A stretch of 64,000 nucleotides of DNA from a virus (taxonomy: Duplodnaviria; Heunggongvirae; Uroviricota; Caudoviricetes). The stretch lies in the IMG/VR virus record IMGVR_UViG_3300024303_000011. One strand, 5' to 3'. The translations under genes and the position numbers were made by a program. Every line of letters starts with the position of its first letter. Within the stretch, counting starts at the first letter, position 1. The notes beneath the pieces were generated by a model, which was not told the origin of the DNA, ran no database searches, and saw only the letters and a program-made list of their open reading frames with translations. Below are positions 1 through 64,000 of this stretch, one piece after another.

Positions 1-1
1 A

Positions 2-91
2 ATTTTTCCTATCTTAAATGTTGAAGTAGGAACTCAACGAGAACCAGAGAGCATTGAAACTGTAGTTGAAGTTGAGTGTGTATTGAAATAA
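2..91 (+). CDS. 3' fragment of an upstream CDS (29 codons, truncated by window edge)
   Basis: Open frame from window start to TAA at 89-91; overlaps RBS of next gene. Confidence 0.25.
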   Translation: MFPILNVEVGTQREPESIETVVEVECVLK

Positions 92-102
92 GGAGGATAA
101 AT

Positions 103-978
103 ATGTGTAGGCCAACTTTGATTTTGCTCGTTGGCGTTCCCGGCGTTGGGAAGTCTACTTATGCAAAAAATTATATCAGCGAAGGTACAAAGACGTCGGT
201 ACATCTCTCTTCCGATAAGATCCGCGAGGAGCTGTATGGGAACGAGTCCATTCAAGGAGATCCGGCAGAGGTATTCTCTCTTATGCAGAAAAGAGCAGTA
301 GAGGCGCTCAAAGAAGGCCATGATGTTATATATGATGCAACGAATGTAACCCGTCGTGATAGAGCAAGCATTATTGGGATCTGCCCCAAGTTTGCTAAGA
401 TTGAGGCACATGTTATCTGGGCACCCATAGAGGAGTGCATTAAACGTGATTCTGCAAGAGATCGTACCGTTGGCAAAGCAGTGATCGACAAGATGCTAAA
501 AAGATTTCAGGCTCCTTATTATGACGAGGGTATTGATGAAATTAAAATTATTACACCGGACGGCCACAATGCCGTGAAGTATGAGGTGGATTGCTATGAA
601 GCAATGAATATTCCGCACGACAACCCGCATCATACTAAAGACATTGGGGATCATTGTTTTATGGCTGGAGCGTATTTAGAAAAAAGATGTAATGATATAG
701 ATCTGATTAGAGCCGCAAGAATACACGATATAGGCAAACCATACACAAAGGCTTTTATCGACTCTAATGGAAATTCTTGTGAGCATGCGCATTATTATCA
801 GCATCAGGCCGTCGGAGCGTGGATGTCTTATGGTTGCAATAATATTACGGTCTATTCTGCGTGGCTCATTTCTACGCATATGGAACCATTCTTCAATAGC
901 AAGTATTATAAGAATCTTCCAGAGTGTCTGAAATACAAGATTGATTTGCTGCACGAAGCCGATCTTAATGCACATTAA
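103..978 (+). CDS. P-loop NTP-kinase fused to HD-domain phosphohydrolase (polynucleotide kinase/phosphatase-like RNA end-healing candidate)
   Basis: AGGAGG RBS at 91-96 then ATG 103 (ORF track starts at 76). Walker A GVPGVGKST. C-terminal HD motif pattern H..HD(IHDIGKP)..H..H..D. Confidence 0.6.
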   Translation: MCRPTLILLVGVPGVGKSTYAKNYISEGTKTSVHLSSDKIREELYGNESIQGDPAEVFSLMQKRAVEALKEGHDVIYDATNVTRRDRASIIGICPKFAKIEAHVIWAPIEECIKRDSARDRTVGKAVIDKMLKRFQAPYYDEGIDEIKIITPDGHNAVKYEVDCYEAMNIPHDNPHHTKDIGDHCFMAGAYLEKRCNDIDLIRAARIHDIGKPYTKAFIDSNGNSCEHAHYYQHQAVGAWMSYGCNNITVYSAWLISTHMEPFFNSKYYKNLPECLKYKIDLLHEADLNAH

Positions 979-1025
979 ATAAAAAGTGTACAATAAATTC
1001 AATTAAAGTTTGGTTATTTCGTCAA

Positions 1026-1054
1026 TAGACAAGACAAAATGATTATGCTATAAT
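1026..1054 (+). promoter_or_regulatory. sigma70-like promoter P0 (TAGACA-N17-TATAAT) with ACAAAATGATT in spacer
   Basis: -35 1026-1031, -10 1049-1054; cassette near-identical to P5 at 16383-16411 (TTCGTCAAT..ACAAAATGATT..TATAAT). Confidence 0.5.
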
Positions 1055-1091
1055 ATATACACGGTTGGAGATCTTCTAGATGAATTGATCC

Positions 1092-1112
1092 AATTGTAAA
1101 CGAATTGTAAAC
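1092..1112 (+). repeat. tandem direct repeat (G)AATTGTAAAC x2, upstream element of promoter P1
   Basis: caattgtaaacgaattgtaaacg; related to 20-mer TGTTAATGAATTGTAAATAA found upstream of P2 and P3. Confidence 0.6.
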
Positions 1113-1127
1113 GATTGCAGAACCCAC

Positions 1128-1156
1128 TTGACAGACACAATCGCTTATGATATAAT
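1128..1156 (+). promoter_or_regulatory. sigma70-like promoter P1 (TTGACA-N17-TATAAT) driving tRNA/hairpin-RNA/Ro60 array
   Basis: Perfect consensus hexamers with 17-nt spacer; ACAGAATGATTC motif 20 nt downstream (1176-1187). Confidence 0.65.
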
Positions 1157-1196
1157 ATATACACGATGAACACGACAGAATGATTCATCGTGATAC

Positions 1197-1323
1197 GGGA
1201 CGGTAGCTCAGCGGACAGAGCAACGTAAACATCAACCAATGCGGTTTGACAAAATCGTATGCAGCAATTTTAATGATAAGCCTTATAAGCCGTAGGTCGC
1301 AAGTTCGAATCTTGCTCGTCCCA
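1197..1323 (+). tRNA. tRNA gene with 54-nt insertion in anticodon stem (between nt 29/30); mature anticodon UAU (Ile-like) if insert removed
   Basis: Acceptor GGGACGG/TCGTCCC, D-arm GCTC-AGCGGACA-GAGC, T-arm GCAAG-TTCGAAT-CTTGC, variable AGGTC. 5' exon ends ..AACG(1225), 3' resumes GC-CTTATAA-GCCGT at 1280 giving stem ACGGC/GCCGT. Insert 1226-1279 contains GCAGCAATTTTAA. Confidence 0.5.
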
Positions 1324-1331
1324 ACTAATAT

Positions 1332-1449
1332 GCACGGATAGCTCAGTCGGTAGAGCACAGTAATAACAGGGTTTAGCCATAAGCCCTAACAGCAACTTTA
1401 CAAATGCTTGAGGAGCCTGGTGTCGCTGGTTCAAGTCCAGCTCCGTGCA
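1332..1449 (+). tRNA. tRNA gene with 45-nt insertion between nt 29/30; mature anticodon loop TTGAGGA (anticodon GAG, class I body) if insert removed
   Basis: Acceptor GCACGGA/TCCGTGC, D-arm GCTC-AGTCGGTA-GAGC, T-arm GCTGG-TTCAAGT-CCAGC. 5' exon ..ACAG(1360), 3' resumes GC(1406)-TTGAGGA-GCCTG. Insert 1361-1405 contains AACAGCAACTTTAC. Confidence 0.45.
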
Positions 1450-1456
1450 ACAATAC

Positions 1457-1575
1457 AGGGAGATAGTCAAGTGGTAAGACAATAGACGTCAATAAATAGT
1501 CTTGCTAAAGAGTATTCAGCAATCATAGACAACCAATTCTATGTATCGGTGGTTCGAATCCATCTCTCCCTGCCA
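1457..1575 (+). tRNA. tRNA gene with ~44-nt insertion in anticodon loop (stem ATAGA/TCTAT intact); anticodon not resolvable; CCA encoded
   Basis: Acceptor AGGGAGA/TCTCCCT perfect, D-arm GTC-AAGTGGTAA-GAC, T-arm GGTGG-TTCGAAT-CCATC. Loop plus insert 1487-1537 contains TTCAGCAATCAT; ATAGAC direct repeat at both insert ends. Confidence 0.45.
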
Positions 1576-1579
1576 TCAT

Positions 1580-1643
1580 AAGGCACTAACAGCAAACTTA
1601 GATACATAATTCTTGCTATTGAAATTAGATGTAAAGGTGCCTT
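1580..1643 (+). ncRNA. hairpin RNA element A (7-bp stem AAGGCAC/GTGCCTT, 50-nt loop starting TAACAGCAAACTTAG)
   Basis: Inverted repeat read directly; loop motif shared with elements B-D and with tRNA inserts. Confidence 0.4.
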
Positions 1644-1652
1644 GAATTTTAA

Positions 1653-1741
1653 AAGACGCACACAGCAAATTTACTAAGGATAATAAATTTATTTTGTGAA
1701 TGAATTTTAGTGGGTTCAAATCCCACAAGTTTATGCGTCTT
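1653..1741 (+). ncRNA. hairpin RNA element B (stem AAGACGC/GCGTCTT; loop starts ACACAGCAAATTTAC; contains internal T-arm-like GTGGG-TTCAAAT-CCCAC)
   Basis: Inverted repeat plus tRNA T-arm mimic at 1710-1726; Y-RNA-like architecture. Confidence 0.4.
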
Positions 1742-1749
1742 GTTCAAAA

Positions 1750-1815
1750 GAGAGACCAACAGCAAACTTTATTTGGCTCCATAAAATCACTCTGCCCTAG
1801 AGAAAACGGTCTCTC
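1750..1815 (+). ncRNA. hairpin RNA element C (stem GAGAGACC/GGTCTCTC; loop starts AACAGCAAACTTTATTTGG)
   Basis: 8-bp inverted repeat with conserved loop motif. Confidence 0.4.
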
Positions 1816-1833
1816 GAACGTTAATTATATCTT

Positions 1834-1890
1834 AAGACACGCACAGCAATTTCAAGGAATAGACTTTTAATCTATAAACCTACGTGTCTT
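1834..1890 (+). ncRNA. hairpin RNA element D (stem AAGACACG/CGTGTCTT; loop starts CACAGCAATTTCAAGG); ends 37 nt before Ro60-like start
   Basis: 8-bp inverted repeat with conserved loop motif. Confidence 0.4.
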
Positions 1891-1926
1891 GGATTGATTA
1901 TAAATAATATTTTGGAGGAAATCAAA

Positions 1927-3465
1927 ATGGCATTTATGGATTCAATCAAAAATGAACTCAACAACGAGAAGCGGATCACCGAGAACGGTGCTGTGGGTTA
2001 TCGTACCACAGGTAAGGGTCTGCTGGATCTCAACTTTAGCGTGGCTTCACTGAGAAACGCATCGGAAGCAGATATCATCGATAAGTTCATTCATGCTTAT
2101 TTCGAAGATAAGCTCACTGCCACTAAGTGGCTGTTCTATGCAAGAGACGCAAGAGAGGGCCTTGGTGAACGTAGACTGTTCCGAGTTGTTATGGAAGAGT
2201 TTGCGGTACAGCAGCCTGAGATCGTCAAAGAACTGATTAAGTTTGTGCCCGAATATGGTCGCTGGGACGATCTGTGGTGCATGCTTGATACAGACATGCA
2301 GACCGATATTGTTGATATGGTTCAGAAACAGCTTCTTATTGATCTTAATAATATGAAGTTGAACAAGTCGGTTTCTCTTCTTGGAAAGTGGATGCCTAGT
2401 GAAAATGCATCTTCTGCCGAGACGAAGGCACGAGCAACACTCATCAGAAACAAGCTTGACATGACATCCAAGTATTATCGTAAGATGCTATCTAAGTTGC
2501 GCAAGTACATTGACGTCGTCGAGTGCAAGATGTCTGCTAAGCAGTGGAGTGAAATCGATTACGAGGCAGTTCCCAGTAGAGCTAACCTGATTTACAATAA
2601 CGCTTTCCTTCGTAATGATGAAGAGCGTCGCAGAGAATATCTTGGCAAGCTTGAAAAGGGCGAAGCTAAGATTAACGCCGGAGTTCTGTTCCCTCATGAC
2701 ATTGTTCACAAATATGGTCGTTCTTATGGTGTAGATGCGGCTCTTGAAGGCATGTGGAAAGCACTGCCGGATACTGTAAAGGGTTGCGGTAATACAATCG
2801 TTGTGGCTGATGGATCTGGCAGTATGCAGGTTCGAGTAGGCAATACTGATGTATCTGCTCTTGAAGTTGCTAATTCTCTTGCAATTTACTTTGCAGAGCA
2901 TTCTTCCGGTGAGTTTAAGAATAAGTATATTACGTTCAGTGAAAGGCCTCAGCTGGTTGACTTTAGCAAGGCAAAGAACCTTCGTGAGAAGCTTAATATT
3001 GCACGTCAGCATAACGAGGTAGCTAATACCAACATTGAAGCGGTGTTCGATCTGATCCTGTCTACGGCTATCAATAACCATATGCATCAGGAAGATATTC
3101 CCGTAAATATTCTGATCATCTCAGATATGGAATTTGATGGCTGTGCAACTACCAATACGGTTAGACGCAGTGGTTGGTATGCTTCATATGAGCGTCCCAC
3201 CGCAACTCTTTTTGAAACAATTGAGAAGAAGTATAGAGCTGCTGGATATAAGATCCCGCGTCTCGTGTTCTGGAACGTAAATTCTAGAACTGGCACCATT
3301 CCTGTTAAGGAAAATGATCTTGGCGTAGCTCTTGTCAGTGGCTTCTCCGTCAACATTGCTAAGATGGTTATGTCTGGAAAGACTGATCCTTACGAGTGTT
3401 TGCTTGAGGCTCTGAATGTAGAGCGGTATCAGCCTATCGAGGATGCCATTAAAGACATTTGTTAA
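1927..3465 (+). CDS. rsr: Ro60/Rsr-like RNA-binding protein (TROVE domain + C-terminal vWA domain)
   Basis: GGAGGAA RBS then ATG 1927. C-terminal vWA MIDAS VVADGSGSM and ILIISDMEFDG resemble Ro60 LLAVDVSASM and FIVFTDNETF. N-terminal region Ro60-like (ENGAVGYRTTG...ARDAREGLGERRLF). Length 512 aa. Confidence 0.55.
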   Translation: MAFMDSIKNELNNEKRITENGAVGYRTTGKGLLDLNFSVASLRNASEADIIDKFIHAYFEDKLTATKWLFYARDAREGLGERRLFRVVMEEFAVQQPEIVKELIKFVPEYGRWDDLWCMLDTDMQTDIVDMVQKQLLIDLNNMKLNKSVSLLGKWMPSENASSAETKARATLIRNKLDMTSKYYRKMLSKLRKYIDVVECKMSAKQWSEIDYEAVPSRANLIYNNAFLRNDEERRREYLGKLEKGEAKINAGVLFPHDIVHKYGRSYGVDAALEGMWKALPDTVKGCGNTIVVADGSGSMQVRVGNTDVSALEVANSLAIYFAEHSSGEFKNKYITFSERPQLVDFSKAKNLREKLNIARQHNEVANTNIEAVFDLILSTAINNHMHQEDIPVNILIISDMEFDGCATTNTVRRSGWYASYERPTATLFETIEKKYRAAGYKIPRLVFWNVNSRTGTIPVKENDLGVALVSGFSVNIAKMVMSGKTDPYECLLEALNVERYQPIEDAIKDIC

Positions 3466-3479
3466 TGAATTGTAAATAA
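3460..3479 (+). promoter_or_regulatory. conserved 20-mer TGTTAATGAATTGTAAATAA (upstream promoter element), identical copy at 7681-7700
   Basis: Exact 20/20 identity; both copies end 14 nt before a TTGACA -35 box. Confidence 0.55.
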
Positions 3480-3492
3480 AATACAATCCATA

Positions 3493-3521
3493 TTGACAAG
3501 AGTTTAACAATGTGATATAAT
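3493..3521 (+). promoter_or_regulatory. sigma70-like promoter P2 (TTGACA-N17-TATAAT) with downstream ACAGAATGATTG (3531-3542)
   Basis: Consensus hexamers; same cassette architecture as P3. Confidence 0.6.
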
Positions 3522-4025
3522 AATCACACAACAGAATGATTGAGTAGTGAGTACAGATCCATATCGAGTATGCCACAACGTACAAACTCAAGTAGGTATC
3601 GCCGTAATGCGTCTTATGTACAAAGACATCTTGAGAGTGGCAGAGATTAGCCCAACGATGTTGTAAGCAGGTAGCATAGGCGACATTTGGAGTCGTCGGA
3701 GCCGTTCGAATCGGATGAGGGTGACCACAAAGAAAATCTCTTAAAAGTACGAGATATGAAAAAGCAAGGTAAACATTAATGAACAGCCTGGTCAGCATAT
3801 GAGGATATTAATGATTAATTAATAATGAATTGACCGTTGGAAGTGGGTGCACACACGAATCCAACCCTTGCTCCTGTGGGTGAAAGTCCTACAGCTCAAT
3901 CTAATATGCCAGTTACGGCTTTGAGTGGGTTCGAGTCCCACCGCTGGTGACAAGCGGCGTATACAGCCGCAAGTTTAGTACTAAGTGTTATGGCTGTTGA
4001 ATTAGCTACTCGACGGCTATAATAT

Positions 4026-4101
4026 GTGCCTGTAGCTCAGATGGAAGAGCACATGACTTTTAATCATGGGGTCGGGAGTTCGAGCCTCCCCAGGCACACC
4101 A
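4026..4101 (+). tRNA. tRNA-Lys (anticodon UUU), CCA encoded
   Basis: Acceptor GTGCCTG/CAGGCAC, anticodon arm CATGA-CTTTTAA-TCATG, T-arm GGGAG-TTCGAGC-CTCCC. Confidence 0.8.
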
Positions 4102-4298
4102 CACGAGGCATGTATCTGCTAATGAGATTAAGTCTACGGATACTGATTTCAGAATGCCAAAAGAGCCTGTCATAGAAGATGCGGATACAGTTAATTCTAT
4201 GGTCCAAGCATACACGGAGTAGAGTGGGTTAACTTGCGATAATTCAAGCAGTATGCATAAGAGGATAGCAAGTGACAGCCGGAATAGACGGCAACAAT

Positions 4299-4431
4299 GC
4301 GGGATTGGTGGAATGGCAGACACCGGGGACTTGTTCGAGAGCCAGAGCGAAGTGAGGTCATCACTCACCTTGAGCACCAAAAATCCCCTGGTAGCAATAC
4401 CGTATCGGTTCGAGTCCGATATCCCGCACCA
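4299..4431 (+). tRNA. class II tRNA (long variable arm) with ~47-54 nt insertion in anticodon loop; anticodon UAA (Leu) or UGA (Ser) depending on junction; CCA encoded
   Basis: Acceptor GCGGGAT/ATCCCGC, anticodon stem GGGGA/TCCCC separated by 54 nt, variable hairpin GGTA-GCAA-TACC, T-arm ATCGG-TTCGAGT-CCGAT. Confidence 0.5.
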
Positions 4432-4433
4432 AA

Positions 4434-4552
4434 TAGTCACCAACAGCAACTAAATTGTCTTCGTCATAATTGAAGATGTAGCTTAGAGGTTAGAGCATCA
4501 GCCGTGAAAAGCTGAAGACGCTGGTTCGAATCCAGTCTTTAAACGGTGACTA
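4434..4552 (+). ncRNA. tRNA-like ncRNA element E: terminal stem TAGTCACC/GGTGACTA, bulge with AACAGCAACTAAATTG, D-arm, 8-nt anticodon-like loop (TCAGC-CGTGAAAA-GCTGA), T-arm GCTGG-TTCGAAT-CCAGT
   Basis: Does not fold as canonical tRNA (acceptor cannot pair) but retains D/T arms; Y-RNA (YrlA)-like layout. Confidence 0.4.
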
Positions 4553-4558
4553 GATTAT

Positions 4559-4633
4559 GGAGAATGAAGTGTAATGGTTTGCACTCCGGCCCTGGGAGCT
4601 GGAAGAGAGGTTCGATTCCTACATTTTCCACCA
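4559..4633 (+). tRNA. tRNA-Pro-like (anticodon UGG) with C33 and weak T-stem; CCA encoded
   Basis: Acceptor GGAGAAT/ATTTTCC, D-arm AGTG-TAATGGTTTG-CACT, anticodon arm CCGGC-CCTGGGA-GCTGG, T-loop TTCGATT. Confidence 0.4.
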
Positions 4634-4663
4634 TTATAAATATAATAAGGATCACGTATTAAA

Positions 4664-5122
4664 ATGGCACATTCAGGATACTCTGACGATTTTTGTATAG
4701 TATGTGGTAAGAGATTATCAAGAGGTCATTTATCACAATATTGTCAAATTCATTACAATGAACAAAGAAGAAAAGAAAAAATTGAAAAATGGCTAGAAAG
4801 CGGAGACACGGGAACGTCGGTAGACACAACAATTCGTGGTGTTATTAGGGATTATATATTAGAACAACAAAACAAATGTTGTGCAATATGTGGCATTAAA
4901 AATGAATGGAATGGAATGCAACTGAATTTTGTTCTTGATCATATTAATGGAGACGCATCTGAATCATCAAGAGACAATTTGCGTTTAATATGCCCAAACT
5001 GCGATAGTCAATTAGATACATATAAATCAAAAAATAAAAATTCTTCACGAACTAAAAGAAAAGAATTCTTAAAAAACTTAAATACATACTCAAAAAACAA
5101 AAACAATGGGGAGTTAGCCTAA
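4664..5122 (+). CDS. HNH homing-type endonuclease (Zn-ribbon + HNH)
   Basis: CIVCGK..C, VLDHINGD...NLRLICPNCD HNH motif; 3' end overlaps tRNA-Ser by 15 nt. Confidence 0.6.
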   Translation: MAHSGYSDDFCIVCGKRLSRGHLSQYCQIHYNEQRRKEKIEKWLESGDTGTSVDTTIRGVIRDYILEQQNKCCAICGIKNEWNGMQLNFVLDHINGDASESSRDNLRLICPNCDSQLDTYKSKNKNSSRTKRKEFLKNLNTYSKNKNNGELA

Positions 5123-5195
5123 TTGGTAAGGCAGCAGACTTGAAATCTGCCGTTGGCGAAAGCCATTCAGGGTTCGAGTCCCTGGCTCCCCGCCA
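5108..5195 (+). tRNA. tRNA-Ser (anticodon UGA), class II, CCA encoded
   Basis: Acceptor GGGGAGT/GCTCCCC, anticodon arm GCAGA-CTTGAAA-TCTGC, variable hairpin TGGC-GAAA-GCCA, T-arm CAGGG-TTCGAGT-CCCTG. Confidence 0.75.
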
Positions 5196-5199
5196 ATAT

Positions 5200-5286
5200 G
5201 CGAATGTGACGGAATAGGCAGACGAGGCAGACTCAAAATCTGTTGCTAGAAATAGCGTGTGAGTTCGAGTCTCACCATTCGCACCA
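5200..5286 (+). tRNA. tRNA-Leu (anticodon CAA), class II, CCA encoded
   Basis: Acceptor GCGAATG/CATTCGC, anticodon arm CAGA-CTCAAAA-TCTG, variable GCTAGAAATAGC, T-arm GTGAG-TTCGAGT-CTCAC. Confidence 0.75.
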
Positions 5287-5424
5287 GTCCCTCAGTATGG
5301 AGAGGTTTAAGAATAAGCCGATGACAAGGCAAGGAATAGTGCCATACCACTATTTGATAACCATTCATATTTCTGTATTGGTCTTACATCACATGTCCTA
5401 CAACATGCTCTTTGTGGGAGATCT

Positions 5425-5500
5425 GCGGTAGTAACTCAATTGGTAGAGTACCTGCCCTCCAAGCAGGATGTTGCGAGTTCGAGTCTCGTCTATCGCTCCA
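5425..5500 (+). tRNA. tRNA-Gly-like (anticodon UCC; loop CCTCCAA with C33), CCA encoded
   Basis: Acceptor GCGGTAG/CTATCGC, anticodon stem CCTGC/GCAGG, T-arm GCGAG-TTCGAGT-CTCGT. Alternative Trp reading rejected because a canonical Trp loop CTCCAAA exists at 6252. Confidence 0.5.
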
Positions 5501-5505
5501 ATTAT

Positions 5506-5580
5506 GCCCCTGTAGCTCAGTGGAAGAGCAACGCCCTTCTAAGGCGACGGTCAGGAGTTCGAATCTCTTCAGGGGTGCCA
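5506..5580 (+). tRNA. tRNA-Arg (anticodon UCU), CCA encoded
   Basis: Acceptor GCCCCTG/CAGGGGT, anticodon arm ACGCC-CTTCTAA-GGCGA, T-arm AGGAG-TTCGAAT-CTCTT. Confidence 0.75.
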
Positions 5581-5703
5581 GCGGAATATACGTCACTTCT
5601 GTCGTCGTTGCTCAGCGGATAGCCATTGGTAGTGGAGCGAGCAGTCATGACACACTGCGACCAATGGGTTAACAAGGAAGGCAATGGTTTATTCCGCTTC
5701 ATA

Positions 5704-5780
5704 TGGGACATTAGCTCAGCTGGTCAGAGCATCCGGCTCATAACCGGGCGGTCCAAAGTTCGAATCTTTGATGTCCCACC
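5704..5780 (+). tRNA. tRNA-Met/Ile2 (anticodon CAU), CCA encoded
   Basis: Acceptor GGGACAT/ATGTCCC, anticodon arm TCCGG-CTCATAA-CCGGG, T-arm CAAAG-TTCGAAT-CTTTG. Confidence 0.75.
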
Positions 5781-5784
5781 AATA

Positions 5785-5877
5785 CGGAGGAGTACCCAAG
5801 TAGGTGAAGGGGCGGGTTTGCTAAACCTGTAGGTCATCGCAAGGTGGCGCGTGGGTTCGAACCCCACCTCCTCCGCC
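5785..5877 (+). tRNA. tRNA-Ser (anticodon GCU), class II, CCA encoded
   Basis: Acceptor GGAGGAG/CTCCTCC, anticodon arm CGGGT-TTGCTAA-ACCTG, long variable arm, T-arm GTGGG-TTCGAAC-CCCAC. Confidence 0.75.
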
Positions 5878-6015
5878 AGAAGAGCATCTGTCTTATGCTC
5901 TGCTAAAAGCATAGTGAAGGCGATATATAACCATAGACTTTGGATAGTTATGATACGGTTAGAGACTATCGCTATTATTTATCTTAGCGCTGAGATTTTT
6001 AGTAGTCCGTTTTAT

Positions 6016-6090
6016 TGGGGTGTAGCCAAGCGGTAAGGCAGCGGACTTTGACTCCGCCATTCGCATGTTCGAATCATGCCATCCCAGCCA
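6016..6090 (+). tRNA. tRNA-Gln (anticodon UUG), U1-A72, CCA encoded
   Basis: Acceptor TGGGGTG/CATCCCA, anticodon arm GCGGA-CTTTGAC-TCCGC, T-arm GCATG-TTCGAAT-CATGC. Confidence 0.7.
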
Positions 6091-6251
6091 GTACGGTGGT
6101 CTTTGGTAGTAATCACGCACCCGTTAAAGAGCCAATTGACGAATTGGCAAAGTGGAAACTACATGCCATAACTTCCAAGTGTACATAAGAAGTTAAACGG
6201 TAACTACGGTTTGAGAGGATCTTGCGTAGTAAAACCCAATCCTCAGTTTAT

Positions 6252-6325
6252 AGGAGCATAGTTCAATGGTAGAATAAGAGTCTCCAAAACTCCTGATCGG
6301 GGTTCGACTCCCTGTGCTCCTGCCA
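6252..6325 (+). tRNA. tRNA-Trp (anticodon CCA; loop CTCCAAA), CCA encoded
   Basis: Acceptor AGGAGCA/TGCTCCT, D-arm GTTC-AATGGTA-GAAT, T-arm CGGGG-TTCGACT-CCCTG. Confidence 0.65.
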
Positions 6326-6352
6326 TTAAAATTTATTCAAAGGAGAAGAGAC

Positions 6353-6466
6353 ATGGAAAAGATGGCCCTAGAAAATCGTATCGCTCTTTTGCGAACACGC
6401 GGCACCAATAATGGAAACATTGTTCGCAAACTACAGCGTAGACTACGAAAGCTCGAAAAGGAGTGA
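6353..6466 (+). CDS. small basic protein (37 aa)
   Basis: AAGGAGAAG RBS, ATG 6353; not in ORF track (<60 aa). Confidence 0.3.
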   Translation: MEKMALENRIALLRTRGTNNGNIVRKLQRRLRKLEKE

Positions 6467-6471
6467 TAAAC

Positions 6472-6576
6472 ATGCCAATTAAAGGTGTTATATTACTGTT
6501 TGCCGCAGCAATGGTTATCGCATTTTTTTATCGCAAAGAAATTTATAATTGGATTGAAAAGAATTTTAAAAATTAA
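6472..6576 (+). CDS. small single-TM membrane peptide (34 aa)
   Basis: Hydrophobic core VILLFAAAMVIAFF; immediately upstream of SPFH gene. Confidence 0.3.
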   Translation: MPIKGVILLFAAAMVIAFFYRKEIYNWIEKNFKN

Positions 6577-6587
6577 GGAGATTTAAT

Positions 6588-7634
6588 ATGAGCAAGTTTG
6601 TAGCAGCCCTTTTGGCTATGGTTATTCTGGTTACTGGCGGACTGATTATTTATGGCGCAACTCATGAGACGATTCCTGCTGGCTACGTTGGTTATGTTTA
6701 TGACCGTAACGCACGAGACGACGATAATGTGATTCCCGGAACATCCGTAATTAACGAAGCAAGAACAGGTCGAATTTCAATTAACCCAATCACTCAGGAT
6801 GTACTTACCTATCCCACTACTATTATTAGCTGCAACTGGACTGGTCTTGCAGAAGGTGATAACAAGAAGGATATGAGCATGCAGATTGCATCTCAGGAAG
6901 GCAAGAACATCGATGCTGATATTTATATTAGCGTAAGACCTCTCGACATCGAGAAAATCATTAAGTCTTTCGGTACAAAGTCCTTCGATTCCATTGTTGA
7001 TAACGATATCTATGGTCTTACTAAGGGTAAACTCTCTTCCGTGTCTCAGGCATATTCCGTTTATGATATCCAGTCTTCTAGAGTAGAGATCCAGTCTGAG
7101 GTATTTAACATCCTTTCCAGCACTCTAAACGACGTATATGGTGTTGAACTTGTCCGCCTTGAGATTGGTACTCTTATTCTCCCTGAAGATATCCAGGCTA
7201 AGATTGACCAGAAGACTCAGGCACAGAATGAGGTTGAACTCGCTAAGCTTGAGCGCGAGCGTCAGAATGAAGTGAATCAGCAGATCGTCGATCAGCAGAA
7301 GGCACAGTCTGAGCGTGAGATGATTCAGCGCCAGGCAGAAGCAGACGCGGCTGCATATGAAAAGCAGAAAGAAGCAGAAGCTCTTCTGGCAGTCTCCGAG
7401 GCAAATGTAAAGATCGCAGAGCAGGAGCTTGAGATCGCAAAGCTTGAGAAAGAAGCAGAACTCGAAAAGCAGAAGGGTTACACCACGGAGTACTTTAAGG
7501 ATAAGGAACTTGACGTAAAGATGGCTGCAGTAGAAGCAATCAACCCGACCGTGAAGACTATTATTACATCCGGTGAAGGAGAGGGCTTCGGTGCGCTCGT
7601 TGGTATCAAAGAAGTTCTTAATAGTATCGGCTAA
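6588..7634 (+). CDS. SPFH/band-7 (stomatin/prohibitin/flotillin-like) membrane protein with C-terminal coiled coil
   Basis: N-terminal TM, SPFH-like core, Glu/Lys/Gln-rich coiled coil (ELAKLERERQNE...). Confidence 0.55.
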   Translation: MSKFVAALLAMVILVTGGLIIYGATHETIPAGYVGYVYDRNARDDDNVIPGTSVINEARTGRISINPITQDVLTYPTTIISCNWTGLAEGDNKKDMSMQIASQEGKNIDADIYISVRPLDIEKIIKSFGTKSFDSIVDNDIYGLTKGKLSSVSQAYSVYDIQSSRVEIQSEVFNILSSTLNDVYGVELVRLEIGTLILPEDIQAKIDQKTQAQNEVELAKLERERQNEVNQQIVDQQKAQSEREMIQRQAEADAAAYEKQKEAEALLAVSEANVKIAEQELEIAKLEKEAELEKQKGYTTEYFKDKELDVKMAAVEAINPTVKTIITSGEGEGFGALVGIKEVLNSIG

Positions 7635-7648
7635 TACAACCACTAATG

Positions 7649-7683
7649 AAAGGAGAGTTTAACATGGCTCTCCTTTTATTTGT
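7649..7683 (+). terminator. rho-independent terminator (AAAGGAGAG...CTCTCCTTT + T-rich tail)
   Basis: 9-bp stem, 10-nt loop, followed by TATTTGTT. Confidence 0.6.
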
Positions 7684-7713
7684 TAATGAATTGTAAATAA
7701 TGGAATATAGTTA

Positions 7714-7741
7714 TTGACAAAGCTAAGATTTTAAGTATAAT
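7714..7741 (+). promoter_or_regulatory. sigma70-like promoter P3 (TTGACA-N16-TATAAT) with upstream 20-mer (7681-7700) and downstream ACAAAATGATTG (7751-7762)
   Basis: Same cassette as P2 with identical 14-nt spacing from the 20-mer. Confidence 0.6.
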
Positions 7742-7755
7742 ATATACAGTACAAA

Positions 7756-8805
7756 ATGATTGAAAGGTTTAAACGAATGACAATCAGTGAAATAAAATCC
7801 ATGTTAAAAACACCGGAATATGGATTCCTAAAAACGAATGAGCATCTTGGGCCTAATGTTATTTTACTAACGCTTGGTGGCAGCTACGCATATGGAACAA
7901 ATGTTGAAACATCAGATGTTGATATTCGTGGTTGCGCTTTGAACTCAAAAGAGGAAATTTTGACGAATAAAAATTTCGAACAGTTTGTCAATGAAGAAAC
8001 AGATACAACGATCTATAGCTTTAATAAGCTTATCAGTCTGCTTTCTAACGTAAACCCAAATACTATTGAACTGCTTGGATGTAAGCCCGAACATTATGTA
8101 TATCTTTCTCCAGTAGGTAAAGAGCTGCTGGAACATAAACATCTGTTTTTGTCTAAAAAGTGTGTACATTCTTTTGGCGGATATGCGAACGCACAGCTCA
8201 GACGTCTAGACAACAAAGCAGCGAGACTTGTTACGCAGACAGAACAAGAACATCATATTTTAAAAAGTATCGAAAATGCCTCATATACCTTCAAAGAGCA
8301 TTACTTCAAATATGACGATGAGGCCATCAAGCTATATATCGATAAATCAGAGTCTGAAGAATATGATACTGAAATCTTTATGGATGTAAATCTTAAGCAT
8401 TATCCTTTGCGGGACTACAAAGGAATGTGGTCTGTAATGCACAATGTTGTTAAAGAATACGGCAAGATCGGAAAGCGCAATTCTCATGCAATAGAGCATG
8501 GCAAACTTGGTAAGCACATGATGCATTTGGTCAGGCTGTATCTAATGTGTCTTGATATTCTTAACGATGGCGAAATTATTACATACAGAGAAAAAGATCA
8601 CGACTTCCTTATGAGTATTCGCAATGGTAAATATCTAGATGACAACAGACAGCCAACGCCTGAGTTCTTTGATATTGTTGATGACTTGGAGGCTAAGCTG
8701 GATGCGGCAAAACATAGTACGGATCTACCAGATAATCCTGATTATAAAAAGATCAATGAGTTCGTTGCTTCTGTGAATGAAAGAATTGTTAGAGGTGAAG
8801 TATAA
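7756..8805 (+). CDS. Pol-beta superfamily nucleotidyltransferase (GS...DxD), function unknown
   Basis: LTLGGSYAYGTNVETSDVDIRG NTase signature. ATG 7756 lies inside the conserved promoter-proximal motif, so true start may be ATG 7777 (MTISEIKS). Confidence 0.5.
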   Translation: MIERFKRMTISEIKSMLKTPEYGFLKTNEHLGPNVILLTLGGSYAYGTNVETSDVDIRGCALNSKEEILTNKNFEQFVNEETDTTIYSFNKLISLLSNVNPNTIELLGCKPEHYVYLSPVGKELLEHKHLFLSKKCVHSFGGYANAQLRRLDNKAARLVTQTEQEHHILKSIENASYTFKEHYFKYDDEAIKLYIDKSESEEYDTEIFMDVNLKHYPLRDYKGMWSVMHNVVKEYGKIGKRNSHAIEHGKLGKHMMHLVRLYLMCLDILNDGEIITYREKDHDFLMSIRNGKYLDDNRQPTPEFFDIVDDLEAKLDAAKHSTDLPDNPDYKKINEFVASVNERIVRGEV

Positions 8806-9161
8806 TGTTTGGATGGAATAAAAATAACAGTTATTCGACTGTTTCTGTAAATGGTAAAACGATTCGAGTAAACGGAAATAATATTACCGTTATCAATGAT
8901 AAGATTATTGTTGATGGCAAAGTGCTTGATGAATCAATGGACTGTAAGAATATTACCGTCATTGTTGAGGGAGATTGTAATAAACTCGATGCCGCAGGAG
9001 CAGTAACTGTTCAAGGTAATTGTGGTTCCGTGGATTGCAGTGGTAGTTGTACTATTCACGGTAATGTAACTGGTAATGTTGACGCTAGTGGCTCTGTTAC
9101 TTGTGGTGATGTTGGCGGAGACATTGATGCAAGCGGCAGTGTTAGATGTATTAGGAAATAA
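8805..9161 (+). CDS. small beta-helical repeat protein (bactofilin-like G-x-V repeats)
   Basis: Repeats NITVI..GKV..ITVIVEGD..AVTVQGN..TIHGNVTGNVDASGSV. Confidence 0.3.
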   Translation: MFGWNKNNSYSTVSVNGKTIRVNGNNITVINDKIIVDGKVLDESMDCKNITVIVEGDCNKLDAAGAVTVQGNCGSVDCSGSCTIHGNVTGNVDASGSVTCGDVGGDIDASGSVRCIRK

Positions 9162-9192
9162 TTGCAGAAATGCTTAAATAAGGAGAAATATT

Positions 9193-9741
9193 ATGAAAAC
9201 TTTAATTGTAATTGACATGCAGAATGACTTTATCACAGGTTCTCTTGGAACCAAAGAAGCACAGGCTATTGTACCTAACGTAAAAAAGAAGATCGATGAG
9301 TATCTGGAGCGTGGCGACGAAGTTATTTTTACCAGAGACACCCACGATGAGGACTACCTAAATACCAACGAAGGAAAGCATCTTCCTGTTAAGCATTGCA
9401 TCTTTGGCACCGAGGGTTGGGAGATCCACCACGATCTTGATGTTAAGGATTGCGAACATATTGACAAACATACTTTTGGTTGGCAGTTCTGGACTTCTAC
9501 TGAGTCTGCTTACGAAAATGACGAGGATGATACGTATTACTTCCGAGATCTTGAAGACATTGAGATCGTCGGTCTGTGTACGGATATCTGCGTGGTATCC
9601 AACGCGTTGATCCTTAAAGCAAATTATCCTTGGGCAAATATTACTGTGGACGCAAGCTGTTGCGCTAGTGTAACTCCTGAGAAGCACAAGGCAGCACTTG
9701 AGGTTATGAAGAGCTGTCAGATCAATGTAATCGGAGAGTAA
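9193..9741 (+). CDS. pncA: nicotinamidase (isochorismatase family)
   Basis: VIDMQNDF N-terminal motif, GLCTDICV catalytic Cys context. Confidence 0.65.
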   Translation: MKTLIVIDMQNDFITGSLGTKEAQAIVPNVKKKIDEYLERGDEVIFTRDTHDEDYLNTNEGKHLPVKHCIFGTEGWEIHHDLDVKDCEHIDKHTFGWQFWTSTESAYENDEDDTYYFRDLEDIEIVGLCTDICVVSNALILKANYPWANITVDASCCASVTPEKHKAALEVMKSCQINVIGE

Positions 9742-9743
9742 TA

Positions 9744-10274
9744 ATGAATACTTTTCAGAAGTTTATTGGCCATGCGCGAACCGTGCATAAGCATCGTGCA
9801 ATGGTGCGAAAACTATGTTTCAAATGCGGCCTCTATTGGCAGGGATTGACGCACGATCTCTCTAAGTATCATCCCGTTGAATTCTGGAATGGAGTCAAAT
9901 ACTACACTGGAACAGCATCTCCGCATCACGGGGAACGTAAAGACAAAGGATACTCAGATGCGTGGGTTCATCATCATAACAGAAACAAACACCATGTAGA
10001 GTATTGGCAGGATATTAATCCTAACACTGGTGTAAGTGTGCCTATCGAGATGCCTGAGAAGTATCTAAAAGAGATGATCTGTGATCGTGTAGCAGCTTCT
10101 ATGACATATCTAGGTGATAAATACTATAGTGCTGCACCTCTTGAATATTATGAAAGTCATAAGTACGAAAATAGATGGCATCATATGACACAAGAAAAGG
10201 TTGAGTATTATCTCGATAAAATTGCAAGACACGGATTTGAAAAAATTATGAGAGACATAGACCAAATGATATGA
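9744..10274 (+). CDS. His-rich hypothetical protein (possible metal-binding)
   Basis: HHGERKD...HHHNRNKHH cluster; no recognisable family. Confidence 0.3.
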   Translation: MNTFQKFIGHARTVHKHRAMVRKLCFKCGLYWQGLTHDLSKYHPVEFWNGVKYYTGTASPHHGERKDKGYSDAWVHHHNRNKHHVEYWQDINPNTGVSVPIEMPEKYLKEMICDRVAASMTYLGDKYYSAAPLEYYESHKYENRWHHMTQEKVEYYLDKIARHGFEKIMRDIDQMI

Positions 10275-10493
10275 CACTCATTGATATACTTTACTACATG
10301 GCTTATGCTACATTTGCCATAATTGGTATTGGCGTATTTATAGAATACTTAAAAAATATTTAAGGGAAATAATTAATTATGGAAACAATTATACTTGCTT
10401 ATATTGGACTTATGGGCGTTCTTGGTCTTGGCTTTATCCTTTTCGGTATTGTAGCAATCAAAGAATTGAATAAATGAAAGGAAATAATTGATT

Positions 10494-11717
10494 ATGATGA
10501 AACTGTCTCCCATTATTACCCATCTTACTGATACTGACCTGTATAAGTTCACTATGCTCCAGACCATGTTCCATCGTCATACTAATCTTAATGGCACTTA
10601 TATCTTCAAATGCCGCAATAATGACGTGAAGTTTACCGCAGAAATGGTGGAAGAAATCAATGCGCAGATTGACCACCTTTGCACTCTTCGTTTTACCGAT
10701 GAAGAACTTGACTATCTCGCGTCTCTGCGTTTCATCAAGCCTGACTTCGTTGAGTTCCTTCGCATCTGGCATCCTCTTCGTAGATATGTAGAAGCTTATA
10801 TGTCTGATTATGATGTTCATGGAACTAATCCAGAAGGAACACTCAATATCAAGGTAGAGGGCCCTCTCTTCAATACTATGATGTTTGAAATCTATCTCCT
10901 TGCTATTGTCAACGAAGTATATTTCCGTATGGAGTATAACTATCTTGACCTCGTTGATAGTGCGAGAAAGGAGCTTTACAGCAAACTTGTAGGATTTGTA
11001 CCTCCTGACCCTCTTTATACTTTCAACTTTGCGGAATTCGGCACCAGAAGACGCCTTAGCCGAGAGTGGCAGGATTATGTAATGACTGAGCTTCTCAAAA
11101 CCAAGCACTGTGTTGGCACTTCTAATGTCTATCTCGCTATGAAATATGGTATCAAGGCAATCGGCACCTACGCTCACGAATATGTTCAGATGTTCCAGGG
11201 CGTCCCCGGCATTCAGCTTGCATATACTAACAAGGCAGCTCTTGAAGAGTGGTTTGAAGAATACCAGGGTGACCTGGGAACCGCATTGACTGATACTCTT
11301 GGAACTGACCTGTTCCTGCGGGACTTCAACAAGCTTCAGGCGACTTGCTATACTGGTGTTCGCCATGACTCTGGTGACCCCTACGAGTGGGGCGAGAAGA
11401 TTATTGAACACTACCTAAAGCTTGGTATTGATCCTAAAACCAAGACCCTTCTGTTTAGCGATAGCCTTGATTTTGAAAAAGCTCAGGCGATCTACGATCA
11501 CTTTAATGGCCGCATTAATGTAAGCTTTGGTATTGGCACTTATCTCACTAACGATACTAATGTAGATCCTCTGAATATCGTCATTAAACTTCAGTATGTA
11601 AATGGTCATCCAGTAGCAAAACTGAGCGATGTTCCCGGTAAGACGATGTGTCAGGACGAGAACTATGCAGACTATTTGAAGCAGGCGGTTGATTATAGAC
11701 TGCGGGAAGGTATTTAA
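10494..11717 (+). CDS. pncB: nicotinate phosphoribosyltransferase
   Basis: N-terminal LTDTDLYKFTMLQ matches PncB LLDTDAYKLHMQQ; length ~408 aa. Track start 10488 is TTG; ATG 10494 preferred. Confidence 0.6.
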   Translation: MMKLSPIITHLTDTDLYKFTMLQTMFHRHTNLNGTYIFKCRNNDVKFTAEMVEEINAQIDHLCTLRFTDEELDYLASLRFIKPDFVEFLRIWHPLRRYVEAYMSDYDVHGTNPEGTLNIKVEGPLFNTMMFEIYLLAIVNEVYFRMEYNYLDLVDSARKELYSKLVGFVPPDPLYTFNFAEFGTRRRLSREWQDYVMTELLKTKHCVGTSNVYLAMKYGIKAIGTYAHEYVQMFQGVPGIQLAYTNKAALEEWFEEYQGDLGTALTDTLGTDLFLRDFNKLQATCYTGVRHDSGDPYEWGEKIIEHYLKLGIDPKTKTLLFSDSLDFEKAQAIYDHFNGRINVSFGIGTYLTNDTNVDPLNIVIKLQYVNGHPVAKLSDVPGKTMCQDENYADYLKQAVDYRLREGI

Positions 11718-11719
11718 TA

Positions 11720-11953
11720 ATGTGCATTGAAACAGTTGGTGAATTAAAACAAATGCTTAAAGAGCTTAACCTTGCGGATGATGCTCCAATTATTATGACA
11801 AGAGAATCATTAAGAGAGGCTCCCTATAGTGTTCCCGTGCGCCCGCTTTACATTTATACTGGCGTTATTGATTCAAAATATAATCAGTATGAACGACGAC
11901 TTGAAGCTTGTTATTCTGCTGATGGAAAATATGGATTGATGGTACTTGGATAA
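11720..11953 (+). CDS. hypothetical protein
   Basis: ORF with tight coupling to pncB stop. Confidence 0.3.
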   Translation: MCIETVGELKQMLKELNLADDAPIIMTRESLREAPYSVPVRPLYIYTGVIDSKYNQYERRLEACYSADGKYGLMVLG

Positions 11954-12120
11954 TGAATAAATGGATAAATAAGTTTCTTTGGTGGTTTCTTCATATTACT
12001 AAAAGAAATTGTAGGCATTGTTCTGTCTTTGATGAAGAAACTAACAAATGTAAAATATTTAATTGTTGTTTTCGCCCAGATGATGATTTTTGTATGCGTT
12101 GGATAAAGAAGGAGTAAAAA

Positions 12121-12687
12121 ATGACAGGTGTAATTCTATTTCGCGCCCAGCCTTTTCATAACGGCCACCTAGCGCAGATTAAACGTGCTTATAAAGATAT
12201 GCGGAAACTTGGTGGCGATTTGTATGTTCTAGTCGGTAGCGCCGATAAATTTGGCACTAAACGCAACCCTATTCCAATTGATATACGGCTTGATTTAATT
12301 AAAAGTAGTCTCAATGAAGTACTCAATTCAGATCAATTGAAACATATTGAGATAGTCCCTCTTAATGACCTTAGCGATGAAGCCAATAATACACATTCTT
12401 GGGGCGAATATCTTTATAGCAAAATGTGTGAATATACTGGCGATACTGATTTTGTCTTCTATTACAGTGACAAACCCGAAATCGCATTGAGTTGGTTCGG
12501 TGACAATGAACGAGAGCATATTTATTTCAAATTTCTTCCAAGAGTAGATAATGTGAATGCTACCGAAGTAAGAGGACTCCTTTATACTTGTGTTCTTGGC
12601 GATGCTATGAAATTGGAGCTCCTGCTTCCTAATTATGTTTATGGCAAAATTACTACACTTCATGATTATATTGTAAATGCGAGGTAA
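12121..12687 (+). CDS. NMN/NaMN adenylyltransferase-like nucleotidyltransferase (HxGH family)
   Basis: AQPFHNGH (H/TxGH) and C-terminal NATEVRG (ISSTxxR-like) motifs; AAGGAG RBS. Confidence 0.55.
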   Translation: MTGVILFRAQPFHNGHLAQIKRAYKDMRKLGGDLYVLVGSADKFGTKRNPIPIDIRLDLIKSSLNEVLNSDQLKHIEIVPLNDLSDEANNTHSWGEYLYSKMCEYTGDTDFVFYYSDKPEIALSWFGDNEREHIYFKFLPRVDNVNATEVRGLLYTCVLGDAMKLELLLPNYVYGKITTLHDYIVNAR

Positions 12688-12692
12688 AGAAA

Positions 12693-13469
12693 ATGTTTGA
12701 TGCAGTAAAAGCAAAAAATGATTGTGTGCAGTGGATACGCGATTGGTTTGAAGAGAATGGCAAAGATTGTAATGCGGTTATTGGCATCTCTGGTGGTAAG
12801 GATTCCACTGTTGTGGCTGCTTTGTGTGTTGAGGCACTTGGCAGGGATAGAGTTATTGGAGTATTGATGCCTAATGATATTCAAAATGATATAGCAGATG
12901 CTTTTAAGGTAGTTGAGCATCTTGATATTAAACACGCAGTGGTTGATATAAATAAAGCATATAAAGCTATTTTGAATAGTGTATTTTATTGTTCGCCTCG
13001 TGGAAATATGGGAAGACATATTATTCCTACAAATCAGGCGATAACCAATCTTCCTCCACGTATTCGTATGACTGTACTCTATGCAATGTCTCAGTCGTTG
13101 AACGGTCGTGTAGCTAATACATGCAACCTTTCTGAGGATTACGTAGGTTATAGCACCCGTTGGGGAGATTCCGTTGGAGACTTTAGCCCCCTTGCTAATC
13201 TTACCACGGATGAGGTAGTTGCTATTGGCGACGCTTGTGGGTTGCCCTATGAACTCACTCACAAAACTCCATCTGATGGCCTTTGTGGCAAAACAGATGA
13301 AAATAATCTTGGATTCACTTATGAAATACTAAATAAATATATCCTAACCGGCATATGTGAAAATGAAGCAGTAAAAGAAAAGATTGATAATCTACATAAC
13401 AAAAACTTGTTTAAACTTCAGCCTATACCTAGTTTTGTACCGATTGGTGTGCGCGGTTATGATGTTTAA
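12693..13469 (+). CDS. nadE: NH3-dependent NAD+ synthetase
   Basis: PP-loop GISGGKDSTV; length 258 aa. Confidence 0.65.
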   Translation: MFDAVKAKNDCVQWIRDWFEENGKDCNAVIGISGGKDSTVVAALCVEALGRDRVIGVLMPNDIQNDIADAFKVVEHLDIKHAVVDINKAYKAILNSVFYCSPRGNMGRHIIPTNQAITNLPPRIRMTVLYAMSQSLNGRVANTCNLSEDYVGYSTRWGDSVGDFSPLANLTTDEVVAIGDACGLPYELTHKTPSDGLCGKTDENNLGFTYEILNKYILTGICENEAVKEKIDNLHNKNLFKLQPIPSFVPIGVRGYDV

Positions 13470-13486
13470 TAAAAGGAGGTGCTAAT

Positions 13487-13690
13487 ATGGATTGGTCAAA
13501 AGCAACAGTATTAACAACAAAATTTCAAGAGATCAAAAAAGAATTAGATTTGGCTAGACCAAGAGATACTTCCATGTCAGCAGCAGAATGGAATGTATAT
13601 CAGTGCAGACAGGCAATCATCAAGCTATGTGATATCTTGGATGAAATGGCTAAAGATAACGTCTGTGAAAATAATTATGCCGAGCAGTAA
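13487..13690 (+). CDS. hypothetical protein
   Basis: AGGAGG RBS. Confidence 0.3.
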   Translation: MDWSKATVLTTKFQEIKKELDLARPRDTSMSAAEWNVYQCRQAIIKLCDILDEMAKDNVCENNYAEQ

Positions 13691-13802
13691 AAAATTTAAT
13701 CGGTTCGGATATGTGTATACAAAAATACGCAACAAACATCCGCAATGGTCCAAAGGGCAAATACGTGCTTGTACGATATATGCGATTAGTAGGAGGAAAT
13801 GA

Positions 13803-15758
13803 ATGGAAAAGATAGAACGAATTAAAGAGTTGGTTGAGCTACTTAATCATTACAGAAATGAATATTATAATAACCAACGCAGTGAAATTTCTGATTTTGA
13901 ATATGATCTATTTTATGATGAGCTATCAGAGCTAGAGAGTGAAACTGGATTCATTATGGCCACTTCTCCTACTCAGACTGTTGGCTATGAAGTCAGATCG
14001 GAACTAACTAAAGTAAGACATAACCATCCAATGCTTTCACTTGACAAGACGAAAGAAATTGGCGATGTAGTTAAGTTTCTTGATGGAAGAGACGGCGTAG
14101 TGATGGCCAAAATGGACGGACTAACATGTTCACTTCGATATCTAGATGGAGAACTTGTTTCTGCGGAGACGAGGGGTGATGGAGAAACCGGTGAAGATAT
14201 TTTACACTGCGCTAAGACCATTAAAAACATTCCTTTGCATATTAACTGTAAGGATGAGATTATTGTAGATGGTGAGGTTATCATTTCATATGATGATTTC
14301 GAAAAGATTAACTCAACACTCCCCGAAGATGAAAAATATAAACATCCTCGCAATCTCGCATCAGGATCTATTCGTCAGCTTGATAGTGCTATAGCAGCAC
14401 AGAGAAATATGCAGTTTGTTGCGTGGAAGTTAATTAAGGGTTGTAACCTTAACTCTTTTACAGATAGATGGATAATAATGGGAGAACTAGGGTTTGATGT
14501 AGTCCCAATGATTCCTCTTAATAGGGAATGTGTTGATTATGATAGACTTCAACACGTAATTATGCTCATTCAAAAAATTGCGCAGAATTATGGTTATCCA
14601 ATTGATGGTTGCGTAATTGGTTATGATGACGTTGCCTACGGTGACTCTCTTGGTGCAACCGGGCATCACCTAAGAAGTCAGCTTGCATATAAGTTTTATG
14701 ACGAGCTATACGAAACCAAATTGCTTGATATTGAATGGACAATGGGCAAAACAAACACTCTCACGCCAACTGCTGTTTTTGAAACAGTTAATATTGATGG
14801 AACCGACGTAAGCAAAGCGTCATTGCACAACATTTCCATCATCAAGAAACTAGGACTGACTAATAATTGCACCGTAAAAGTTTATAAAGCCAACCAAATC
14901 ATTCCGCAGATTGACTCTTGCCTCCAAGATGGCGATTCTCCTATAATTCCGCCTAAGTACTGCCCGGTTTGCGGACATGAAACAGAAGTTGTGAAGGAGA
15001 ATGAATCCGAAGTTTTGGTATGTAAAAATAATAACTGTTCAGGCAAATTACTTGGCAGATTGAAGTTCTTCGTATCTAAACCCGCGATGAATATCGACAG
15101 CTTAAGCGAAGCCACTCTGGAAAAATTCATTGAACTTGGATGGATTACAAACTTCCTTGATATTTATTATTTAGACGTAAATAAATCAGACATGATGAAG
15201 CTTGATGGATTTGGCAAGAAGTCTGTGGATAAACTCCTCAATGCAATTGAACAAAGTAAAAACGTTAAACTAGAAAACTTTATCACGGCACTCTCTATTG
15301 ACGGCGTCGGAAAGTCAGCCTCCAAGACTATTTCCGCAGCTTTTGACGGCGATTTCGACAAACTACTTAAGGCATTTAAGGATGATTTCAATTGGTCCGA
15401 TTTAGAGGACATTGGCAGTATTACATCTTCAAATATCACGAAGTACTTTGCAGAAAACGAGAAAGAAATTTGCGATCTTGCCGCTGAGATGAACTTTATT
15501 AAACCAGAAAAAGTCGAAATCAAAGCAAATCCATTTAGCGGGAAAACCCTATGCGTGACAGGAAAATTGACGAAATTCACCAGAGATAGTATTAATGAAA
15601 AAATTGTTTCTCTTGGTGCAAAATCTGCCGGATCAGTTTCTTCAAAAACAGATTACTTAATTACAAATGAACAAAGTGGCAGTAGTAAATACAAGAAAGC
15701 CGTTGAATTAAATATTCCAATCATTACAGAAGAAGAGTTTCTTAAGATGATCTCTTGA
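13803..15758 (+). CDS. ligA: NAD-dependent DNA ligase
   Basis: Adenylation motif AKMDGL (KxDG), Zn-finger CPVCG...C..NNC, C-terminal BRCT-like; 651 aa. Confidence 0.75.
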   Translation: MEKIERIKELVELLNHYRNEYYNNQRSEISDFEYDLFYDELSELESETGFIMATSPTQTVGYEVRSELTKVRHNHPMLSLDKTKEIGDVVKFLDGRDGVVMAKMDGLTCSLRYLDGELVSAETRGDGETGEDILHCAKTIKNIPLHINCKDEIIVDGEVIISYDDFEKINSTLPEDEKYKHPRNLASGSIRQLDSAIAAQRNMQFVAWKLIKGCNLNSFTDRWIIMGELGFDVVPMIPLNRECVDYDRLQHVIMLIQKIAQNYGYPIDGCVIGYDDVAYGDSLGATGHHLRSQLAYKFYDELYETKLLDIEWTMGKTNTLTPTAVFETVNIDGTDVSKASLHNISIIKKLGLTNNCTVKVYKANQIIPQIDSCLQDGDSPIIPPKYCPVCGHETEVVKENESEVLVCKNNNCSGKLLGRLKFFVSKPAMNIDSLSEATLEKFIELGWITNFLDIYYLDVNKSDMMKLDGFGKKSVDKLLNAIEQSKNVKLENFITALSIDGVGKSASKTISAAFDGDFDKLLKAFKDDFNWSDLEDIGSITSSNITKYFAENEKEICDLAAEMNFIKPEKVEIKANPFSGKTLCVTGKLTKFTRDSINEKIVSLGAKSAGSVSSKTDYLITNEQSGSSKYKKAVELNIPIITEEEFLKMIS

Positions 15759-15782
15759 CAAAATCAATCGCATCATATAAAA
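15756..15782 (+). promoter_or_regulatory. promoter P4 (TTGACA-N15-TATAAA) with downstream ACAGAATGATTG (15790-15801)
   Basis: Hexamers plus conserved downstream motif. Confidence 0.45.
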
Positions 15783-15813
15783 TAAACACGACAGAATGAT
15801 TGGGAGTGATAAA

Positions 15814-16056
15814 ATGTTCATATGTTTGGATTGTGGAAAAATTTTTGAAGTGCCGAAGAAATATACAGAAACCCATGGTATGGATCATGGCCCATTTGAA
15901 GTATTTTATGCTTGTCCAGAATGTGGCGGAGAATATGCGGAAACTTTGCAGTGCAACTGTTGTGGTCATTGGATTACAGGAGATTTTATTACCGTCGATG
16001 ATGGTAATATATATTGCGAAAATTGTTATTGTCGTCATAATATCGGTGATAAATAA
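15814..16056 (+). CDS. Zn-ribbon protein (two CxxC pairs)
   Basis: GGGAG RBS then ATG 15814 (track start 15796 lies in motif); CLDCG...CPECG...CNCCG...CENC. Confidence 0.4.
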   Translation: MFICLDCGKIFEVPKKYTETHGMDHGPFEVFYACPECGGEYAETLQCNCCGHWITGDFITVDDGNIYCENCYCRHNIGDK

Positions 16057-16071
16057 AAAAGGAGACATTAT

Positions 16072-16332
16072 ATGAATTTACAAGACATTGCCCAGGAAAT
16101 GTTAAAAGAAGCAGACAAATACGCCGTTCTAAAAGAAACCGAAATTCCAAAACTTGTTCCAGTTAGAACGCATAAAAAGAAGCGCATCAAAAAGAAATGG
16201 CTTAAGAGATATGGAACAAAGGTAGTATATGAAAAGAAGATGGCCAAGGTTATTGACGTTACAATGGATCTAGTGGTTGAATTTTGTCACGAAAAAGGAT
16301 TGCCTCTACCAGACGAATTATTAGGACGATAA
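16072..16332 (+). CDS. small basic hypothetical protein
   Basis: ORF with RBS AAGGAGA. Confidence 0.3.
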   Translation: MNLQDIAQEMLKEADKYAVLKETEIPKLVPVRTHKKKRIKKKWLKRYGTKVVYEKKMAKVIDVTMDLVVEFCHEKGLPLPDELLGR

Positions 16333-16382
16333 ATTATATATAATGCATATATTATATCGTTAAAGTTTGTGCAGTTCGTCAA

Positions 16383-16411
16383 TTTACAATACAAAATGAT
16401 TGTGATATAAT
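16383..16411 (+). promoter_or_regulatory. promoter P5 (TTTACA-N17-TATAAT) with ACAAAATGATTG in spacer; paralogue of P0
   Basis: TTCGTCAATTTACAATACAAAATGATTGTGATATAAT vs P0 TTCGTCAATAGACAAGACAAAATGATTATGCTATAAT. Confidence 0.5.
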
Positions 16412-16441
16412 ATTATAAATCAATATAGAAAGGAAATAAAT

Positions 16442-16741
16442 ATGGAAGAAGAAAAGGTATCAGCTGCGGTTGCAGAAATTAAAAATGCCAATGAAGACGA
16501 TCTAAAGAAGGTCATCACTCAGTGGTTTGAATCCACGAGAACATCTGGAATGAAAATTGGAGCAAAGATGATTAGTGCTGCAGTTTTTGCCGCAATTCAA
16601 AAGCACACTGTAAAGCCCGGCAAAGTTTCTTTGCGCGATTATGAAAGAATGACGGCGGAGATTAAGAAACTGATTTCTGTACAGCTTACAGAACAAAATG
16701 ATTCGGAAGAGGTAAATGAAGATGACGGAACAGCAGAGTAA
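16442..16741 (+). CDS. hypothetical protein
   Basis: ORF with RBS. Confidence 0.3.
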   Translation: MEEEKVSAAVAEIKNANEDDLKKVITQWFESTRTSGMKIGAKMISAAVFAAIQKHTVKPGKVSLRDYERMTAEIKKLISVQLTEQNDSEEVNEDDGTAE

Positions 16742-17492
16742 TATGGTTGCTCCAATCCTTGCAACTATTGTTAACGAGGATATTCGAGAATTTGCAAAAG
16801 TTCTTGTAGATGGACTTCCGGCTTATATTTGGGAAGTTGGCGCTTCCTCAACAGGCAAATATCATCCTGCATACTCACTTGGCGTAGGTGGACTTATGCG
16901 ACATCAGATTGCCGTCGTAAGATTCCTGAACTTCTTTTTCGAGCTTGAGCAATACAATACAGTATTTACAAGCCGTCAAATGGACTTAATGCGTGTAGCC
17001 GGACTTGTGCATGACGGACGTAAGAGCGGAGAACAGTCTGATTATGAAAGATCTAAATTCACCAAATTTGATCACCCTATGCAAATGGCAAATGTGATTA
17101 AAAGTTTTGATGGTAAGTATCTTAATCATGAAGAGATTGAGTTTATGGCGAACTGCATTGAATCGCATATGGGGCAGTGGAATGTTGATAAAAAGAGCTC
17201 TGTTTCTCTACCAAAACCTGCAAGCATATATCAGCATTTTGTACATCTAGCCGACTATCTTGCTAGTAGAAAAGATCTTACTATGGCTTTTGATAATTTC
17301 GAACAGCCTAAAATGGAATTACCTGACGTCAATACCTATACAATCAACTTCGGCAAAATGAAGGGGCATACAATTCCTGAGATTGCTAAGATTGATATTT
17401 CCTATCTGCATTGGGCAAAAGAAAATCTTACTAGACAGCCAGAGCAAGATTTGATTAAGAACTTTCTTAAAAGCCAGGAGGACGAAATATGA
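16716..17492 (+). CDS. HD-domain phosphohydrolase
   Basis: KYHPAYS...MRHQIA...LVHDGRK...HMGQW...HLADYL HD pattern. Confidence 0.5.
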   Translation: MKMTEQQSNMVAPILATIVNEDIREFAKVLVDGLPAYIWEVGASSTGKYHPAYSLGVGGLMRHQIAVVRFLNFFFELEQYNTVFTSRQMDLMRVAGLVHDGRKSGEQSDYERSKFTKFDHPMQMANVIKSFDGKYLNHEEIEFMANCIESHMGQWNVDKKSSVSLPKPASIYQHFVHLADYLASRKDLTMAFDNFEQPKMELPDVNTYTINFGKMKGHTIPEIAKIDISYLHWAKENLTRQPEQDLIKNFLKSQEDEI

Positions 17493-17836
17493 GTCAGCCA
17501 GTAATCGGATGGGTATGTAGTTATCTGAGTGATTATCCAACAGTTTCATTTACTGAAGAACGCAAAAGAGCATTAGTAGAGCGTATTCGTAAGCGTGGAT
17601 ATAACTTTACATATGAAGCGCATCAAACACTTCCTTATGCCGCCCCTTTATTTAAGGATAAAGTTATTTGTGTGCTCACTAAACCACAATGGGACTCTGT
17701 AATGTCAGAAGCATACGGAGATATGTCACGCGGATCTAGACTCATTCCTCAAGACGCAATTTCTCGCCCTCCAAAAAACGGCGTTCTTTACGAGAAAGAA
17801 AAATTTGAATTAGAGGAGGGTACTGATAATGGATGA
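17489..17836 (+). CDS. hypothetical protein
   Basis: ORF coupled to HD gene. Confidence 0.3.
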   Translation: MSQPVIGWVCSYLSDYPTVSFTEERKRALVERIRKRGYNFTYEAHQTLPYAAPLFKDKVICVLTKPQWDSVMSEAYGDMSRGSRLIPQDAISRPPKNGVLYEKEKFELEEGTDNG

Positions 17837-17989
17837 TTTTGAGCCGCGTCAAATTGCTCGATGCGAAGAGTGCAGAGAAGATATCTATGATGATTCAGGC
17901 GAAATTCATATTGACGATGAAGGCAATTACTTCTGTTGTTTAGAATGTGCTTGTCAATATCATGGCATTAGAAAAATTGAAGATTAAAG

Positions 17990-18277
17990 ATGAATTCAAT
18001 AGAAAAATTTATATCATTATTTGACGGCGATGATCGTTACTTAAACGGATTGTGCTACTGGTTTACTTATATGCTTAAAGGAAGATTTCCTGATGGTGTA
18101 ATTTGGTATGATCAGGTTTTGTGTCATTTTTACTTTGTTTTTGATGATAATGCTTATGATGTTAGAGGTCTTGTTGATTTACCTAAGACAGCAATAAAAT
18201 GGGATGATTATCAAAAGTTTGATTCGTCTGATTATCAAAGAGTTATGAAATATTGTATTTTAAAGGAAGGTGAATAA
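17990..18277 (+). CDS. hypothetical protein
   Basis: ORF. Confidence 0.3.
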   Translation: MNSIEKFISLFDGDDRYLNGLCYWFTYMLKGRFPDGVIWYDQVLCHFYFVFDDNAYDVRGLVDLPKTAIKWDDYQKFDSSDYQRVMKYCILKEGE

Positions 18278-18280
18278 GAT

Positions 18281-18976
18281 TTGATTAAGATTGAAAGAAT
18301 AAATGTTTTCAATTTTGATGGTGCAATACGTGGCATGCGTAATCCTATGAACAGTTGGGACAAGAGTGATAGTTTTTGGGACTTATCGGAGCACCCAGGC
18401 AGATTTGTGATTGGTGAAAACGACCTTAAACTGGCACGATCTCTCGCTAAGTCCGGCTCGGATCACCGCAAGTTTTTAAGACAGATTTTCGTTTCCGTGG
18501 ACATTACTGCACCGCTATATTGGTGGAAGGAATTTGATACTTATAAAGTGGGAACGGTGGTCAACTCGTGTTCTACGATGCATAAGATCCATGACAAAGA
18601 ATTTACCACCAAGGATTTTAGTTGTGAGGATTTACTTGACGGAACAAACTCATCCGAAGAAGAAATTTTGTGCACAACACCCGGTAATTATTATACGTCT
18701 CTTGGAGTTCTATCTATGGTAACACGGGCTCTGAACTTTTATAGAGAGTTATATATTAAAACAAAAGACAAAAAATATTGGAAGCAAATGATTCAGCTTC
18801 TACCGTCAAGTTATAACCAGATGCGCACTTGTACTCTAACATATGAAAATATTCTAAATATGCATCGCGCACGCAAGAACCATAAACTAGACGAATGGAT
18901 TCAAATATGTGGCGTATTTGAAACGCTTCCATACTTTAAGGAAATCTGTTTAGAGGTGCAGTCAGATGGCAATTAA
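18281..18976 (+). CDS. hypothetical protein
   Basis: GGAAGGTGA RBS, TTG start. Confidence 0.3.
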   Translation: MIKIERINVFNFDGAIRGMRNPMNSWDKSDSFWDLSEHPGRFVIGENDLKLARSLAKSGSDHRKFLRQIFVSVDITAPLYWWKEFDTYKVGTVVNSCSTMHKIHDKEFTTKDFSCEDLLDGTNSSEEEILCTTPGNYYTSLGVLSMVTRALNFYRELYIKTKDKKYWKQMIQLLPSSYNQMRTCTLTYENILNMHRARKNHKLDEWIQICGVFETLPYFKEICLEVQSDGN

Positions 18977-19229
18977 CGAAGACGTAAGGGCAGAGCTGGA
19001 TGATGAAACACTGGTCTTTGATAATCCATCCTTTGATAACTCTATTATTGGTATAACGACAGATGGTCAAGCAGTTTATTGCTACGACTCTATGGTTCGT
19101 GAATTAATGGAGGACGATAACATATCTGAACAAGATGCAATTGACTGGATTGAATATAATACACTGAGATCCATTCCTTATGCTGGTCCAATGGCACCGG
19201 TCGTAGTGTTTCTAATCAAGGAGGTTTGA
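18966..19229 (+). CDS. hypothetical protein
   Basis: ORF. Confidence 0.3.
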   Translation: MAINEDVRAELDDETLVFDNPSFDNSIIGITTDGQAVYCYDSMVRELMEDDNISEQDAIDWIEYNTLRSIPYAGPMAPVVVFLIKEV

Positions 19230-19234
19230 TAATA

Positions 19235-19816
19235 ATGAATGATAAAGAGCATGTGTTGATGTGCATAATGGGAGAATCTTCTTGCGGGAAGGATACACTG
19301 GTAAATGAACTGTGCCGTCGAAATCATCTAAATCAAATCATCTCATATACTACACGACCACGAAGAATCAATGAGGGAGATACACACATTTTCGTTGACG
19401 AAGATACATATACGCAGATGAGAGAAGACAATGAGATTGCTGCCTATACATGCATTAACGGCAACCATTATTGGTCCACCATCGATCAGCTGTATAAGTG
19501 TGATTATTATATTATAGACCCTACAGGTGTCGAATCTCTTAAGGCGCTAAATCTTCCAAACTTACGACTCGTTACAGTATATATAAATGTACCAGAAGAC
19601 ACTCGTAGAGAGCGGGCAAAAATGCGTGGGGATGATATGGATGTATATCGCAGCCGTTGTCTATCAGAGCGTGAACAGTTCCGAAATATGAAAAAGAATA
19701 TGGACGTAGAATGGGTTATTTCAAATATTGATTTTGCAGAAGCTTATTCTATGCTAAAATGGCTCTCTGATGTAAAAGGAGTTTGGAAAAACTATACGGA
19801 GGACGCTACAGAATGA
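19235..19816 (+). CDS. guanylate-kinase-family nucleotide kinase
   Basis: P-loop GESSCGKDT, TTRPRR guanylate kinase-like motif; AAGGAGG RBS. Confidence 0.5.
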   Translation: MNDKEHVLMCIMGESSCGKDTLVNELCRRNHLNQIISYTTRPRRINEGDTHIFVDEDTYTQMREDNEIAAYTCINGNHYWSTIDQLYKCDYYIIDPTGVESLKALNLPNLRLVTVYINVPEDTRRERAKMRGDDMDVYRSRCLSEREQFRNMKKNMDVEWVISNIDFAEAYSMLKWLSDVKGVWKNYTEDATE

Positions 19817-20382
19817 TTATCTGTGTTGACATTGATAACTGCCTAAACAACCTCGGCGAAAAAATGTTGGAAATTTATAATTCACGCTTTAATAAGAAAC
19901 TTCAAATGTCAGATTTGACGTCTTATAATTTTGCGGAATGCATGCCTAAATGTGATGCCGATGCACTCTGTTCGCTTTTTAAGGAGAAGGATCTTTGGGA
20001 CTCTCTTAAACCGCTTCCGGGAGCACGCGAAACACTTAAGAGACTGTCGCAGAAAGGACACCGCATTTATCTAGCAACGGCAACAGATCCAATCAACTTT
20101 GAATGGAAATGCTCATGGGTATCCACATTCTATCCGTTTATTCCAACCGATCATATTATCCGTATTATGGATAAAAGCATGCTGAGAGTGGATGTAATGA
20201 TAGATGACCATTTAGATAATCTGATTGGCAATATCTGTGAACGTATTTGCTTGGATTATCCATACAACAGAAGCATTACAAAAGATTTTTCTTATGATAT
20301 CAATCGAGCTTACAATTGGAGCGAAATTGAAAAATTTATTGAAGATATAGAAAGGAAGAATCAAGAATGGGAGAGAGGGTAA
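19813..20382 (+). CDS. HAD-superfamily 5'(3')-deoxyribonucleotidase-like
   Basis: DxDxT-type motif VDIDNCL at N-terminus after GGAGGA RBS. Confidence 0.45.
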   Translation: MIICVDIDNCLNNLGEKMLEIYNSRFNKKLQMSDLTSYNFAECMPKCDADALCSLFKEKDLWDSLKPLPGARETLKRLSQKGHRIYLATATDPINFEWKCSWVSTFYPFIPTDHIIRIMDKSMLRVDVMIDDHLDNLIGNICERICLDYPYNRSITKDFSYDINRAYNWSEIEKFIEDIERKNQEWERG

Positions 20383-20573
20383 TTTTATATTCAACGCATT
20401 GCCCAAGATGTCTTGTTATTGCCAGAAAACTGCAAGGCGCCGGCATTCAATACGAAGAGGTTAATGACGTAGAAGTAATGAAGACTAAGGGGTTTCAGGA
20501 AGCTCCAAAGCTTGAAGTAAACGGAGTAATTATGGACTTTAAGGATGCCGTGAAATGGATTGGAGAACAGTAA
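20367..20573 (+). CDS. glutaredoxin-like redoxin (CPRC)
   Basis: YSTHCPRC active site, 68 aa; precedes nrdD. Confidence 0.5.
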   Translation: MGERVILYSTHCPRCLVIARKLQGAGIQYEEVNDVEVMKTKGFQEAPKLEVNGVIMDFKDAVKWIGEQ

Positions 20574-20576
20574 AAT

Positions 20577-22517
20577 ATGGATATTGAACTTAAATTTAAC
20601 AAAGATTTTGAAAGAGCGCTGTATAATTTAAGAGAAAAATATGGAGAAGATTTTGAAATCCTTAACGGCATACATAGTTCTCAAATGAACTTTTCTGATT
20701 TTATTGATGCTTTTGTCGATAAAAATGTGGCAGATGTCACAATAGACTCAAACGCAAATGCCTCTAATAAAGACATTGCATCGTTCAGAACTGAAAAAGG
20801 TAAATCAATCGATAAAGTCATTGCAGCCAATAAAATCTTTTACGAAATTAAAAAGAAGTATGGTTTGAAAACAGCAAAGGAATGGCTTGAAACGGAATAT
20901 ACTGGCGGTTTTTATCTGCACGACTTCCCGTCTACGACATATGTACCTTATTGTTATGCATATGATCTTAGCAGATTGGCAACTGAAGGACTTTTCTTCT
21001 TGAATAATTATAATTCACGTCCTCCTAAGCACTTGACCACATTTATCGATGATGTAATTGAATTCATCAGTTTCATGTCTAATAGATCTTCTGGGGCAGT
21101 TGGAATTCCAAATATTCTTGTATGGACATATTATTTCTGGAAAAAAGATTGTGAAAGCGGATTTATTATCAACAATCCTGATTATTATGTTAGACAGTCG
21201 TTCCAAAAACTCATCTATAGACTGAATCAGCCATTTATGCGAATCGATCAGTCCGCATTCGTAAATGTTTCAATCTTTGACAAAGAATATTATGAAGCTC
21301 TGTTTGGCGGACTCGAATTCCCAGATGGAACATTTGCAATTGACTATGTAGACGAATTTATCGAACATCAAAAAATCTTCATGGAAGTTGTATCTGAGAT
21401 TAGACAAGAAAACATGTTCACATTTCCCGTTTTGACATATTCTCTTCTTTATAAAGATGGAAAGTTCGTAGACGAAGAATTTGCGAGATGGTGTTCTGAT
21501 CATAACTGTAAATGGAATGACTCAAACTTCTTTGTAAGCGGTGATGTAACAACGCTCAGTAACTGTTGTAGACTTCTTTCCGATACGTCTAAGCTTAAAG
21601 GATTCATTAACTCTATTGGTGGAACAGCGCTCAGCATTGGTTCTGTTAAGGTTAATACAATCAACCTCGTGCATATCTTCTATGAACTTGGAGATGAGGT
21701 ATCTGAAAAGAAATATTTGAATCTACTCAAGAAACGAACTGTTTTATGTTGTAAGGTTCTTGATAGAGTTAGACATATTATTCAGAGAAATATTGAAAAG
21801 AAACTACTTCCTAATTATTGTGACGGCGGCATAGAAATGGATAAACAGTATTGTACAGTTGGAATTCTCGGCCTCTACGAAACAATGGAGAAGTTTGGAT
21901 ATATCGATACAGATGAATTTGGCAACAAGTTCTATACCGAAGATGGCATGGATTTTGCAAGCAAGATCTTTGATGTGCTCAATGAAACAAAAGATGGATT
22001 TACTGATGAATATTCCTTCAACATTGAAAGTGTCCCGGCTGAACAGGCGGCAGTAAAACTTTGTGCTAAAGACAATATTCTATTTGATGTTCATGATAAC
22101 TTTATCTATAGTAATCAGTGGATTCCGCTTACAGCAAAGTGTACTATCAACGAAAAGATTAGAACCAGCGCAATTCTCGATAATAAGTGTTCAGGTGGCG
22201 CAATAGCCCACATTAACATCGATAATAATTTCCCAAATACTGAGATGGCATGGGAGATGCTTAATTACATTGCTAGCCAGGGCGTCATTTATTTCTGCTA
22301 TAACACAAAAATCAATGTTTGCAAAAACCATCACGGTTTTGTAGATAGCGATATTTGTCCTGAGTGTGGAGAGCATGCATGCGATACATATCAAAGAGTT
22401 GTTGGATTCCTAACTCCTTCTAAGTCTTATAGCAAAGAAAGATTTAAGGAATTTTCTGCAAGAGAATGGTATGATACCGCCGCTATGTATGGCGAAACAT
22501 CTCTGATTGGTGATTAA
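20577..22517 (+). CDS. nrdD: anaerobic ribonucleoside-triphosphate reductase
   Basis: C-terminal Zn site CPECG..C and glycyl-radical motif RVVGFLTP; 646 aa. Confidence 0.7.
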   Translation: MDIELKFNKDFERALYNLREKYGEDFEILNGIHSSQMNFSDFIDAFVDKNVADVTIDSNANASNKDIASFRTEKGKSIDKVIAANKIFYEIKKKYGLKTAKEWLETEYTGGFYLHDFPSTTYVPYCYAYDLSRLATEGLFFLNNYNSRPPKHLTTFIDDVIEFISFMSNRSSGAVGIPNILVWTYYFWKKDCESGFIINNPDYYVRQSFQKLIYRLNQPFMRIDQSAFVNVSIFDKEYYEALFGGLEFPDGTFAIDYVDEFIEHQKIFMEVVSEIRQENMFTFPVLTYSLLYKDGKFVDEEFARWCSDHNCKWNDSNFFVSGDVTTLSNCCRLLSDTSKLKGFINSIGGTALSIGSVKVNTINLVHIFYELGDEVSEKKYLNLLKKRTVLCCKVLDRVRHIIQRNIEKKLLPNYCDGGIEMDKQYCTVGILGLYETMEKFGYIDTDEFGNKFYTEDGMDFASKIFDVLNETKDGFTDEYSFNIESVPAEQAAVKLCAKDNILFDVHDNFIYSNQWIPLTAKCTINEKIRTSAILDNKCSGGAIAHINIDNNFPNTEMAWEMLNYIASQGVIYFCYNTKINVCKNHHGFVDSDICPECGEHACDTYQRVVGFLTPSKSYSKERFKEFSAREWYDTAAMYGETSLIGD

Positions 22518-23000
22518 ATGATTATCAAAGAAATTCGAGACGAAGATTTTACAAGTTACAAAAAACCATCAATGGTAATCGGATTCCCATATTGTAGTTG
22601 GAAATGTGGTAAGAGGCTGTGTCAAAACAGCTCTCTTGCCAAATCACCAAATATAGAAATTGACGTTAATATATTGGTTAAAAGATATATTAATAATCCA
22701 ATAACCCATGCAATTATCTGTGCTGGATTAGAACCTTTTGATAGTCCATTGGCATTGCCGGAATTAGTTAAAGAATTTCGTAAATATACTAATGATGATA
22801 TTGTCATATATACTGGGTATAGAAAAGATGAACTGGTCAACGGCTTTGATTCATTAAAAGAAGCTTATAATAAGATTCAGCAATGTAAAAACATTATTAT
22901 CAAGTTTGGTCGTTTTGTTCCAAACGAAGAGCCACATTACGATGCTGTTTTGGGTGTGAAATTAGCATCATCAAATCAGTATGCTGAAAGGATATCATAA
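22518..23000 (+). CDS. nrdG: anaerobic RNR activating protein-like (radical SAM, short form)
   Basis: Cys cluster CSWKCGKRLC directly downstream of nrdD. Confidence 0.45.
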   Translation: MIIKEIRDEDFTSYKKPSMVIGFPYCSWKCGKRLCQNSSLAKSPNIEIDVNILVKRYINNPITHAIICAGLEPFDSPLALPELVKEFRKYTNDDIVIYTGYRKDELVNGFDSLKEAYNKIQQCKNIIIKFGRFVPNEEPHYDAVLGVKLASSNQYAERIS

Positions 23001-23212
23001 TGGTTAAATATAAAATTGTTCTTGGTGACGACAAAGCGCTTGTCGCAGAGGTAAATAGACAACTGCAAGAGACGCGAGGATATTGCCCATGCGCTCTTGA
23101 ATGGAATGAATCAACAAAATGTGTTTGCTCTGCATTCAGAGAATCGCTGGCAAAAGGCGAAGAGACTGAATGTAATTGTGGCAAATACAAGATTATCAAA
23201 GTAGAAGATTAA
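23000..23212 (+). CDS. Cys-rich hypothetical protein
   Basis: ORF. Confidence 0.3.
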   Translation: MVKYKIVLGDDKALVAEVNRQLQETRGYCPCALEWNESTKCVCSAFRESLAKGEETECNCGKYKIIKVED

Positions 23213-23243
23213 CAACACAAAATGATTGAAAGGAAGATGAATT

Positions 23244-23513
23244 ATGTACGGTGAAAAAGAAATGAAGATCGAAGAACTGGAAGCAGAATATGCGCACCTT
23301 GGAGAAATAATCAAGCAGAAGAAGCAAGACGAGGCGGATAGAAAAAAGGCAGAGCTTGCTTTAGAAAAAGAGACACGCAAGAAAGAGTTAGATGAAGCAA
23401 AAGCGCGTTATTATGAGCTTCTGCATACATATCTGAGAGATTATCACTCTTATGAAAACTTTTATAATAGCGACAACTCTCCTATGAGTAAAATCTTCGA
23501 ATTGTTTATGTAA
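23244..23513 (+). CDS. hypothetical protein (charged/coiled coil)
   Basis: ORF. Confidence 0.3.
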   Translation: MYGEKEMKIEELEAEYAHLGEIIKQKKQDEADRKKAELALEKETRKKELDEAKARYYELLHTYLRDYHSYENFYNSDNSPMSKIFELFM

Positions 23514-23525
23514 GGAGTAAATATT

Positions 23526-23975
23526 ATGGCAAGATTTTTTGAAGTTGTAAAAGACGAGTATAGAAAGAACAAGGGGGAGATTAAGCTCCCTACGCGAGCA
23601 ACAAAATATTCCTCTGGATATGATTTTTATAGTCCGGTAAATGTAATTATTCCACCAAAAGAAATGGTAATGATTTGGACTGATGTGCGTGCACACATGT
23701 ATTATGACAACGCTCTACTTATTATGCCTAGATCTAGTATGGGAAAACAGCCCGTTATGATTGCTAATACAATTGGAAATATAGATTCTGATTACTGGGA
23801 TAATGAGTCTACTGGTGGCAATATCGGCTTCAGACTTCTAAATCTCGGCGACACTTCTTATGAGATTAAAGAAGGCGATAGAATAGGGCAGGGTATCTTT
23901 ATTAAGTACGGCACTGTTAAAGACGACAACGTAACTGCAACTAGAACCGGAGGTTTTGGCTCTACTAATGGATAA
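23526..23975 (+). CDS. dut: dUTP diphosphatase
   Basis: Motifs PRSS, IDSDYWD, RTGGFGSTNG. Confidence 0.7.
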   Translation: MARFFEVVKDEYRKNKGEIKLPTRATKYSSGYDFYSPVNVIIPPKEMVMIWTDVRAHMYYDNALLIMPRSSMGKQPVMIANTIGNIDSDYWDNESTGGNIGFRLLNLGDTSYEIKEGDRIGQGIFIKYGTVKDDNVTATRTGGFGSTNG

Positions 23976-24549
23976 GCAATCGTACTATCGAACTATAACA
24001 ATTTTGGGATCTATTATTATCCTACAGATTGTTTTTATTGCAGCACTATTAATGAATCCATCGGTTGAAACTCAGATAGTAGAGGTGCCAAAAGAAGTTG
24101 TCGTCGAAAAAGAGATTGTAAAAGAAGTTCCAGTAGAAGCAATCAAAGAAGTCATTGTAGAAGTAGAGCCGACATATGTGTACAATATAACCGCTGAAGA
24201 GCGTGAAATGCTCGCAAGAATAGTACATCAGGAGGCTAATATTGAAAGCCTTGATTGTCAAAAAGCTGTTGCGTCTGTGGTTATTAATAGGTGGCAAAAT
24301 GGTTATTGGGGAGAAACATTGAAAGATGTAATTTATGCGAAAAATCAATTTTCTCCAGCATATCTAATACCAAAGACAACACCTACAAATAAAAATTATG
24401 AAGCCGTAGATTATGTGCTCCAAAATGGATGTACGATGCCTGAGTATGTAATGTATTTTAGGGCATATTATCATTTTAATTGGAATGGCTATGTGCCATA
24501 TATCAAAATAAACAACACATGTTTTGGTTATTTACAAAAAGACAAATAA
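23956..24549 (+). CDS. membrane-anchored cell-wall hydrolase (SleB/Hydrolase_2-like), probable endolysin
   Basis: N-terminal TM; RIVHQEAN...VASVVINRWQNGYWG. Confidence 0.55.
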   Translation: MALLMDKQSYYRTITILGSIIILQIVFIAALLMNPSVETQIVEVPKEVVVEKEIVKEVPVEAIKEVIVEVEPTYVYNITAEEREMLARIVHQEANIESLDCQKAVASVVINRWQNGYWGETLKDVIYAKNQFSPAYLIPKTTPTNKNYEAVDYVLQNGCTMPEYVMYFRAYYHFNWNGYVPYIKINNTCFGYLQKDK

Positions 24550-24557
24550 CAATTTCA

Positions 24558-24590
24558 TAGCGGCGGTAGAAATATCGTCGCTATTTTTTT
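24558..24590 (+). terminator. rho-independent terminator
   Basis: TAGCGGCG-loop-CGTCGCTA followed by TTTTTTT. Confidence 0.65.
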
Positions 24591-24831
24591 ATAGGTGATT
24601 ATATGGAAAAAAGGACAATTTATATACATAAAAACAAAGACGAAGATATACAAAAATATACAAACAATGATTATAGAGTTGTTACATTTATCGGTGGCAA
24701 TAACGATATAGTTGAAATAATAAAAAAATTGATTCAATATAAAATTAATTCATAATTTTTTATTTACATAATTTCATATCCTATGTTATAATACATTCAA
24801 GGTACATATAAATAACATAGGAGGTACATCA

Positions 24832-26772
24832 ATGTTAGAAGAAAGAGTTGCATATGTAAGATTAAGCGACGACGATAATTGCAACTTTGAGTCTATGTCT
24901 ATAGCTAATCAGAGAAAAATTATATTGCAATACGCCAACGAACATGGCTACACAATCACTGAATTTTACGTTGATGACGGCATAAGCGGATACTTGTGGA
25001 GCAGACCAGCATTCAATAGATTAAAACAAGATATTGATGATGGTTTAGTTAAAGGTATCATTGTCAAAGATCTATCAAGATTGGGAAGGCATAATGCAAG
25101 AGTACAATTATTCAACGAAGACCTAATCCAAAAACGCGTTGAACTAATCAGTATAGGAGATAATTACAACAATCTCACAGACGATGACTCGATGCTTGGT
25201 ATTACAACGTGGGCAAATGAAAAACTTGTTAAAGACACTAGTAAAAAGGTTCGCGCTGTAATTCACTCAAAACAAAAAGAAGGCAAGTGGATTAGCAGTA
25301 ATGTTCCTTACGGATACAGAAGAATATACGGCAAAAAACATACATTCGAGATTGATCCTATAACAAGCGTATATGTTAAAAAAATATTTGATCTTTATGT
25401 GAATGGATATGGAAGCATGAATATTGCTAAAATGTTAAACGACGAAAAAATTCCAACTCCAACGCAGGCACTAGAAAGAATTAGAGAAGAAAATGGTTTG
25501 GAGCCAAGCAAAAGGACTGCCGCCACATTATGGTCTGCAACACACGTCAAGAGAATAATTGCTAATGAATTCTACGTTGGAACGTTGATACAAAGAAAAA
25601 TGCAAGTAATAGGAATTCACGGCAAAAACATTAAAAGAGATAAAAGCGAAAATATTATATTCCCAGATCACCATGAAGCACTTATAGACAAAGAGACATT
25701 TTATCTCGCTCAGAAGGTTAAAGCGGAAAGGGCTACCAAACATCATAAGGGTGTAAGAAAGCATGTAAATATATTTACCGGATTGATATTCTGCGGTGAC
25801 TGTGGAAGGCCATTAACACCAAGAAGTGGAGTTAATAAAAGAAGATATTATGTTTGTTCTACCTATAATTCTTATGGCGCAAATTATTGCAATCATAACA
25901 GAGTATATGAAGATGAATTGACGGAATTTGTTAAAGTATATCTGAGACAGTGCAGACATAGTTTGAAGGGAGCAATCGAAAACTTAGATAATATCATTCA
26001 AAAGGAATTAAAACAAGTATGCGACGTTAATGCTATTAATTCAATAGAAGCTCTACAAAAAGAATTATCAAAGACAACAAATGAACTAAAAATCCTCATG
26101 GAGCAAAAGGTCAAAGATATTATAAAAAATCCTGCAATGAAGGATATACTTGAAGAAACTTACCAGCAAGCAATAAATGATAAATCAAGCTATATACAAT
26201 CCTTAAAAACTCAAATTAATGAACAACAAAGCGTTTCTCAATCGAGCAAGGAAGTAAGGAGTGGATTAAACAAGGCACTACTATTATTTGATGAAATCAT
26301 TACGAGTGATGCGCTAACTGTTAAACAATTAAAGTTACTTGTAGAAAGAATTGTTGTGAATTATAATGGCGGCATAGATATTTTTATGAACGGCAATCTA
26401 AATGAAGTTATGAGCGGACACATAGACATAAGCCTTGGATCAATAGACATATATAAGAAAGCAATTATTGATACTATGTTTGAGTTAAAAGAATTTCACT
26501 TCGGAGATTTGCACAAGCGTGTTGCAAGCAAAGGATATAAAGAAGGATATTACAGTGTATTCATGCCAATCGTCAATAAACTTGAAAGCGCTGGCATTAT
26601 AGTACGCACGCCAAGAGCGCGAGATAAGAATTATGTAGTTGGTACTAAAGACGATGCGTATATGTTATTTAATTTATACACTGAAGGGTACATACAGGGA
26701 TATAGATGTATCTTCAATGTAACATTTACGGGACTATTAAAGATTTGCAAATGGGTGAAACGTATAAGATAA
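24832..26772 (+). CDS. large serine recombinase (integrase)
   Basis: Resolvase catalytic N-terminus YVRLSDDD...DLSRLGR, recombinase and Zn-ribbon (CGDCG...C) domains, C-terminal coiled coil; 646 aa. Confidence 0.7.
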   Translation: MLEERVAYVRLSDDDNCNFESMSIANQRKIILQYANEHGYTITEFYVDDGISGYLWSRPAFNRLKQDIDDGLVKGIIVKDLSRLGRHNARVQLFNEDLIQKRVELISIGDNYNNLTDDDSMLGITTWANEKLVKDTSKKVRAVIHSKQKEGKWISSNVPYGYRRIYGKKHTFEIDPITSVYVKKIFDLYVNGYGSMNIAKMLNDEKIPTPTQALERIREENGLEPSKRTAATLWSATHVKRIIANEFYVGTLIQRKMQVIGIHGKNIKRDKSENIIFPDHHEALIDKETFYLAQKVKAERATKHHKGVRKHVNIFTGLIFCGDCGRPLTPRSGVNKRRYYVCSTYNSYGANYCNHNRVYEDELTEFVKVYLRQCRHSLKGAIENLDNIIQKELKQVCDVNAINSIEALQKELSKTTNELKILMEQKVKDIIKNPAMKDILEETYQQAINDKSSYIQSLKTQINEQQSVSQSSKEVRSGLNKALLLFDEIITSDALTVKQLKLLVERIVVNYNGGIDIFMNGNLNEVMSGHIDISLGSIDIYKKAIIDTMFELKEFHFGDLHKRVASKGYKEGYYSVFMPIVNKLESAGIIVRTPRARDKNYVVGTKDDAYMLFNLYTEGYIQGYRCIFNVTFTGLLKICKWVKRIR

Positions 26773-26793
26773 TAAATATAAGGAGATGATATT

Positions 26794-26994
26794 ATGATAA
26801 CCAATCCAAGAAAAATCGCATGCTATTCAAGAGAGAAAGCAAAAATATATCAGCAAATTCTTGACGCTATGGAAAATGACAAATTATATCAAGACGATCC
26901 GATATGGCAAAGAGCAGCTGAAATCGGCAGAGAAAGACATATACAACCGACCGAAGCATTTAAGCTTGCAGAACAAGAATTTCAAAACAAATAA
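26794..26994 (+). CDS. hypothetical small protein
   Basis: AAGGAGA RBS. Confidence 0.3.
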   Translation: MITNPRKIACYSREKAKIYQQILDAMENDKLYQDDPIWQRAAEIGRERHIQPTEAFKLAEQEFQNK

Positions 26995-27183
26995 AAAATA
27001 GGAGCCACCGTTATGGTGACTCCTAAAAATTTGGAAGCAAATATGATAATAAAATTGTATCTATATTATTACCATGTAATTCAAATCTATTCTCCCCTAT
27101 CGCACACAAATAATTCATGCTATCGTTCGTATAAATATTGCCATCATTTTTATCTTATGATAGTATTAAAATAGAGGTGGTTA

Positions 27184-27339
27184 TATGGAAAAAGAACGGA
27201 AAGTAATGACTCTAAGAGTAGATCCTCAGCTTAAATTTGAGATAGAAAAATGTGCAATAGCAGAAGGATACTCGACAGTTAACTCCTGGATCATCGACAT
27301 TATAAAGGGATATATTGAGAATAAAAACGTAAAAAAATA
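27184..27339 (+). CDS. ribbon-helix-helix (CopG-like) small protein, 51 aa
   Basis: MTLRVDPQLKFEIEKCA N-terminal beta-strand pattern; not in ORF track. Confidence 0.3.
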
Positions 27340-27342
27340 AGG

Positions 27343-27370
27343 AGAACAGATCATTGTCTGTACTCCTTAA
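27343..27370. terminator. bidirectional hairpin terminator between convergent genes
   Basis: GGAG-ACAGA...TCTGT-CTCC hairpin with T-rich flank on minus strand. Confidence 0.4.
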
Positions 27371-27375
27371 ATTCT

Positions 27376-27765
27376 TTAACCAATTTTTTTCTGGCTCTTT
27401 ACGGTTGCCTCAATTAGTGTGTCTAGATATACGTCTATGTTACCATATACTTTAGATATGATATCTTTTGCTTCTTCTGTTAATAACTGCATTGCAGTCT
27501 CCTTACTTCTCTTAAATGCCTCCGTTGCGGCCTCTTTTGTAAACTCACCGTTCTTCTTAAGCTCGTCTACATATGTCTGGGTTGTAGCAGCCACAACATC
27601 ACACACCATAGAAACAACCTGTTCTAATACTGCCTTTATGTGCTCATTTTTAACCGAATCTTTATTTCCAGTCCATTTCTCATAAAGAAACTTGCAAAGA
27701 TACGTTGTTAATACGGGAACTGCCGCAGTAAGCAATATGTATAATAAATCTTGAACTAATTCCAT
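27376..27765 (-). CDS. putative holin
   Basis: N-terminal TM helix, charged C-terminus, at start of lysis/tail block. Confidence 0.35.
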   Translation of the reverse strand: MELVQDLLYILLTAAVPVLTTYLCKFLYEKWTGNKDSVKNEHIKAVLEQVVSMVCDVVAATTQTYVDELKKNGEFTKEAATEAFKRSKETAMQLLTEEAKDIISKVYGNIDVYLDTLIEATVKSQKKIG

Positions 27766-27778
27766 AACCTATTTCTCC

Positions 27779-28165
27779 TTATTCGCTCTGTATAATATTT
27801 TGATTTGTTTCGCAAACTTCGTTTTCAATACTAATATCTATTTTAGATAATTCGCTATCTAATTCTGCTTGCACACGATAATCATCTAATAATCCAATGC
27901 TTTTTAATATTAAGTATTTAATCTTTAAGATATATTTTTGTATCTTAATTACATTTTCGTGGCGTGCTTTGTTATAATAAAAGGCAGATGTTGTAGCAAA
28001 TGCAGATCCAGTTACACTAATCAATGTAATTAAAAATGTAAAGTCACACATCTTGTCATATATTACGCCATAAGAATATATAAACATGCTATAAATTAGT
28101 GATGCAGCAAAACAAATGCCAGAAAACCATGCTATCTTTTTTGAAGTCTCTATTTTCTTTTTCAC
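27779..28165 (-). CDS. membrane protein (2 TM)
   Basis: Hydrophobic segments. Confidence 0.3.
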   Translation of the reverse strand: MKKKIETSKKIAWFSGICFAASLIYSMFIYSYGVIYDKMCDFTFLITLISVTGSAFATTSAFYYNKARHENVIKIQKYILKIKYLILKSIGLLDDYRVQAELDSELSKIDISIENEVCETNQNIIQSE

Positions 28166-28187
28166 ACTAATCAGCCTCCATCACGAG

Positions 28188-28682
28188 TTATTTTTCGTCG
28201 TTCTTTTCGTGATAGGACGGAAAATGCTGATTATTATAATAATTGTGGATAAAATTATACTCAGTTTCACCCTCATGATTTTGATGGAGAACATCCGTAT
28301 ACTTTCGGAATATTTCCTTTATGTGTTCAAATTCTTCTGGATGCAATCTAATTCCTCTACGGCATCTATTGCCACAATCAAATAACTCTGCGCGAATCCT
28401 ATCTGCCTCGTTTTCAAGTACATTTTCTTTTATGTGCTTAATTTCTCTTTTAATTTCTTTTATTTCAGATTGTTGCGTTTTATTGTCATCCATTACGGTG
28501 TCTATTTTTTTACTCATCGAATCTATTTTAGTTTCTATTGCTTGCTTCTGTGCCTTCTCGGCAAACTTATTAACAATCCTCTGTCTTAATGGTTTAATAA
28601 TCAGTGTCAAAAATGCAACACAAGTAGACAAGCATCCTACTACAGCCGCAATATTTTTGATAACTTCTAACACTTCGTTCAT
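28188..28682 (-). CDS. membrane-anchored coiled-coil protein
   Basis: N-terminal TM + coiled coil. Confidence 0.3.
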   Translation of the reverse strand: MNEVLEVIKNIAAVVGCLSTCVAFLTLIIKPLRQRIVNKFAEKAQKQAIETKIDSMSKKIDTVMDDNKTQQSEIKEIKREIKHIKENVLENEADRIRAELFDCGNRCRRGIRLHPEEFEHIKEIFRKYTDVLHQNHEGETEYNFIHNYYNNQHFPSYHEKNDEK

Positions 28683-28700
28683 AATAAAATCCCCTTTAAG

Positions 28701-30842
28701 TTATAATGGTGTGTTCATCTCTAGATCATCTACTTTCTGTTTTAGTTCATCGATTATTTTTTGTTGGTCTTGCAGAATTTTAAGCATCGCAGGAACAATG
28801 GCTTTAATATTCCACATTTCTACTTGTCCATCTTCGTTATATTCTGCCGCAGCAGGATATTCTTTTTCTACTTCTTCTGCGATTAAACCAATATATAAAT
28901 CATCGACACACTTATTAACAGGGACATTATCCTTGTTATACTTAAATTGTCTAACTGGAATACTAAGGATATTATATGGGTTTAACGTATCGTCTTTAAC
29001 GTTCTCTATATCTGTTTTGTATCTTTGCGACGATGACGTGCCTCTGCCAAAAGTGCCTAGGCTTGTAATATATACGTTCGGAGATGCGTCATATGTACGG
29101 TTATATGTAGGCACGGATCGTATGTATTCACTTTGATCGTCCTTATCCGTCTCAAATGTTAACGTATTACCTACGTAGAAATCTGTTGTACCTCGTACTT
29201 TTACTTTCGTAGGACGAAGATCTAATACGGTAGGATAGTCGTCGCTTCCAACCCATCCAAGACCTGTTGTTAAACCGTCATTACTCCGAACCAAGATATC
29301 ATGTGTACTTCCATCTTTCCAATAACAGTTAATATTAAAATTACGTGCATCATAAGGATTATTGCAAGTAATTTTGTTTGTGACAAATAAGCTATCGTTA
29401 AAATATGCATCCCAGTTACATTCAAATTTTGGTAAATTATTTTCGTCTGTCGGACGCTCTACAGTGCTTAGACCGCCAATAGCGACACCATTGCCATGTT
29501 TCGCGATATTGATTGTTCTCTCAGAAACTTGCAATGTGGTAGTTTTATTATGCTTACCACCCATCGAGTCTGTTATAGTCGCTCGAATTGTATAACTCTG
29601 ATTATTTTCAAAATCACCACCGTACACACCAGTATATGTATCCTCAGTGTTGTTTGCATCAATAACGGTCTTGGCTACAGTATAGTTGTCTTTACTATTA
29701 AAAAGCTTTAATGTAACCTTATTATGTCCATCTATACTAACATAGCTTATTTTTACAGTCACCTTTGCACAAGTGCCATTTGTGTCTAATTTACCATCAG
29801 CCAAGCATCTTTGTGCCGAAATTAATTTTACTTGCGGAGTGGCATATGTATGTACTTTAATTGATGTAGAGAATGGTTCTGATTCCCTTCCTCTTGAATC
29901 TTTGACAACAACCTGGTATGTGATCGTTCCAGATTTGTTAATTACACTACTAGTCTTTGTATTACTATTACCAGTGAATTCAGATGATGTTCCTGAAATA
30001 TTTGCACCTTTAAAAGTATACGAACTTATCACCGCGCTTGCTCCATCTCCGGCTTTAGCGGTAGCTACTAATTTCACTTGCGATTTGCCCTGTATGTATT
30101 GTCCATCTAGTCCAGTACCATAAAGAGATGGTGTTAAGGCAGTAACTGACGGCCTGATATTTGATGGCACCACGACATTTATAGTACGTTCTTTTTCGGC
30201 AATGTATGCCTCAGACGAAGTATACGTTAAAACCCGCACGGTCATTACTTTAAGAGTATGGTTAGGTAGCCATCCATGCGGTATAGGGTGTGAAAATGAA
30301 GTTGTTCCAGCGGCAATAAAGCTACTTGTATACTTTGCAGCTCCATCAATAAGAAGCTGAACTCTGTGTTTAAAACTACTATTAGCAGGTGAGATACTCA
30401 CGTTTAAGTTGGAACCAGTATTAACAGAGCTTGGAATAGTAAAACTGGATGCACGAGGAATTGTATCCAAACCTACTGTTTTTGAGGCTGTAATGTTTGA
30501 TAAATACTTTCCAGACACAGTTCCGTTAAATTCAAGATTTGCTGTAATTACTATAGATTTACTGCCATCGGTATTATGTGACACGGTCGTCGAATGTGTT
30601 GTCAACAAAGTATCAGTTAAAGAACTTGAAGTTTTATTTAACGACGTTCCAGCAAAACTCTTTTTATTACCGTTAATAGTAATATAAGAATTTGTCAACG
30701 CCTTACCACTAATGGTATAACTACGCATATACACCTTAGCTGTAACCACAGATGTATTCGAGCTAACATCAGTAGTGGATGACCATGTAACATATAAATT
30801 AAGATTGGTACCTGTACTTGAAATAAAATTTCCAGAAGCCAT
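28701..30842 (-). CDS. tail fibre protein with C-terminal intramolecular chaperone (peptidase S74) domain
   Basis: C-terminus ...YIGLIAEEVEKEYP...coiled coil resembles endosialidase chaperone; FN3-like repeats. Confidence 0.55.
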   Translation of the reverse strand: MASGNFISSTGTNLNLYVTWSSTTDVSSNTSVVTAKVYMRSYTISGKALTNSYITINGNKKSFAGTSLNKTSSSLTDTLLTTHSTTVSHNTDGSKSIVITANLEFNGTVSGKYLSNITASKTVGLDTIPRASSFTIPSSVNTGSNLNVSISPANSSFKHRVQLLIDGAAKYTSSFIAAGTTSFSHPIPHGWLPNHTLKVMTVRVLTYTSSEAYIAEKERTINVVVPSNIRPSVTALTPSLYGTGLDGQYIQGKSQVKLVATAKAGDGASAVISSYTFKGANISGTSSEFTGNSNTKTSSVINKSGTITYQVVVKDSRGRESEPFSTSIKVHTYATPQVKLISAQRCLADGKLDTNGTCAKVTVKISYVSIDGHNKVTLKLFNSKDNYTVAKTVIDANNTEDTYTGVYGGDFENNQSYTIRATITDSMGGKHNKTTTLQVSERTINIAKHGNGVAIGGLSTVERPTDENNLPKFECNWDAYFNDSLFVTNKITCNNPYDARNFNINCYWKDGSTHDILVRSNDGLTTGLGWVGSDDYPTVLDLRPTKVKVRGTTDFYVGNTLTFETDKDDQSEYIRSVPTYNRTYDASPNVYITSLGTFGRGTSSSQRYKTDIENVKDDTLNPYNILSIPVRQFKYNKDNVPVNKCVDDLYIGLIAEEVEKEYPAAAEYNEDGQVEMWNIKAIVPAMLKILQDQQKIIDELKQKVDDLEMNTPL

Positions 30843-30856
30843 CGTATCTCACCTCC

Positions 30857-32629
30857 TTACGCAAATACTGAGAAGCTAAAGCTTCCATTGTCTTCTTTCA
30901 CAAGACGTAATGAATCTAGACTAATAGAACCATCAACATGAAGATTATTTTCCACTTCAACACTTGGAGCAGTTAATTTGTTATTTGCAAGAGTCAGCAG
31001 CTTGTCTGAATTTTGATAGAATGCCAATTCCTCAGACGTGAATAAGCTTGTAAACGGACTAAAAACACCATTTGCATCTTTTGCCCCAATGCGCAATCCA
31101 TCTGCATTGATCGTCACGTATTGCGCTAAATTATCCAACTGCAACTTTACGTCTTCGATATCTTTATCGTATTTTAGTGTAGGACTCCAGTCGCTTGCGT
31201 TGTATACAGTATTATCAGCCTGTGCTTGTAGCAATGTTCCTTGTAAGTAAGATCCATGGTCATCATCAGACGAAGTAATCCATAAATCTCCGACATTATA
31301 TTTAGATGGTCTACTGGTGTATACTTGACTGTTTGTGCCATCATCAGGCATAACCCATGTTTGTACAATACCATCCCAAACAAACATTAAAAAACTTCCA
31401 TCGTCGTTCTTTTTTATCCAAATTTGTCCATGCTTAGCGCTTTGAGGTTCGCTATCAGAGACAATAGGATCGGATGTGTCTGTAAGGCTTAATGTGGATT
31501 TAGTTAATATACCATCCTCACTCATAACTTCACACAACAATGTCACTGTAGAAGTAAAATCATGCGCAGATATCATTTGCACTTTATTTACATCGCCAAT
31601 TGCTATATTCGTGCTGCCATTTTCTATAGCACTCCAGCAATAATCTAATTGTTGTGTATCATTGGTATCAATCCATGCAGTACCATCAAACTGTTTTAAC
31701 TTGATAGTCAAATTTGTTTCATCTATAGCATACCAATAATCATTTACTAATGGCGATTCTGGCTCACTAGTGGATATTGGTCCATATAACGGGTCTATTT
31801 CTCCATATTGGTTGTACACCAGCGTATACATTATCCAATAATAGCGACCAGTTGCTGTATTCATGTTATTTGATATACATATAACAGAATTGTATGTGTC
31901 TCCCTTATCTTCAACTAAAATGGTATCTGTATAGGTGTTTCCTTTATACAGCATGTCACATTTAAAGTTTTTGAATTGGTTAACAAAGCTTCTTGTAACA
32001 ACATACGATGATGCGGTACCATCTTGGATAAGCTCCCAATTTGTGTCGTTTTGGGCATACCACCGATAAGTCGCCTCTCCAAGTCCAATTTGTGTACTAC
32101 CAACATATGCACTTGTATTTAATTCCAATGATTCTATTGTATTTGATAATATATATCCATTTGGTGCATATAATTTGAAAGTAACACTAGCATTATCTGA
32201 TGTAGCAGTTGCTCCAGATGAAATTAAAGAATATGAAATTTTTTCCGTTGTTGTTTTGCCATCTGTTGTAACGGTACAAATATATGTAATAATACCGCTT
32301 GAAGACTCAGACAAAGTATTTGTTGATACGGTCAGTATTCCATTAGCAACAGTCTCGCTTGCAATTCGACTAACAGGTGGCGACGCACCATCCTGCCTCT
32401 GCCATGTAATTGAATCAACAACAGATGATGTTATATCTTTTGAATTTAAAAATACTGTAGGTTTTAATACCAAGTTTGTATCTTCCCAAGACGGCGAATA
32501 TGTAATTGGGCTTTGTGTGTTGTCTTTTATTTGCACTGTTGGCAAATTTGATGCTATTGTTATTTCTAATTGTGTTGCATCTGTTAAATCTATAAATGTT
32601 TGTTGGTTTGACGTAAGTCCAATTTTCAT
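30857..32629 (-). CDS. tail fibre / receptor-binding protein
   Basis: Position and Ser/Thr-rich beta composition. Confidence 0.4.
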   Translation of the reverse strand: MKIGLTSNQQTFIDLTDATQLEITIASNLPTVQIKDNTQSPITYSPSWEDTNLVLKPTVFLNSKDITSSVVDSITWQRQDGASPPVSRIASETVANGILTVSTNTLSESSSGIITYICTVTTDGKTTTEKISYSLISSGATATSDNASVTFKLYAPNGYILSNTIESLELNTSAYVGSTQIGLGEATYRWYAQNDTNWELIQDGTASSYVVTRSFVNQFKNFKCDMLYKGNTYTDTILVEDKGDTYNSVICISNNMNTATGRYYWIMYTLVYNQYGEIDPLYGPISTSEPESPLVNDYWYAIDETNLTIKLKQFDGTAWIDTNDTQQLDYCWSAIENGSTNIAIGDVNKVQMISAHDFTSTVTLLCEVMSEDGILTKSTLSLTDTSDPIVSDSEPQSAKHGQIWIKKNDDGSFLMFVWDGIVQTWVMPDDGTNSQVYTSRPSKYNVGDLWITSSDDDHGSYLQGTLLQAQADNTVYNASDWSPTLKYDKDIEDVKLQLDNLAQYVTINADGLRIGAKDANGVFSPFTSLFTSEELAFYQNSDKLLTLANNKLTAPSVEVENNLHVDGSISLDSLRLVKEDNGSFSFSVFA

Positions 32630-32647
32630 ATAAACTACTCTCCGTTC

Positions 32648-35600
32648 TTATGTTGTTTCAATATCGACTTCACAGTGAATTGTTGCGTTATTTTTTATAT
32701 CGTCATGTGTTATTGTTATCTCCTTTTTCCCAATATGTTCGGTATTTTCATTCCAAGCGTTGTCTGCGTTAGAATCTCCTGATGAACGAATCCATTCAAA
32801 TTTAGATTCAGGTATTTCACCTGTTTTATCCGTTCCTTGGTAATATACTCTACAGGTTAGGGTAGTTTTTTGATTTTTATCAGTAAATATAGTTGGTCCA
32901 CTTGATGTAATAACGGTTGACCATCCTGTGGCTTGTTGAAAATCATTGGCTGTGGCAAAAGCACTCTTACCGTCAGATCCTTTGATTTCAACGGATCCAT
33001 CTTTTCCAACTTTAAATGTTCCGCCCTTGCCGCCTATCTCTAGTGATCCACCTTTGATTTCAGAACCCTCAATGTAGCCACCGACAACCGCATCGGCTAA
33101 TAAACCATACATTGTTTCTTGTTTGCCATTTCCTAAGTCAATATTAAACTCTCCAAATACTCCTTTGGCCGTATTCCAGTTGTCATTCGTAAACACTAAT
33201 TTATTGTTGGTTAAAAGAAACTGTTCATTTTCATACGTATCATCCGATCCATCTTTTAATTTTCTTCCAAGTATTCCCTTTTCGTTCCATGTAATTGATT
33301 GCCCGGTAGACGAAGACACAGATAATGCTGCATCTTTTAATCCTTCGGATATTGCTTTATCGAGCGCAGTTGCTTTATCTGCTCCCTTTTGCCACTTACT
33401 TGAACTTGATGCAACGGTTTTACCGGCTTGTACTGCCTGTTGCAACAAATCTGCAGTTTTAGAAATCTCATCTTTCGTTGTAACAAGATCTCCAAATTGA
33501 CAAGAGAAGTCAGATAAGTCTTCGAAGTTTATACTCACTTCAAGTAACCTGGCTCTTTTTACGTATCCATCTCTAATTTTAACACGAACAAAATTGCCAA
33601 GCCTGAATTGTCCTTTTAATGGAGCAAATTCTGGTATTGCCATTATGTTCGCCATAGTGATGCCAAATGATAGCTTTGGTTGAGATATTTTTTTTAGTTC
33701 CTTCTTAGCCTCTTCTAACAGATCTCTTTTAATAGACATCTGTTCTTCTTCTGATTCATATCCTGTTAATATAAAGTTCGAGTCATTATACTCGTCTTCT
33801 CTCATAAATGGAGAAAGCCTAATCAATTCTCCCTCTGTGAAATAATCTTCCATAGAAGACAGCTCAGACAGGCGGTTCATTTGTGCCAGGCATACACCCT
33901 GTGATCTACTGTATGCAATATATGGAGTTCCTCCAGTAACATACACAGCATATTCGTTCTTGTCATTAAAACTCTCTGGCAACATAAATTTTAATATACC
34001 GAATTTGCCACTATATCCGGTTACAGTGAATGTATCAATATTGAAGTAAGTAGATACCGCGCGAGTCAAACCAAGGAAATTTGCGCCATCTTGTTTATCT
34101 TCATATGTAAATTTACCGTCAAGGTCATCTGGCAAAATGTTTCGCATACTCTCAACTTCATAACCATTTTTTAAGTATGTAGCAAGCCGTTGTTTTTCTG
34201 CGAGCACTTCTTGAACTATCTGCAATTTATTATAGTTTTCAATAAAACGTGTATAATTTTCAAAATCGGCTGAGTTGTTAATGAAATTACCGTTGCCATC
34301 TTCATTAACACTATATTCTTCCCATGTCATCTTCCCGTTGCTATCTACCTTTGTACAAATCAATATACGCGCATTTTTACTGCTCGTATCAAGCCATTTG
34401 TCACCAACACTGCCACCTATGGGTTCTTTATCGCTTGCAACACATCGGAATCCTTCTTTAGACATATATCCTTCTGTTTGGGTAATAAATATCTTAGTAT
34501 AGATACCTTGTTTTTCTTGTAATAACCTAATACCATAGGCTGCAACATTATCTTTGACCGTCTCATCTTTAGCGATACATAAATACGCGCCGAGGGTTCC
34601 AATAGATTTAACTTTAAAATCAAATATCTCTGCTCCTGTTTCTGCATAGCTAGACAATCCTAATTCATCTGATGTTAATTCTCCTCTAACCCATTGCCTT
34701 AATGTATATTCATCCGTATGTGATAATCCAGAACTTGCAATGGTTTTTGTGCAGTAAATCTTATAATCAGAATTTTTATAATAAGTAGTATCTTTACCGT
34801 CGATAACTATTGTTGGAGCTTTAATACATTTTACACGAATGGTTACGGAGTCATTGGCGTTATTTTCAAGAGTTAACAAGATATCGTCTGTTTTATCTAT
34901 TTTAGAAATTGTTCCATTATCATCAACACCAACACGATAGAGGCCTAGTTTTTCTTTAAGAGTATTTAGTAATTCCTCTTCACTTAAGCCTGGACTTAAA
35001 TAATATTTTTCTTGCAGCTCGTGAATTCGTTCAGCTGCCTTTTCAGCCTCTTCGATTGCATTTTCTCCCTCAAACATAAAACCAATTTGTAACTTCTCAT
35101 AGTCTTCTATTTCACCATAAATAATTCCACCAGCATAACCTTCAAGTTCATCTGGTGACATAACGTCTCCATTTGGTAAAATAGGGGTAACATTTATAGC
35201 AATTGTTTCATCTTCATTTGAATATGTATGTGTGTACACTGTAGATGTTCCGTCACCAGCATCTGTCCATCCAACGTCAACTAATTTAGAAGACGGTATT
35301 TGTGGACGATTAAATAAATCAACATTGCCGCCCAGTTGAAGCCCTTCCATTTCTTGTATTTCACTATGTGTTAAGGAACTATATGTATTGTTATATGTAC
35401 AATATAGCTTATCAAAAGGATCGCCAATCAATAAGACACGCGGTTCAACAGGAACATGGTTCATCAACTCATTATGCTCATTATATGCCGTAGACCATTG
35501 AGACATGAGATCAGTATACATGTCAGTATATCCATTAACCTCGTCCATGTACTTATTGTACTTAATAGCTAAATCACGGCCTAGCCACGTAGGATCGTTG

Positions 35601-36634
35601 TAAAATGACAAGTTAGTTATATAATTCTGTCCAAGGTTTACGTCTCTGATATCTACACCCTCTCCGCCTGTAACCTTCAGTTTTGTACGAATGTCATCTG
35701 TCGAATAAGACACATCAATAGACGACGCAAGGTTTTCGCGAGAAATAAATACATCAGTATCCCACAATGTCTGCACATTATTATCTGCCGTTATGCCATC
35801 CTCTTCGGTTATATAAAAATTAACTTCTCCATTTATGGAGTCCCATTCCATAGCATATTTGAATGTTTCTGCTGCAGCGTTATATAAGAAGTCATATACA
35901 GCAACGCGTTCTTCGCTGAATGTACGCTCTTGATACCAAAGCTCTTTATCAACATGTCCAATCTTCCACTCTGGTATATGACTGAAAATAATATGCAATA
36001 AACTTAAATCCGGATTGCTTGGCCAATAAAACCTAATATTTGGGTATGCCTTAATATATAAACCTTCATCATATGAAGCAAAAGAATCTGGGTCAACAAT
36101 CTGTACTTCAGTGTACACATACGCCTTATTGCTTGTATATTCTTTTATATAATACCTTTCATATGGATCAAACGCAGTCGGAGCATTTTTATATGGTCTA
36201 TCGATAGAATAACCAACCCCATACTGTTGCATATGGTATATATATTCTAAAGAATCATCTTCACCGGTATTTATTCTAAAATTATCAAGATATTTTGTTG
36301 CGGTCGCATACTCAAGAGAAAATGCAGTAATGGTTTTCGTATCTGATTCTGCTAAATTCTCTTTTACGTCTTGAATAACAAAATGGCCAATACCACGAAT
36401 ATAAATAACTCTTAAAGAATCAAGTAGCAAATAATATGGATTTAGACGCATTTTGCCATCAAGAATATCTATATATGTTTTACTAATTGTAAAAGTTGTT
36501 TCTGAGTAAGTGTTGAATTTAAAAACAGCAGAAAAATCATATGGTTGCAATTCGCCAATAATTGTTTTATCAGGCTGACATAAAAATACTTGCGGTGGAG
36601 TATAATTATCAAATAAATTAGAAGGTAAATTCAT
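32648..36634 (-). CDS. tail tip protein (Tal / prophage tail endopeptidase-like), 1328 aa
   Basis: Follows Dit in canonical siphovirus order. Confidence 0.5.
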   Translation of the reverse strand: MNLPSNLFDNYTPPQVFLCQPDKTIIGELQPYDFSAVFKFNTYSETTFTISKTYIDILDGKMRLNPYYLLLDSLRVIYIRGIGHFVIQDVKENLAESDTKTITAFSLEYATATKYLDNFRINTGEDDSLEYIYHMQQYGVGYSIDRPYKNAPTAFDPYERYYIKEYTSNKAYVYTEVQIVDPDSFASYDEGLYIKAYPNIRFYWPSNPDLSLLHIIFSHIPEWKIGHVDKELWYQERTFSEERVAVYDFLYNAAAETFKYAMEWDSINGEVNFYITEEDGITADNNVQTLWDTDVFISRENLASSIDVSYSTDDIRTKLKVTGGEGVDIRDVNLGQNYITNLSFYNDPTWLGRDLAIKYNKYMDEVNGYTDMYTDLMSQWSTAYNEHNELMNHVPVEPRVLLIGDPFDKLYCTYNNTYSSLTHSEIQEMEGLQLGGNVDLFNRPQIPSSKLVDVGWTDAGDGTSTVYTHTYSNEDETIAINVTPILPNGDVMSPDELEGYAGGIIYGEIEDYEKLQIGFMFEGENAIEEAEKAAERIHELQEKYYLSPGLSEEELLNTLKEKLGLYRVGVDDNGTISKIDKTDDILLTLENNANDSVTIRVKCIKAPTIVIDGKDTTYYKNSDYKIYCTKTIASSGLSHTDEYTLRQWVRGELTSDELGLSSYAETGAEIFDFKVKSIGTLGAYLCIAKDETVKDNVAAYGIRLLQEKQGIYTKIFITQTEGYMSKEGFRCVASDKEPIGGSVGDKWLDTSSKNARILICTKVDSNGKMTWEEYSVNEDGNGNFINNSADFENYTRFIENYNKLQIVQEVLAEKQRLATYLKNGYEVESMRNILPDDLDGKFTYEDKQDGANFLGLTRAVSTYFNIDTFTVTGYSGKFGILKFMLPESFNDKNEYAVYVTGGTPYIAYSRSQGVCLAQMNRLSELSSMEDYFTEGELIRLSPFMREDEYNDSNFILTGYESEEEQMSIKRDLLEEAKKELKKISQPKLSFGITMANIMAIPEFAPLKGQFRLGNFVRVKIRDGYVKRARLLEVSINFEDLSDFSCQFGDLVTTKDEISKTADLLQQAVQAGKTVASSSSKWQKGADKATALDKAISEGLKDAALSVSSSTGQSITWNEKGILGRKLKDGSDDTYENEQFLLTNNKLVFTNDNWNTAKGVFGEFNIDLGNGKQETMYGLLADAVVGGYIEGSEIKGGSLEIGGKGGTFKVGKDGSVEIKGSDGKSAFATANDFQQATGWSTVITSSGPTIFTDKNQKTTLTCRVYYQGTDKTGEIPESKFEWIRSSGDSNADNAWNENTEHIGKKEITITHDDIKNNATIHCEVDIETT

Positions 36635-36645
36635 AACCTACCTCC

Positions 36646-37731
36646 TTATACATTTCCAACTTTAATTGGTTCAACCCATTGGAAAGTTATTGTGCAATCT
36701 CCGGCAACGGTAATGTGGTTTTCTCCGGGAACAAAATAAACCCATTCCCAGTTGAATGAGTCTCCAATTATACGCATAGGCGTTTCGGAACTTGCAATCA
36801 TGCGATTATCTGCATCTATGGTAATAACCTCGTTTTCATAGCAATCAGTTACCACAGATGAGGCTGTTATATCTTGACCGTTTTCATAATAAGTATTTTT
36901 AATCTCAAATCCAGCACCGACTTTTGTTATCTTCTGCCATGCAGGAAGACCACTTTCATTTATAATACACTGATATATGTATCTATCTGTAATGCAAAGA
37001 TAATAACTACCAACCATACTACCATCAAGTCCTTGATCTTCAATATTTGTTGCAAAGACTTTTATTTCGCGCTTTCCGTCATTTACTTTCACATAATATT
37101 TATCATTATATTTATATACAGTATTGTCCAGCATTTCATATGTTTCTGCCATTGGATCTTTGTTTATGGGCAAATATATAGAATCTCCAATTGTCACTTG
37201 AATTTTAGGATATAATGGTTTTTCATATACATCTGTACGGCAATTAATTACAATCTCATTGTCTTCTGCCGTAATTGTTTTTGTTAGTGTTTTTACCGGA
37301 GAGAATGCATACGGAGATATGTTTTCAAAAGTAATAATATATCCTATGATACTTCCGTTTGTGTTTTTGTACTGTTCAACGCCGACTATATTTCCAATTA
37401 GTCTATAACTAATAACTTCGCTGTCGTCTTGATATACGGTTAGTTCTTCTACCGTATTACTTCCAGTAAGCCATGAGATAATTTTTCGATTCTCATACAT
37501 AGTTATTTCTCTATAATCCTGGTGTATCAGTGTGATATTCACATTCATAACGTCTGTATATCGATAACCATGTACATTTCTTCTAGATCCATCGTATAAA
37601 TTGGACGATGTTGTTTCTTTGTTAAAAAATGATTCAACGTTGCCACTTTCTCCCTCGAAGGAAGCGCCGCATATTAAATCAAAGTCTGTATTGAATTTAT
37701 CTCGAAATTTTATTCGATGAGGAACGATCAT
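36646..37731 (-). CDS. distal tail protein (Dit)
   Basis: 361 aa, immediately downstream of tape measure. Confidence 0.5.
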   Translation of the reverse strand: MIVPHRIKFRDKFNTDFDLICGASFEGESGNVESFFNKETTSSNLYDGSRRNVHGYRYTDVMNVNITLIHQDYREITMYENRKIISWLTGSNTVEELTVYQDDSEVISYRLIGNIVGVEQYKNTNGSIIGYIITFENISPYAFSPVKTLTKTITAEDNEIVINCRTDVYEKPLYPKIQVTIGDSIYLPINKDPMAETYEMLDNTVYKYNDKYYVKVNDGKREIKVFATNIEDQGLDGSMVGSYYLCITDRYIYQCIINESGLPAWQKITKVGAGFEIKNTYYENGQDITASSVVTDCYENEVITIDADNRMIASSETPMRIIGDSFNWEWVYFVPGENHITVAGDCTITFQWVEPIKVGNV

Positions 37732-37810
37732 TTAAATCACCTTCCTTAAACTACTTCATAATAGCGTAGTAAAAGGAGGAGATTACTCTCCTCCCATTAC
37801 TACAATAATC

Positions 37811-40800
37811 TTATGTGCTTCCTACTCTTTTCAAATTATAATTCAATTTTCTTGTAAAGTTTTCTAGTTGTTCTGTTATAATCTTCTTTACTTCGGGGAT
37901 GACTTCTTTGCTACAATTATCAATATGCAACAAGCTATCAAATGTTAAATTCGTTTCTGGTTTATTAATCACATTGCTCATCAAGTTGACACCATGAACA
38001 GCGGTAGAAGTGCTATCCATATTAGGATTAAGTTTTCCCCACTCAATCAAGTTTTCAGTGATATCCGCTGGAACAACAGTAGATCCAGCCCTCATATAGG
38101 ACAAAGTACCCTGTGGAGTTGCATACATAACAAGCTCGTCACCGATTTCGTCGGTGATAGCCCAGTCGTCTTTTTTGGTACCGAGGGTACCTTTGGCATA
38201 AAAGGTAACATTCTGATCCCACATTTTTCTATAGACCTTTTCTAAGTGTTCATCTCTGTATCCCTTAGATTTATAATATCTATATGCCTGGGATATAACA
38301 TCTTCTTTGGCATTAGATTTTGCCTGACTCTCTGTACCATACCCCATAGCCGTAAATGTTCCTAACGCCGTTTTCAGCGATGCGGTTACAGTTTTCCATC
38401 CACCACCAGGATTATATCCTCCGCCATCACTGTCCTTACCATTGCCAATATAATTCGGAGTAGTTATGGTAAGTTCTTTTTCAATCTCTGCTCCTATATT
38501 TCTTGCCTTTGTTAGAGCATCATTTAGCTTTTGCTCAACGTGTAAATACCAATTAGTTATAGCGCTTTGAGCGTTATCCCACGGGCTCTTAAGGATGCCC
38601 TCTAAGGTACCATATTGACCTTCTTGTTTGCTCTTTGCGTCTGCTACAGCTTTTTCCAACAACTCTTTTACCTTATCAGAAAATGTAATCACAGATCCAT
38701 TCTCTTTTGTAGGATTTTTCCACGGCTGATCTATATATTTCTGCAGCTCAGGAGATTCGGTAGTCAAGAAATTCTTAATCAAACCAACATATGATTCTAC
38801 GTCGGTCTTAAATTTCCATGCCGCACCAGAGCCAGCACCAAAAGCACTAGACAACAAACCAGGAGCATTTTGTCCGAACAGGGTAATTACGCCACTTTCG
38901 TTAATCAAACTAAGCACACCATCATGCACAGTGTTCTTAAATATAACAGATTCGGTCGATGCATTTATCCATGGATTAATAAGGTTTTCGTTTATGGTAA
39001 AGCCTTTTTCTGTGGACAGGTTTACCAACGTATCAAGAACAACGTCAGCATTCGCCATAACGTTCTGATATGTTTGCTCAACAACCAAATCCGTTTCCTT
39101 AATAGATTCTCTAAGGTTTTCAAGATAATCCATTTTACTCTTTTCAAAAGACTCCATCTCATCGTCAAGAGCCTTTGCCTGAGAATCCATCGCGTGATTA
39201 TAATAAGTATCATCTAACCCTTCTCTGGCGTCTCGCAATTCCGCTTCGAGCTTGATTCTCTCTGCTATTGTTGCAGCGTCCGTACTACCAGACATAGAAG
39301 CAATTCGTCTTTCAAGGGTGCTAATGTCCTTTGTCTGCTTCTGGATATCTTTTCTGAAGTTATAAAGATCTCTTTCGGCGTCAAGTTCTTCTTTCTTCAA
39401 ATCAATTAATTCTTGATATGCCTCGATTTCTTTATTCATACCCTCTTCTATCATATCGATGCGAGCTTCATTCAAATCAATAATTGCATCTTCTGCCGCC
39501 TCGTATGCTTTGATTGCAGACCATTGTGCATCCTTAATTGCCTGTGTATTCTCGTAGTATTTGTCCTGAGAAATTTCTCCCGCATCAAGCAGTCTCTTCT
39601 GTTCCTCTAATTGTTCATTACATTCTTCTATTACCTGCTTTTGCATTTCCATCTCTTGGAATGCTAATCCTGCACGAGAGATACCTTCTGCTGTCCAGGA
39701 GCCATCTTCATATGCGACATCATCATCGGACATTAAATCTGAGATATTATTTAACTCATTGATAGAATCATCAATTCTGCCGATAAGCTGTTCGAATTTC
39801 TCAAATCTACTATCAAGAATCTTCTGTTCCCATTCAAGAACCTTGGTTTGTCCCTCATAAGTTTCGGTTTCAAGCTGAGCTACTTCAAGTAGTTTTGCAT
39901 GATATTGCTCATCGTCTTCTCCTACTTCCCTCTTGAGTCGTTCTAACTCTTCATATTCCCAATTAAGCTGATTTTGATTATCTGCATTGCGAGCACGTTG
40001 TCTTGCAATCATTTCATCATATGCACTTTCTGGGACGTCAATATTGAGCGTCTCAAGTCTGCTGATGTAAGATTCGATATAACCAAGCTGGTTATCAATA
40101 AAGGAACCCTTATTGTCAAATGCCTCTCTTACCTTATCCCAGCCTTCAAGATAAAGATTCTTTAGGTCTTCGTTGAATTGAGCCAAAGCTTTGTCGTTTT
40201 CAAGAATATCCAGTTCAGTTTGATGCATATCTGCTTGCATTTTAATAGCAGCTGCATTTCTATCTTCTTCATATTGTTTTGCCTTTTCAGAGCCCTCTTC
40301 AAACGGATTTGCAGAATTCATAAATTGATCATACAGTTCTTGTTGCGCAGCTAATTTATCAACATTGTTCTGTCTGTCTTCTTGTTCTTTTGCAATAAGA
40401 TCATCATACATATCAGGATGAGCCAGTTCTCCCTGTATGTCGAACAGATCCATATATCCCTCAAGGTATGACTTTGCATCGTCTATAAGTTGGCCTTTAT
40501 CGTCGAACTTTTCTCCAATATTCTCAAAAGCAGTATTATATAGTTCAATGATAGACTTGCGGAACTCAATCATTCGAAGAGTAGATTCTTGGATGGCATG
40601 CTCTACTTCCCAAAGAGCGGCAGCAACTTCGTCGGTCATATCCAACTTTTTCAATGCTTCTCGCTCTTGTTCGTATAGATCAATTTTGTCTTGTTCTAGT
40701 TTTATCTGCTTCTCATAATATGACTTTGAGACACCCTCTTCTTCTGCTTCAAGCTTTTCTATTTCGTTTTCAATGTATGTTTGCTGATTATCAAGGTTTT

Positions 40801-43800
40801 CGATTTGACGCTCATATTTCTTTTGGAGGGCTTCTAAGGCAGCATTTTCGTCTGGGTCACCAGATGTAGAACTTCCTCCGCCATAAAGTGCTTTTGGTAA
40901 ATTTGATATAGTGTGCTCATAAGCAGCAATAGCGGCTTCAATTTGTGACTGAATAGAATTATAATAACTATCTTGTTCTGCCTGAGATAAACCAAGTTCC
41001 GGGTTAGCTAAATTAGTTCTTAGCTCTGCCATTCCAGAAATATTAAATGCGTGTCTAGCATCTGCTGCGCCATACAGTGCACTTGTCAACTCATCTAGTT
41101 TATCAATTTCACCATTTTTTGCAGCATTAGAAGCATTTGTGATAATACTATCAATTTGCTTCTGAGTCATATCGAATATACGAGCTTGGGCAACATTTAA
41201 TATTGCCTGTTTATTGAACTCCAATTGACCCTGCTCATTCATAAGCATGGTCAAATATTTTGGCTCAAGTGACAATAGTGACTGAAGTGTATCGACAGAG
41301 AAGTAGCCCTTTTCGTTATATTCCGTGGCAGCATCCATCAGGGCGTCATAGACGCTTTGAATATCATCAACAGCTTGTTCTGCATTTATTAACTCTATCT
41401 GGAGAGTAAGCCCCATATTATCTAGTGCCTGTTGGTATGTATCTTCCGCATCTTTTGCTTTTTTTTCTGCATCATCGACATTCACATCAACAGGAACATC
41501 AATACTTCCAACTTTCTCTTCCGCTTCTTTAACAGCCTTTTCCGCTTCTTTAACAACTTTTGGATCTACATACTGTACCTCAGTATTCCCATCTGTATAA
41601 TATTCGCCATTATAGGACCAAATACTTAAACTGCCGCCGTCATTAAGCTCTGATCCTACTTCTGAAACTTTCTTAGTTTCTCCTTCTGATTTGACCTTTT
41701 CTAATTCGGATTGCGCGTTTTGCAGTGCTTCTTCTGCCTTTTCTTTTTCATACACTGCTTTTTCATGTTCACTATGCTTTTTAGCGGCTTCGGTTGCAGC
41801 TTGTTTAGCTTTTTCAGCGGTAATAGCTTTTTCGATGGCCAATCTTTCTTCATCGGATAGTGTGATGCCATACTGTTCTTCATACTGTTGCGTGTATTGT
41901 CGGATCAGCTCGTCCTGAGTTTTCCCATCTTCATTTTTATCATTAACAACGGCCTTACCAATTCCAGATATCATTGATGCTCTTTGAAGCGCATCAACAT
42001 AACCCTTTGCATTAGTAACACCAAGACTTTGCAACTGGCCAATTAGAGAAAGGTAATCTTTTATATCAGTGATTGGACCTTTATCAAGACGTGCATTCAT
42101 AAACGCCTCAAGCAATTCTTCTGTCGCCTTTTGAGCATCTTTGGTTGAGGAAGTACCTGTCGCCATTATATCAACATAATTATCCCATGCATCACCAAGA
42201 GATCCAAATGTATCGTACAAAGCGACCAAAGTGTCAGCAGTTACCATGCCTTCTTCTTTAAACTCACCGAAAGCATCCTTTAAAGCACCTATACCATCAG
42301 AAAGAGCACTCACAGATTGAACAACATTATATGTAGCGCCCTCAACGTCTTCTTCTGCTTCTTTCCAATCTAAATAATAATATTTAAGATCGGTAACGGT
42401 TAGGCCCATGTCGTAAAGTCGTTGTTTTGTTTCTGCAAGACTATCATCATTGAATATCTCGTGGAAATCAACCTCTTTACCAGATGCAATGGTATTTTTG
42501 ATTTGCTGATCAATGTCTTTTAACTCTTGGCTTGCTTCAGCACCACCAAATATACGCTCAATAGCACTAGATTTTGCGCCGGTAGTGCCCATAGAGATGC
42601 TATACCTGCTTAACCAGTCAGCATACTCCATCATTTCCTTCTTCTGCTCTTCTGTTGCAGTTTCCCAATCCATGGCATTGTAATTTGCTTGAATCTGAGA
42701 AATGTGTTTTGCCATCTGATTATCATATGTAGTTAATGCTTCTGTTGCCTCATTATATGCTTCTGTGTCTCTATCAGCAAGAGCTTCGTCTTGAGCTTTC
42801 TTGAGCTCTTTACGAGTGGCGATCATATTGTCCATTGCTTCGCCAACGGTTTGCTCAGAATCATAGGAAGCACCTGCTATGGCCTCTCCGGTAATCTTAC
42901 CAAGAGGTCCACCCAACATATTACCTATGCCTGCTCCAGCTGCTAAAGCCACCGGAGTTAAAGTACCTCCAGAGGCCGTAATAATGGCGGCAGCAACTAG
43001 TGCGCCAATTACTGTACCAGCTACTTTACCAATTTCTTCGCCGGTTTCTCCCTTTTTTTCTTGTCTTTCGGTTTTCGTTTGGTCGCTCATAAAGCTAGTA
43101 TTCAGATATGCCTCATTAGCAGCTACCGCCTGGCCATTTGCTGCAGCCTGTTTGCTATCTTGAAGTGTCTTTTTAAGAGCGATTTGTGCTTCGAGTTCTG
43201 CCGTTGCAGACTTGAGCCTTGATAATTCTTCTTGTTCGACATAAGACAGAGAACCTTTACTTGTTAACTCTTCAATTCTCTCGTTAGTATCGTCTAATTC
43301 AGAGTTTAAGTTGCGGATTTCAGATTCAACGTTAGATATTTCGCTTTCGGTTTGTTCTAATTCTTCTTGTAAATCTTCGAACGTTTTTGGCTTAAAAGCA
43401 TCCCAAGCATCACCAATCCAACCACCAATAATGGCGATTGATTCAAGAACTGCCGTCATAGCCATTGAGTAGGCCATCGACTTGAGTATTTCTTTGCCAA
43501 ATTTCGTTACAGAACTCCAAGCAGTTTTGAATCCTGCTTTAAATTTCTGTCCAGCAGTAAGTCCAGCAGTACCAGTTGCATTTGCTTGCTTTTCGACTTT
43601 CTTTAATTCGACATCTGTGTTAATGATCTCTTGGTCTAATTGTGTGATTTGACCTTCCAATTTTTTCGTATTTGCGCTAGCATTATCAAGCTCTTTTGCA
43701 GCATTCTCATAACCAGCGGCCATTCTCGCTGCGGCAAATTCTTCCTGAGCCTGACTGTTTGTCAGTTCATCAGAAAGAGACTGTCTTGTATCTTTTAATG

Positions 43801-44755
43801 ATTTGAGTTTCTTTTCTAAGTTGTCATATTCTTCTATTTGCGGTTCAACAGCCTTCTTGTATTTTTCATATTGTTGTTTTGATTGATCAAAGCGTTTTGC
43901 ATTTTTCTTATTTGGATTCTTTTTATATTTTGCTTCTGCTGTTTTAAGCTCATCTTCCAGTGTCTTCAGATGAGACTTCATATCAGCTATGCTTTCACCA
44001 AATAGACCACCAAATAAGTCTCCATTAAAGTGCTTTTGGATTAGATAAGTGCCAATAGTGAAAATCAGAGTTTTAACTAGTCCAAGTTGGTCAACGACGT
44101 TAATAAGACCAGTGCCAACATCAACAATGATTTTTACCAAATCACTATCCAATGCATTGCTCCACATAGTCTGGACAGAGTTAGTGAATAAGTCTATACG
44201 ACCTTGGATAGAATCAAGGTATTTTTCATTCTCTTCCCATGCGCTGCCTTCGGCTTCCATGGCGGATGCATATGCTTCTTCTAAGTCTTTTGTGTTGGAA
44301 AGGATCGCGGCAGCAGTGTTCGCACGGTTTTTGCCTGCAAGGATTTCCAGTAATGCAGCTTGGTCAATGTCCGATATGTCTTTCCAGACTTTGGAGATTT
44401 CGAGTAAGATGTCGTATGTACTCTTATATGCGCCAGTATCGGTTAGAATATCGACACCGGACAGGGATTTAATTTTTCCGCGAAGTTTACTTTGAGAGGT
44501 GATTGCGCCTGTAGTATCTTCTCCGGCTTCTTCTAACTCCTTAACGCTTGTACCACGTAGACGGAGCGAGATTGTACGCAGGGCACTGCCTACAGAATTT
44601 GGGTCTTGGACTACTCTGTTAGCAGCCGCTATAAGTGCTACTGCTTCTTCATAGCTGTTGTTCGCTGCCATTAATGAGCTTGCTGAATCTTGAAGCGCTG
44701 TTGCTATACCATCCGAACTGATGGCAAAATTGTTCAAAATTTCTGTTACTTTCAC
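37811..44755 (-). CDS. tail tape measure protein, 3' exon (2314 aa; coding probably begins at 44734 after splicing)
   Basis: N-terminus NNFAISSDGIATALQDSASS...GSALRTISLRLRG is the second half of the TP901-type tape-measure core (PhageMin_Tail) motif; long coiled coils. Confidence 0.6.
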   Translation of the reverse strand: MKVTEILNNFAISSDGIATALQDSASSLMAANNSYEEAVALIAAANRVVQDPNSVGSALRTISLRLRGTSVKELEEAGEDTTGAITSQSKLRGKIKSLSGVDILTDTGAYKSTYDILLEISKVWKDISDIDQAALLEILAGKNRANTAAAILSNTKDLEEAYASAMEAEGSAWEENEKYLDSIQGRIDLFTNSVQTMWSNALDSDLVKIIVDVGTGLINVVDQLGLVKTLIFTIGTYLIQKHFNGDLFGGLFGESIADMKSHLKTLEDELKTAEAKYKKNPNKKNAKRFDQSKQQYEKYKKAVEPQIEEYDNLEKKLKSLKDTRQSLSDELTNSQAQEEFAAARMAAGYENAAKELDNASANTKKLEGQITQLDQEIINTDVELKKVEKQANATGTAGLTAGQKFKAGFKTAWSSVTKFGKEILKSMAYSMAMTAVLESIAIIGGWIGDAWDAFKPKTFEDLQEELEQTESEISNVESEIRNLNSELDDTNERIEELTSKGSLSYVEQEELSRLKSATAELEAQIALKKTLQDSKQAAANGQAVAANEAYLNTSFMSDQTKTERQEKKGETGEEIGKVAGTVIGALVAAAIITASGGTLTPVALAAGAGIGNMLGGPLGKITGEAIAGASYDSEQTVGEAMDNMIATRKELKKAQDEALADRDTEAYNEATEALTTYDNQMAKHISQIQANYNAMDWETATEEQKKEMMEYADWLSRYSISMGTTGAKSSAIERIFGGAEASQELKDIDQQIKNTIASGKEVDFHEIFNDDSLAETKQRLYDMGLTVTDLKYYYLDWKEAEEDVEGATYNVVQSVSALSDGIGALKDAFGEFKEEGMVTADTLVALYDTFGSLGDAWDNYVDIMATGTSSTKDAQKATEELLEAFMNARLDKGPITDIKDYLSLIGQLQSLGVTNAKGYVDALQRASMISGIGKAVVNDKNEDGKTQDELIRQYTQQYEEQYGITLSDEERLAIEKAITAEKAKQAATEAAKKHSEHEKAVYEKEKAEEALQNAQSELEKVKSEGETKKVSEVGSELNDGGSLSIWSYNGEYYTDGNTEVQYVDPKVVKEAEKAVKEAEEKVGSIDVPVDVNVDDAEKKAKDAEDTYQQALDNMGLTLQIELINAEQAVDDIQSVYDALMDAATEYNEKGYFSVDTLQSLLSLEPKYLTMLMNEQGQLEFNKQAILNVAQARIFDMTQKQIDSIITNASNAAKNGEIDKLDELTSALYGAADARHAFNISGMAELRTNLANPELGLSQAEQDSYYNSIQSQIEAAIAAYEHTISNLPKALYGGGSSTSGDPDENAALEALQKKYERQIENLDNQQTYIENEIEKLEAEEEGVSKSYYEKQIKLEQDKIDLYEQEREALKKLDMTDEVAAALWEVEHAIQESTLRMIEFRKSIIELYNTAFENIGEKFDDKGQLIDDAKSYLEGYMDLFDIQGELAHPDMYDDLIAKEQEDRQNNVDKLAAQQELYDQFMNSANPFEEGSEKAKQYEEDRNAAAIKMQADMHQTELDILENDKALAQFNEDLKNLYLEGWDKVREAFDNKGSFIDNQLGYIESYISRLETLNIDVPESAYDEMIARQRARNADNQNQLNWEYEELERLKREVGEDDEQYHAKLLEVAQLETETYEGQTKVLEWEQKILDSRFEKFEQLIGRIDDSINELNNISDLMSDDDVAYEDGSWTAEGISRAGLAFQEMEMQKQVIEECNEQLEEQKRLLDAGEISQDKYYENTQAIKDAQWSAIKAYEAAEDAIIDLNEARIDMIEEGMNKEIEAYQELIDLKKEELDAERDLYNFRKDIQKQTKDISTLERRIASMSGSTDAATIAERIKLEAELRDAREGLDDTYYNHAMDSQAKALDDEMESFEKSKMDYLENLRESIKETDLVVEQTYQNVMANADVVLDTLVNLSTEKGFTINENLINPWINASTESVIFKNTVHDGVLSLINESGVITLFGQNAPGLLSSAFGAGSGAAWKFKTDVESYVGLIKNFLTTESPELQKYIDQPWKNPTKENGSVITFSDKVKELLEKAVADAKSKQEGQYGTLEGILKSPWDNAQSAITNWYLHVEQKLNDALTKARNIGAEIEKELTITTPNYIGNGKDSDGGGYNPGGGWKTVTASLKTALGTFTAMGYGTESQAKSNAKEDVISQAYRYYKSKGYRDEHLEKVYRKMWDQNVTFYAKGTLGTKKDDWAITDEIGDELVMYATPQGTLSYMRAGSTVVPADITENLIEWGKLNPNMDSTSTAVHGVNLMSNVINKPETNLTFDSLLHIDNCSKEVIPEVKKIITEQLENFTRKLNYNLKRVGST

Positions 44756-45975
44756 GATATATTTTGTATATATTTACTAAATATCGTTACTGACCATTAT
44801 TAATGGCGGATAGTCATTTCTGGCTATCTCTCACATTTCACCATTAGATTATTGTGTGAGATCAGACTGTATATTAATTTCCATAAATATAGAAATGATA
44901 ACTTCAATATACATATTGCTATGCACATCCTGCAGTCGTTACGGATAAATGATATTCATAAATTGTTTTCTTTATTTCTTCTGTAGAAAATGTATATGGT
45001 ATGCGTAACAATGGAATGTTGTATTTTTCACAATAATTATTCTTAATAGCATCACGTTTTTGTCTGTCTTTAAATCCTTCAATGCCACCAAATAAATCTA
45101 TTGGTTCAAAATGTTGTTTACCATCGTACTCTATTAAATATAATAAATTAGAATTATTAAAAACCGCAAAATCAAATCTTAATACATTTACGCTTCTACA
45201 ATCACTAAATGAATATTGGGTATCAAACTCTGCATTTAATTCTTCTAATATATTAGTAATAAACCTTTCTCCCGATGATTGCAATGCACAACCGCATGAT
45301 GTGATATGATCATTATTAATCCTAGCGGGCAGCGCTGAAAACACGGTTCCACATATTCCACATCTACATTTCCACAACCACTGACCTTTATCGTTCATTA
45401 CGTCTTGACATAAAAACTCGATTCCATGATCAGAAATAACTCCAGCCCAATCTTTTGTATTGGCTTCTGAAGCCCTTTCTCTTTGCAAACATCCACATGA
45501 TTGTGTGTGCTCTCCAATAATATCTGCCTGCCATCCAATATATTTATTTCCGCAATCACATATACATTTTACTTTTGTTGGGTGCGTATTTGGAATAGTT
45601 TCCACTATTGTAAGCCTACCATATTTATTACCAATTACATTAATTCGTTGCTTCTCTGCTCTTCTCTTAATAGCACATTCATTACACGTCATATTTGGCC
45701 TCTTGCTTAAATTATCTGCAATAACATCTAATTCGTTTCCGCAATTACATCTACAGTGCCATCTCACTCTTCTTTTCTTTCCGTCTTTAATAATATCTTC
45801 TCCTCGATATAAAACAGTTAAATTTTCAAACTGTTTACCAGTTAAATCTATCAACTTCATAATATCCACCTCCTTTGTTCAATCATTTTGTTGTGTATTA
45901 TGAATATCAAGTCTTTCCTCGGTCTTGACTGTCTCCAGCCTTTAACCGATATAGTTATCTACGGGCAACTAATTT
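44735..45975 (-). mobile_element. candidate group I intron (~1.24 kb) interrupting tape-measure gene, with homing endonuclease ORF
   Basis: Upstream exon ends ..GTGGGT(U) and downstream exon follows ..TTG(G). Tape-measure core domain split across flanking ORFs. Intervening region has stops, own RBS and promoter-proximal ACAAAATGATTG motif (45880-45891, minus). Confidence 0.5.
44919..45869 (-). CDS. homing endonuclease: N-terminal CxxC Zn-finger repeats + C-terminal DUF559/Vsr-like PD-(D/E)xK nuclease
   Basis: VLRFDFAV...LIEYDGKQHF...DRQKRDAIKNNY...LLRIPY; AGGAGG RBS. Confidence 0.55.
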   Translation of the reverse strand: MDIMKLIDLTGKQFENLTVLYRGEDIIKDGKKRRVRWHCRCNCGNELDVIADNLSKRPNMTCNECAIKRRAEKQRINVIGNKYGRLTIVETIPNTHPTKVKCICDCGNKYIGWQADIIGEHTQSCGCLQRERASEANTKDWAGVISDHGIEFLCQDVMNDKGQWLWKCRCGICGTVFSALPARINNDHITSCGCALQSSGERFITNILEELNAEFDTQYSFSDCRSVNVLRFDFAVFNNSNLLYLIEYDGKQHFEPIDLFGGIEGFKDRQKRDAIKNNYCEKYNIPLLRIPYTFSTEEIKKTIYEYHLSVTTAGCA

Positions 45976-48900
45976 ACCCACTTCGTTTAGCACATCGACC
46001 ACATTCATACTTTGGCTAGCAGTATAACCAAATGCCTGTAATGTACTGGTCAATGCGCTCGTTGCTTCTTCAATACTCTGAAATTCTGATACGTTAAGCA
46101 ATACGGAAGTACTCTCGGCTAACTGGTGTGCCTCTTCCATTGAATATCCGAGTCTCGACCAGTCTGCTGTTGAGGATACAATTTCTTTTATCGTACTACC
46201 AACCTTACTAGCAGTCTTGCTTGCAGTATCTAAGAATCTATCATAAGACTCCTCTGTCTCATCGGTTACCTTGCGTAATTCTGTCAATGCAGAGTCTATC
46301 TCTCTAATATACTGAACACCACGTCTTAATTCTCCCCAAATTCTATAAATGGACGTAATGCTTGTAGTATATTGTAGAATAGATTTCATCTTTGCCTTCA
46401 TACTCTGCATAAAGCCAGCAAGTCCAGTCAAAGATTCGCGCTCTTGCTTCTGATACGCATACAAAGCATGAGTTGCATCATTATATTGAACGACCATATC
46501 CGCAACAGCGTGCTTGCTTGTGCGGAACGTATAAGTCATCCTCTGGTTTACAGCATCAAACTTAACACCCTCAATATTGGCCTGATGTAAAGTGTTTTCA
46601 ACAAAATCACGCATCTTGGCCTGCAGATTTCCAACTTCTTGTGCCGTTACACCAGTAGTATCGCCAAGATTTCTTTCTTCTCCGGTTTTTCTATCTTTAT
46701 ATGACCCAGATTGTTCAACTAAGTCCTTAAGTTTTTCTGCCTGTGTAACAGAAGACAAAAATCTCTTACCAAGCGTCTGTACCTGTGCAGCCTGTTGCTG
46801 AATTTGCTGTTGAATTTCAGGATTATTAATTTGATTGTTTTTTACATATCTTTCATAATCCGCATTTAGCTGTTGATAAGCAGCGATATATCCTGTTAAA
46901 ATTTCAGGATTATCGGTTGCCGTCAAATCAAATCCAAGTCCACCGGCTTGTGCTGTGCCGAAAATCTTGTTATACTGATTTTCAACTTGCTTTTTAGTTC
47001 CGGTTCCAACCATCCAACCTTTATTTTTGTTGATGGTCTTCTTGGCAAGTTCACCATACCTTAACGCCTCTTGACGCAACTCATACAGCTTTTCTTTTGC
47101 AGTATCAAATGTTTCGTGCCCATTCTTAATACCATCAACCAAGAATCGAATACCATCTTTGGCTTCATAGAAGGCGTCAAAATTCTTATCACCGGCCATC
47201 AAATAACCGTCTTGCACAGCCTGCTGAAGCGCTTCATCATATCTCTCAATTTTAGCAACCATAGGATCGAGAGCATCCGTAGACTTATTGGATGTCATTG
47301 CAATCTGCTGATACAACTCGTTCCATTCCAAGGTAACCTTGCTAATCTTGCCTTCCGCATCAGTCAAAGTATATTGCAACTTATCATTATCAAAGCTAGT
47401 AAAGGAGTATTCGGAATCATTCGCGCTAGCATGACTTCTTGCATATCCTTCCATCGCTGCACGAACATCATCTTCTCGACTATGACGTTGATATCCAATG
47501 TTGAAGCCAAATACATTATCTGGATTTTGTGCCCGGAAATTCTTAAAATCTATGGATGTCTTCTGAACATTCTTACCAAGAGCTATAACTCTTTCGGACA
47601 ATGCCATTATGTAATCGAGTTCTTCCTTGGAGGCGCTCGCTCCACCATTAGCCATACGGTTCCATATATCTGCAACATACTTCTCCATATTAGCCATAGC
47701 TTCTTTATAAGCATCTAGACCAAAAGAACGAGCATTGTCCATAAACATTGCTTGCTCAGCAGGATTGTCGCCAATCGCAACATTCGCCATAACGGTTTCG
47801 TTATAACGCATTGCCTTATTTACATTCTGGAACGCATTGGCAAGCGCCGTCTCAGCGGTCATAAACTCCTTGACTTGTCCTGTTGCTCTATCAACCTCAA
47901 GCGCATATTGCTGAATCGTACCATTCTTAAGTATATCAACAAGCAGTCTTGTGCCATTAGGCGTCTCTGATATACCATTAAAGGCAATATTATCACCTGG
48001 ATTCAGACCATTCTTAGTGTATCTTGCGGTTGCCAAACTCTTGAGACTATCTCCAGCATTAGCAAGATCTGCACCTTCAAAAATCTTAATAGCCTCTTTA
48101 CCATTTAAGAATTTATCTTTGCTAATGATAAGTTTATTCAGTTTTTCTTCTGCGGCATCTAATTCAGGTAACAACTTATCAAACTGGGCCTGTAAACCTT
48201 CTTGTTTAGGATTCTTCTTAAATTCTTCCGTTAGGCGCAAAAACTCGGCATACTTATTTGTGTAATCAACAAGCGCCAACTGAGCATCCGTTCCAATACC
48301 GAATTCTTTGTCAAGACCAAGATTATTAAATGCTCTATTAGTCGCTATTGCGGCCTTAGTGTATTTATCGCTAATCTGATTTGACCAAGTCTTATTACCC
48401 TTCGCATCAGTCTTTTCAGTAGTAGTCATTAATTCTGCGCCGACACGCTCTACCGTCTTTTTAATTGCACGACCGGTGGACTCCTGAAGCATATCTGCAG
48501 CAACCTTCGCATCCTCTTTAAGCATGCCTTGAACCGCACTATCACGAGTTTCTGTTTCTGTATATTTAGATTCAATGCCCTTAATGCCTAGCATCTTAAC
48601 GAGACCTTGAGGAGTAATCTCATTAAATGCTCTGCTAACATATTTAGCACCAAACTTATCAGCCGTTGTTGATAATGCTTCAAAATTCTGCTCTGTTTTA
48701 GCCAACGCATCCAACAGACCATTAACATCTTGCACGCCATCCATATCCAAAACAGTCATATTGTTCTTGGAAAGCAATATCTGTTTTGTGATTCCGTCCG
48801 CGAAGTCGGAAGCAAATAAGCTTAAATCATCTTTTGAAAAATATGGATCGTCTTCGTTGGCATGAGTATGAACCTGCGCATTCAAGTCCATAACATCTTT

Positions 48901-51900
48901 ATACGCAGAACGAAGAATATTTAATCTTTCCGCAGAAATCTGTTTATCATCACCAGTGATAGAGTTGGACATAGTTCCAGTTGCCAAATCAACATAAGCA
49001 ACTCGTTCTTTGCCTTCCCAAGTATCACTCTCAAGCATTCTTCTGAATTGTTCCAGTAAGTCTTGTGCAGAGTTTGCCTTGCCAGCGCCAGCCATAGCAT
49101 TTTTCTTTGCAATTTCGCCAAGCGCAGACAACACCTTACTAAGAGTACTCTCCTGTGCCAACTCTGTGCGCATAATGCCAATGATGCCGCCTTGCGATGT
49201 TGCTGATTTATCCGTAGGTTGATTATTATCAATTTGAGGAGTAGTATTTTCTGTTTGGTCAGCTACAACCCTTTCCCCAACATTATTAATAGCATCAACG
49301 ATTGGCCGGTTTTCTTGTTCAGGTGTTTCTTCATCAAATCCGTCATTTTCTATACCAAGCATACCTGCCAGATTTGTTTTCATATCTTTGACTTCACTGA
49401 GTTCTTTTTCCAATTCATGTTTTTCTATTTGAGCAGATTCGTCGTGTTTTAGCTCTAACTCACCAATTCTCTTCAAAAGATCATTAATGTGTGTAGTTGC
49501 TTTTTTATAAGCTTCGGCTATTTGTTCTTTGGACACTGCATCAGATGCAGTCGCAGGCTCAACCTTAGCTTCGTTTCTAACTTTTTCCCTAATGTCTGCA
49601 CCAATCTCTCGTGCTCTTCTTTGATGCAAAATTTTCTGACCATGCTTTTCAGCTTCAGCGTCCCAATCTTCTTCTGTGGCCGCAAATGACACGGAATAGC
49701 CATTATCTCTAAGTTTTTTCATAAAGGCTGTTTTACTAGTAGATTCACCAGTAACCATATCCCATTTAGCATCGTCGTCACCTTTATATTTGGCCCAAGC
49801 ACTAAACATCTTGAGCTGCTTTTCTGTTTCGGTTGTCTTTTTCTTTTCGTTCTCAAGTTGTTGTTCGCTCTCCACAGTCTCCTGTTTAGAACCCTTATAC
49901 ACGCCTCTGTCGGTCAGTAATTTTAAGACTTTATCAAGCTCCACACTTTCATCAGAAGTAATCTTCTCGTCGCTTAAAGCCTGATGCAAATGTCTAAATT
50001 TCTTAATCAGTTCGTCGTTACTAAGTTGATTGATATCTACATCTTTTTGATTACGGCCTAATTTAGCACCGTATCCAAGCTTAATTAAATTATCTGCAAG
50101 ATCCTTAACTGAAGCGACCATTAAAGATTTGACATCGCCCAACTTCTTTACTTCGGAACGCTCTAATACCGCATTATATTTTAAGTATTTGGTACCATCT
50201 TTGCGAGTATCACTTGTTACACCTTCGTCTTTTAACTTACCAGTATAAGCAAAAACCATATTGGCAAGCTTATATTGCTCTTGCAAATACTCAACAGTAC
50301 CTTTATTCATGCCATTGAGCTTCTTAACCTGGTCAGCCATTTTACCTAAAACAGACTGTTTATCGAGGTCTTTTAATTCTTTTTGTAAATCAGACGCCGC
50401 ATTTTTAATAGCATTGAATTGGGTCTGTCCCTCAGCGTTTAATCGATCTTTTTGCTTTGCAGACTTAGACTGACCACCAGAACTTCTTTCTGCCTCTTGT
50501 TCCGCTTTTCTTTGCTTTTCTTCGGCAATAACTCTTGCTTGTTCTTCTCTTCTTCTTGCTTCTCTCTCTTCTCTTCCTCGTGCCTTCTCTGCGTCTAAAG
50601 CAGCACTAGCCTCACCACCACCACTCAGCATCTCAAAGATTGCTCGAAGTGTAGTTTCTGTGGCTATATCAGAACTGTCAACATCAATTGAACCGACAGA
50701 TACTCCAGAAATACCTTCTTTAATGGCGGAAATAAGTTCTCCAAAAATACCGCCTGGTTTTGTTGTGTTACCAGATGTAGCTTGACTACTCTCTAGTTCC
50801 TGAGTTGCATAACCAAGCTTTTTGTTGGCATTCGCCATTGTGTCAAGAATTCTCTGACGAGCCTCCAGTTTCTTATCATAGGCATATTGTGCGGCAGCAG
50901 CCTCTGTAGAGTCTTTGCCGTGTTGTGCAATTGCCTCGTTCATTGCTTTTTCAAGCGTAGCAATTTCACCGTTGATTTTCTTAAGACTTTCTTTTGATTT
51001 AATAAGCTTGTCTGTGTAATAAATCTGTCTTTCTTCTGCGGACCATTTAGAATCTTCTTTCTCTTTGATTCTTAATTCTGCTAATTTTTCTCTGTTAAGA
51101 ATCAATCTTTGATAATCTTGTATCTCTTGATTTAATAATGCAAGTTTCTTTTCTTTTTCTTTAACATCAATAGACTCGTCTGCTTCAATTTCTGCCTTCT
51201 GTCGCGTCAACTGATCGATCTGTTGCTGATAAAGAATTTGCTCTTTAATAAGATCATCATTCTTAATATCATCATATTGTAAACCACCGTAAGATAACGC
51301 CTTATCTCGTTCGGTTTTTATGGTTTGAATCAACGTTTCAAGATCTTTAAGACGAACACCGTCTTCACCAGTTAAAATTTCTTTGCGACTTTTTAGTTCA
51401 TCTAAAATATGCTTTTTAACGTCACGAATAATTTGTGTACTTTCAACAGCACTGTCTGAACCTTCGTCCCACTTAAATTCTGTACCTTCAAGCATACCTT
51501 TATCGTTAATATGGAGAGATTCTCTAAATTTATCGACAATGGCCTTTGTTTGTGCTTCAAGGGTTTCATAGAGTTGCTTTCTAAGGTTGTAAACCTCTTC
51601 AGACATTTGAGTCGGTTCAACCTGGAACTGTGCATCATTAAGACCAAGCTGTTCTTTAAGTTGTGCGCGCGTCTTTGATCTAAATTCTTCTACAAGTTGT
51701 AATTTATATTGACTATATGCTCTATCACCATAACCAGCCTTAAGTCCATATTTATTGACTTGTTGTTCCCACTTATCAATATCTGCAACTCCATCTGTTA
51801 TAGCTCTTCTTTGTTCGTATGCCTCAATGAGTTGAAGTTGATATTGTTTTGCGTGTTTAAGTGCATAATCTTTTTTGTCTAGGTCTTGATTTGTTTGATA

Positions 51901-54900
51901 TAGTTCTTTTATGTCATTTTGCACTTTTTCATACTCAGATAACTTCGCGTCAATATCTTTTTGGTCGGCACCCTTTTGTCTTAACGCATTAATTTCTTGT
52001 AATAAATTGCGTTCCTTCTCAAACAATGTACTGTACTGTTCTAAGAAACTTGCGTCTGCCTGACCACGATTAAATACATTTAATTCCTGCTCAAAAGTTC
52101 TTAATAAGTTTTGGTCTGTTTCCAATGCGCTCTGTTGTTCTTTTAATTGTAATTCTACTTGTGCTAATAAAGATCTTCTGTCGCCAGAAACATTTGCAGG
52201 AACTGTATTTTTTCGTCTAGTAAGCTGCCTCTTAGTATTTGTAATTTGTTTTTTTAGTTCTTCCTTTTTTGCAGAATCGGTTTCTTTGTTAAGTTGTGAT
52301 TCAAGATCAGATAACTGTCTTTCAAGGCGCTGTACTTCAGAGCTAGTATAATTCTTATTCCACTTTTCTATATTGCTTGACTGCTTCGCATCATAAAATG
52401 CAACATCAGCATATCCATCAAGCTTTGCAAATTGGCCGGTAACGTTCTTTAATTTAGACAGTGTATTTTGTAGCTTTCCTACGGTGTCTTGTTTTGCGCT
52501 TTCACTTAAAGAAGAATTATTTAATATTGCAACATATTCTTCAGCTTCGGCATATAAACGATTTTTGATCTCAATAAGCTGAGACGCAATCTGTTGTGCC
52601 TCTTCTGTTGCTTTATTAATATTTACTTTATTTTGTTCTTCTAAATCGCTAATTAATTTAGATGCATATCCTCTATTTTCAGTAAGCCGTTTATCTACTT
52701 CACTCTTTTGCGTTTTATATACAGACAGGCGTTTATCTACGTCCGACTTATTAAACAACACATCCTTATAAAGATTCGCCTCTGTGATATTTCCACTTTC
52801 AACCGCATTTTTTCTTAATGCTTCTAATTCCTCTTTATTTAATGCTTGAGCGTTTTCAATAGCAGCAATATTGTCTGTTAATTCTTGCGCAACCTTGGTA
52901 TCGGATTGTATATTTTTTAATAATGTCTGTAATCTATAAGATAATTCCGATTGCTCTTGGCTTAAACCATCGTTACTGAAATTAAACTCCCCGCCAGACT
53001 TTAATGAGGAACGCGAAGTTCTAGTAATTTGGTCTATTAAATTTCTTCTATTTTTCGATCTTTGAAATTCATCATATTTTACTGACTGAATATCAGTACT
53101 TCCAGCAATTCCACTAATACTATTTTCTAATTGATTTTTTTGCTCTAATAAAGCATTAACAGACTTTCTCTCTGATTCAATTCGTTTACGTATACTTTCA
53201 ATCTCGCTCTGTAGTGAGGTAATCTCTCTCTTATAAGTATCTTCAGACCAACCAGGAGTAATTCTATCGCCTTCTAATGGCTTAAAGCTTGTTACCTTAA
53301 TCTCTTTATTAAGAATATCCTGCTCATATTCTTTTCTATATTGATGATCTTGTCTGCCCTGTTCTCTTAACGTTCTACCTTCAGCTTTATGTTCTCCTCT
53401 TTCGTCAGCCAAATTGTATGTGCCGATATCTTGATAAGAACGTGGATCAACAATAATTGCGTCTTCCGGTATTTTCAAAAAGTCTTTGGGACTATTAATT
53501 GCAACAGGTTTGTTTCGTCCCTGAATAAAAATATCGCCCTTAAAATCAGCATATTGTTTTTGAAGACGATTGAACACTTCCTTAGAACTTTCGTAGAATC
53601 TAATTGCAGCATCTTGAAATGCTTTAACTTCTTCCGAATTCGTACTATCGCCCAGTGCCTTGCGAGCGTCTCTTAACTCTTCTAATGATTTTGTATCCCA
53701 ACCATTTTTTGCAAAATAATCTATGGTTTTTTTAATATCTTCAATTTTAATTTTGCCAAAATCTTCTGCTGTTGCACCGTCTTTCATGGCTTTGGCTGAA
53801 GATTTTAACTTAGGACGGAACTTATTTAACAGAGCAAGTCCACGTCCAGACTTAGCGGCACTTTCATATATCTGCATGTTGCCAGTTCTCTGTTGCCACT
53901 CTTCTAATGTTTCCATGGGGATTTCTAACATTCTGAAGAGCTCGCCAATATCACCTTTAAGGACATTCAGAGCCTTACCTGCACCCGTATCTGGCTTCAA
54001 TGACTTATATTTAGAGAAAAAGTTTGCAATTTGAGCAACAATTGTAGATCCGGTTGCATGACCCATGTCATCTTCACGCATCCACGCGTCTTGAAGCATA
54101 GCTCGAATTTCAGAGTCATTCACTGCCCCAGCTCTAATAAGAGACGTATCAATACCGCTGTCAGTTAACCATTGATCAACGGATCTGCCTGCTTTGCTGT
54201 TTTGTGAGAGTTTAGCAAATTTCTTTAATGATTCAACGACTTTATCAATATGTATTGTGGTCTCATCTAATGTTTTAACATACTTTATGCTGCTCTCATT
54301 GGCCGAATCGGTTGCTTCACTTACTTCCTCTGAGGTAGTGGTTGTATCACCAAAATCAAATGTTGGCATCGCCTTGCCTGACAAAGCGGCCTGGATGGCA
54401 GAATAAAATGCAGAAGCCATCATCTTTGGATCAAACGTTGCAGTACCACCTGATGAGCCAAGCACAGCGCCTGAATCCTTAACAACGTTTTCTATTCTTC
54501 TCTTTAACTCTTCTTCATTAATAATGATGTCGAGCTCGTGTCCAGACTCATAGAAATATTGTTGTAGACTATCCATTAATGAGTTACCGAAGTTAAATTC
54601 AAAGTCGCCACTCTTGAATTTAAGCATCTTCAGCATTTCTTCGCGCCATTTCTTTGTCTTTTCTTTAGTTCTATCTTGCATTTTGTCAATTGCAGATTCA
54701 AACTTTGAAAGACCAGACTGAGAAATTACATCCTCGGTTTCTTGCTCAGAGTCTACGGTTTTCTTTTTCTTCTTTTTATTTAGACTAAATGAGTCATCAA
54801 TATTGACTTTAATTGTATGTAATTTCTTTTCGTTTATTTTATCTACAAAAGTATTAATCTTCTTTACAAAGTCAGCTTGTTTAGGTAGGTCGATAGACAA

Positions 54901-55842
54901 ATTAAGCCCTTTGAGATTCTTCGTTAGCTTATCAGCCAGGTCTAATTCAAATGCCTTTTGAACTTCGTCTTCGTATCTCTGTTTTGCATCCTTAGCATAA
55001 TCAACTTGTGCGTCAATAAAATTCTTAAATTCTTGTAAATTTTGCTCTGTAATTGTGGTATTAACAAGAGCGATGCCGGATTTGGGATCTTTTTCAGCCT
55101 GCTTAACCCACTTCATAATATCCAAGATTTCTTGCGCAGCTAATGCGGCGCTCTCCCTTGTGGCACCATATAATTCAGATTTACCAGATTTGTATTCAGC
55201 ATTTAATGCATTTAGCCTCTTAGAAACTTCTACAGCCGACTTAAAATCATATTTTTGGTTCTGCGTTTTATTTAATAACGTCAAAAATTTTTGTGTGTCT
55301 TTATATTCTTTTTGAATCTTTGCAGACACATTATGCACACGAGTTACAATAACATCACCCATGCCATCGATTGCCTTAGTTGCTTGCTTTGTGGCAGTAG
55401 ACACGTCTATCTTCGGCGCAATATCAAACCCAAGATCTCCAAAAGAAGCACCTAGCTCCGCTATCGAACCTTTCAGTGGTTCAATAATCTTGGCCAGATC
55501 GGAAAGCTGCTTGTTCATATTAGAGAATGTTTGTGCAAACACCTTTCCGCTCTTAGCCCAGTCTTCTGCTGGGTTCAATGTTTTCATCTCGTTAAAGACT
55601 TCGCGCATAAACTTGAGTTCTTCCTCAAGCCCACTAACTATTGCAGAGTTACCAGGATTTTTCTTTGCCGCTTTCGCCTGAGCGTTCAAACCGTCCATTC
55701 TTGCCTGAACAACTTCTTTAATTTCCTTCTTTTCACGCGCAGTCAGCTTAGATATTTCTCCGCTAGTATTTTTAAGCTGCTTTTTAAGTTGGCTATCATC
55801 GGCCAACAAATTAATAATATAATCTACTCTAATTCCTGCCAT
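45955..55842 (-). CDS. tail tape measure protein, 5' exon (3295 aa ORF; coding probably ends at 45976 before splicing)
   Basis: C-terminus ...EEAHQLAESTSVLLNVSEFQSIEEATSALTSTLQAFG...NVVDVLNEVG is the first half of the TP901-type tape-measure core; very long coiled coil. Confidence 0.55.
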   Translation of the reverse strand: MAGIRVDYIINLLADDSQLKKQLKNTSGEISKLTAREKKEIKEVVQARMDGLNAQAKAAKKNPGNSAIVSGLEEELKFMREVFNEMKTLNPAEDWAKSGKVFAQTFSNMNKQLSDLAKIIEPLKGSIAELGASFGDLGFDIAPKIDVSTATKQATKAIDGMGDVIVTRVHNVSAKIQKEYKDTQKFLTLLNKTQNQKYDFKSAVEVSKRLNALNAEYKSGKSELYGATRESAALAAQEILDIMKWVKQAEKDPKSGIALVNTTITEQNLQEFKNFIDAQVDYAKDAKQRYEDEVQKAFELDLADKLTKNLKGLNLSIDLPKQADFVKKINTFVDKINEKKLHTIKVNIDDSFSLNKKKKKKTVDSEQETEDVISQSGLSKFESAIDKMQDRTKEKTKKWREEMLKMLKFKSGDFEFNFGNSLMDSLQQYFYESGHELDIIINEEELKRRIENVVKDSGAVLGSSGGTATFDPKMMASAFYSAIQAALSGKAMPTFDFGDTTTTSEEVSEATDSANESSIKYVKTLDETTIHIDKVVESLKKFAKLSQNSKAGRSVDQWLTDSGIDTSLIRAGAVNDSEIRAMLQDAWMREDDMGHATGSTIVAQIANFFSKYKSLKPDTGAGKALNVLKGDIGELFRMLEIPMETLEEWQQRTGNMQIYESAAKSGRGLALLNKFRPKLKSSAKAMKDGATAEDFGKIKIEDIKKTIDYFAKNGWDTKSLEELRDARKALGDSTNSEEVKAFQDAAIRFYESSKEVFNRLQKQYADFKGDIFIQGRNKPVAINSPKDFLKIPEDAIIVDPRSYQDIGTYNLADERGEHKAEGRTLREQGRQDHQYRKEYEQDILNKEIKVTSFKPLEGDRITPGWSEDTYKREITSLQSEIESIRKRIESERKSVNALLEQKNQLENSISGIAGSTDIQSVKYDEFQRSKNRRNLIDQITRTSRSSLKSGGEFNFSNDGLSQEQSELSYRLQTLLKNIQSDTKVAQELTDNIAAIENAQALNKEELEALRKNAVESGNITEANLYKDVLFNKSDVDKRLSVYKTQKSEVDKRLTENRGYASKLISDLEEQNKVNINKATEEAQQIASQLIEIKNRLYAEAEEYVAILNNSSLSESAKQDTVGKLQNTLSKLKNVTGQFAKLDGYADVAFYDAKQSSNIEKWNKNYTSSEVQRLERQLSDLESQLNKETDSAKKEELKKQITNTKRQLTRRKNTVPANVSGDRRSLLAQVELQLKEQQSALETDQNLLRTFEQELNVFNRGQADASFLEQYSTLFEKERNLLQEINALRQKGADQKDIDAKLSEYEKVQNDIKELYQTNQDLDKKDYALKHAKQYQLQLIEAYEQRRAITDGVADIDKWEQQVNKYGLKAGYGDRAYSQYKLQLVEEFRSKTRAQLKEQLGLNDAQFQVEPTQMSEEVYNLRKQLYETLEAQTKAIVDKFRESLHINDKGMLEGTEFKWDEGSDSAVESTQIIRDVKKHILDELKSRKEILTGEDGVRLKDLETLIQTIKTERDKALSYGGLQYDDIKNDDLIKEQILYQQQIDQLTRQKAEIEADESIDVKEKEKKLALLNQEIQDYQRLILNREKLAELRIKEKEDSKWSAEERQIYYTDKLIKSKESLKKINGEIATLEKAMNEAIAQHGKDSTEAAAAQYAYDKKLEARQRILDTMANANKKLGYATQELESSQATSGNTTKPGGIFGELISAIKEGISGVSVGSIDVDSSDIATETTLRAIFEMLSGGGEASAALDAEKARGREEREARRREEQARVIAEEKQRKAEQEAERSSGGQSKSAKQKDRLNAEGQTQFNAIKNAASDLQKELKDLDKQSVLGKMADQVKKLNGMNKGTVEYLQEQYKLANMVFAYTGKLKDEGVTSDTRKDGTKYLKYNAVLERSEVKKLGDVKSLMVASVKDLADNLIKLGYGAKLGRNQKDVDINQLSNDELIKKFRHLHQALSDEKITSDESVELDKVLKLLTDRGVYKGSKQETVESEQQLENEKKKTTETEKQLKMFSAWAKYKGDDDAKWDMVTGESTSKTAFMKKLRDNGYSVSFAATEEDWDAEAEKHGQKILHQRRAREIGADIREKVRNEAKVEPATASDAVSKEQIAEAYKKATTHINDLLKRIGELELKHDESAQIEKHELEKELSEVKDMKTNLAGMLGIENDGFDEETPEQENRPIVDAINNVGERVVADQTENTTPQIDNNQPTDKSATSQGGIIGIMRTELAQESTLSKVLSALGEIAKKNAMAGAGKANSAQDLLEQFRRMLESDTWEGKERVAYVDLATGTMSNSITGDDKQISAERLNILRSAYKDVMDLNAQVHTHANEDDPYFSKDDLSLFASDFADGITKQILLSKNNMTVLDMDGVQDVNGLLDALAKTEQNFEALSTTADKFGAKYVSRAFNEITPQGLVKMLGIKGIESKYTETETRDSAVQGMLKEDAKVAADMLQESTGRAIKKTVERVGAELMTTTEKTDAKGNKTWSNQISDKYTKAAIATNRAFNNLGLDKEFGIGTDAQLALVDYTNKYAEFLRLTEEFKKNPKQEGLQAQFDKLLPELDAAEEKLNKLIISKDKFLNGKEAIKIFEGADLANAGDSLKSLATARYTKNGLNPGDNIAFNGISETPNGTRLLVDILKNGTIQQYALEVDRATGQVKEFMTAETALANAFQNVNKAMRYNETVMANVAIGDNPAEQAMFMDNARSFGLDAYKEAMANMEKYVADIWNRMANGGASASKEELDYIMALSERVIALGKNVQKTSIDFKNFRAQNPDNVFGFNIGYQRHSREDDVRAAMEGYARSHASANDSEYSFTSFDNDKLQYTLTDAEGKISKVTLEWNELYQQIAMTSNKSTDALDPMVAKIERYDEALQQAVQDGYLMAGDKNFDAFYEAKDGIRFLVDGIKNGHETFDTAKEKLYELRQEALRYGELAKKTINKNKGWMVGTGTKKQVENQYNKIFGTAQAGGLGFDLTATDNPEILTGYIAAYQQLNADYERYVKNNQINNPEIQQQIQQQAAQVQTLGKRFLSSVTQAEKLKDLVEQSGSYKDRKTGEERNLGDTTGVTAQEVGNLQAKMRDFVENTLHQANIEGVKFDAVNQRMTYTFRTSKHAVADMVVQYNDATHALYAYQKQERESLTGLAGFMQSMKAKMKSILQYTTSITSIYRIWGELRRGVQYIREIDSALTELRKVTDETEESYDRFLDTASKTASKVGSTIKEIVSSTADWSRLGYSMEEAHQLAESTSVLLNVSEFQSIEEATSALTSTLQAFGYTASQSMNVVDVLNEVGKLVARR

Positions 55843-55859
55843 AATTATTCACCATCCTT

Positions 55860-56444
55860 TCATTTTGAAAATTTTTTAATTGCATCTTTATAATGCTTAT
55901 CAAATCTTGTTTTATACGAATTAACGTAATTATACAAAACATATCCAGCAGAAGGAGTTGTAGTGTACACCGCTTCATTACCATGTACACCCCACAAGAA
56001 GTCTTCAACTATATCCCATTCAGTAAAATTATTACCTTTTACGCTATGGCGCATTTTCTTGCTCAACTGTTCTTCATCAAAGATAACACCAGCCTGATAT
56101 CCAAATCTGCTATCAATTGGTCTGCATACTCCTATTGCTGGCACTCCGCTCTCCATTGATTTAATTGCGGATCTTAAACTTACATCATTGCTTCTCTTCC
56201 ATTCACTTCTATTTTTATATCTAAATTTACCGTTTTTACCACGAGGATGTTTATATTCGTCCGTTCTAATATATGTCCTACCCTGATCGCGGGTATAATC
56301 CTCATAAAAAGCATCGATGACATTATAAGTCACTGCCACTAAATCACCTTGTATTTTTTGTGCAACATCATACATAACATTGTCAAGACGTTTTGCTTCG
56401 TTTTGACTAATAAGAGTCATTAAACCATCGGTGAAATCTTTCAT
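55860..56444 (-). CDS. hypothetical protein (tail assembly chaperone position)
   Basis: Directly upstream of tape measure. Confidence 0.3.
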   Translation of the reverse strand: MKDFTDGLMTLISQNEAKRLDNVMYDVAQKIQGDLVAVTYNVIDAFYEDYTRDQGRTYIRTDEYKHPRGKNGKFRYKNRSEWKRSNDVSLRSAIKSMESGVPAIGVCRPIDSRFGYQAGVIFDEEQLSKKMRHSVKGNNFTEWDIVEDFLWGVHGNEAVYTTTPSAGYVLYNYVNSYKTRFDKHYKDAIKKFSK

Positions 56445-56470
56445 AGTACAACTCCTCCAAAATTTAAGAA

Positions 56471-57043
56471 TTACTTCCGGGCAAACATATCTATAAGCCC
56501 CTTATATTTATCTATATCAATCTGACTAAGGTCGAGATTCATATCCTCTACTTTTTCTGACAATACATCAATTAAGCCATCAACAGAGTTACCAATCTTG
56601 CCTAAAGCGTGGCCAATAACGTTTTCTACCGTATTATTGTTTGCCACAATATCAGCCATCATCATGTTGAGAACATTGTTGCATACAGCATACTCTGCGC
56701 CGATTGCCTCAAGAACAAGATCCAGTAAACCAGCCTTACAAAGCATGTCATACTCATCAAGAGAATCAAACTCATCATCTTTGCCAGAAGAAAATTCCAA
56801 GTTAGTATATTTAGAAATAACAGAGATCGTGAAAACTATATAACGACTTACGCTATCTACTTTTACGAGCCCATTATCATCTTTTTCATTGCAAATATTA
56901 AGCACATTTTCGCACAGGTCTCGCTTTTCCACGAATGGTACATAATCCTTGATTTCCAATTCTTTTCTTATATAATCCACAACAGCGTTAGGATTCATAT
57001 TTTTCTTTGCGAGAAATCCATCAACAAATTCTTTAATCTTCAT
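56471..57043 (-). CDS. hypothetical protein (tail assembly chaperone position)
   Basis: Upstream of tape measure. Confidence 0.3.
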   Translation of the reverse strand: MKIKEFVDGFLAKKNMNPNAVVDYIRKELEIKDYVPFVEKRDLCENVLNICNEKDDNGLVKVDSVSRYIVFTISVISKYTNLEFSSGKDDEFDSLDEYDMLCKAGLLDLVLEAIGAEYAVCNNVLNMMMADIVANNNTVENVIGHALGKIGNSVDGLIDVLSEKVEDMNLDLSQIDIDKYKGLIDMFARK

Positions 57044-57072
57044 AATAATAATCTCCTTTTAATCATTCTGTA

Positions 57073-57549
57073 TTATAACCTATAAATTTTGTGAGCCGCA
57101 GAATTGATACATACGGCCTCACTCTCATCATCTGTCAGACCAGTTAGTCCAAAATTCTTCTCCACGTAATTAATTGCCTGCGCCTTCAACTCAGGCCGCT
57201 TAACACCGGCTCCTTGCTTAAACGCCAGCGCCGACCGCCAACGAGACGGCGGCAATATATGAATTGGAATATTATGTGCAGTAGCATATCCAATGGCAAT
57301 ACCCTGAATACGCGCCAAGAGCTTCAGTGTCATCACGTTGCCCTGCTGTTGCTGAATATCCTCTATAAACAGAATCTCCGGCTTATATTCGCCAATCTTC
57401 TTACATATCTCCAATCCCATTTCTTTGACACGCAATTCAGTATCAGACATTTTGTGTAAATCAATGACGCCACTCTCCGAATATTCTCCATCAATAAAAA
57501 AAGACCAGGCACTAATCTTCGTGCTTTGGTCCCATGCCATTACTTTCAT
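57073..57549 (-). CDS. RuvC-like Holliday junction resolvase
   Basis: Motifs AWDQST (D), ILFIEDIQ (E), HILPPSRWR, DDESEAVCI (D) in RuvC order. Confidence 0.5.
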   Translation of the reverse strand: MKVMAWDQSTKISAWSFFIDGEYSESGVIDLHKMSDTELRVKEMGLEICKKIGEYKPEILFIEDIQQQQGNVMTLKLLARIQGIAIGYATAHNIPIHILPPSRWRSALAFKQGAGVKRPELKAQAINYVEKNFGLTGLTDDESEAVCINSAAHKIYRL

Positions 57550-57552
57550 GTA

Positions 57553-57969
57553 TTATCCCTCTTTAACAAAAGAAATAAAGTCCTGCACCTGCAGGATCTC
57601 TTTCGGACTAGGCAACGTGCCCTTAAACGAACCTCGGTTCACAATGATCTTTTCAGGATCATAATTCGCATCGCCGTCACTAATCTTTTGCATTTCAGCA
57701 TCATACTCTTCAAGCGACTTGCCCGGCTTCATCATCGGACTGCCGCCATTCATTCTCACATACCCGTTTTCGTCTGCAGCACAATACTCTTCTGTGACTC
57801 TCTTTATCATAGATGATATGATATTGTATCTTGTAGTCACGTCATTGAGCATGAGCGCTATATCTAAATTCACATCATAATCATTGTAATTCATATCCGC
57901 CAGCTTCATTAGCGTTGGATATGCGTTAAAAATTTGATAATTCTTCATAATATTTCTCCTTTTTGTCAA
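57553..57969 (-). CDS. hypothetical protein
   Basis: ORF. Confidence 0.3.
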   Translation of the reverse strand: MTKRRNIMKNYQIFNAYPTLMKLADMNYNDYDVNLDIALMLNDVTTRYNIISSMIKRVTEEYCAADENGYVRMNGGSPMMKPGKSLEEYDAEMQKISDGDANYDPEKIIVNRGSFKGTLPSPKEILQVQDFISFVKEG

Positions 57970-57974
57970 TAGGT

Positions 57975-58580
57975 TTACTTATGTATCGAATTTAATTCTG
58001 TCATCAAAACGTTCATTTGATACGCATATATGGGATAACCAGATTGCACTGTCGATAAATAATATCCATATCCACTAATTCCTTGTATAGCATAAACCGC
58101 TTCATTATACATACTGTATGTAAAAGTAAGGCCAGGATATGCTGAAGTAAAATTATATATCCAGTATCCCATATAAGCACGAACGTCATTGATGTTTGAA
58201 CACAAATTATTCCATTCTTGAGCCGTTAAATTAAAAGATCCGTTGCTAACCTTTTCTATAAGCCCTGTATTCCAATTCAGCGCACCATTAGTCCATGAAA
58301 AATATGAGGGACGTGTTGTAATATAAATTGTATCCGGCCTTGCTACGCCTCCATCATAAACTATTTCGGCATATACAGAGTGTTGAGTGTAGCTTTGCAA
58401 TCCAGATACCGTGAATCCGTTGCTGATACTAGCATACGCGCCAAGAGACTCGCTTCCGCGTGCCACATTATTAACCGCCCAGTAAATTGTACGTCCAGGC
58501 TTTGAATAGTTGGTATCAAGTCCGGCAACATACAATGTAAAAGATGATGGAGTAACGTTTCCATAAGTTATATATGCCAT
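57975..58580 (-). CDS. hypothetical structural protein
   Basis: Tyr/Ser/Thr-rich beta-type composition. Confidence 0.3.
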   Translation of the reverse strand: MAYITYGNVTPSSFTLYVAGLDTNYSKPGRTIYWAVNNVARGSESLGAYASISNGFTVSGLQSYTQHSVYAEIVYDGGVARPDTIYITTRPSYFSWTNGALNWNTGLIEKVSNGSFNLTAQEWNNLCSNINDVRAYMGYWIYNFTSAYPGLTFTYSMYNEAVYAIQGISGYGYYLSTVQSGYPIYAYQMNVLMTELNSIHK

Positions 58581-58594
58581 CTACGCTCACCACC

Positions 58595-61500
58595 TTATCC
58601 AAACACTGCTACGGCAGATAATCCAATTACAGTGGCCATTGAAAAATCTACGGTACCAGTAAAATATTTATATCCTTGAAAATATGATACTGGAAACGTC
58701 CAATAACCATACGCACCAGCTGGAGACCCAAAAGAAACATTAGGAGAATCGCCTCTAGAATACAATATTCGGAGCATATGATGCATTGTTTCACCAAATG
58801 TACCATATAGATTAAATGAGCCGCCACCATCACTAGCAGTAGATATTGCATTAAATTCATTCGCATATATTTGAGGAGAAAAGATTTTACGTTCACTAAT
58901 AAATGTATTTTTGCCACTTTCATTTTCTTTATATTCTCCTCTAGCAATCGATTGAGCCATATCTACGGCGCTGCTAGCACTCCCACTAGCAATATTTGCA
59001 GTTATATTCGCATTACCAGCCAGTTGATTTGCAGCATTTGCAGTTGTATTTGCATTCTGCGCCAGCATTACTGGATCATTGTCACCTGAGCCAATTACAT
59101 TATCCCAACTGATAGTAGAGCCAGCGCCCATATGAACCGTTCCATTAATTGTAACATTGCCACTTTCATCTATTGAAAATGTAGTGCCGCCGTCTGCCGT
59201 TTGTCCGTTCTGCGTAATTTTCTGTTTCACAGTAATTCCATATAAGCTAATGCGATTTGCATTAATTGTACCTGTTGTAATATTAGAGCCGCTAATAACA
59301 GTCTTTCCGTCTTGCAAATTATCAATCGTAACATATCCATTAAGATCTATTTTATCTGCATTTATTGTAACGTTAGACGTATCATCATTAATCTTGGCCA
59401 CAATACTAGCAGGCGTAATATTTCCGTCATCGTCTACAATAGCGCTAAACATTGTAGATGACTTAAAATCAATGTGATCCGCAGACAAAGAAAGTTTTGA
59501 AGTTCCATCAGTATTATCAATAGCTGCTACAATACTTGCAGGCGTAATAGCTCCGTCTTCTCCAACAACAGCCTTAAACATTTTATGTGCGCTCAAGTCA
59601 ATGCTGTCTGCGTCAATTTCAACATGATCTGCATCAATTTTAACAGAAGACTCAGAGCCATTAATGGCAGCCACTATACTTGCAGGAGTAATAATATCGT
59701 CTTCTTTACCAACCACAGCACTAAACATTGATGAGGCAGCTAAATTAATTTTATCTGCACTAATAGTAGTCGTAGACGTATCACCGTTAATAGACTGAAT
59801 AATCTTTGCTGGCGTAACTACTCCATTATCTACAATAGAACTAATCACAGTAGACGCCGCGATGTTCACGCGATCCGCCTCAATGGTCGCAGTAGATTCT
59901 CCATTAATAGCTTCAATAATTATGCTACCCTTGCTCGATATTGAATCATCGGTCAAATTACCATTCTCGTCAATAACCTTCTCGACTCTTTGAACAACTA
60001 ACCCAATAGACGAGCTATTGTCTTCTACCTTTTGCTCAACAGCAGCTATAGAGCCTATGACAACGCCATATATTTCATATAAAACAGTTCCATCAGATGC
60101 TGTTACAATACGACAATATGTTTGATCATTTTCATCTGCCATATAATAAATGCCATCATCGATTCTATCATCAATATCGAATTCATATTTTCTGGTTGTT
60201 GACTTCCATTCTGGTGGGTTTGCGAATCTATATTCACCATATATAGCAACTTCTTCTTCACTAACTCTAAGTAATTTATGGTAATTACGGGAAGTCAGAT
60301 TTGTAATACTCGCTTTATTTTCATTTGCCAGAGCCGTTGTATTAGCTAAAGAATCTGTTGTTTCTGTCTTAAATTCAACTAACTCGCTTATGCTTGCCTC
60401 GGCTTCGCTAATACGACTATCTATCATAGATGTTGCTTTATTGCCTATGGTCCAGATATTATAACCAACTTCTACACCATCTACATCATATACAACTTCG
60501 CAATACTTTGTTTCATCGTCGCTGGTAAAATAATATGCACCATTTTCATCCTCATCCTCATCTGAGTCTGCAAATTCAAAAATTCCTGTTTCGTCATTCC
60601 ATACTGGTTTATTATTATATTTCTTTCCGTCCTCAACGACGTCTGGAGCAGTACCCAAATAAGAATGATATACTACATGAAATCTACCATACGTTATCGC
60701 AGTTAAAGACGCATCTGTTTCATCGGCCTGTTGTTGAACAGAAGCAACAGCATTTTCTGTTGTTTGAACGGTAGCCGTAATTGTTTCAACATTCTGCTGA
60801 ATTGCGCTAATATTACGATTTGCGTCCGTGACGCTTGTAGTAATACCGTTAACGTCTGCCGCGATACTGGTGGCTCTTTCGTCAAGAGCAACGATGTCTG
60901 CTCTAATAGAATTATCTGTTTGCTTCATTGATGCAATAATACGGCTTTGATAGTTGTCATCATTTGATGCAACCCAATCCCACATGTATCCAGTCCAAAT
61001 ATAAAGATTTCCTCCTTTTAATGGACTTACTCCTACCGGCACGTCATCAACATCGCGTATGCAATACCATAAATCTCCAATTTCAAGCTTATTATCGTAC
61101 TCGTCTATTATATCGTCCTCATTAACATATTCGGCCGAAGTTATTACAATTCTCTTTTCCTTATCCCATTTACCACTATCCTGCTTATCTTCATTATAAG
61201 GAATCCATTTATATCTATAATAATGAGTGTCTGATGTTTCAAATTCAAACGACATTGTTTCTTCATTGATTTCTCCGGTTTCATCATCCACGACATCCAT
61301 TACTTCTTTATATTCTTTAGTTGGTACATAAATATGTTCTTGTGACAAGATTGACTTTGCTTCATTGTACGTCAATCCATGAGTAACCGAATATTCGCCA
61401 ACACTATATTTGTCCACGTGAGATGTTAAATGTTGAATCATTGCGCCGTTAGCATCGACCTTTTGTATAATGGCAGCAAGACTTGTACCATCAGGAAAGT

Positions 61501-62800
61501 CGCCAGTCATCAGTGAGACCAACTTTTTATGGTCTGAATTTGCCTGTGTTATAAACCCATGAACACCATTAGCTGCCCCATAATCATCATCGGCGCCCCA
61601 ATCGATAATTGGTTGCAAATCATTTTTCAAATTTACTGTATCGGCCACAGCTGTTCTAACATCATGAATAGCTCCATCGGCGGCATCTTTTGCTTCTTGT
61701 GCTACATCCCTTGCTTCTGTTGCCGCATTGGTTGCTATGCTTATAGCTTCATCGGCATTTTTAATGGCAGTTTTTGCTACTTCATCCGCTGTGGTGACTT
61801 TCACGGTCATATCCTCAAGTTCGCCTATAATATCTTGAATATCTTTGTCGGAAGCATTTACTTTTATTTCAACGTCCTCAATTTTAATAAATAAGTCTCT
61901 CAAATCCCCACCGGCCACAGATTCTTGCAGGCGGCTCAGAGCATCACTTTGAGGTGTAATAGCAATTGTTACATACTCATAACCAAGAATACTGCTCGTT
62001 GACAGCACCTTGTAGCCATAACTGTTCTTGGAAAGCGTCGCCATTCCATCGCTAGCCGGAACAACATAATCGCCTTTTCGTGCAGTGCCATCAGTATGAA
62101 CCCGCATTGCACCAACAATACCAACGATAGAATAGGCAGTGCTATTTGCATAGTTGTTTACAATATCTTTCCCTTTTTGGTACTCGCTGTTCTGATTACC
62201 GACAAATCCACTACTGCTCACGGAAATACCGTAAACATCATGTGCTTCACCGCATATTTCTATGTCATAGCCGTTATCAGAAATAGTAACAAAATATCCA
62301 GATCTATCTTCGCCACCTGGATTTCCGTCACTCCATCTTCGGAATTCGCCAAGTCCGGATTCATTAGAATAAACGCGATCAGCAACACCTAGATCGTTTA
62401 GTTCTTTGCGCAACCCAGTTATAGCGGATATTTCATGCTGATTACTCAGGTTTCTTCCATGCAGAAGAGAATGGGACACAGTTCCACTGTCTGCCGAAAT
62501 CTCTAACAAATCCTGCAAAGCCACAAACTCGGCATTCTTATCAATAGCCAATCCACCATCAAGAAGAACATCCTTATCATCCATGGCCTCATTCAGTGCC
62601 CCATTCGTCATAAATGGAAAAGCTTCAGACATTTCAATATCAATAATATTTTCGTCCTCTACTTCTATGTTTGCCGTAGATACGGTCTGGACGGAAACTT
62701 CTTGTATTTCTTCTTTTATTTCGGTGTCCATGGATTTTGCTACTGTTTGAATTACAATAGGTTCTTCAACGACTTTAACCTTTTCATCCATAGTAAACAC
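58595..62800 (-). CDS. large virion structural protein (1401 aa) with tandem ~45-aa ITPASIVAAI repeats
   Basis: Four tandem repeats (..DGxITPASIVAxI(N/D)..); N-terminal region similar to the 63153 ORF. Confidence 0.4.
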   Translation of the reverse strand: MFTMDEKVKVVEEPIVIQTVAKSMDTEIKEEIQEVSVQTVSTANIEVEDENIIDIEMSEAFPFMTNGALNEAMDDKDVLLDGGLAIDKNAEFVALQDLLEISADSGTVSHSLLHGRNLSNQHEISAITGLRKELNDLGVADRVYSNESGLGEFRRWSDGNPGGEDRSGYFVTISDNGYDIEICGEAHDVYGISVSSSGFVGNQNSEYQKGKDIVNNYANSTAYSIVGIVGAMRVHTDGTARKGDYVVPASDGMATLSKNSYGYKVLSTSSILGYEYVTIAITPQSDALSRLQESVAGGDLRDLFIKIEDVEIKVNASDKDIQDIIGELEDMTVKVTTADEVAKTAIKNADEAISIATNAATEARDVAQEAKDAADGAIHDVRTAVADTVNLKNDLQPIIDWGADDDYGAANGVHGFITQANSDHKKLVSLMTGDFPDGTSLAAIIQKVDANGAMIQHLTSHVDKYSVGEYSVTHGLTYNEAKSILSQEHIYVPTKEYKEVMDVVDDETGEINEETMSFEFETSDTHYYRYKWIPYNEDKQDSGKWDKEKRIVITSAEYVNEDDIIDEYDNKLEIGDLWYCIRDVDDVPVGVSPLKGGNLYIWTGYMWDWVASNDDNYQSRIIASMKQTDNSIRADIVALDERATSIAADVNGITTSVTDANRNISAIQQNVETITATVQTTENAVASVQQQADETDASLTAITYGRFHVVYHSYLGTAPDVVEDGKKYNNKPVWNDETGIFEFADSDEDEDENGAYYFTSDDETKYCEVVYDVDGVEVGYNIWTIGNKATSMIDSRISEAEASISELVEFKTETTDSLANTTALANENKASITNLTSRNYHKLLRVSEEEVAIYGEYRFANPPEWKSTTRKYEFDIDDRIDDGIYYMADENDQTYCRIVTASDGTVLYEIYGVVIGSIAAVEQKVEDNSSSIGLVVQRVEKVIDENGNLTDDSISSKGSIIIEAINGESTATIEADRVNIAASTVISSIVDNGVVTPAKIIQSINGDTSTTTISADKINLAASSMFSAVVGKEDDIITPASIVAAINGSESSVKIDADHVEIDADSIDLSAHKMFKAVVGEDGAITPASIVAAIDNTDGTSKLSLSADHIDFKSSTMFSAIVDDDGNITPASIVAKINDDTSNVTINADKIDLNGYVTIDNLQDGKTVISGSNITTGTINANRISLYGITVKQKITQNGQTADGGTTFSIDESGNVTINGTVHMGAGSTISWDNVIGSGDNDPVMLAQNANTTANAANQLAGNANITANIASGSASSAVDMAQSIARGEYKENESGKNTFISERKIFSPQIYANEFNAISTASDGGGSFNLYGTFGETMHHMLRILYSRGDSPNVSFGSPAGAYGYWTFPVSYFQGYKYFTGTVDFSMATVIGLSAVAVFG

Positions 62801-62801
62801 C

Positions 62802-63134
62802 TCACTCTAAAATGGTGTCGTCTTTGACCGGATATACAGTGATAGGCATAACACGACTACCGAAAACAAAATCGTTGATCGTTAATCCTCTGAGCTGCAC
62901 AAATGCTTTTCTGTCTGTTTTAAAAGCCGCAGTTGCAACCTGATCAAGCTCTACATACAGTTCCTTAGAATCTGGATCTCCCATACAGTCTTCTATACCC
63001 TTTGTAATTGGTAACGCAGGGTTATCTTCTTGCCAGAATGTTATTTGCACCTTTTTTATGTCTTCTTTTTTATAAGGTAACTTAAATCTAAATTGTTGAC
63101 ATGTAGCTCGAATCAATAGACTCACCCCTTTCAT
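62802..63134 (-). CDS. hypothetical protein
   Basis: ORF. Confidence 0.3.
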   Translation of the reverse strand: MKGVSLLIRATCQQFRFKLPYKKEDIKKVQITFWQEDNPALPITKGIEDCMGDPDSKELYVELDQVATAAFKTDRKAFVQLRGLTINDFVFGSRVMPITVYPVKDDTILE

Positions 63135-63152
63135 AAAAAATGCGTTGGAGGG

Positions 63153-64000
63153 TCATTTAAAAACGACCCTCACAACATTATCGCTAACTCTTTTAATTAC
63201 TCTATAGCCGCTTTCAGAAGCTGTTGCTATTCCGCCTTCTGCTACTGTGCAATAACCGTTAACAGTACACGTGCCGTCATCTCTTACGGCCAAGACGCCA
63301 AACATACCGACAGCATCCCACTCTGGTCTATCTTTACGCTGAATATAAGGAAGAGAAGGATCATAATCCGGATTTTCTTTGTACTTGGTTCCTGTTTTTG
63401 TCACAGTTTTCTTTTCGCCCGTTTCTTTATCAAAAACATCTTCTTCATATTCAAACTCTTCAGTAATAAACGCTCCAAAGTCGTCAAGAATATATCTTCC
63501 TCTCCAGTTTTCGTCTCCATTACCAATTACTGCGGGCAGACCGCTGATGATACCAAGAATATAGTCGTTTGGTTCTGCAATTTTAATCTTATCTCCATCA
63601 AGAGTTACGAAATAGCCACGTCTATCTTCATCGTTTGGATTCAAGTCTTGCCACTCAAAAAACTCGGCATAGTCGGCACCAGAAGCTACCAAATAAGACT
63701 GTGCATATGGTACACCGTTGTAATCTACACGGAATGCATTTGAAAGATGACCGGGTGCGCCATTGCCGATTACAAAAGCTACTCCTTCTGTTCCAGCAAT
63801 AGAACCTTCTGCAATATTATAATTATAATGTCCTTGTACATGTTGATATTGAAATGCACTAGTCTTATTTCCCTCAGCATGAGAAGCAGTACCGATGGCT
63901 TCCGTTTCAACTCCTTCTGCATGAGAAGCATCTCCCTCTGCGATTGTACCGATTCCCTCTGCATGAGAATAGTCACCCTGAGCTCTTGTTAACTGACCTT
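63153..64000 (-). CDS. fibre-like structural protein with YadA-head-like SHAEG repeats (5' partial, continues beyond window)
   Basis: Frame stays open upstream of the track TTG start to the window edge; repeats ..SHAEGIGTIAEGDASHAEGVETEAIGTASHAEG.. Confidence 0.45.
   Translation of the reverse strand, partial: GQLTRAQGDYSHAEGIGTIAEGDASHAEGVETEAIGTASHAEGNKTSAFQYQHVQGHYNYNIAEGSIAGTEGVAFVIGNGAPGHLSNAFRVDYNGVPYAQSYLVASGADYAEFFEWQDLNPNDEDRRGYFVTLDGDKIKIAEPNDYILGIISGLPAVIGNGDENWRGRYILDDFGAFITEEFEYEEDVFDKETGEKKTVTKTGTKYKENPDYDPSLPYIQRKDRPEWDAVGMFGVLAVRDDGTCTVNGYCTVAEGGIATASESGYRVIKRVSDNVVRVVFK

What the first reader, a model, noticed from the sequence alone, without database searches (positions are those of the whole stretch)
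4299..4552. Second locus with the same features: class II tRNA with a loop insertion, followed by a tRNA-like element wrapped in an extended terminal helix with an ACAGCAA bulge
Seen in sequence: the tRNA at 4299-4431 has its anticodon stem GGGGA/TCCCC separated by 54 nt, and the insert contains its own hairpin GTGAG-GTCATCA-CTCAC. It is immediately followed (4434-4552) by an element with an 8-bp outer stem TAGTCACC/GGTGACTA, a 5' bulge AACAGCAACTAAATTG..., an inner helix TTGAAGA/TCTTTAA, a D-arm, an 8-nt anticodon-like loop and a canonical T-arm. This stacked-helix plus tRNA-body layout is what Y RNA (YrlA-type) mimics look like, and it carries the same ACAGCAA motif as the Ro60-proximal array 3 kb away.
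Basis: partly seen in the sequence, partly recalled or inferred. Interest (0 to 1): 0.6.

Follow-up and report, generated by a model that had tools for sequence, protein, structure and literature searches.

The report
tRNA-like intron beside Y-like RNA
A gut phage carries a leucine tRNA gene split in its anticodon by a 47-base insert that is shaped like the top half of a tRNA, apparently an undescribed kind of tRNA intron found in many phage tRNAs, and next to it lies a tRNA-shaped small RNA of a family that sits beside a Ro60-like protein gene.

Summary

(A) 4299-4431 is a tRNA-Leu(UAA) gene with a 47-nt insert (4333-4379) exactly between U34 and A35. The insert is a tRNA "top half": a 7-bp acceptor-like stem stacked on a 5-bp stem with a 7-nt loop, then A-CCA. 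I found 24 distinct inserts of this build in the anticodon loops of phage tRNA-Leu, Lys, Gln, Pro and Ile. All sit at 34|35 or 35|36, show strong covariation, and leave a normal tRNA when removed. A close relative lacks the Leu insert but has one in tRNA-Lys. The best reading is a new class of tRNA-like intron. I infer that RNase P cuts it at the 5' end, that a cut follows the CCA, and that a phage RNA ligase encoded about 2.6 kb upstream of the window start rejoins the exons.

(B) 4434-4552 belongs to a family of RNAs with a closing helix followed by ACAGCAA. The family clusters beside a DUF2828 gene whose predicted fold matches Ro60, so the element is Y-RNA-like in function. It fails every test for YrlA membership.

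There are no expression or biochemical data.

The parts
4299..4332 (+). Exon 1 of tRNA-Leu(UAA): acceptor 5' strand, D arm, anticodon stem 5' strand, and loop C32 U33 U34.
   Evidence: Alignment to uninterrupted tRNA-Leu(UAA) genes. ARAGORN with introns allowed and on the gene with the insert removed.
4333..4379 (+). 47-nt tRNA-like intervening sequence. Parts: acceptor-like stem GTTCGAG (4333-4339) with CTTGAGC (4369-4375); linker AGCCAGAGCGAA (4340-4351); 5-bp stem GTGAG (4352-4356) with CTCAC (4364-4368); 7-nt loop GTCATCA (4357-4363); discriminator A (4376); CCA (4377-4379).
   Evidence: In 13 family members 153 of 156 stem cells are paired, against 102.5 +/- 5.6 when partners are swapped. 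A scan on structure alone recovers it, and removing it restores tRNA-Leu. The fold agrees.
4380..4431 (+). Exon 2 of tRNA-Leu(UAA): A35 A36 A37 A38, anticodon stem 3' strand, long variable arm, T arm, acceptor 3' strand, and encoded ACCA.
4434..4441 (+). 5' strand of the outer closing helix (TAGTCACC). It pairs with 4545-4552.
   Evidence: 100% paired in A4. Helices differ across the family, with compensating changes.
4442..4449 (+). AACAGCAA motif directly 3' of the helix strand. Proposed binding site for the Ro60-like protein.
   Evidence: Invariant in A3 and A4. Linked to a closing helix in 56% of occurrences against 10% for controls. Family members lie a median 276 nt from the DUF2828 gene.
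4457..4477 (+). Local hairpin GTCTTCG (4457-4463) with TGAAGAT (4471-4477).
   Evidence: 97.6% paired, with 5 of 7 pairs showing compensatory change. The rival helix is 66.7% paired with none.
4478..4536 (+). tRNA-like body. D stem 4481-4484 with 4493-4496. Anticodon-like stem 4498-4502 with 4511-4515, and 8-nt loop CGUGAAAA (4503-4510). T arm 4520-4536.
   Evidence: Rfam tRNA 46.8 bits at 4472-4541. Homologues match the tRNA model only at positions 5-66 or 7-64, so no acceptor stem is matched. Pair counts.
4537..4552 (+). Conserved A/U tail CTTTAAAC (4537-4544), which can pair with TAAA at 4451-4454, followed by the 3' strand of the outer helix GGTGACTA (4545-4552).
   Evidence: Sequences. 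The A/U pairing is seen in all eight close homologues, but it is A/U only and so cannot be tested by covariation (inference).
1927..3465 (+). Context: DUF2828/DUF7788 protein with a Ro60-like fold, the presumed partner of the ACAGCAA RNAs.
   Evidence: Pfam. AF2 model with pLDDT 91.5. Foldseek top 13 hits are Ro60/TROVE.
3493..3521 (+). Context: a 12/12 sigma-70 promoter with extended -10, the likely start of the transcript that carries both features.
   Evidence: This is a consensus match only.
4026..4101 (+). Context: uninterrupted tRNA-Lys(UUU). The relative L032 carries a 76-nt nested tRNA-like insert at U34|U35 of the orthologous gene.
103..978 (+). Context: polynucleotide-kinase-like protein (AAA_33 kinase plus a weak, below-cut-off Pfam HD match). 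It belongs to an RNA-repair cassette whose RNA ligase lies about 2.6 kb upstream of the window start.

Best explanation
The region holds two adjacent but independent RNA genes on one phage transcript.

(A) 4299-4431 encodes a working tRNA-Leu(UAA) interrupted between U34 and A35 by a 47-nt intron that mimics the top half of a tRNA. The intron has a 7-bp acceptor stem stacked on a 5-bp stem-loop, then A-CCA.

Proposed pathway:
- The host tRNA-end machinery treats the intron as a pre-tRNA.
- RNase P cuts at U4332|G4333, leaving a 3'-OH on exon 1.
- An RNase Z/BN-type activity cuts after the CCA at A4379|A4380, leaving a 5'-phosphate on exon 2.
- The halves stay paired as a nicked tRNA.
- An ATP-dependent RNA ligase seals the nick. 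The candidate is the phage ligase encoded about 2.6 kb upstream of the window start.
- The anticodon loop CUUAAAA is restored.

Shown:
- The architecture, the covariation, the exact restoration of a tRNA, and the recurrence in five tRNA species.
- Presence or absence of the insert between close relatives.
- The presence of a ligase gene.

Inferred: that the insert is excised at all, the enzymes involved, and the chemistry of the ends.

(B) 4434-4552 is a small RNA of a phage family defined by a closing helix followed by ACAGCAA. It most likely binds the neighbouring Ro60-fold DUF2828 protein through that module, and displays a tRNA-like body with a tRNA-Phe-like loop enlarged to 8 nt. That body would serve as a tether or decoy for tRNA-binding enzymes or nucleases. 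This makes it a functional analogue of Y RNA. Processing of the flanking tRNAs would release it with nearly flush ends.
For: (A)
- The insert sits exactly at U34|A35.
- In 13 family members the two stems are paired in 153 of 156 cells, against 102.5 +/- 5.6 (maximum 127 in 5000) when 3' strands are swapped between sequences. Every acceptor pair shows 2-5 pair types.
- The metagenome and genome scans fixed only CTT...AAAATCCC. Even so, every structured insert ended in N-CCA with a 6-7 bp terminal helix, and the chance hits did not.
- A scan on structure alone, followed by removing each candidate and running ARAGORN, gave 24 distinct nested elements. All lie at 34|35 (20 cases) or 35|36 (4 cases) of tRNA-Leu UAA, Lys UUU, Gln UUG, Pro UGG or Ile UAU.
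- In those 24, the base before the insert is U in 23, the first insert base is G in 19, and the 3' end is NCCA in 21 and NCAA in 3. From established knowledge, these are the known determinants of bacterial RNase P substrates.
- All 12 tRNA-Leu genes with the insert removed are called tRNA-Leu(taa), so the exons are kept as a working tRNA.
- The window and L032 tRNA-Lys genes differ by a clean 76-nt presence/absence.
- UUA makes up 32% of Leu codons in the structural genes against 12% in early genes, so this tRNA is needed.
- An RNA ligase (phrog_968, E = 1.4e-63) lies just upstream, alongside a Macro-domain protein (which also matches a PHROG phosphatase family), PARP, a nucleotidyltransferase and a kinase.

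(B)
- Helix plus ACAGCAA elements recur beside the DUF2828 gene in all 12 viral relatives, with different, compensating helices.
- The helix association is 56% against 10% for controls.
- Density is 3.2 per 10 kb in loci with the gene against 0.29 elsewhere, and the median distance from the gene is 276 nt.
- The protein has a Ro60 fold.
- Permuted siblings give full-length, sub-threshold YrlA matches.
- The structure is supported by covariation.
- The element starts 2 nt after the CCA of tRNA-Leu and ends 5 nt before the next tRNA-like gene.
Against: - There are no RNA-level data. Neither the spliced tRNA nor the free 47-mer has been seen.
- Cleavage exactly after an encoded CCA is known for only some RNase Z/BN enzymes (from memory). 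The host is unknown, and three inserts end in CAA.
- The loop of the short inserts (GKCAKCA) is not a canonical T loop.
- The ligase call rests on a PHROG family name. Pfam RNA_ligase scores 24 bits, below its cut-off of 27. No ligase was found in the short flanks of the other intron-bearing loci.
- The repair cassette (kinase, phosphatase, Macro, PARP) suits breaks with 2',3'-cyclic-phosphate and 5'-OH ends better than breaks made by RNase P or Z. A different endonuclease may therefore be involved.
- For (B), protein binding is inferred only from gene neighbourhood. The motif differs from every known Ro60 site. The enrichment figures are biased by how the loci were collected.
Confidence: 0.55

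Rival explanations
1. The 47-nt insert is never removed. The gene makes a non-decoding tRNA-shaped scaffold that displays a CCA-ended minihelix where the anticodon would be. It might act as a decoy for anticodon nucleases, RNase P or CCA-directed toxins, as the long tRNA-like RNAs beside the Ro-like gene may do.
For: - The same phage has three tRNA-like RNAs with large, probably permanent inserts in the anticodon arm (1196-1572).
- No splicing enzyme has been demonstrated.
- Most short inserts have a GGCAGCA loop that recalls the CAGCAA motif.
Against: - Removing the insert at the ends defined by the minihelix restores a perfect 7-nt anticodon loop and a callable tRNA in all 24 cases. This holds even where the junction shifts to 35|36.
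- Alleles with and without the insert have nearly identical exons.
- The hosts are five different decoding tRNAs.
- The window encodes no other tRNA-Leu(UAA), although UUA is used heavily in late genes.
Confidence: 0.2
2. The insert is removed, but not by RNase P and RNase Z. A phage or host endonuclease that leaves 2',3'-cyclic-phosphate and 5'-OH ends makes the cuts. The phage kinase/phosphatase and ligase then heal and seal the break, as in T4 tRNA repair or fungal tRNA splicing. The tRNA-like shape would serve folding or recognition.
For: - The adjacent cassette is a heal-and-seal set: a kinase (AAA_33) with a weak, below-cut-off Pfam HD match (20.3 bits against a cut-off of 22), RlaP nucleotidyltransferases, a Macro-domain protein that also matches a PHROG phosphatase family, PARP, a ligase, and NAD salvage genes.
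- Three inserts end in CAA rather than CCA.
Against: - No candidate endonuclease was identified.
- There is no bulge-helix-bulge motif at the junctions (read directly from the sequence and the fold).
- The conserved U(-1), G(+1), 7+5 bp stack and NCCA are exactly what RNase P reads, and have no obvious use otherwise.
Confidence: 0.15
3. The wrapped element 4434-4552 is a true tRNA precursor, either a frameshift or suppressor tRNA with an 8-nt anticodon loop or the phage's tRNA-Phe. Its flanking helix would be only a processing signal.
For: - Rfam scores the body as tRNA at 46.8 bits.
- In the window and in L032 an acceptor-like pairing, TTGAAGA or TTGGAGA with TCTTTAA, is possible.
- The L032 copy has a 7-nt loop with anticodon UUA.
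- The loops resemble the tRNA-Phe loop CUGAAAA.
Against: - The acceptor pairing is not conserved: 66.7% paired and no covariation. Its 5' strand covaries with an upstream hairpin instead.
- Rfam aligns the homologues only from model positions 5-7 to 64-66.
- There is no CCA, although every bona fide tRNA of this phage encodes one.
- Position 1-72 would be U-A.
- L008 has a normal tRNA-Phe as well as a wrapper.
Confidence: 0.07
4. The tRNA-Leu gene is a pseudogene disrupted by a decayed remnant of a group I intron or by a stray DNA insertion.
For: - The site is the classical group I intron site of tRNA-Leu(UAA).
- L034 has an insert of about 900 nt with an HNH ORF at the same place.
- L032 and L025 have uninterrupted genes.
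Against: - The insert family is conserved and covaries.
- It occurs in many phage lineages and in five tRNA species.
- The exons remain intact tRNAs.
- No group I match was found, and the insert ends in A, not G.
Confidence: 0.03

Closest known systems
Group I intron of bacterial and plastid tRNA-Leu(UAA)
   Same: Same host tRNA and same insertion point, between U34 and A35. It also varies in presence between related genomes.
   Different: Group I introns are at least about 200 nt, have the P3-P8 catalytic core, end in G and splice themselves. This insert is 47 nt, has no core (no Rfam match), ends in CCA and cannot plausibly self-splice.
Archaeal and eukaryotic protein-spliced tRNA introns (bulge-helix-bulge, EndA/Sen endonuclease, RtcB or Trl1 ligase)
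   Same: Short introns in the anticodon loop that need protein enzymes and a ligase. Some archaeal introns also carry a functional small RNA.
   Different: There is no bulge-helix-bulge motif. The position is 34|35 or 35|36, not 37|38. Bacteria and phages are not known to have the splicing endonuclease. Recognition here would be through tRNA mimicry by the intron itself.
tRNA-like processing signals cut by RNase P and RNase Z (MALAT1 mascRNA, plant tRNA-snoRNA transcripts, mitochondrial tRNA punctuation)
   Same: A tRNA-shaped module recruits the tRNA-end enzymes to cut a longer RNA at defined points (established knowledge).
   Different: In those cases nothing is rejoined. Here the module lies inside another tRNA, and the flanks must be ligated to give a working anticodon loop.
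Phage T4 tRNA repair (Pnkp plus Rnl1 sealing a broken tRNA-Lys anticodon loop)
   Same: A phage kinase/phosphatase and an RNA ligase act on a nick in the anticodon loop. The same kinds of genes flank this locus.
   Different: T4 repairs damage made by a host nuclease. Here the break would be programmed by the gene's own structure.
YrlA / bacterial Y RNA with Ro60 (Rsr) (Rfam RF02553; PMC4201824)
   Same: A small RNA encoded beside a Ro60-fold protein gene. It has a terminal helix with a conserved 5'-strand motif plus a tRNA-like domain, and several different copies occur per locus. Permuted siblings give weak full-length YrlA matches.
   Different: The motif is ACAGCAA, not GNCGAAN0-1G. The arms are in native tRNA order, with an anticodon-like arm kept and an extra hairpin, rather than T arm, closed acceptor, D arm. 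There is no YrlA match. Pfam classifies the partner as DUF2828/DUF7788, not TROVE.

Membership tests
Canonical tRNA (tRNA-Leu, class II) | A cloverleaf with a 7-nt anticodon loop that standard tRNA finders detect. | tested here: not met
   As encoded, default ARAGORN and Rfam at gathering score miss it. The loop region is 54 nt.
Canonical tRNA (tRNA-Leu, class II) | After removal of the intervening sequence: a complete cloverleaf, long variable arm, anticodon UAA and a CCA end. | tested here: met
   ARAGORN calls tRNA-Leu(taa) for the window gene and 11 relatives once the insert is removed. Alignment to uninterrupted genes agrees.
Group I intron | A conserved catalytic core that matches Rfam Intron_gpI. 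| tested here: not met
   No group I match in 1-8000 at E<=10. At 47 nt the insert is too short for the core.
Group I intron | A terminal G at the 3' end of the intron. | tested here: not met
   The insert ends in ...ACCA (4376-4379).
Archaeal/eukaryal protein-spliced tRNA intron | A bulge-helix-bulge motif at the two splice sites. | tested here: not met
   The fold and the sequence show a 3-nt 5' segment and an 8-nt 3' segment flanking a 7-bp helix, not two 3-nt bulges around a 4-bp helix.
Bacterial RNase P substrate (minihelix type) | A 12-bp coaxial stack of acceptor (7 bp) plus T stem (5 bp), with a 3' NCCA, U at -1 and G at +1. | tested here: met
   The window insert has all of these features. 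Across 24 family members: U(-1) in 23, G(+1) in 19, NCCA in 21. Stems are 153/156 paired. The list of determinants comes from established knowledge, not from a tool.
Bacterial RNase P substrate (minihelix type) | Actual cleavage by RNase P at the predicted site. | not testable with these tools
   This needs an in vitro cleavage assay or 5'-end mapping.
YrlA (Rfam RF02553) | A covariance-model score at or above the gathering score of 69 bits. | tested here: not met
   No YrlA match at 4434-4552 even at E<=10. Permuted siblings reach only 31-34 bits.
YrlA (Rfam RF02553) | The GNCGAAN0-1G motif in the 5' strand, the presumed Rsr site (PMC4201824). | tested here: not met
   It is absent from 4434-4552 (read). 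The conserved motif is AACAGCAA.
YrlA (Rfam RF02553) | A permuted tRNA-like domain: T arm, closed acceptor stem-loop, D arm, with the RNA ends in the protein-binding stem. | tested here: not met
   The order here is hairpin, D arm, anticodon-like arm, T arm.
YrlA (Rfam RF02553) | Encoded next to a Ro60 orthologue. | tested here: inconclusive
   The gene 1 kb upstream is DUF2828/DUF7788 by sequence and has no PDB sequence hit. Its predicted fold matches Ro60 over its full length, with E of 8e-8 and TM of 0.45-0.59.
Helix + ACAGCAA RNAs of DUF2828 phages (family defined here) | A closing helix of 7-10 bp immediately followed on the 5' strand by (N0-2)ACAGCAA, located near a DUF2828 gene. | tested here: met
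   The window element has an 8-bp helix plus AACAGCAA, 969 nt after the gene's end.
Helix + ACAGCAA RNAs of DUF2828 phages (family defined here) | Binding of the DUF2828 protein. | not testable with these tools
   This needs a pull-down or gel-shift experiment.

The most novel reading that the evidence does not exclude
Phages of gut and rumen bacteria carry a previously unrecognised class of tRNA intron. It is a miniature tRNA, or tRNA top half, nested in the anticodon loop of U34 tRNAs (Leu, Lys, Gln, Pro, Ile). The cell's own tRNA-end enzymes (RNase P and an RNase Z-type activity) excise it, and a phage RNA ligase rejoins the exons. This would be a third route to tRNA splicing, alongside self-splicing and the bulge-helix-bulge endonuclease. 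Because related phages differ in which tRNA carries one, the element would also be mobile. The excised CCA-ended minihelix may have a role of its own.
Probability: 0.35. Interest if true: 0.9.

Novelty: new variant of a known kind. Interest (0 to 1): 0.8.

Why it matters
Bacterial tRNA introns are thought to be only self-splicing group I or II ribozymes, and short protein-spliced tRNA introns are treated as an archaeal and eukaryotic trait. If a short intron in phage tRNAs recruits RNase P and RNase Z by mimicking a tRNA and depends on a repair ligase, three things follow:
- There would be a new splicing route built entirely from housekeeping tRNA enzymes.
- Phage RNA ligases would have a programmed substrate, apart from damage repair.
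- tRNA finders would be systematically missing phage tRNAs (this gene is missed by default).

Such an intron could also make supply of a tRNA that late genes use heavily depend on phage-encoded functions. Separately, the ACAGCAA RNAs give the large, uncharacterised DUF2828 branch of Ro60-like proteins a candidate RNA partner and a sequence motif that can be tested directly.

Tried and rejected
- BLAST of 4150-4700 against GenBank phages found only 50-nt tRNA-Leu matches and no relatives.
- An exact 38-mer of the wrapped element is absent from IMG/VR.
- Contigs encoding exactly the same HNH or Ro-like protein are 100% identical in this region, so they give no variation.
- Most of the more than 200 hits from the metagenome and genome pattern scans were ordinary tRNA-Leu genes that happen to be followed by AAAATCCC. 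I filtered them out.
- The MAFFT alignment of the short inserts (A2) staggered the 5' strands, so I parsed the modules from the 3' end instead.
- Is the ~900-nt insert in L034 a group I intron? There is no Rfam match, so this stays open.
- Known small self-cleaving ribozymes as the insert: no Rfam match at E<=10, and no hammerhead or HDV-like core on inspection.
- A pseudoknot between the CCAGUG linker and the GGCAGCA loop: no consistent register, so I dropped it.
- RNA ligase inside the window: none found, only an NAD-dependent DNA ligase at 13803-15758. One was found just upstream of the window instead.
- RNA ligase in the short flanks of other intron-bearing loci: none found. This is uninformative.
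- Sequence search of the Ro-like protein against PDB found nothing. A fold search was needed.
- Literature searches for DUF2828, tRNA-like introns and nested tRNAs found no description of either feature. The library lacks most subscription journals.
Full report
**Setting**

The window is part of a phage genome of about 170 kb, recovered at 100% identity in more than 20 metagenome contigs. Its left end is an RNA-repair and tRNA island. It contains:
- a polynucleotide-kinase-like protein (103-978);
- a DUF2828/DUF7788 protein (1927-3465);
- an HNH endonuclease (4664-5122);
- a Band-7 protein and an RlaP nucleotidyltransferase;
- nine ordinary tRNAs.

Two perfect sigma-70 promoters, at 1128-1156 and 3493-3521, precede two stretches of non-coding RNA genes. 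Just upstream of the window the same contig encodes an RNA ligase (phrog_968, E = 1.4e-63; Pfam RNA_ligase 24 bits, below its cut-off), a Macro-domain protein (which also matches a PHROG phosphatase family), a PARP-domain protein and a second RlaP-like enzyme.

**Checking the observation**

The tRNA at 4299-4431 is missed by default ARAGORN and by Rfam at gathering score. It aligns to uninterrupted tRNA-Leu(UAA) genes of related phages with a single 47-nt gap. The minimum-energy fold shows the host cloverleaf and the nested helices together.

The element at 4434-4552 has the 8-bp outer helix and the AACAGCAA motif, and its body scores 46.8 bits as tRNA.

**What the tRNA insert is**

The 47 nt (4333-4379) read as follows:
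- a 7-bp stem, GTTCGAG/CTTGAGC;
- a 12-nt linker;
- a 5-bp stem, GTGAG/CTCAC, with a 7-nt loop;
- then A-CCA.

The two stems are contiguous on the 3' strand. This is the topology of the acceptor and T-arm "top half" of a tRNA.

Relatives show that this is a family.
- A phage with a 77%-identical Ro-like protein (L037) has a 69-nt insert at the same site. That insert has its own acceptor stem, a canonical T loop and C-CCA.
- Pattern scans of viral, metagenome and genome collections fixed only the flanks CTT...AAAATCCC. They returned many trivial hits. They also returned more than a dozen distinct structured inserts, all ending in N-CCA with a 6-7 bp terminal helix.
- In 13 members the two stems are paired in 153 of 156 cells. 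When 3' strands are exchanged between sequences the figure is 102.5 +/- 5.6. Every acceptor pair shows two to five pair types.

I then dropped all assumptions about the flanks.
- I deleted each candidate in silico and asked ARAGORN whether a tRNA now spanned the junction.
- This gave 24 distinct nested elements of 45-76 nt.
- All lie in anticodon loops: 20 between positions 34 and 35, and 4 between 35 and 36.
- The host genes are tRNA-Leu(UAA), Lys(UUU), Gln(UUG), Pro(UGG) and Ile(UAU).
- The base before the insert is U in 23 of 24, the first base is G in 19, and the end is NCCA in 21 and NCAA in 3.
- Single phages carry up to four such genes (L119).

The longer inserts are complete miniature tRNAs. 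Rfam scores one of them as a tRNA in its own right (36.5 bits).

Presence is polymorphic between close relatives. L032, whose Ro-like protein is 80% identical, has an uninterrupted tRNA-Leu. Its tRNA-Lys carries a 76-nt nested element that is cleanly absent from the window's tRNA-Lys at 4026-4101.

**How the tRNA gene most likely works**

The exons are maintained as a working tRNA: 12 of 12 genes with the insert removed are called tRNA-Leu(taa). The window encodes no other tRNA-Leu(UAA). UUA makes up 32% of leucine codons in the structural genes against 12% in the early genes. A 47-nt insert between the first and second anticodon bases is incompatible with decoding, so it should be removed.

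The conserved features are U at -1, G at +1, a 12-bp stack and 3' NCCA. From established knowledge, these are the determinants that bacterial RNase P reads in minihelix substrates. I therefore infer three steps:
- RNase P cuts at 4332|4333.
- An RNase Z/BN-type activity cuts after the CCA.
- The two halves, held together as a nicked tRNA with 3'-OH and 5'-phosphate ends, are sealed by an ATP-dependent RNA ligase such as the one encoded just upstream.

The cut after the CCA is the weakest step. The heal-and-seal character of the neighbouring genes leaves room for a different endonuclease.

None of this has been observed at the RNA level.

**What the wrapped element is**

A closing helix followed at once by (N)ACAGCAA recurs next to the DUF2828 gene in all 12 viral relatives. 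The helix sequences differ and compensate. The interiors range from simple hairpins to tRNA-like bodies.

The link between motif and helix is far above chance: 48 of 85 occurrences, against 10% for permuted 7-mers. The elements lie a median 276 nt from the gene. The sampling of loci biases that figure.

The protein has no sequence match to solved structures. A confident model (pLDDT 91.5) matches full-length Ro60 structures as its top 13 hits.

Among family members with a T arm there are two layouts.
- One is permuted: T arm, closed acceptor hairpin, D arm. These give full-length but sub-threshold matches to Rfam YrlA (31-34 bits).
- The other keeps native tRNA order. The window element belongs to this group.

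For six close homologues of the window element:
- The outer helix, D, anticodon-like and T stems are supported.
- A local hairpin at 4457-4477 is supported, with compensatory change at 5 of 7 pairs.

The anticodon-like loops of this group resemble the tRNA-Phe loop CUGAAAA, often with one extra base (CGUGAAAA here). The L032 copy has UUUUAAA instead.

The element begins 2 nt after the CCA of tRNA-Leu and ends 5 nt before the next tRNA-like gene. Processing of its neighbours would therefore release it.

The most economical reading is a functional analogue of a Y RNA. The helix-ACAGCAA module would bind the Ro60-fold protein, and the tRNA-like body would engage a tRNA-binding enzyme or nuclease. 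It is not a member of YrlA by any defining test.

**Comparison with known systems, and novelty**

The insert shares its site with the group I intron of tRNA-Leu(UAA), but it has no ribozyme core. It shares its size and its dependence on proteins with archaeal and eukaryotic introns, but it has no bulge-helix-bulge motif. The use of tRNA mimicry to recruit RNase P and RNase Z is known from mascRNA and similar cases, but those involve no religation.

Full-text searches found no description of tRNA-like introns or nested tRNAs in phage tRNAs, and none of RNAs associated with DUF2828. The library is incomplete, so prior description elsewhere cannot be excluded.

I rate the finding as a new variant of a known kind. 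The tRNA intron is the known kind, and the recognition principle would be new. Interest is high and depends on experimental confirmation.

Noticed in passing
window 3530-3960: A non-coding stretch of about 430 nt lies directly after a perfect sigma-70 promoter. It is 77% identical in L032 6750-7160 and ends in a T-arm-like hairpin with a weak match to the tmRNA 3' end (3925-3941, 13 bits). No Rfam family matches, and ARAGORN does not call a tmRNA.
   Followed up: no
window 4558-4630: An odd tRNA-like gene sits right after the wrapped element. Its acceptor pairing is 8-9 bp and its T stem is short. It scores 32 bits as Rfam tRNA and 38 bits as tRNA-Sec (below the cut-off of 47). Its loop is CCUGGGA and it has an encoded CCA. 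ARAGORN does not call it. The syntenic gene in L025 and L034 is a normal tRNA-Trp(CCA).
   Followed up: partly
window 1196-1572: Three long tRNA-like RNAs (116-129 nt) have normal acceptor, D and T arms, but the anticodon arm is replaced by 45-60 nt carrying CAGCAA. In 1332-1449 this is a hairpin followed by AACAGCAA. Pairs of such RNAs are conserved upstream of the DUF2828 gene in relatives (L001, L002, L009, L032, L037).
   Followed up: partly
window 1579-1890: Four consecutive hairpin-type RNAs with a closing helix plus ACAGCAA lie immediately upstream of the Ro60-like gene. Each has a different closing helix.
   Followed up: partly
L032 8239-8390 versus window 4026-4101: The orthologous tRNA-Lys(UUU) of the closest long relative carries a 76-nt complete tRNA-like insert at U34|U35. 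The window gene is uninterrupted. The reverse holds for tRNA-Leu. This suggests the nested elements are gained and lost, or are mobile.
   Followed up: yes
L034 2203-3240: The tRNA-Leu(UAA) of this relative has an insert of about 900 nt at the same 34|35 site. It encodes an HNH_3 endonuclease and ends in G, so it may be a group I intron. No Rfam group I match was found.
   Followed up: partly
L275 5867-9808 (about 4.0 to 0.1 kb upstream of window position 1): The RNA-repair cassette continues upstream of the window: an RNA ligase (phrog_968), a Macro-domain protein that also matches a PHROG phosphatase family, a PARP-domain protein and a second RlaP-like nucleotidyltransferase. All are in the same orientation as the RNA genes.
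   Followed up: partly
L032 8682-8802: The homologue of the wrapped element has a normal 7-nt loop, UUUUAAA (anticodon UUA, like an ochre suppressor), instead of the 8-nt CGUGAAAA.
   Followed up: no
L003 5513-5576; L034 3866-3959: There are above-threshold Rfam matches to RAGATH-18 (67 bits), in the position of a long tRNA-like RNA upstream of the DUF2828 gene, and to drum RNA (43.7 bits) within a tRNA array.
   Followed up: no
window 9193-13469 and 24832-26772: A set of NAD salvage genes is present (isochorismatase/nicotinamidase-like, NAPRTase, a cytidylyltransferase-like protein, NAD synthase), and there is a large serine recombinase. UUA is used nearly three times more often in the minus-strand structural genes than in the plus-strand early genes.
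   Followed up: partly

What the first reader, a model, noticed from the sequence alone, without database searches (positions are those of the whole stretch)
9193..15758. Complete nicotinamide-to-NAD+ Preiss-Handler pathway (PncA, PncB, NadD-like, NadE) clustered with NAD-dependent LigA: candidate NAD+ reconstitution anti-defence module
Seen in sequence: four consecutive genes carry the hallmark motifs of nicotinamidase (VIDMQNDF / C-D-I-C-V), nicotinate phosphoribosyltransferase (TDLYKFTM), an HxGH adenylyltransferase (FHNGH, ISST-like) and PP-loop NAD synthetase (SGGKDS). An NAD-dependent ligase (KMDG) follows. Established knowledge: phages counter NAD-depleting defences (Thoeris, DSR, SIR2 and TIR effectors) with NAD reconstitution pathways; the routes described so far use ADPR-PP/Namat or NadV/NMNAT. 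Inference: a four-enzyme route starting from nicotinamide, the direct product of NADase defences, would be a distinct third solution. It would also serve the phage's own NAD-consuming ligase.
Basis: partly seen in the sequence, partly recalled or inferred. Interest (0 to 1): 0.75.

Follow-up and report, generated by a model that had tools for sequence, protein, structure and literature searches.

The report
Phage nicotinamide-to-NAD salvage gene cluster
A roughly 171-kb gut phage of spore-forming Firmicutes carries apparently intact genes for all four enzymes that turn nicotinamide into NAD+, next to its NAD-dependent DNA ligase; such phage clusters, and the idea that they offset NAD-destroying defences, were already published in 2024 and remain untested.

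Summary
Window 9193-15758 encodes PncA, PncB, an HxGH adenylyltransferase, an ammonia-dependent NadE and LigA, with catalytic residues intact and invariant across phage homologues. First, the genes are not consecutive. A conserved DUF5662 gene and several small ORFs are interleaved. Second, the adenylyltransferase is a divergent, almost phage-only relative of NadM/archaeal NMNAT, not NadD.

The cluster is phage-borne, on a circularly permuted 170.7-kb contig with tail genes, a tRNA array and an integrase. It recurs in IMG/VR. Of 23 PncB-anchored viral loci, 21 have PncA, 18 NadE and 15 an adenylyltransferase (NadD-type, NadM-type or fused to NadE). LigA lies nearby in only 1 of 23.

The most likely function is Preiss-Handler salvage: Nam to Na, NaMN, NaAD, then NAD+. 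This would sustain NAD+ during infection.

The novelty claim fails. Li et al. 2024 described phage pncB-nadD-nadE clusters, their frequent LigA and a counter-defence hypothesis. The name NARP3 now belongs to PnuC+NadR. An anti-defence role is plausible but untested. The only unexplained part is DUF5662, which stays linked to these genes in at least five gene orders.

Verdict: a new member of a known kind, of moderate to low interest.

The parts
7714..7773 (+). Candidate promoter (TTGACA-16-TATAAT, 12/12) plus a conserved leader. It is the likely start of the transcription unit that runs through RlaP, ORF118, the NAD genes and LigA.
   Evidence: One search gives the perfect consensus match. One search shows the leader repeated at 15776-15813 and 16382-16402 (families D1/D3), and a hairpin at 7633-7692 just upstream. 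These are consensus matches only; no expression data.
9193..9741 (+). PncA-type nicotinamidase (182 aa): nicotinamide to nicotinate plus NH3.
   Evidence: PF00857 at 3e-30. Best PDB relatives are nicotinamidases 5ZN8/6A8L, 1ILW and 3O90. Triad D8/K92/C133 and metal ligands D49/H51/H68 align with P. horikoshii PncA and are invariant in 26 distinct phage homologues. The E. coli-type equivalog NF008623 scores only 41 bits against a cutoff of 174.
9744..10274 (+). DUF5662 protein (176 aa), a conserved accessory gene of unknown function.
10271..10477 (+). Two tiny hydrophobic ORFs (30 aa at 10271-10363, 32 aa at 10379-10477) in the DUF5662-PncB gap.
   Evidence: Called as genes on the identical JGI contig. 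Sequence read. No Rfam element here. Significance unknown.
10494..11717 (+). PncB nicotinate phosphoribosyltransferase (407 aa): nicotinate + PRPP (+ATP) to NaMN.
   Evidence: NF003704 509 bits (cutoff 379) and TIGR01514 442 bits (cutoff 270). 316 bits to P. aeruginosa PncB2, PDB 1YIR. Y16, K17, R184, R185, H227, E228, D291 and S292 are invariant in all homologues aligned at those columns, of 31 phage sequences.
11720..12117 (+). Two small ORFs (77 aa at 11720-11953; Cys-rich 54 aa at 11953-12117).
   Evidence: No Pfam, NCBIfam or PHROG hit. Not found in the 23 related loci. Probably lineage-specific filler.
12121..12687 (+). NadM/archaeal-type pyridine-mononucleotide adenylyltransferase (188 aa, no Nudix domain). 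Inferred reaction: NaMN + ATP to NaAD.
   Evidence: PF01467 at 7e-06. Best NCBIfam hits are NadM/archaeal NMNAT, below their cutoffs. The AF2 model has pLDDT 87.5. Top Foldseek hits are NadM 2QJO/2QJT and archaeal NMNAT 1M8K/4YP7 at TM about 0.7. HxGH residues (H13, G15, H16) and A147/R151 of the second motif are invariant in 30 homologues. In related clusters the same slot holds NadD-type enzymes or an adenylyltransferase fused to NadE.
12693..13469 (+). Single-domain, ammonia-dependent NAD+ synthetase NadE (258 aa). Inferred reaction: NaAD + NH3 + ATP to NAD+.
   Evidence: TIGR00552 159 bits (cutoff 64) and PF02540 at 1e-49, with no glutaminase domain. The PP-loop SGGKDS is conserved (S33, G35, D37, S38 invariant; G34 in 23 of 24). 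Best PDB hits are P. horikoshii 2E18, then F. tularensis 3FIU. In an NJ tree it nests beside NadEs fused to or partnered with NadD-type enzymes.
13487..13690 (+). Small ORF (67 aa), no known family.
   Evidence: Searches give no hits.
13803..15758 (+). NAD+-dependent DNA ligase LigA (651 aa), an NAD+ consumer.
   Evidence: NF005932 560 bits (cutoff 369). Full-length alignment to E. coli LigA 2OWO with KxDG (KMDG), domain Ia residues Y22/D32/Y35/D36 conserved (H23 to Y), the Cys4 zinc finger and BRCT.
15755..15813 (+). Next promoter-like site and conserved leader, marking the likely end of the unit.
   Evidence: 11/12 match; repeat families D1/D3.

Best explanation
This is a phage-encoded Preiss-Handler NAD+ salvage operon.

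Proposed steps:
1. PncA deamidates nicotinamide to nicotinate.
2. PncB condenses nicotinate with PRPP, driven by ATP, to give NaMN.
3. A phage-specific NadM-like adenylyltransferase converts NaMN to NaAD.
4. The ammonia-dependent NadE amidates NaAD to NAD+.

The genes are probably expressed from the promoter at 7714 together with LigA. The module would raise or hold the NAD+ pool of the infected Firmicute cell. That supplies the phage's own ligase. Because the route starts from nicotinamide and PRPP rather than ADP-ribose, it would also tend to offset NAD+-cleaving defences.

Shown here: enzyme family identities, intact catalytic residues, phage location and conserved clustering. Inferred: substrate order, NaMN use by the adenylyltransferase, co-transcription and any anti-defence benefit. 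I put the biochemical pathway at about 0.8 and a measurable anti-defence effect at about 0.4. DUF5662 is a linked accessory of unknown role.
For: - Family assignments with curated cutoffs passed for PncB, NadE and LigA.
- PncA triad and metal site intact. Catalytic residues of PncA, PncB and NadE are conserved (nearly all invariant) across 24-31 phage homologues.
- The adenylyltransferase fold matches NadM/archaeal NMNAT, with invariant HxGH and second-motif residues.
- Gene neighbourhood: of 23 PncB-anchored viral loci, 21 have PncA, 18 NadE and 13 a separate adenylyltransferase, plus 2 with adenylyltransferase-NadE fusion ORFs. L070 has a tight PncA-PncB-NadM-NadE operon.
- NadD-type and NadM-type enzymes occupy the same slot in different clusters.
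- The window's NadE clusters with NadEs fused to or partnered with NadD-type enzymes, which favours the NaAD-amidating order.
- Phage context: tail genes, tape measure, integrase, tRNAs, and a 170,737-bp contig in permuted form in two samples.
- The adenylyltransferase family is almost absent from 185,579 species genomes.
- PRPP-based NARP2 is insensitive to the form of the ADPR product (bioRxiv 10.64898/2026.01.28.702374).
Against: - There is no experimental evidence for this route in any phage in the literature searched.
- The adenylyltransferase scores far below every curated NMNAT/NadM cutoff, and its NaMN/NMN preference cannot be read from sequence.
- The window's PncA scores below the E. 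coli-type equivalog cutoff.
- The route costs PRPP plus up to three ATP per NAD+ and has four steps, so it may be too slow to outrun an activated NADase.
- From general knowledge, removing nicotinamide could relieve product inhibition of SIR2-type NADases.
- LigA adjacency is not conserved: 1 of 23 loci, and about 14-22 kb apart in the relatives checked.
- The phage has a serine integrase, so the genes could instead benefit lysogens.
- Co-transcription rests only on consensus promoter matches.
Confidence: 0.7

Rival explanations
1. The enzymes are the same, but the role is general metabolic support or lysogenic conversion rather than counter-defence. The module would boost NAD+ supply for replication and ligation, or give a niacin-salvage capacity to a host or lysogen that lacks it, whether or not any NADase defence is present.
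For: - The cluster sits among nucleotide and replication genes: LigA, guanylate kinase, NT5C, NrdD/G and dUTPase.
- The phage encodes a large serine integrase.
- A host-type sigma-70 consensus promoter lies upstream.
- Li et al. 2024 report that phage and host NAD pathways are often complementary.
- Other surveys annotate pncA, pncB, nadM and nadE as auxiliary metabolic genes.
Against: - This rival does not exclude an anti-defence benefit.
- The cluster lies in a region that also holds a tRNA array and RNA-repair-type genes (Pnkp-like, RlaP, TROVE-like). Such genes are usually read as counter-measures.
- Starting the pathway at nicotinamide, the NADase product, fits reconstitution. PncA is present in 21 of 23 loci.
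Confidence: 0.4
2. The pathway runs in the Francisella order. NadE acts as an NMN synthetase (NaMN to NMN), and the NadM-like enzyme then adenylates NMN to NAD+.
For: - The adenylyltransferase is NadM/archaeal-type, a family that uses NMN well.
- The second-best solved relative of the window's NadE is F. tularensis NadE, PDB 3FIU (108 bits). That NadE homologue has adapted as an NMN synthetase where NadM replaces NadD (PMC3376133).
Against: - The best solved relative is P. horikoshii NadE (117 bits).
- Archaeal NadM is bifunctional on NMN and NaMN, and M. jannaschii NadE showed no appreciable NMN synthetase activity.
- The window's NadE is 54-63% identical to, and clusters with, NadEs partnered with or fused to NadD-type enzymes. 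This implies NaAD as substrate.
- The NJ tree has no bootstrap support.
Confidence: 0.15
3. The 188-aa HxGH protein is not part of the NAD route. It would be some other nucleotidyltransferase, and the phage would rely on host NadD for the adenylation step.
For: - It has only weak, sub-threshold matches to NMNAT models.
- Eight of 23 related loci show no adenylyltransferase within 8 kb of PncB.
- Sources label homologues variously, including as phosphopantetheine adenylyltransferase.
Against: - The top fold matches are all NMN/NaMN adenylyltransferases.
- It sits immediately upstream of NadE, separated by a 5-base intergenic gap.
- Homologues recur inside NAD clusters.
- The slot is filled by NadD-type enzymes or NadE fusions elsewhere.
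- Some homologues carry NadM-style Nudix or NrtR domains.
Confidence: 0.08
4. The region is bacterial chromosome, either host DNA beside a prophage or a mis-assembly, and not phage cargo.
For: - All five enzymes are ordinary bacterial housekeeping families.
- An integrase is present.
Against: - Phage-type genes lie on both sides, on the same strand and with uniform GC.
- The identical 170,737-bp contig appears in two samples with different rotation, as expected for a complete phage genome.
- There are 23 IMG/VR contigs with the same cluster.
- The adenylyltransferase family was found on only 2 MAG contigs among 185,579 species genomes.
Confidence: 0.02

Closest known systems
Preiss-Handler 'biosynthetic gene clusters' of gut NAD-jumbo phages (Li et al. 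2024, Microbiome, PMC11662467; for example Kuafu_71 pncB-nadD-nadE)
   Same: Both are phage-borne, physically clustered pncB, adenylyltransferase and nadE genes that give a complete deamidated salvage route. Phage pncA is noted in that paper. An NAD-dependent LigA is frequent in the same genomes (90 of 174). The paper already proposes supply for phage NAD-consuming enzymes and counter-defence against NAD+ depletion.
   Different: This genome is about 171 kb, below the 200-kb jumbo threshold. The adenylyltransferase is a divergent NadM-like protein rather than NadD. PncA is part of the cluster, so the route starts at nicotinamide. A DUF5662 gene is embedded in the cluster. LigA is directly adjacent.
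NARP2 (Nampt/NadV + Nmnat; Vibrio phage KVP40; Osterman et al. 2024)
   Same: Both rebuild NAD+ from nicotinamide and PRPP, independent of ADP-ribose. Both use an NMNAT-superfamily adenylyltransferase. NARP2 is experimentally shown to counter NADase defences.
   Different: NARP2 has two amidated steps through NMN. The window has no Nampt. Its phosphoribosyltransferase passes the curated PncB cutoffs, and the route needs deamidation by PncA and re-amidation by NadE. That makes four enzymes and more ATP. Anti-defence activity is untested for this route.
NARP1 (Adps + Namat) and NARP3 (PnuC + NadR)
   Same: Both are phage operons that restore NAD+. Namat belongs to the same broad phosphoribosyltransferase superfamily as PncB (from general knowledge).
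   Different: The profile scans of the cluster genes and of the other larger window ORFs surveyed returned no PRPS-like Adps, PnuC transporter or NadR kinase domain. The substrates differ: ADPR for NARP1 and imported nicotinamide riboside for NARP3.
Cellular Preiss-Handler salvage (bacterial pncA-pncB-nadE operons; archaeal NadM + NadE; Francisella NadE*/NadM variant)
   Same: The four chemical steps and enzyme families are the same. Pairing a NadM-type adenylyltransferase with a short ammonia-dependent NadE mirrors archaea (PMC3376133).
   Different: This version is carried by a phage. The adenylyltransferase clade is essentially phage-restricted. It has no Nudix domain, unlike bacterial NadM. 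The extra DUF5662 gene is present.

Membership tests
Nicotinamidase PncA (isochorismatase superfamily) | Catalytic triad Asp-Lys-Cys | tested here: met
   D8, K92 and C133 align with D10/K94/C133 of P. horikoshii PncA. They are invariant in 26 phage homologues.
Nicotinamidase PncA (isochorismatase superfamily) | Metal-binding Asp/His/His site that separates nicotinamidases from other isochorismatase-like hydrolases | tested here: met
   D49, H51 and H68 align with D52/H54/H71 of 1ILW/1IM5. They are invariant in 26 homologues.
Nicotinamidase PncA (isochorismatase superfamily) | Score above the curated equivalog cutoff (NF008623) | tested here: not met
   41 bits against a cutoff of 174. That model is E. 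coli-type. The best solved relatives are still nicotinamidases.
PncB nicotinate phosphoribosyltransferase (TIGR01514 / NF003704) | Score above curated cutoffs over the full length, with both NAPRTase domains | tested here: met
   442 bits against 270 and 509 against 379. PF17767 and PF04095 are both present.
PncB nicotinate phosphoribosyltransferase (TIGR01514 / NF003704) | Conserved GTxAHE histidine (the autophosphorylated His of enteric PncB, from general knowledge) | tested here: met
   H227 in GTYAHE aligns with GTMAHE of P. aeruginosa PncB2. It is invariant in 31 homologues.
NadD (bacterial NaMN adenylyltransferase) | Closest sequence and fold relatives are NadD, with a GxFxPxHxGH ... ISSTxxR signature of NadD type | tested here: not met
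   No NadD model is among the NCBIfam hits. NadD structures rank below NadM and archaeal NMNAT. True NadD-type genes occur in sister clusters L013-L017.
NadM / archaeal NMNAT | Rossmann-like nucleotidyltransferase fold with (G)RFQPFHxGH and a second (I)SxTxxR motif | tested here: met
   The motifs are FRAQPFHNGH and VNATEVR. Top Foldseek hits are 2QJO, 1M8K, 4YP7 and 2QJT, with query-normalised TM 0.66-0.73. The motif residues are invariant.
NadM / archaeal NMNAT | Score above curated family cutoffs; C-terminal Nudix domain in bacterial NadM | tested here: not met
   38-43 bits against cutoffs of 127-397. The protein is 188 aa with no Nudix domain. It is therefore a divergent single-domain relative.
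NadM / archaeal NMNAT | Adenylyltransferase activity on NMN and/or NaMN | not testable with these tools
   Needs enzyme assays.
NH3-dependent NAD+ synthetase NadE | PP-loop SGGxDS, a single synthetase domain without glutaminase, and a score above the curated cutoff | tested here: met
   SGGKDS at residues 33-38. TIGR00552 scores 159 bits against 64. Only PF02540-type domains are present.
NAD+-dependent DNA ligase LigA | KxDG adenylation lysine, NMN-binding domain Ia, OB fold, Cys4 zinc finger, HhH and BRCT; score above cutoff | tested here: met
   560 bits against 369. The domains are (Nlig-Ia). Full-length alignment to E. coli LigA shows KMDG, four of five domain Ia residues and the four cysteines.
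NARP2 (phage NAD reconstitution pathway 2) | Nampt (nicotinamide phosphoribosyltransferase) paired with Nmnat | tested here: not met
   The phosphoribosyltransferase is PncB by curated cutoffs. It matches the phage Nampt PHROG only weakly (phrog_448, 6e-27).
NARP1 / NARP3 | Adps + Namat, or PnuC + NadR | tested here: not met
   No such domains among the annotated ORFs of the cluster or the surveyed neighbours.
'NAD-jumbo phage' (Li et al. 2024) | At least one complete NAD+ synthesis pathway encoded by the phage | tested here: met
   All four steps are encoded.
'NAD-jumbo phage' (Li et al. 2024) | Genome larger than 200 kb | tested here: not met
   Contigs of 170,737 bp in two samples, circularly permuted relative to each other.
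Phage anti-defence system (functional class) | Restores phage plating and NAD+ levels against an NADase defence | not testable with these tools
   Requires infection assays and metabolite measurements.

The most novel reading that the evidence does not exclude
The conserved unit would be a five-gene module in which DUF5662 is a new metal-dependent hydrolase working with the Preiss-Handler enzymes. It might process an ADP-ribose-derived product or an immune signal, or feed the ribose-phosphate half back towards PRPP. The whole module would then be a fourth, experimentally demonstrable NAD+ reconstitution pathway against NADase defences, including those that make non-canonical ADPR products.
Probability: 0.12. 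Interest if true: 0.7.

Novelty: new member of a known kind. Interest (0 to 1): 0.35.

Why it matters
If the module works as inferred, phages well below jumbo size in gut Firmicutes carry a full nicotinamide-to-NAD+ route. That route does not depend on ADP-ribose. It could therefore blunt any NAD+-cleaving defence, whatever product the defence leaves behind.

A laboratory test would add a fourth reconstitution route to NARP1-3. It would also assign function to a phage-specific NadM-like adenylyltransferase clade.

The repeated linkage of DUF5662 gives a concrete handle on a family that is large (about 3,400 clusters at 50% identity) and absent from the literature searched.

The basic idea is already published, so the gain is incremental rather than conceptual.

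Tried and rejected
- **Riboswitch or other regulatory RNA in the cluster.** An Rfam E-value scan of 7600-16500 found nothing. The whole-window gathering scan found only tRNAs.
- **DUF5662 function.**
  - Profile searches against PDB sequences gave nothing, with either the close or the diverse alignment.
  - Pfam secondary hits were only noise.
  - hhalign against the two HD-domain proteins of the window gave probability at or below about 1%.
  - The afdb50 library was unavailable.
  - No paper mentions DUF5662.
- **Host identification by prophage search.** The genome scan found only two MAG contigs, from Bacilli and Acutalibacteraceae. The host is inferred only loosely, from SleB-type hydrolase and XhlA hits.
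- **Nucleotide similarity to GenBank phages.** Only short 70-73% patches to uncultured faecal phages and to the Clostridium phage c-st ligase.
- **PncB as Namat or Nampt.** Considered and rejected on the curated PncB cutoffs and the absence of Adps.
- **Specificity determinants of F. tularensis NMN synthetase.** The primary paper is not held. I used neighbourhood, fusion and tree evidence instead.
- **LigA as a conserved partner.** Rejected.
- **RlaP as a conserved partner.** Not found near PncB in the related loci.

Full report
**What is in the sequence**

Between 9193 and 15758 all long ORFs are on the + strand. Profile searches give the following assignments.

| Coordinates | Protein | Main evidence |
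|---|---|---|
| 9193-9741 | PncA-like isochorismatase-family hydrolase | PF00857, 3e-30 |
| 9744-10274 | DUF5662 | 2e-33 |
| 10494-11717 | PncB | NF003704 509 bits (cutoff 379); TIGR01514 442 (cutoff 270) |
| 12121-12687 | HxGH nucleotidyltransferase | PF01467, 7e-06 |
| 12693-13469 | Single-domain NadE | TIGR00552 159 bits (cutoff 64) |
| 13803-15758 | LigA | NF005932 560 bits (cutoff 369) |

Small ORFs without family hits lie in between: 30 and 32 aa in the DUF5662-PncB gap, 77 and 54 aa after PncB, and 67 aa before LigA. The genes are not 'four consecutive genes'.

**Are the enzymes intact?**

- *PncA.* It aligns with solved nicotinamidases (B. subtilis 5ZN8/6A8L, P. horikoshii 1ILW, S. pneumoniae 3O90). 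The Asp-Lys-Cys triad (D8, K92, C133) and the Asp/His/His metal site (D49, H51, H68) are conserved. All six residues are invariant in 26 distinct phage homologues.
- *PncB.* It aligns end to end with P. aeruginosa PncB2 (316 bits). The GTxAHE histidine (H227) and other motif residues are invariant in 31 homologues.
- *NadE.* The PP-loop is conserved in 24 homologues (four of its five residues invariant, G34 in 23 of 24). There is no glutaminase domain.
- *LigA.* It aligns over its full length with E. coli LigA. It has KMDG, four of the five domain Ia residues, the four zinc-finger cysteines and BRCT.

**The adenylyltransferase**

Its best sequence matches are M. jannaschii and M. thermautotrophicum NMNAT and the N-terminal domain of NadM. 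All are weak: about 40 bits to the NCBIfam NMNAT/NadM models and 12-25 bits in the PDB sequence search, far below the curated cutoffs.

An AlphaFold2 model from 30 homologues is confident (pLDDT 87.5). Its top Foldseek hits are NadM (2QJO, 2QJT, 2R5W) and archaeal NMNAT (1M8K, 4YP5-7), with query-normalised TM 0.66-0.73. NadD structures rank lower.

H13, G15 and H16 of the HxGH motif are invariant in the family, as are A147 and R151 of the VNATEVR motif.

The family looks phage-restricted. There were 196 metagenomic relatives but only two MAG contigs among 185,579 species genomes. The protein is therefore a divergent single-domain NadM-like enzyme, not NadD.

**Phage context**

- The window carries a tail module with a tape measure, Dit-like and tail proteins.
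- It also has 9-13 tRNAs, NrdD/G, dUTPase and a large serine integrase.
- A SleB-type hydrolase and an XhlA-like protein point to a spore-forming Firmicute host.
- The exact adenylyltransferase occurs on 170,737-bp contigs in two JGI samples. The locus sits at different positions in the two, as expected for a complete, circularly permuted genome.
- GC content is uniform across the cluster.

**Transcription unit**

A perfect sigma-70 consensus lies at 7714-7741, with a conserved leader. The leader is repeated at 15755-15813 and at 16383-16442. A hairpin at 7633-7692 precedes the first site.

This suggests one unit from RlaP through LigA. The evidence is sequence-only.

**Is the cluster conserved?**

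A PncB-anchored scan of IMG/VR returned 23 loci at 44-76% identity. Within ±8 kb:

| Partner of PncB | Loci (of 23) |
|---|---|
| PncA | 21 |
| NadE | 18 |
| NadM-type adenylyltransferase, separate gene | 7 |
| NadD-type adenylyltransferase, separate gene | 6 |
| Adenylyltransferase fused in frame to NadE | 2 |
| DUF5662 | 8 |
| LigA | 1 |

Further points:

- One MAG contig has a tight PncA-PncB-NadM-NadE operon (L070).
- Other variants fuse the adenylyltransferase to Nudix, or to Nudix plus an NrtR winged-helix domain.
- Non-orthologous enzymes in the same slot, plus the fusion to NadE, are good evidence that the 188-aa protein performs the adenylation step.
- In the two closer relatives checked, LigA lies about 14-22 kb from the NAD genes. 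LigA adjacency is therefore a feature of this lineage only.

**Order of the steps**

With a NadM-type enzyme two orders are known (PMC3376133):

- the canonical order (bifunctional NadM with an NaAD-amidating NadE, as in Acinetobacter and as inferred for archaea): NaMN to NaAD to NAD+;
- the Francisella order: NaMN to NMN to NAD+.

The window's NadE is closest to P. horikoshii NadE, then to F. tularensis NadE. However, it is 54-63% identical to NadEs that sit beside or are fused to NadD-type enzymes. It also joins them in a neighbour-joining tree, which has no bootstrap support. I therefore favour the canonical order and keep the Francisella order at about 0.15.

**DUF5662**

- The gene stays next to NAD-salvage genes in at least five different arrangements.
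- However, 28 of 41 DUF5662-anchored viral loci lack NAD genes within 6 kb. About ten of them sit near TROVE-like and Pnkp-like genes.
- The family has about 3,400 clusters at 50% identity.
- Fusions join it to 2-thiouracil desulfurase, HAD phosphatases (one of the RNA-repair 'Swiss army knife' type), DMP19 and a PLP decarboxylase.
- The invariant residues form an H..HD..H..H..D pattern. No profile, hhalign or structural search supports a fold assignment, and the model is poor over these motifs.
- Its role is unresolved.

**Comparison with the literature**

- NARP1 (Adps+Namat) and NARP2 (Nampt+Nmnat) are described by Osterman et al. Their preprint mentions no Pnc or NadE genes.
- NARP3 is PnuC+NadR.
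- Li et al. 2024 found 174 gut jumbo phages with complete salvage or Preiss-Handler pathways. They showed clustered pncB-nadD-nadE, mentioned phage pncA and found LigA in 90 of 174. [quoted passage not shown]
- Other surveys list pncA, pncB, nadM and nadE as viral auxiliary genes.
- Among 50,697 GenBank phage records only 13 contain a PncB homologue. These are mostly huge or uncultured phages. In Atu_ph07, PncB lies near a cytidyltransferase and a Nudix gene. That cytidyltransferase is the best viral structural match to the window's enzyme.
- I found no experimental test of the Preiss-Handler route as a counter-defence.

**Verdict**

The biochemical interpretation is well supported. The cluster is a further example of a class already published, together with the same functional hypothesis.

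What is specific here:
- the sub-jumbo genome size;
- the phage-restricted NadM-like adenylyltransferase;
- PncA as a near-constant partner of PncB;
- the recurrent DUF5662 gene.

The anti-defence role remains plausible, at about 0.4, but untested. A general NAD-supply or lysogen-benefit role is equally compatible with the data.

Noticed in passing
window 76-3465 (+): ORF 76-978, RNA elements 1332-1449 and 1457-1572, ORF 1894-3465: A Pnkp-like kinase/HD protein is followed by two tRNA-like RNAs and then a DUF2828/DUF7788 (TROVE/Ro60-like) protein. The RNAs have intact acceptor, D and T arms but a 50-56-nt insertion in place of the anticodon loop. They have weak YrlA hits of 24.6 and 19.2 bits, below the gathering score. 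This looks like a phage Ro60-like plus Y-RNA module. The DUF2828+Pnkp pair recurs in other viral contigs.
   Followed up: partly
window 37811-55842 (-): ORFs of 3295 aa and 2314 aa match consecutive parts of one tape-measure profile (phrog_4211 positions 433-721, then 719-974). They are separated by a 1.2-kb insert that carries an HNH homing-endonuclease ORF (44919-45869). This may be a single tape measure gene of about 5,600 aa split by a mobile element. Rfam found no intron there.
   Followed up: partly
window 7736-7773, 15776-15813, 16382-16402 (+): Three copies of a promoter-like site share a conserved downstream leader (ATATACAGTACAAAATGATTG-like). They are probably phage middle or early promoters that delimit transcription units.
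   Followed up: partly
L002 8020-9342 and L020 9079-10539; L010 5959-7383; L021 6786-7967 and 9696-10265: Related phage clusters carry single ORFs that fuse an adenylyltransferase to NAD synthetase. Others carry a Nudix + NrtR winged-helix + adenylyltransferase fusion, a NadM-style adenylyltransferase + Nudix protein, and a weak Macro-domain ORF.
   Followed up: partly
window 4026-6325 (+), plus 4472-4541 and 4560-4629: A tRNA array. ARAGORN finds 9 tRNAs: Lys, Ser x2, Leu, Gly, Arg, Met, Gln and Trp. The Rfam tRNA model adds two more hits that ARAGORN misses.
   Followed up: no
window 10271-10477 (+): Two tiny ORFs (30 and 32 aa) encode hydrophobic, membrane-like peptides in the gap between DUF5662 and PncB. 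They are called as genes on the JGI contig.
   Followed up: no
window 7756-9161 (+): An RlaP-family nucleotidyltransferase (RNA-repair associated) and a 118-aa repeat-rich ORF sit between the promoter and PncA. RlaP is not found near PncB in the related loci.
   Followed up: partly
proteins P0264, P0267, P0278, P0288, P0362, P0383, P0289, P0269: DUF5662 occurs fused to 2-thiouracil desulfurase (three times), to HAD phosphatases including the 'Swiss army knife' RNA-repair HAD, to DMP19, and to an Orn/DAP/Arg decarboxylase. This hints at a nucleotide- or RNA-end-processing role.
   Followed up: partly
window 24832-26772 (+) and about 27-28 kb: A large serine recombinase (integrase) sits at the point where gene orientation and GC skew switch. 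This suggests a temperate lifestyle for a phage of about 171 kb.
   Followed up: no

Follow-up and report, generated by a model that had tools for sequence, protein, structure and literature searches.

A conserved recombinase slot holding a probable serine-integrase module in an uncultured 170.6-kb phage

Introduction

The large serine integrases of phages, including phiC31 Int, Bxb1 gp35, TP901-1 Int and SPbeta SprA, have a common architecture of Resolvase, Recombinase and zinc-ribbon domains. Enzymes of this class pair attP with attB, and the directionality factor of SprA is SprB. In the lysogeny modules of temperate phages, such as the SPbeta-like ones, serine and tyrosine integrases swap non-orthologously at one position. 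Related enzymes, TnpX and TndX, belong to the elements Tn4451 and Tn5397, while the known DNA invertases, at about 190 aa, are of the small serine kind. Another point of comparison is Clostridium botulinum phage c-st (186 kb, with a TubZ/TubR/tubS partition system), which counts among the proven plasmid prophages and is credited with TubZ and TubR (PMC8026635). The recombinase listed for c-st in the same source is a Xer-type tyrosine enzyme and no large serine one, and small serine or tyrosine enzymes are given there as the resolvases of plasmid prophages (PMC8026635).

The region described here covers positions 24550 to 27370 of the window, by which is meant the whole 64,000-nucleotide stretch of DNA that was analysed. 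The phage genome is a closed circle of 170,610 bp (three assemblies), a size comparable to that of c-st; unlike c-st, the window itself has neither TubZ nor TubR. An earlier note on this DNA had read the region as an AT-rich recombinase island between lysin and holin genes, and as either the integration module of the phage or a secondarily acquired mobile element. Like the phage serine integrases, its recombinase keeps the Ser nucleophile and the four zinc-ribbon Cys, adjoins a small partner gene and lies at a module boundary. Unlike them, it bears an extra predicted winged-helix-like domain at its C-terminus, and its 170.6-kb phage has been seen only unintegrated, with no attP/attB pair or lysogen found. 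With TnpX it has in common the motif RLSxDD...ES.SI.NQ, but the transposon ends, mobilisation or accessory genes and multiple insertion contexts of Tn4451 and Tn5397 are missing here. The feature is of an ordinary kind and its annotation as a serine-integrase module is routine; modest value comes from the size of the probably temperate phage, from the slot and from the enzyme clade, all described below.

Genome setting and gene content

The region forms the junction between a plus-strand block of nucleotide-metabolism and early genes and a convergent minus-strand block of lysis and tail (late) genes. The last gene of the first block (23956 to 24549, plus strand) encodes a membrane-anchored, SleB-like cell-wall hydrolase (Hydrolase_2, Pfam PF07486, 8.8e-15; PHROG endolysin, 2.1e-11), a homologue of which stands 5' of the recombinase in L008, L010, L011, L013 and L097. 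The right flank, and first gene of the convergent block, is a holin gene on the minus strand (27376 to 27765; PHROG 13712, 6.7e-26). Together with the large serine recombinase, the region contains three small ORFs, o50 (24603 to 24755), o66 (26794 to 26994) and a ribbon-helix-helix (RHH) gene (27185 to 27340), and not two as had been counted. The large serine recombinase, RHH-like gene, SleB-like hydrolase and holin named in the earlier note were all confirmed by Pfam or PHROG matches. The note also pictured the island as wedged between what look like two parts of one lysis cassette, which misleads: hydrolase, recombinase, RHH gene and opposite-strand holin are the conserved order of the clade, and judging from this synteny the region does not appear to be a recent insertion that disrupts a lysis cassette.

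The 64-kb window has no recognisable repressor gene, which counts against an integration module. Searched at the nucleotide level against cultured phages, the region gave no match, and neither did a structural protein of the window against cultured-phage proteins.

Transcription signals and non-coding sequence

The module appears to be a separate transcription unit, with its own strong sigma-70-type promoter and insulating conserved terminators. An intrinsic terminator with a 12-bp stem and a T-run (24557 to 24584, plus strand) is where the exchangeable cassette discussed below begins on its left side. Conservation of this terminator extends to 10 relatives, among which 3 of its 12 pairs show compensatory changes, and it corresponds to the strong terminator that had been noted at 24558 to 24590. 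The putative recombinase promoter (24763 to 24792, plus strand) consists of TTTACA, an 18-nt spacer and a TG-extended TATAAT, giving 11 of 12 consensus matches. Across 12 relatives with an overall identity of about 80%, the -35 box, the extended -10 box and ACATTYAAGGTACAT just behind it vary little or not at all.

At the right end of the region, a hairpin with 20-nt arms that are 80% complementary (27331 to 27376) is predicted to act as a bidirectional terminator common to the RHH gene on the plus strand and the holin gene on the minus strand. Hairpin terminators had been noted at both ends and were confirmed there; another lies inside, at 26999 to 27025, with an 11-bp stem and a T-run on the minus strand. 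This third hairpin would stop leftward transcription into the recombinase gene, and its stem is kept with compensatory changes in relatives. Its position in relatives is taken by the 3' end of a minus-strand tubZ gene.

The stretch from 27043 to 27184 (plus strand) is non-coding, since its ORF "o53" is not conserved, and includes the RHH promoter (27138 to 27166) and the conserved blocks GGTATTTATATTAT and CTCCCCTATCG. Such blocks are common to L013, L008 and L017, which have unrelated recombinases, and are missing in L094, which has the same allele as the window. This distribution places the stretch on the RHH or backbone side, apparently not as part of the recombinase allele.

A conserved slot with exchangeable recombinases

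Relatives were anchored on nrdD and required to extend at least 6 kb downstream, which gave 53 loci for comparison. The position corresponding to the recombinase held a serine recombinase in 25 loci and a tyrosine integrase in 16, and none was seen in 12, so that 41 of the 53 had a recombinase there. In nrdD-anchored relatives, the plus-strand block nearly always ends with a recombinase gene before it meets the convergent late genes. Pfam matches, among them one to the Tn916-type Int DNA-binding domain, confirmed what these enzymes are. The small genes 5' of the tyrosine integrases (L014, L019 and the L045 group) encode HTH_17 or Tn916-Xis excisionases, so that the slot holds true integrase-excisionase pairs in related phages. 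It is occupied either by a serine recombinase, with five or more unrelated lineages represented, or by a tyrosine integrase together with its excisionase. As far as these alignments go, they show the convergence point to be a conserved recombinase slot in a family of phages of about 150 to 175 kb.

Identity to the window in nrdD and in the recombinase was compared across relatives, and backbone and recombinase proved incongruent. It was 95-96% for nrdD with 22-42% for the recombinase in L008 to L012, 95% with 63% in L097, and 91-92% with 88-93% in L003, L091 and L096. In L002 a recombinase of 93% identity sits on a backbone without any nrdD match. Homology of the cassette DNA to relatives with the same allele starts at 24545 to 24557 and ends at 26783 to 27075, while homology to relatives with a different allele (L013, L015 and L084) stops at 24591. 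The presence of one allele on divergent backbones, and of other recombinases in the same slot, points to cassette exchange and not to transposition. From these alignments the allele appears to have been exchanged repeatedly, with one joint at the conserved terminator 5' of the cassette and the other within sequences of the RHH side.

As in mosaic module exchange, the break points lie at conserved linker sequences. Scale and setting are different here: at least five serine lineages as well as tyrosine integrases occur within a single clade of uncultured phages of about 170 kb, and some of the cassettes include TubZ/TubR as well. A slot in which these serine lineages, tyrosine integrase-excisionase pairs and TubZ/TubR interchange is a natural experiment on integration specificity and lifestyle switching.

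The large serine recombinase

The recombinase gene (24832 to 26772, plus strand) encodes a protein of 646 aa with a predicted catalytic Ser12 in the motif YVRLSDDD. Pfam matches cover the Resolvase domain (PF00239, 4.4e-23, aa 6-153), the Recombinase domain (PF07508, 6.6e-24, aa 178-300) and the zinc ribbon (Zn_ribbon_recom, PF13408, 2.9e-17, aa 314-371), and the whole is assigned to PHROG 95 "integrase" at 1e-98. Among solved structures, the best match for the catalytic domain is the N-terminal domain of TnpX (3e-18), accompanied by SPbeta SprA (5.6e-18, over aa 50-511) and the TP901-1 catalytic domain (6e-8). Ser12 in YVRLS, the Arg-bearing motif DLSRLGR and the four zinc-ribbon Cys are nearly invariant in 46 homologues, and no enzyme of a cultured phage is more than 33% identical to the protein. 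A catalytic domain with its Ser and Arg is followed by a Recombinase domain and then by a four-Cys zinc ribbon, and this predicted architecture is that of phage serine integrases. In large serine recombinases a coiled-coil motif, inserted in the zinc-ribbon domain, governs directionality; here the part from about aa 385 to 500 looks helical and heptad-rich by eye, and the protein was aligned to SprA up to aa 511.

Beyond this point the recombinase has an extra domain (about aa 537-614, encoded at 26440 to 26673, plus strand) that is winged-helix-like in its predicted structure. An AlphaFold2 model of the C-terminal 142 aa, based on a 46-sequence alignment, reached pLDDT 80-93 across it. The top Foldseek matches were all winged-helix DNA binders (SSV1 F-93, IscR, MarR, PadR and AspA), with probabilities of 0.85-1.0 and weak E-values (0.02-0.1). 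Such a domain may give the enzyme an added DNA contact. The phage and its relatives add a clade of serine recombinases of about 650 aa with a predicted extra winged-helix domain. In L042 and L057 the recombinases carry DUF4368, which is absent from the enzyme of the window and is a C-terminal Pfam domain of TnpX-type recombinases.

Small genes of the region

The 50-aa gene o50 (24603 to 24755, plus strand) is found with this recombinase lineage in every relative that has sequence there. It behaves as a coding gene, with codon-position differences of 859/499/1254 (a third-position excess) and indels in frame. No match was obtained in Pfam or PHROG, and no meaningful one in PDB chains, the SprA-SprB fusion included. 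The same position holds the excisionase gene in relatives with a tyrosine integrase, and from position only o50 is a candidate directionality factor or regulator. As it always travels with this recombinase allele, it would be the best candidate for such a partner.

The fast-evolving o66 (66 aa, 26794 to 26994, plus strand) occurs in only some carriers of the allele: homologues of 33-41% identity were found in L001, L002, L004, L096 and L098, and it is absent in L003, L092 and L094. It gave no family match in Pfam or PHROG and no meaningful one in PDB, where the SprA-SprB fusion was included. The third gene (27185 to 27340, plus strand) encodes a 51-aa Arc-like RHH protein (PHROG 582, Arc-like repressor, 6.7e-6). 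Its homologues (42-54% identity) stand 3' of differing recombinase alleles, and precomputed Pfam annotation gives the L010-type homologue a weak match to RHH_5. By this comparison the RHH gene is apparently a conserved backbone gene of the convergence point.

Candidate attP and search for integrated copies

An attP had been proposed in the AT-rich stretch from 24600 to 24830. Most of that proposal was wrong, as 24603 to 24755 is the coding gene o50, and what stays as a candidate is 24756 to 24831. These 76 nt are the only conserved non-coding stretch that is specific to this recombinase lineage; attP would most probably lie within them, alongside the recombinase promoter. They contain an inverted repeat whose 11-nt arms match perfectly across a 22-nt spacer (44 bp, 24779 to 24822) and which overlaps both the -10 box and the ribosome-binding site. 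This repeat is an unproven candidate for the attP core or for an operator; an attP would be about 40-50 bp long and imperfectly symmetrical around its central dinucleotide. The centre of the repeat is highly conserved, and L004 keeps the symmetry by a compensatory change; it does not stand as a proven site, since the changes in L003, L094, L095 and L096 are uncompensated. A second candidate, downstream at 27043 to 27075, was rejected: that block is common to phages with unrelated recombinases and missing from L094, which has the same allele. As to the 76-nt stretch, a point against an attP there is that crossover would part the recombinase gene from its promoter. The att sites of this clade, if found, could serve genome engineering.

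No attB, junction or integrated copy was seen in about 20 related loci from viral, metagenome and genome contigs. The loci related to this allele (7 viral, 7 metagenome and 1 genome contigs) all had unbroken phage context, and so did the 24 contigs read in each of the exact-protein look-ups with the recombinase, o50 and the RHH protein. A recombinase scan of species-representative genomes gave one match, to a contig of phage origin that had been binned with a Kiritimatiellae MAG. Among the 120 homologue clusters listed no contig was longer than 172.6 kb, and the tyrosine-integrase relatives, followed as a route to lysogens, had none above 154 kb. Pile-ups of contig ends, used as att markers, were informative for the L085-type lineage only, whose variable right flanks contain HTH and unknown genes and no recognisable host genes. 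An exact-pattern scan for the L006/L007 break point matched L006 alone.

Integration module and alternative readings

On balance, the region is probably the phage's own site-specific recombination module, with a likely function in integration; the catalytic residues of the recombinase are intact. Of what the earlier note had offered, this is the best-supported reading, owing to the domain architecture and the peers of the enzyme in the slot, although integrated copies and attB were not found in contigs. The recombinase would act as a serine integrase, a dimer on the phage attP pairing with a dimer on the bacterial attB, and the paired dimers would exchange strands at the central dinucleotide. 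The phage would then probably be temperate, which is uncommon at a genome size of 170.6 kb.

A possible but rather unlikely alternative is that the prophage is an extrachromosomal plasmid, in which the recombinase would resolve multimers or recombine with another replicon and would not integrate into the chromosome. On this view the recombinase and the RHH gene, with an optional TubZ/TubR pair between them, would form a maintenance island. In L008, L010, L012 and L017 (nrdD 91-96%), TubZ and a TubR-like gene of 83-96 aa indeed lie between the recombinase and the RHH gene. The L008 protein matches Pfam Tubulin (6.4e-12) and TubZ_C_3 (1.1e-8), and the best cultured match of the relatives' TubZ is that of the plasmid prophage c-st (29% over 85% of the query, 5e-18), with the same tubR-tubZ order. 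TubZ homologues are also present on many contigs of 135-174 kb, and TubZ of the L010 type on contigs of 204 kb and 342 kb; among the 120 clusters listed, none had the 170.7-kb length of the window's own contig. A genome that closes as a circle, with integrated copies seen nowhere in the data searched, suits a plasmid prophage as well. The TubZ/TubR pair of the closest backbones points to maintenance outside the chromosome in this clade and keeps an extrachromosomal lifestyle in play. Both genes are, however, absent from the 64-kb window and from every carrier of this allele. Moreover, pairing of attP with attB is what large serine recombinases do, and they are not known to resolve identical sites. 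The enzymes listed as resolvases of plasmid prophages are of the small serine or tyrosine kinds (PMC8026635), which speaks against such a role here. The same can be said of the Tn916-type Int and Xis that fill the slot in other relatives.

A wider form of this idea, which we regard as doubtful, is that the family of about 170-kb uncultured rumen and gut phages has a single exchangeable "lifestyle island" where its two transcription blocks meet, whose recombinase with its winged-helix domain would serve an extrachromosomal prophage through multimer resolution or replicon fusion. Large serine recombinases have no established role of this sort. The cassettes of such an island would combine differing recombinases with or without TubZ/TubR.

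An autonomous transposon with a serine recombinase, similar to Tn4451 and its TnpX, that entered secondarily between the lysin and holin genes is an improbable reading of the region. The catalytic domain is nearest to TnpX among solved structures, the region is lower in GC than the window, and the same cassette is found on differing backbones. The flanks, however, have no terminal inverted or direct repeats of at least 20 nt, no accessory transposon genes are present, and the composition of the recombinase gene is within the range of the window. The cassette is always in the same slot behind the same upstream terminator; no other context, and no copy within bacterial DNA, was found. The slot is filled in 41 of 53 loci, and an empty hydrolase-RHH junction was not seen among them. 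From the earlier suggestion of a secondarily acquired mobile element, what stands is the exchange of the allele between backbones; the terminal repeats, second context and empty site are lacking.

It is very improbable that the recombinase works as a DNA invertase or regulatory switch with its target site in the genome of the phage: JGI names homologues "DNA invertase Pin-like", PHROG 125 "DNA invertase" matches at 4e-27 and tail-fibre genes are nearby, but that match is confined to the N-terminal and Recombinase parts common to both families and is far surpassed by the integrase PHROG, no inverted-repeat pair brackets a segment in the window, and the known invertases are much smaller proteins.

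Composition and codon usage

The region had been described as markedly AT-rich, which holds for the stretch as a whole and not for the recombinase gene itself. The GC of 24550 to 27370 is 0.326 versus 0.380 for the window (1.1 percentile of 2821-nt windows), making it the lowest-GC stretch of about 2.8 kb. This is mostly owed to the 280 nt 5' of the recombinase, 24586 to 24865 being the AT-richest 280 nt of the window (GC 0.218). The recombinase gene, at 0.341, is within 1 sd of the genes of at least 100 aa in the window (mean 0.376, sd 0.036), and its neighbours are close to it (hydrolase 0.342, nrdG 0.323 and nrdD 0.355). The low GC may reflect an AT-rich regulatory region and the history of the cassette, not a newly landed foreign element.

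The claimed change of codon usage is weakly supported, and neither in GC nor in codon usage is the recombinase gene an outlier. The recombinase gene has a Karlin B of 0.320 (z 6.8), somewhat above genes of the same size (nrdD 4.8; tail genes 2.2-4.4), but several other genes of the window exceed it, with z of 8.7 and 10.4.

Gene organization and composition of the island

The window is a portion of a large phage genome. Its plus-strand block carries a tRNA array, NAD-salvage and RNA-repair genes, a ligase, nrdD (20577-22517), nrdG, a dUTPase (23526-23975) and a membrane-anchored Hydrolase_2 protein (23956-24549), while the leftward genes from 27376 encode a holin, two small membrane/coiled-coil proteins, tail proteins and several giant ORFs. 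The island occupies the gap between these blocks. It begins with a hairpin terminator (24557-24584), followed by the 50-aa gene o50 (24603-24755), a near-consensus promoter, TTTACA-18-TATAAT (24763-24792), a large serine recombinase of 646 aa (24832-26772), the 66-aa gene o66 (26794-26994), a second hairpin (26999-27025), about 150 nt of non-coding DNA and an Arc-like ribbon-helix-helix (RHH) gene (27185-27340). A bidirectional hairpin common to RHH and the holin gene forms its right end. The gene content and terminators reported in an earlier note on this DNA are real, and the left terminator is kept in ten relatives, where three of its 12 pairs show compensatory changes.

The island had also been described as AT-rich with a changed codon usage. 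The GC content of the 2.8-kb stretch is indeed lower than that of the window (0.326 versus 0.380; 1.1 percentile), and the AT-richest 280 nt of the window lie around 24586-24865. The difference is nevertheless modest, and the recombinase gene (GC 0.341) is within the gene range, less than one standard deviation from the gene mean and similar to its neighbours. Its codon bias is slightly above that of same-size genes but below that of several other window genes.

A conserved slot with exchangeable content

Eighty related loci (L-numbers) were fetched using nrdD as anchor, and the window's proteins were then located in each. In the closest clade (89-96% nrdD identity), a recombinase is the final plus-strand gene ahead of the convergent block. 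This clade has no fewer than five large serine recombinases that are distant from one another and 22-42% identical to that of the window, as well as a tyrosine integrase (L014); in L016, the sole recombinase-like match is weak and lies on the minus strand, past an expanded plus-strand block. In the clade with 75% nrdD identity, tyrosine integrases of the Tn916 type or other serine recombinases fill the slot. Counting all loci that extend at least 6 kb downstream, the slot holds a serine recombinase in 25 and a tyrosine integrase in 16, with none detected in 12. The tyrosine integrases are directly preceded by a small gene for an excisionase of the HTH_17 or Tn916 type.

The window's recombinase allele (79-93% identity; 63% in L097) is also found on far more divergent or reordered backbones. 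DNA homology of the cassette starts at 24545-24557, within the terminator, and stops either just past the recombinase stop codon (26783-26797) or at 27069-27075; in relatives with different alleles, homology is retained up to 24591. No repeats flank the stretch. The RHH gene and its promoter, like the conserved blocks at 27043-27130, also occur beside unrelated recombinases and so are parts of the backbone. Judged from these comparisons, the island is a conserved slot with exchangeable content. A recent insertion into a lysis cassette does not fit, since the order hydrolase, recombinase, RHH, holin is itself a conserved feature. The window's module is a further example of an already known kind; what could repay work is the wider pattern, one slot that swaps recombinase types, together with a partition system, in phages of about 170 kb.

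Other variation was seen among the relatives. A different serine-recombinase lineage of the clade with 74% nrdD identity (L056, L061, L068, L029, L030 and L067, around position 17429) remains 98% identical until 25 nt beyond the recombinase stop codon. From there on the right flanks, of at least five unrelated kinds, hold cI-like HTH genes and function-unassigned genes. The L031 and L063 contigs end exactly at this divergence point, which may be a crossover site or a junction of cassettes. Chimeras (P0143, P0147) occur among the relatives of the L045-type tyrosine integrase, with a PDDEXK_1 or PemK domain in place of the N-terminal quarter, and in many genomes of this group a second, convergent tyrosine recombinase lies 0.8-2.2 kb downstream (L041, L046-L049, L051, L054, L055). 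In L003 and L005, nrdD is interrupted by about 1.25 kb (6383-7638), after which homology to the window's nrdD resumes, suggesting an intron, intein or homing-endonuclease insertion.

The recombinase and its candidate attP

The recombinase carries Resolvase, Recombinase and zinc-ribbon domains and matches a phage integrase PHROG at 1e-98. The Ser nucleophile, Arg motif and four Cys residues are kept, and are nearly invariant among 46 homologues. Among solved structures, the TnpX catalytic domain and SPbeta SprA are nearest to it. The last 142 residues were modelled with a confident core (pLDDT 80-93), and all Foldseek matches of this model were winged-helix DNA binders, with weak E-values. Its architecture, the PHROG match and the equivalence of its slot with integrase-excisionase pairs argue for a serine integrase, which we consider the most likely reading, with moderate confidence. 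This reading also draws on what is established for the family: large serine recombinases are not known to act on identical sites.

The attP site had tentatively been placed in the AT-rich stretch 24600-24830. Most of this stretch is instead the o50 gene, whose coding signature is clear in a comparison of eleven relatives. As a candidate for attP, 24756-24831 is the strongest. No other non-coding stretch is conserved together with this allele. Twelve relatives share its centre, TATAATACATTYAAGGTACAT, without change, and the candidate includes a 44-bp element whose 11-nt arms are perfect in the window but change without compensation in several relatives. Because this element overlaps both the promoter and the ribosome-binding site, its role may simply be regulatory.

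Circular genome and possible extrachromosomal maintenance

An identical recombinase was found on contigs of 170,733, 170,737 and 170,751 nt from three assemblies. One of them has an exact 123-nt terminal overlap corresponding to window positions 26883-27005, and the three sizes equal 170,610 plus 123, 127 and 141; therefore, they represent one circular or circularly permuted genome. The contigs behind L088, L089, L090, L107 and L110 are this same 170,610-bp circle from three independent assemblies. Look-ups with the recombinase, o50 and RHH proteins gave an unbroken o50-recombinase-RHH order in all 24 contigs read per protein.

Integrated copies were totally absent from the data searched, which favours the main rival to a serine integrase, namely an extrachromosomal lifestyle with the recombinase serving maintenance. 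The nearest backbones point the same way: in L008 (12004-13273), L010 (10754-12064), L012 (16475-17746) and L017 (15779-17060), a minus-strand pair between the serine recombinase and RHH encodes a TubZ-like tubulin and a TubR-like winged-helix protein of 83-96 aa. The L008 TubZ matches the Pfam families Tubulin (6.4e-12) and TubZ_C_3 (1.1e-8). The best cultured match of the relatives' TubZ is that of Clostridium phage c-st, a proven plasmid prophage (PMC8026635) with the same tubR-tubZ order, and many contigs of 135-174 kb carry TubZ homologues. The pair is absent from the window and from all carriers of its allele. We regard an extrachromosomal lifestyle with such a role for the recombinase as possible but rather unlikely. 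An autonomous transposon is poorly supported and improbable, and an invertase, also poorly supported, even more so.

Contigs of 204,383 nt and 341,764 nt also carry the L010-type TubZ (cluster P0241); the longer one is about twice 170.9 kb, and both could be concatemer assemblies or host junctions. Two contigs of 110,013 and 61,925 nt from different samples (L006:1-4 and L007:10428-10431) share an endpoint at window 25261-25262, inside the recombinase gene at codon 143/144, and abut with the 4-nt overlap TTAT. A polymorphic insertion, a site of recombination or an artefact of assembly could each account for this break.

Other features of the window

Nine tRNA genes (Lys, Ser, Leu, Gly, Arg, Met, Ser, Gln and Trp) are arrayed at 4026-6325, with an HNH endonuclease ORF (4664-5122) among them. 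Auxiliary metabolism ORFs at 76-978, 7756-8805, 9193-9741, 10488-11717 and 12121-12687 encode AAA_33/HD kinase-like, RlaP RNA-repair nucleotidyltransferase, isochorismatase-family, nicotinate phosphoribosyltransferase and cytidylyltransferase-like products, which together suggest NAD salvage and RNA repair. The minus-strand late block contains very large ORFs of 2314, 3295, 1401 and 1328 aa (37811-44755, 45955-55842, 58595-62800 and 32648-36634), and the adjoining 361-aa DUF6558 protein had no match among cultured phages. A recurrent motif, TATAAT...ACA(G/A)AATGATTG(A/G)AAGG, lies upstream of many window genes (1159-1195, 3515-3542, 7733-7767, 15773-15811, 19792-19828 and 23199-23237 on the plus strand; 45878-45898 on the minus strand) and probably serves as a promoter or leader specific to the phage. 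Neither the recombinase promoter nor the RHH promoter has this motif, and both look host-type.
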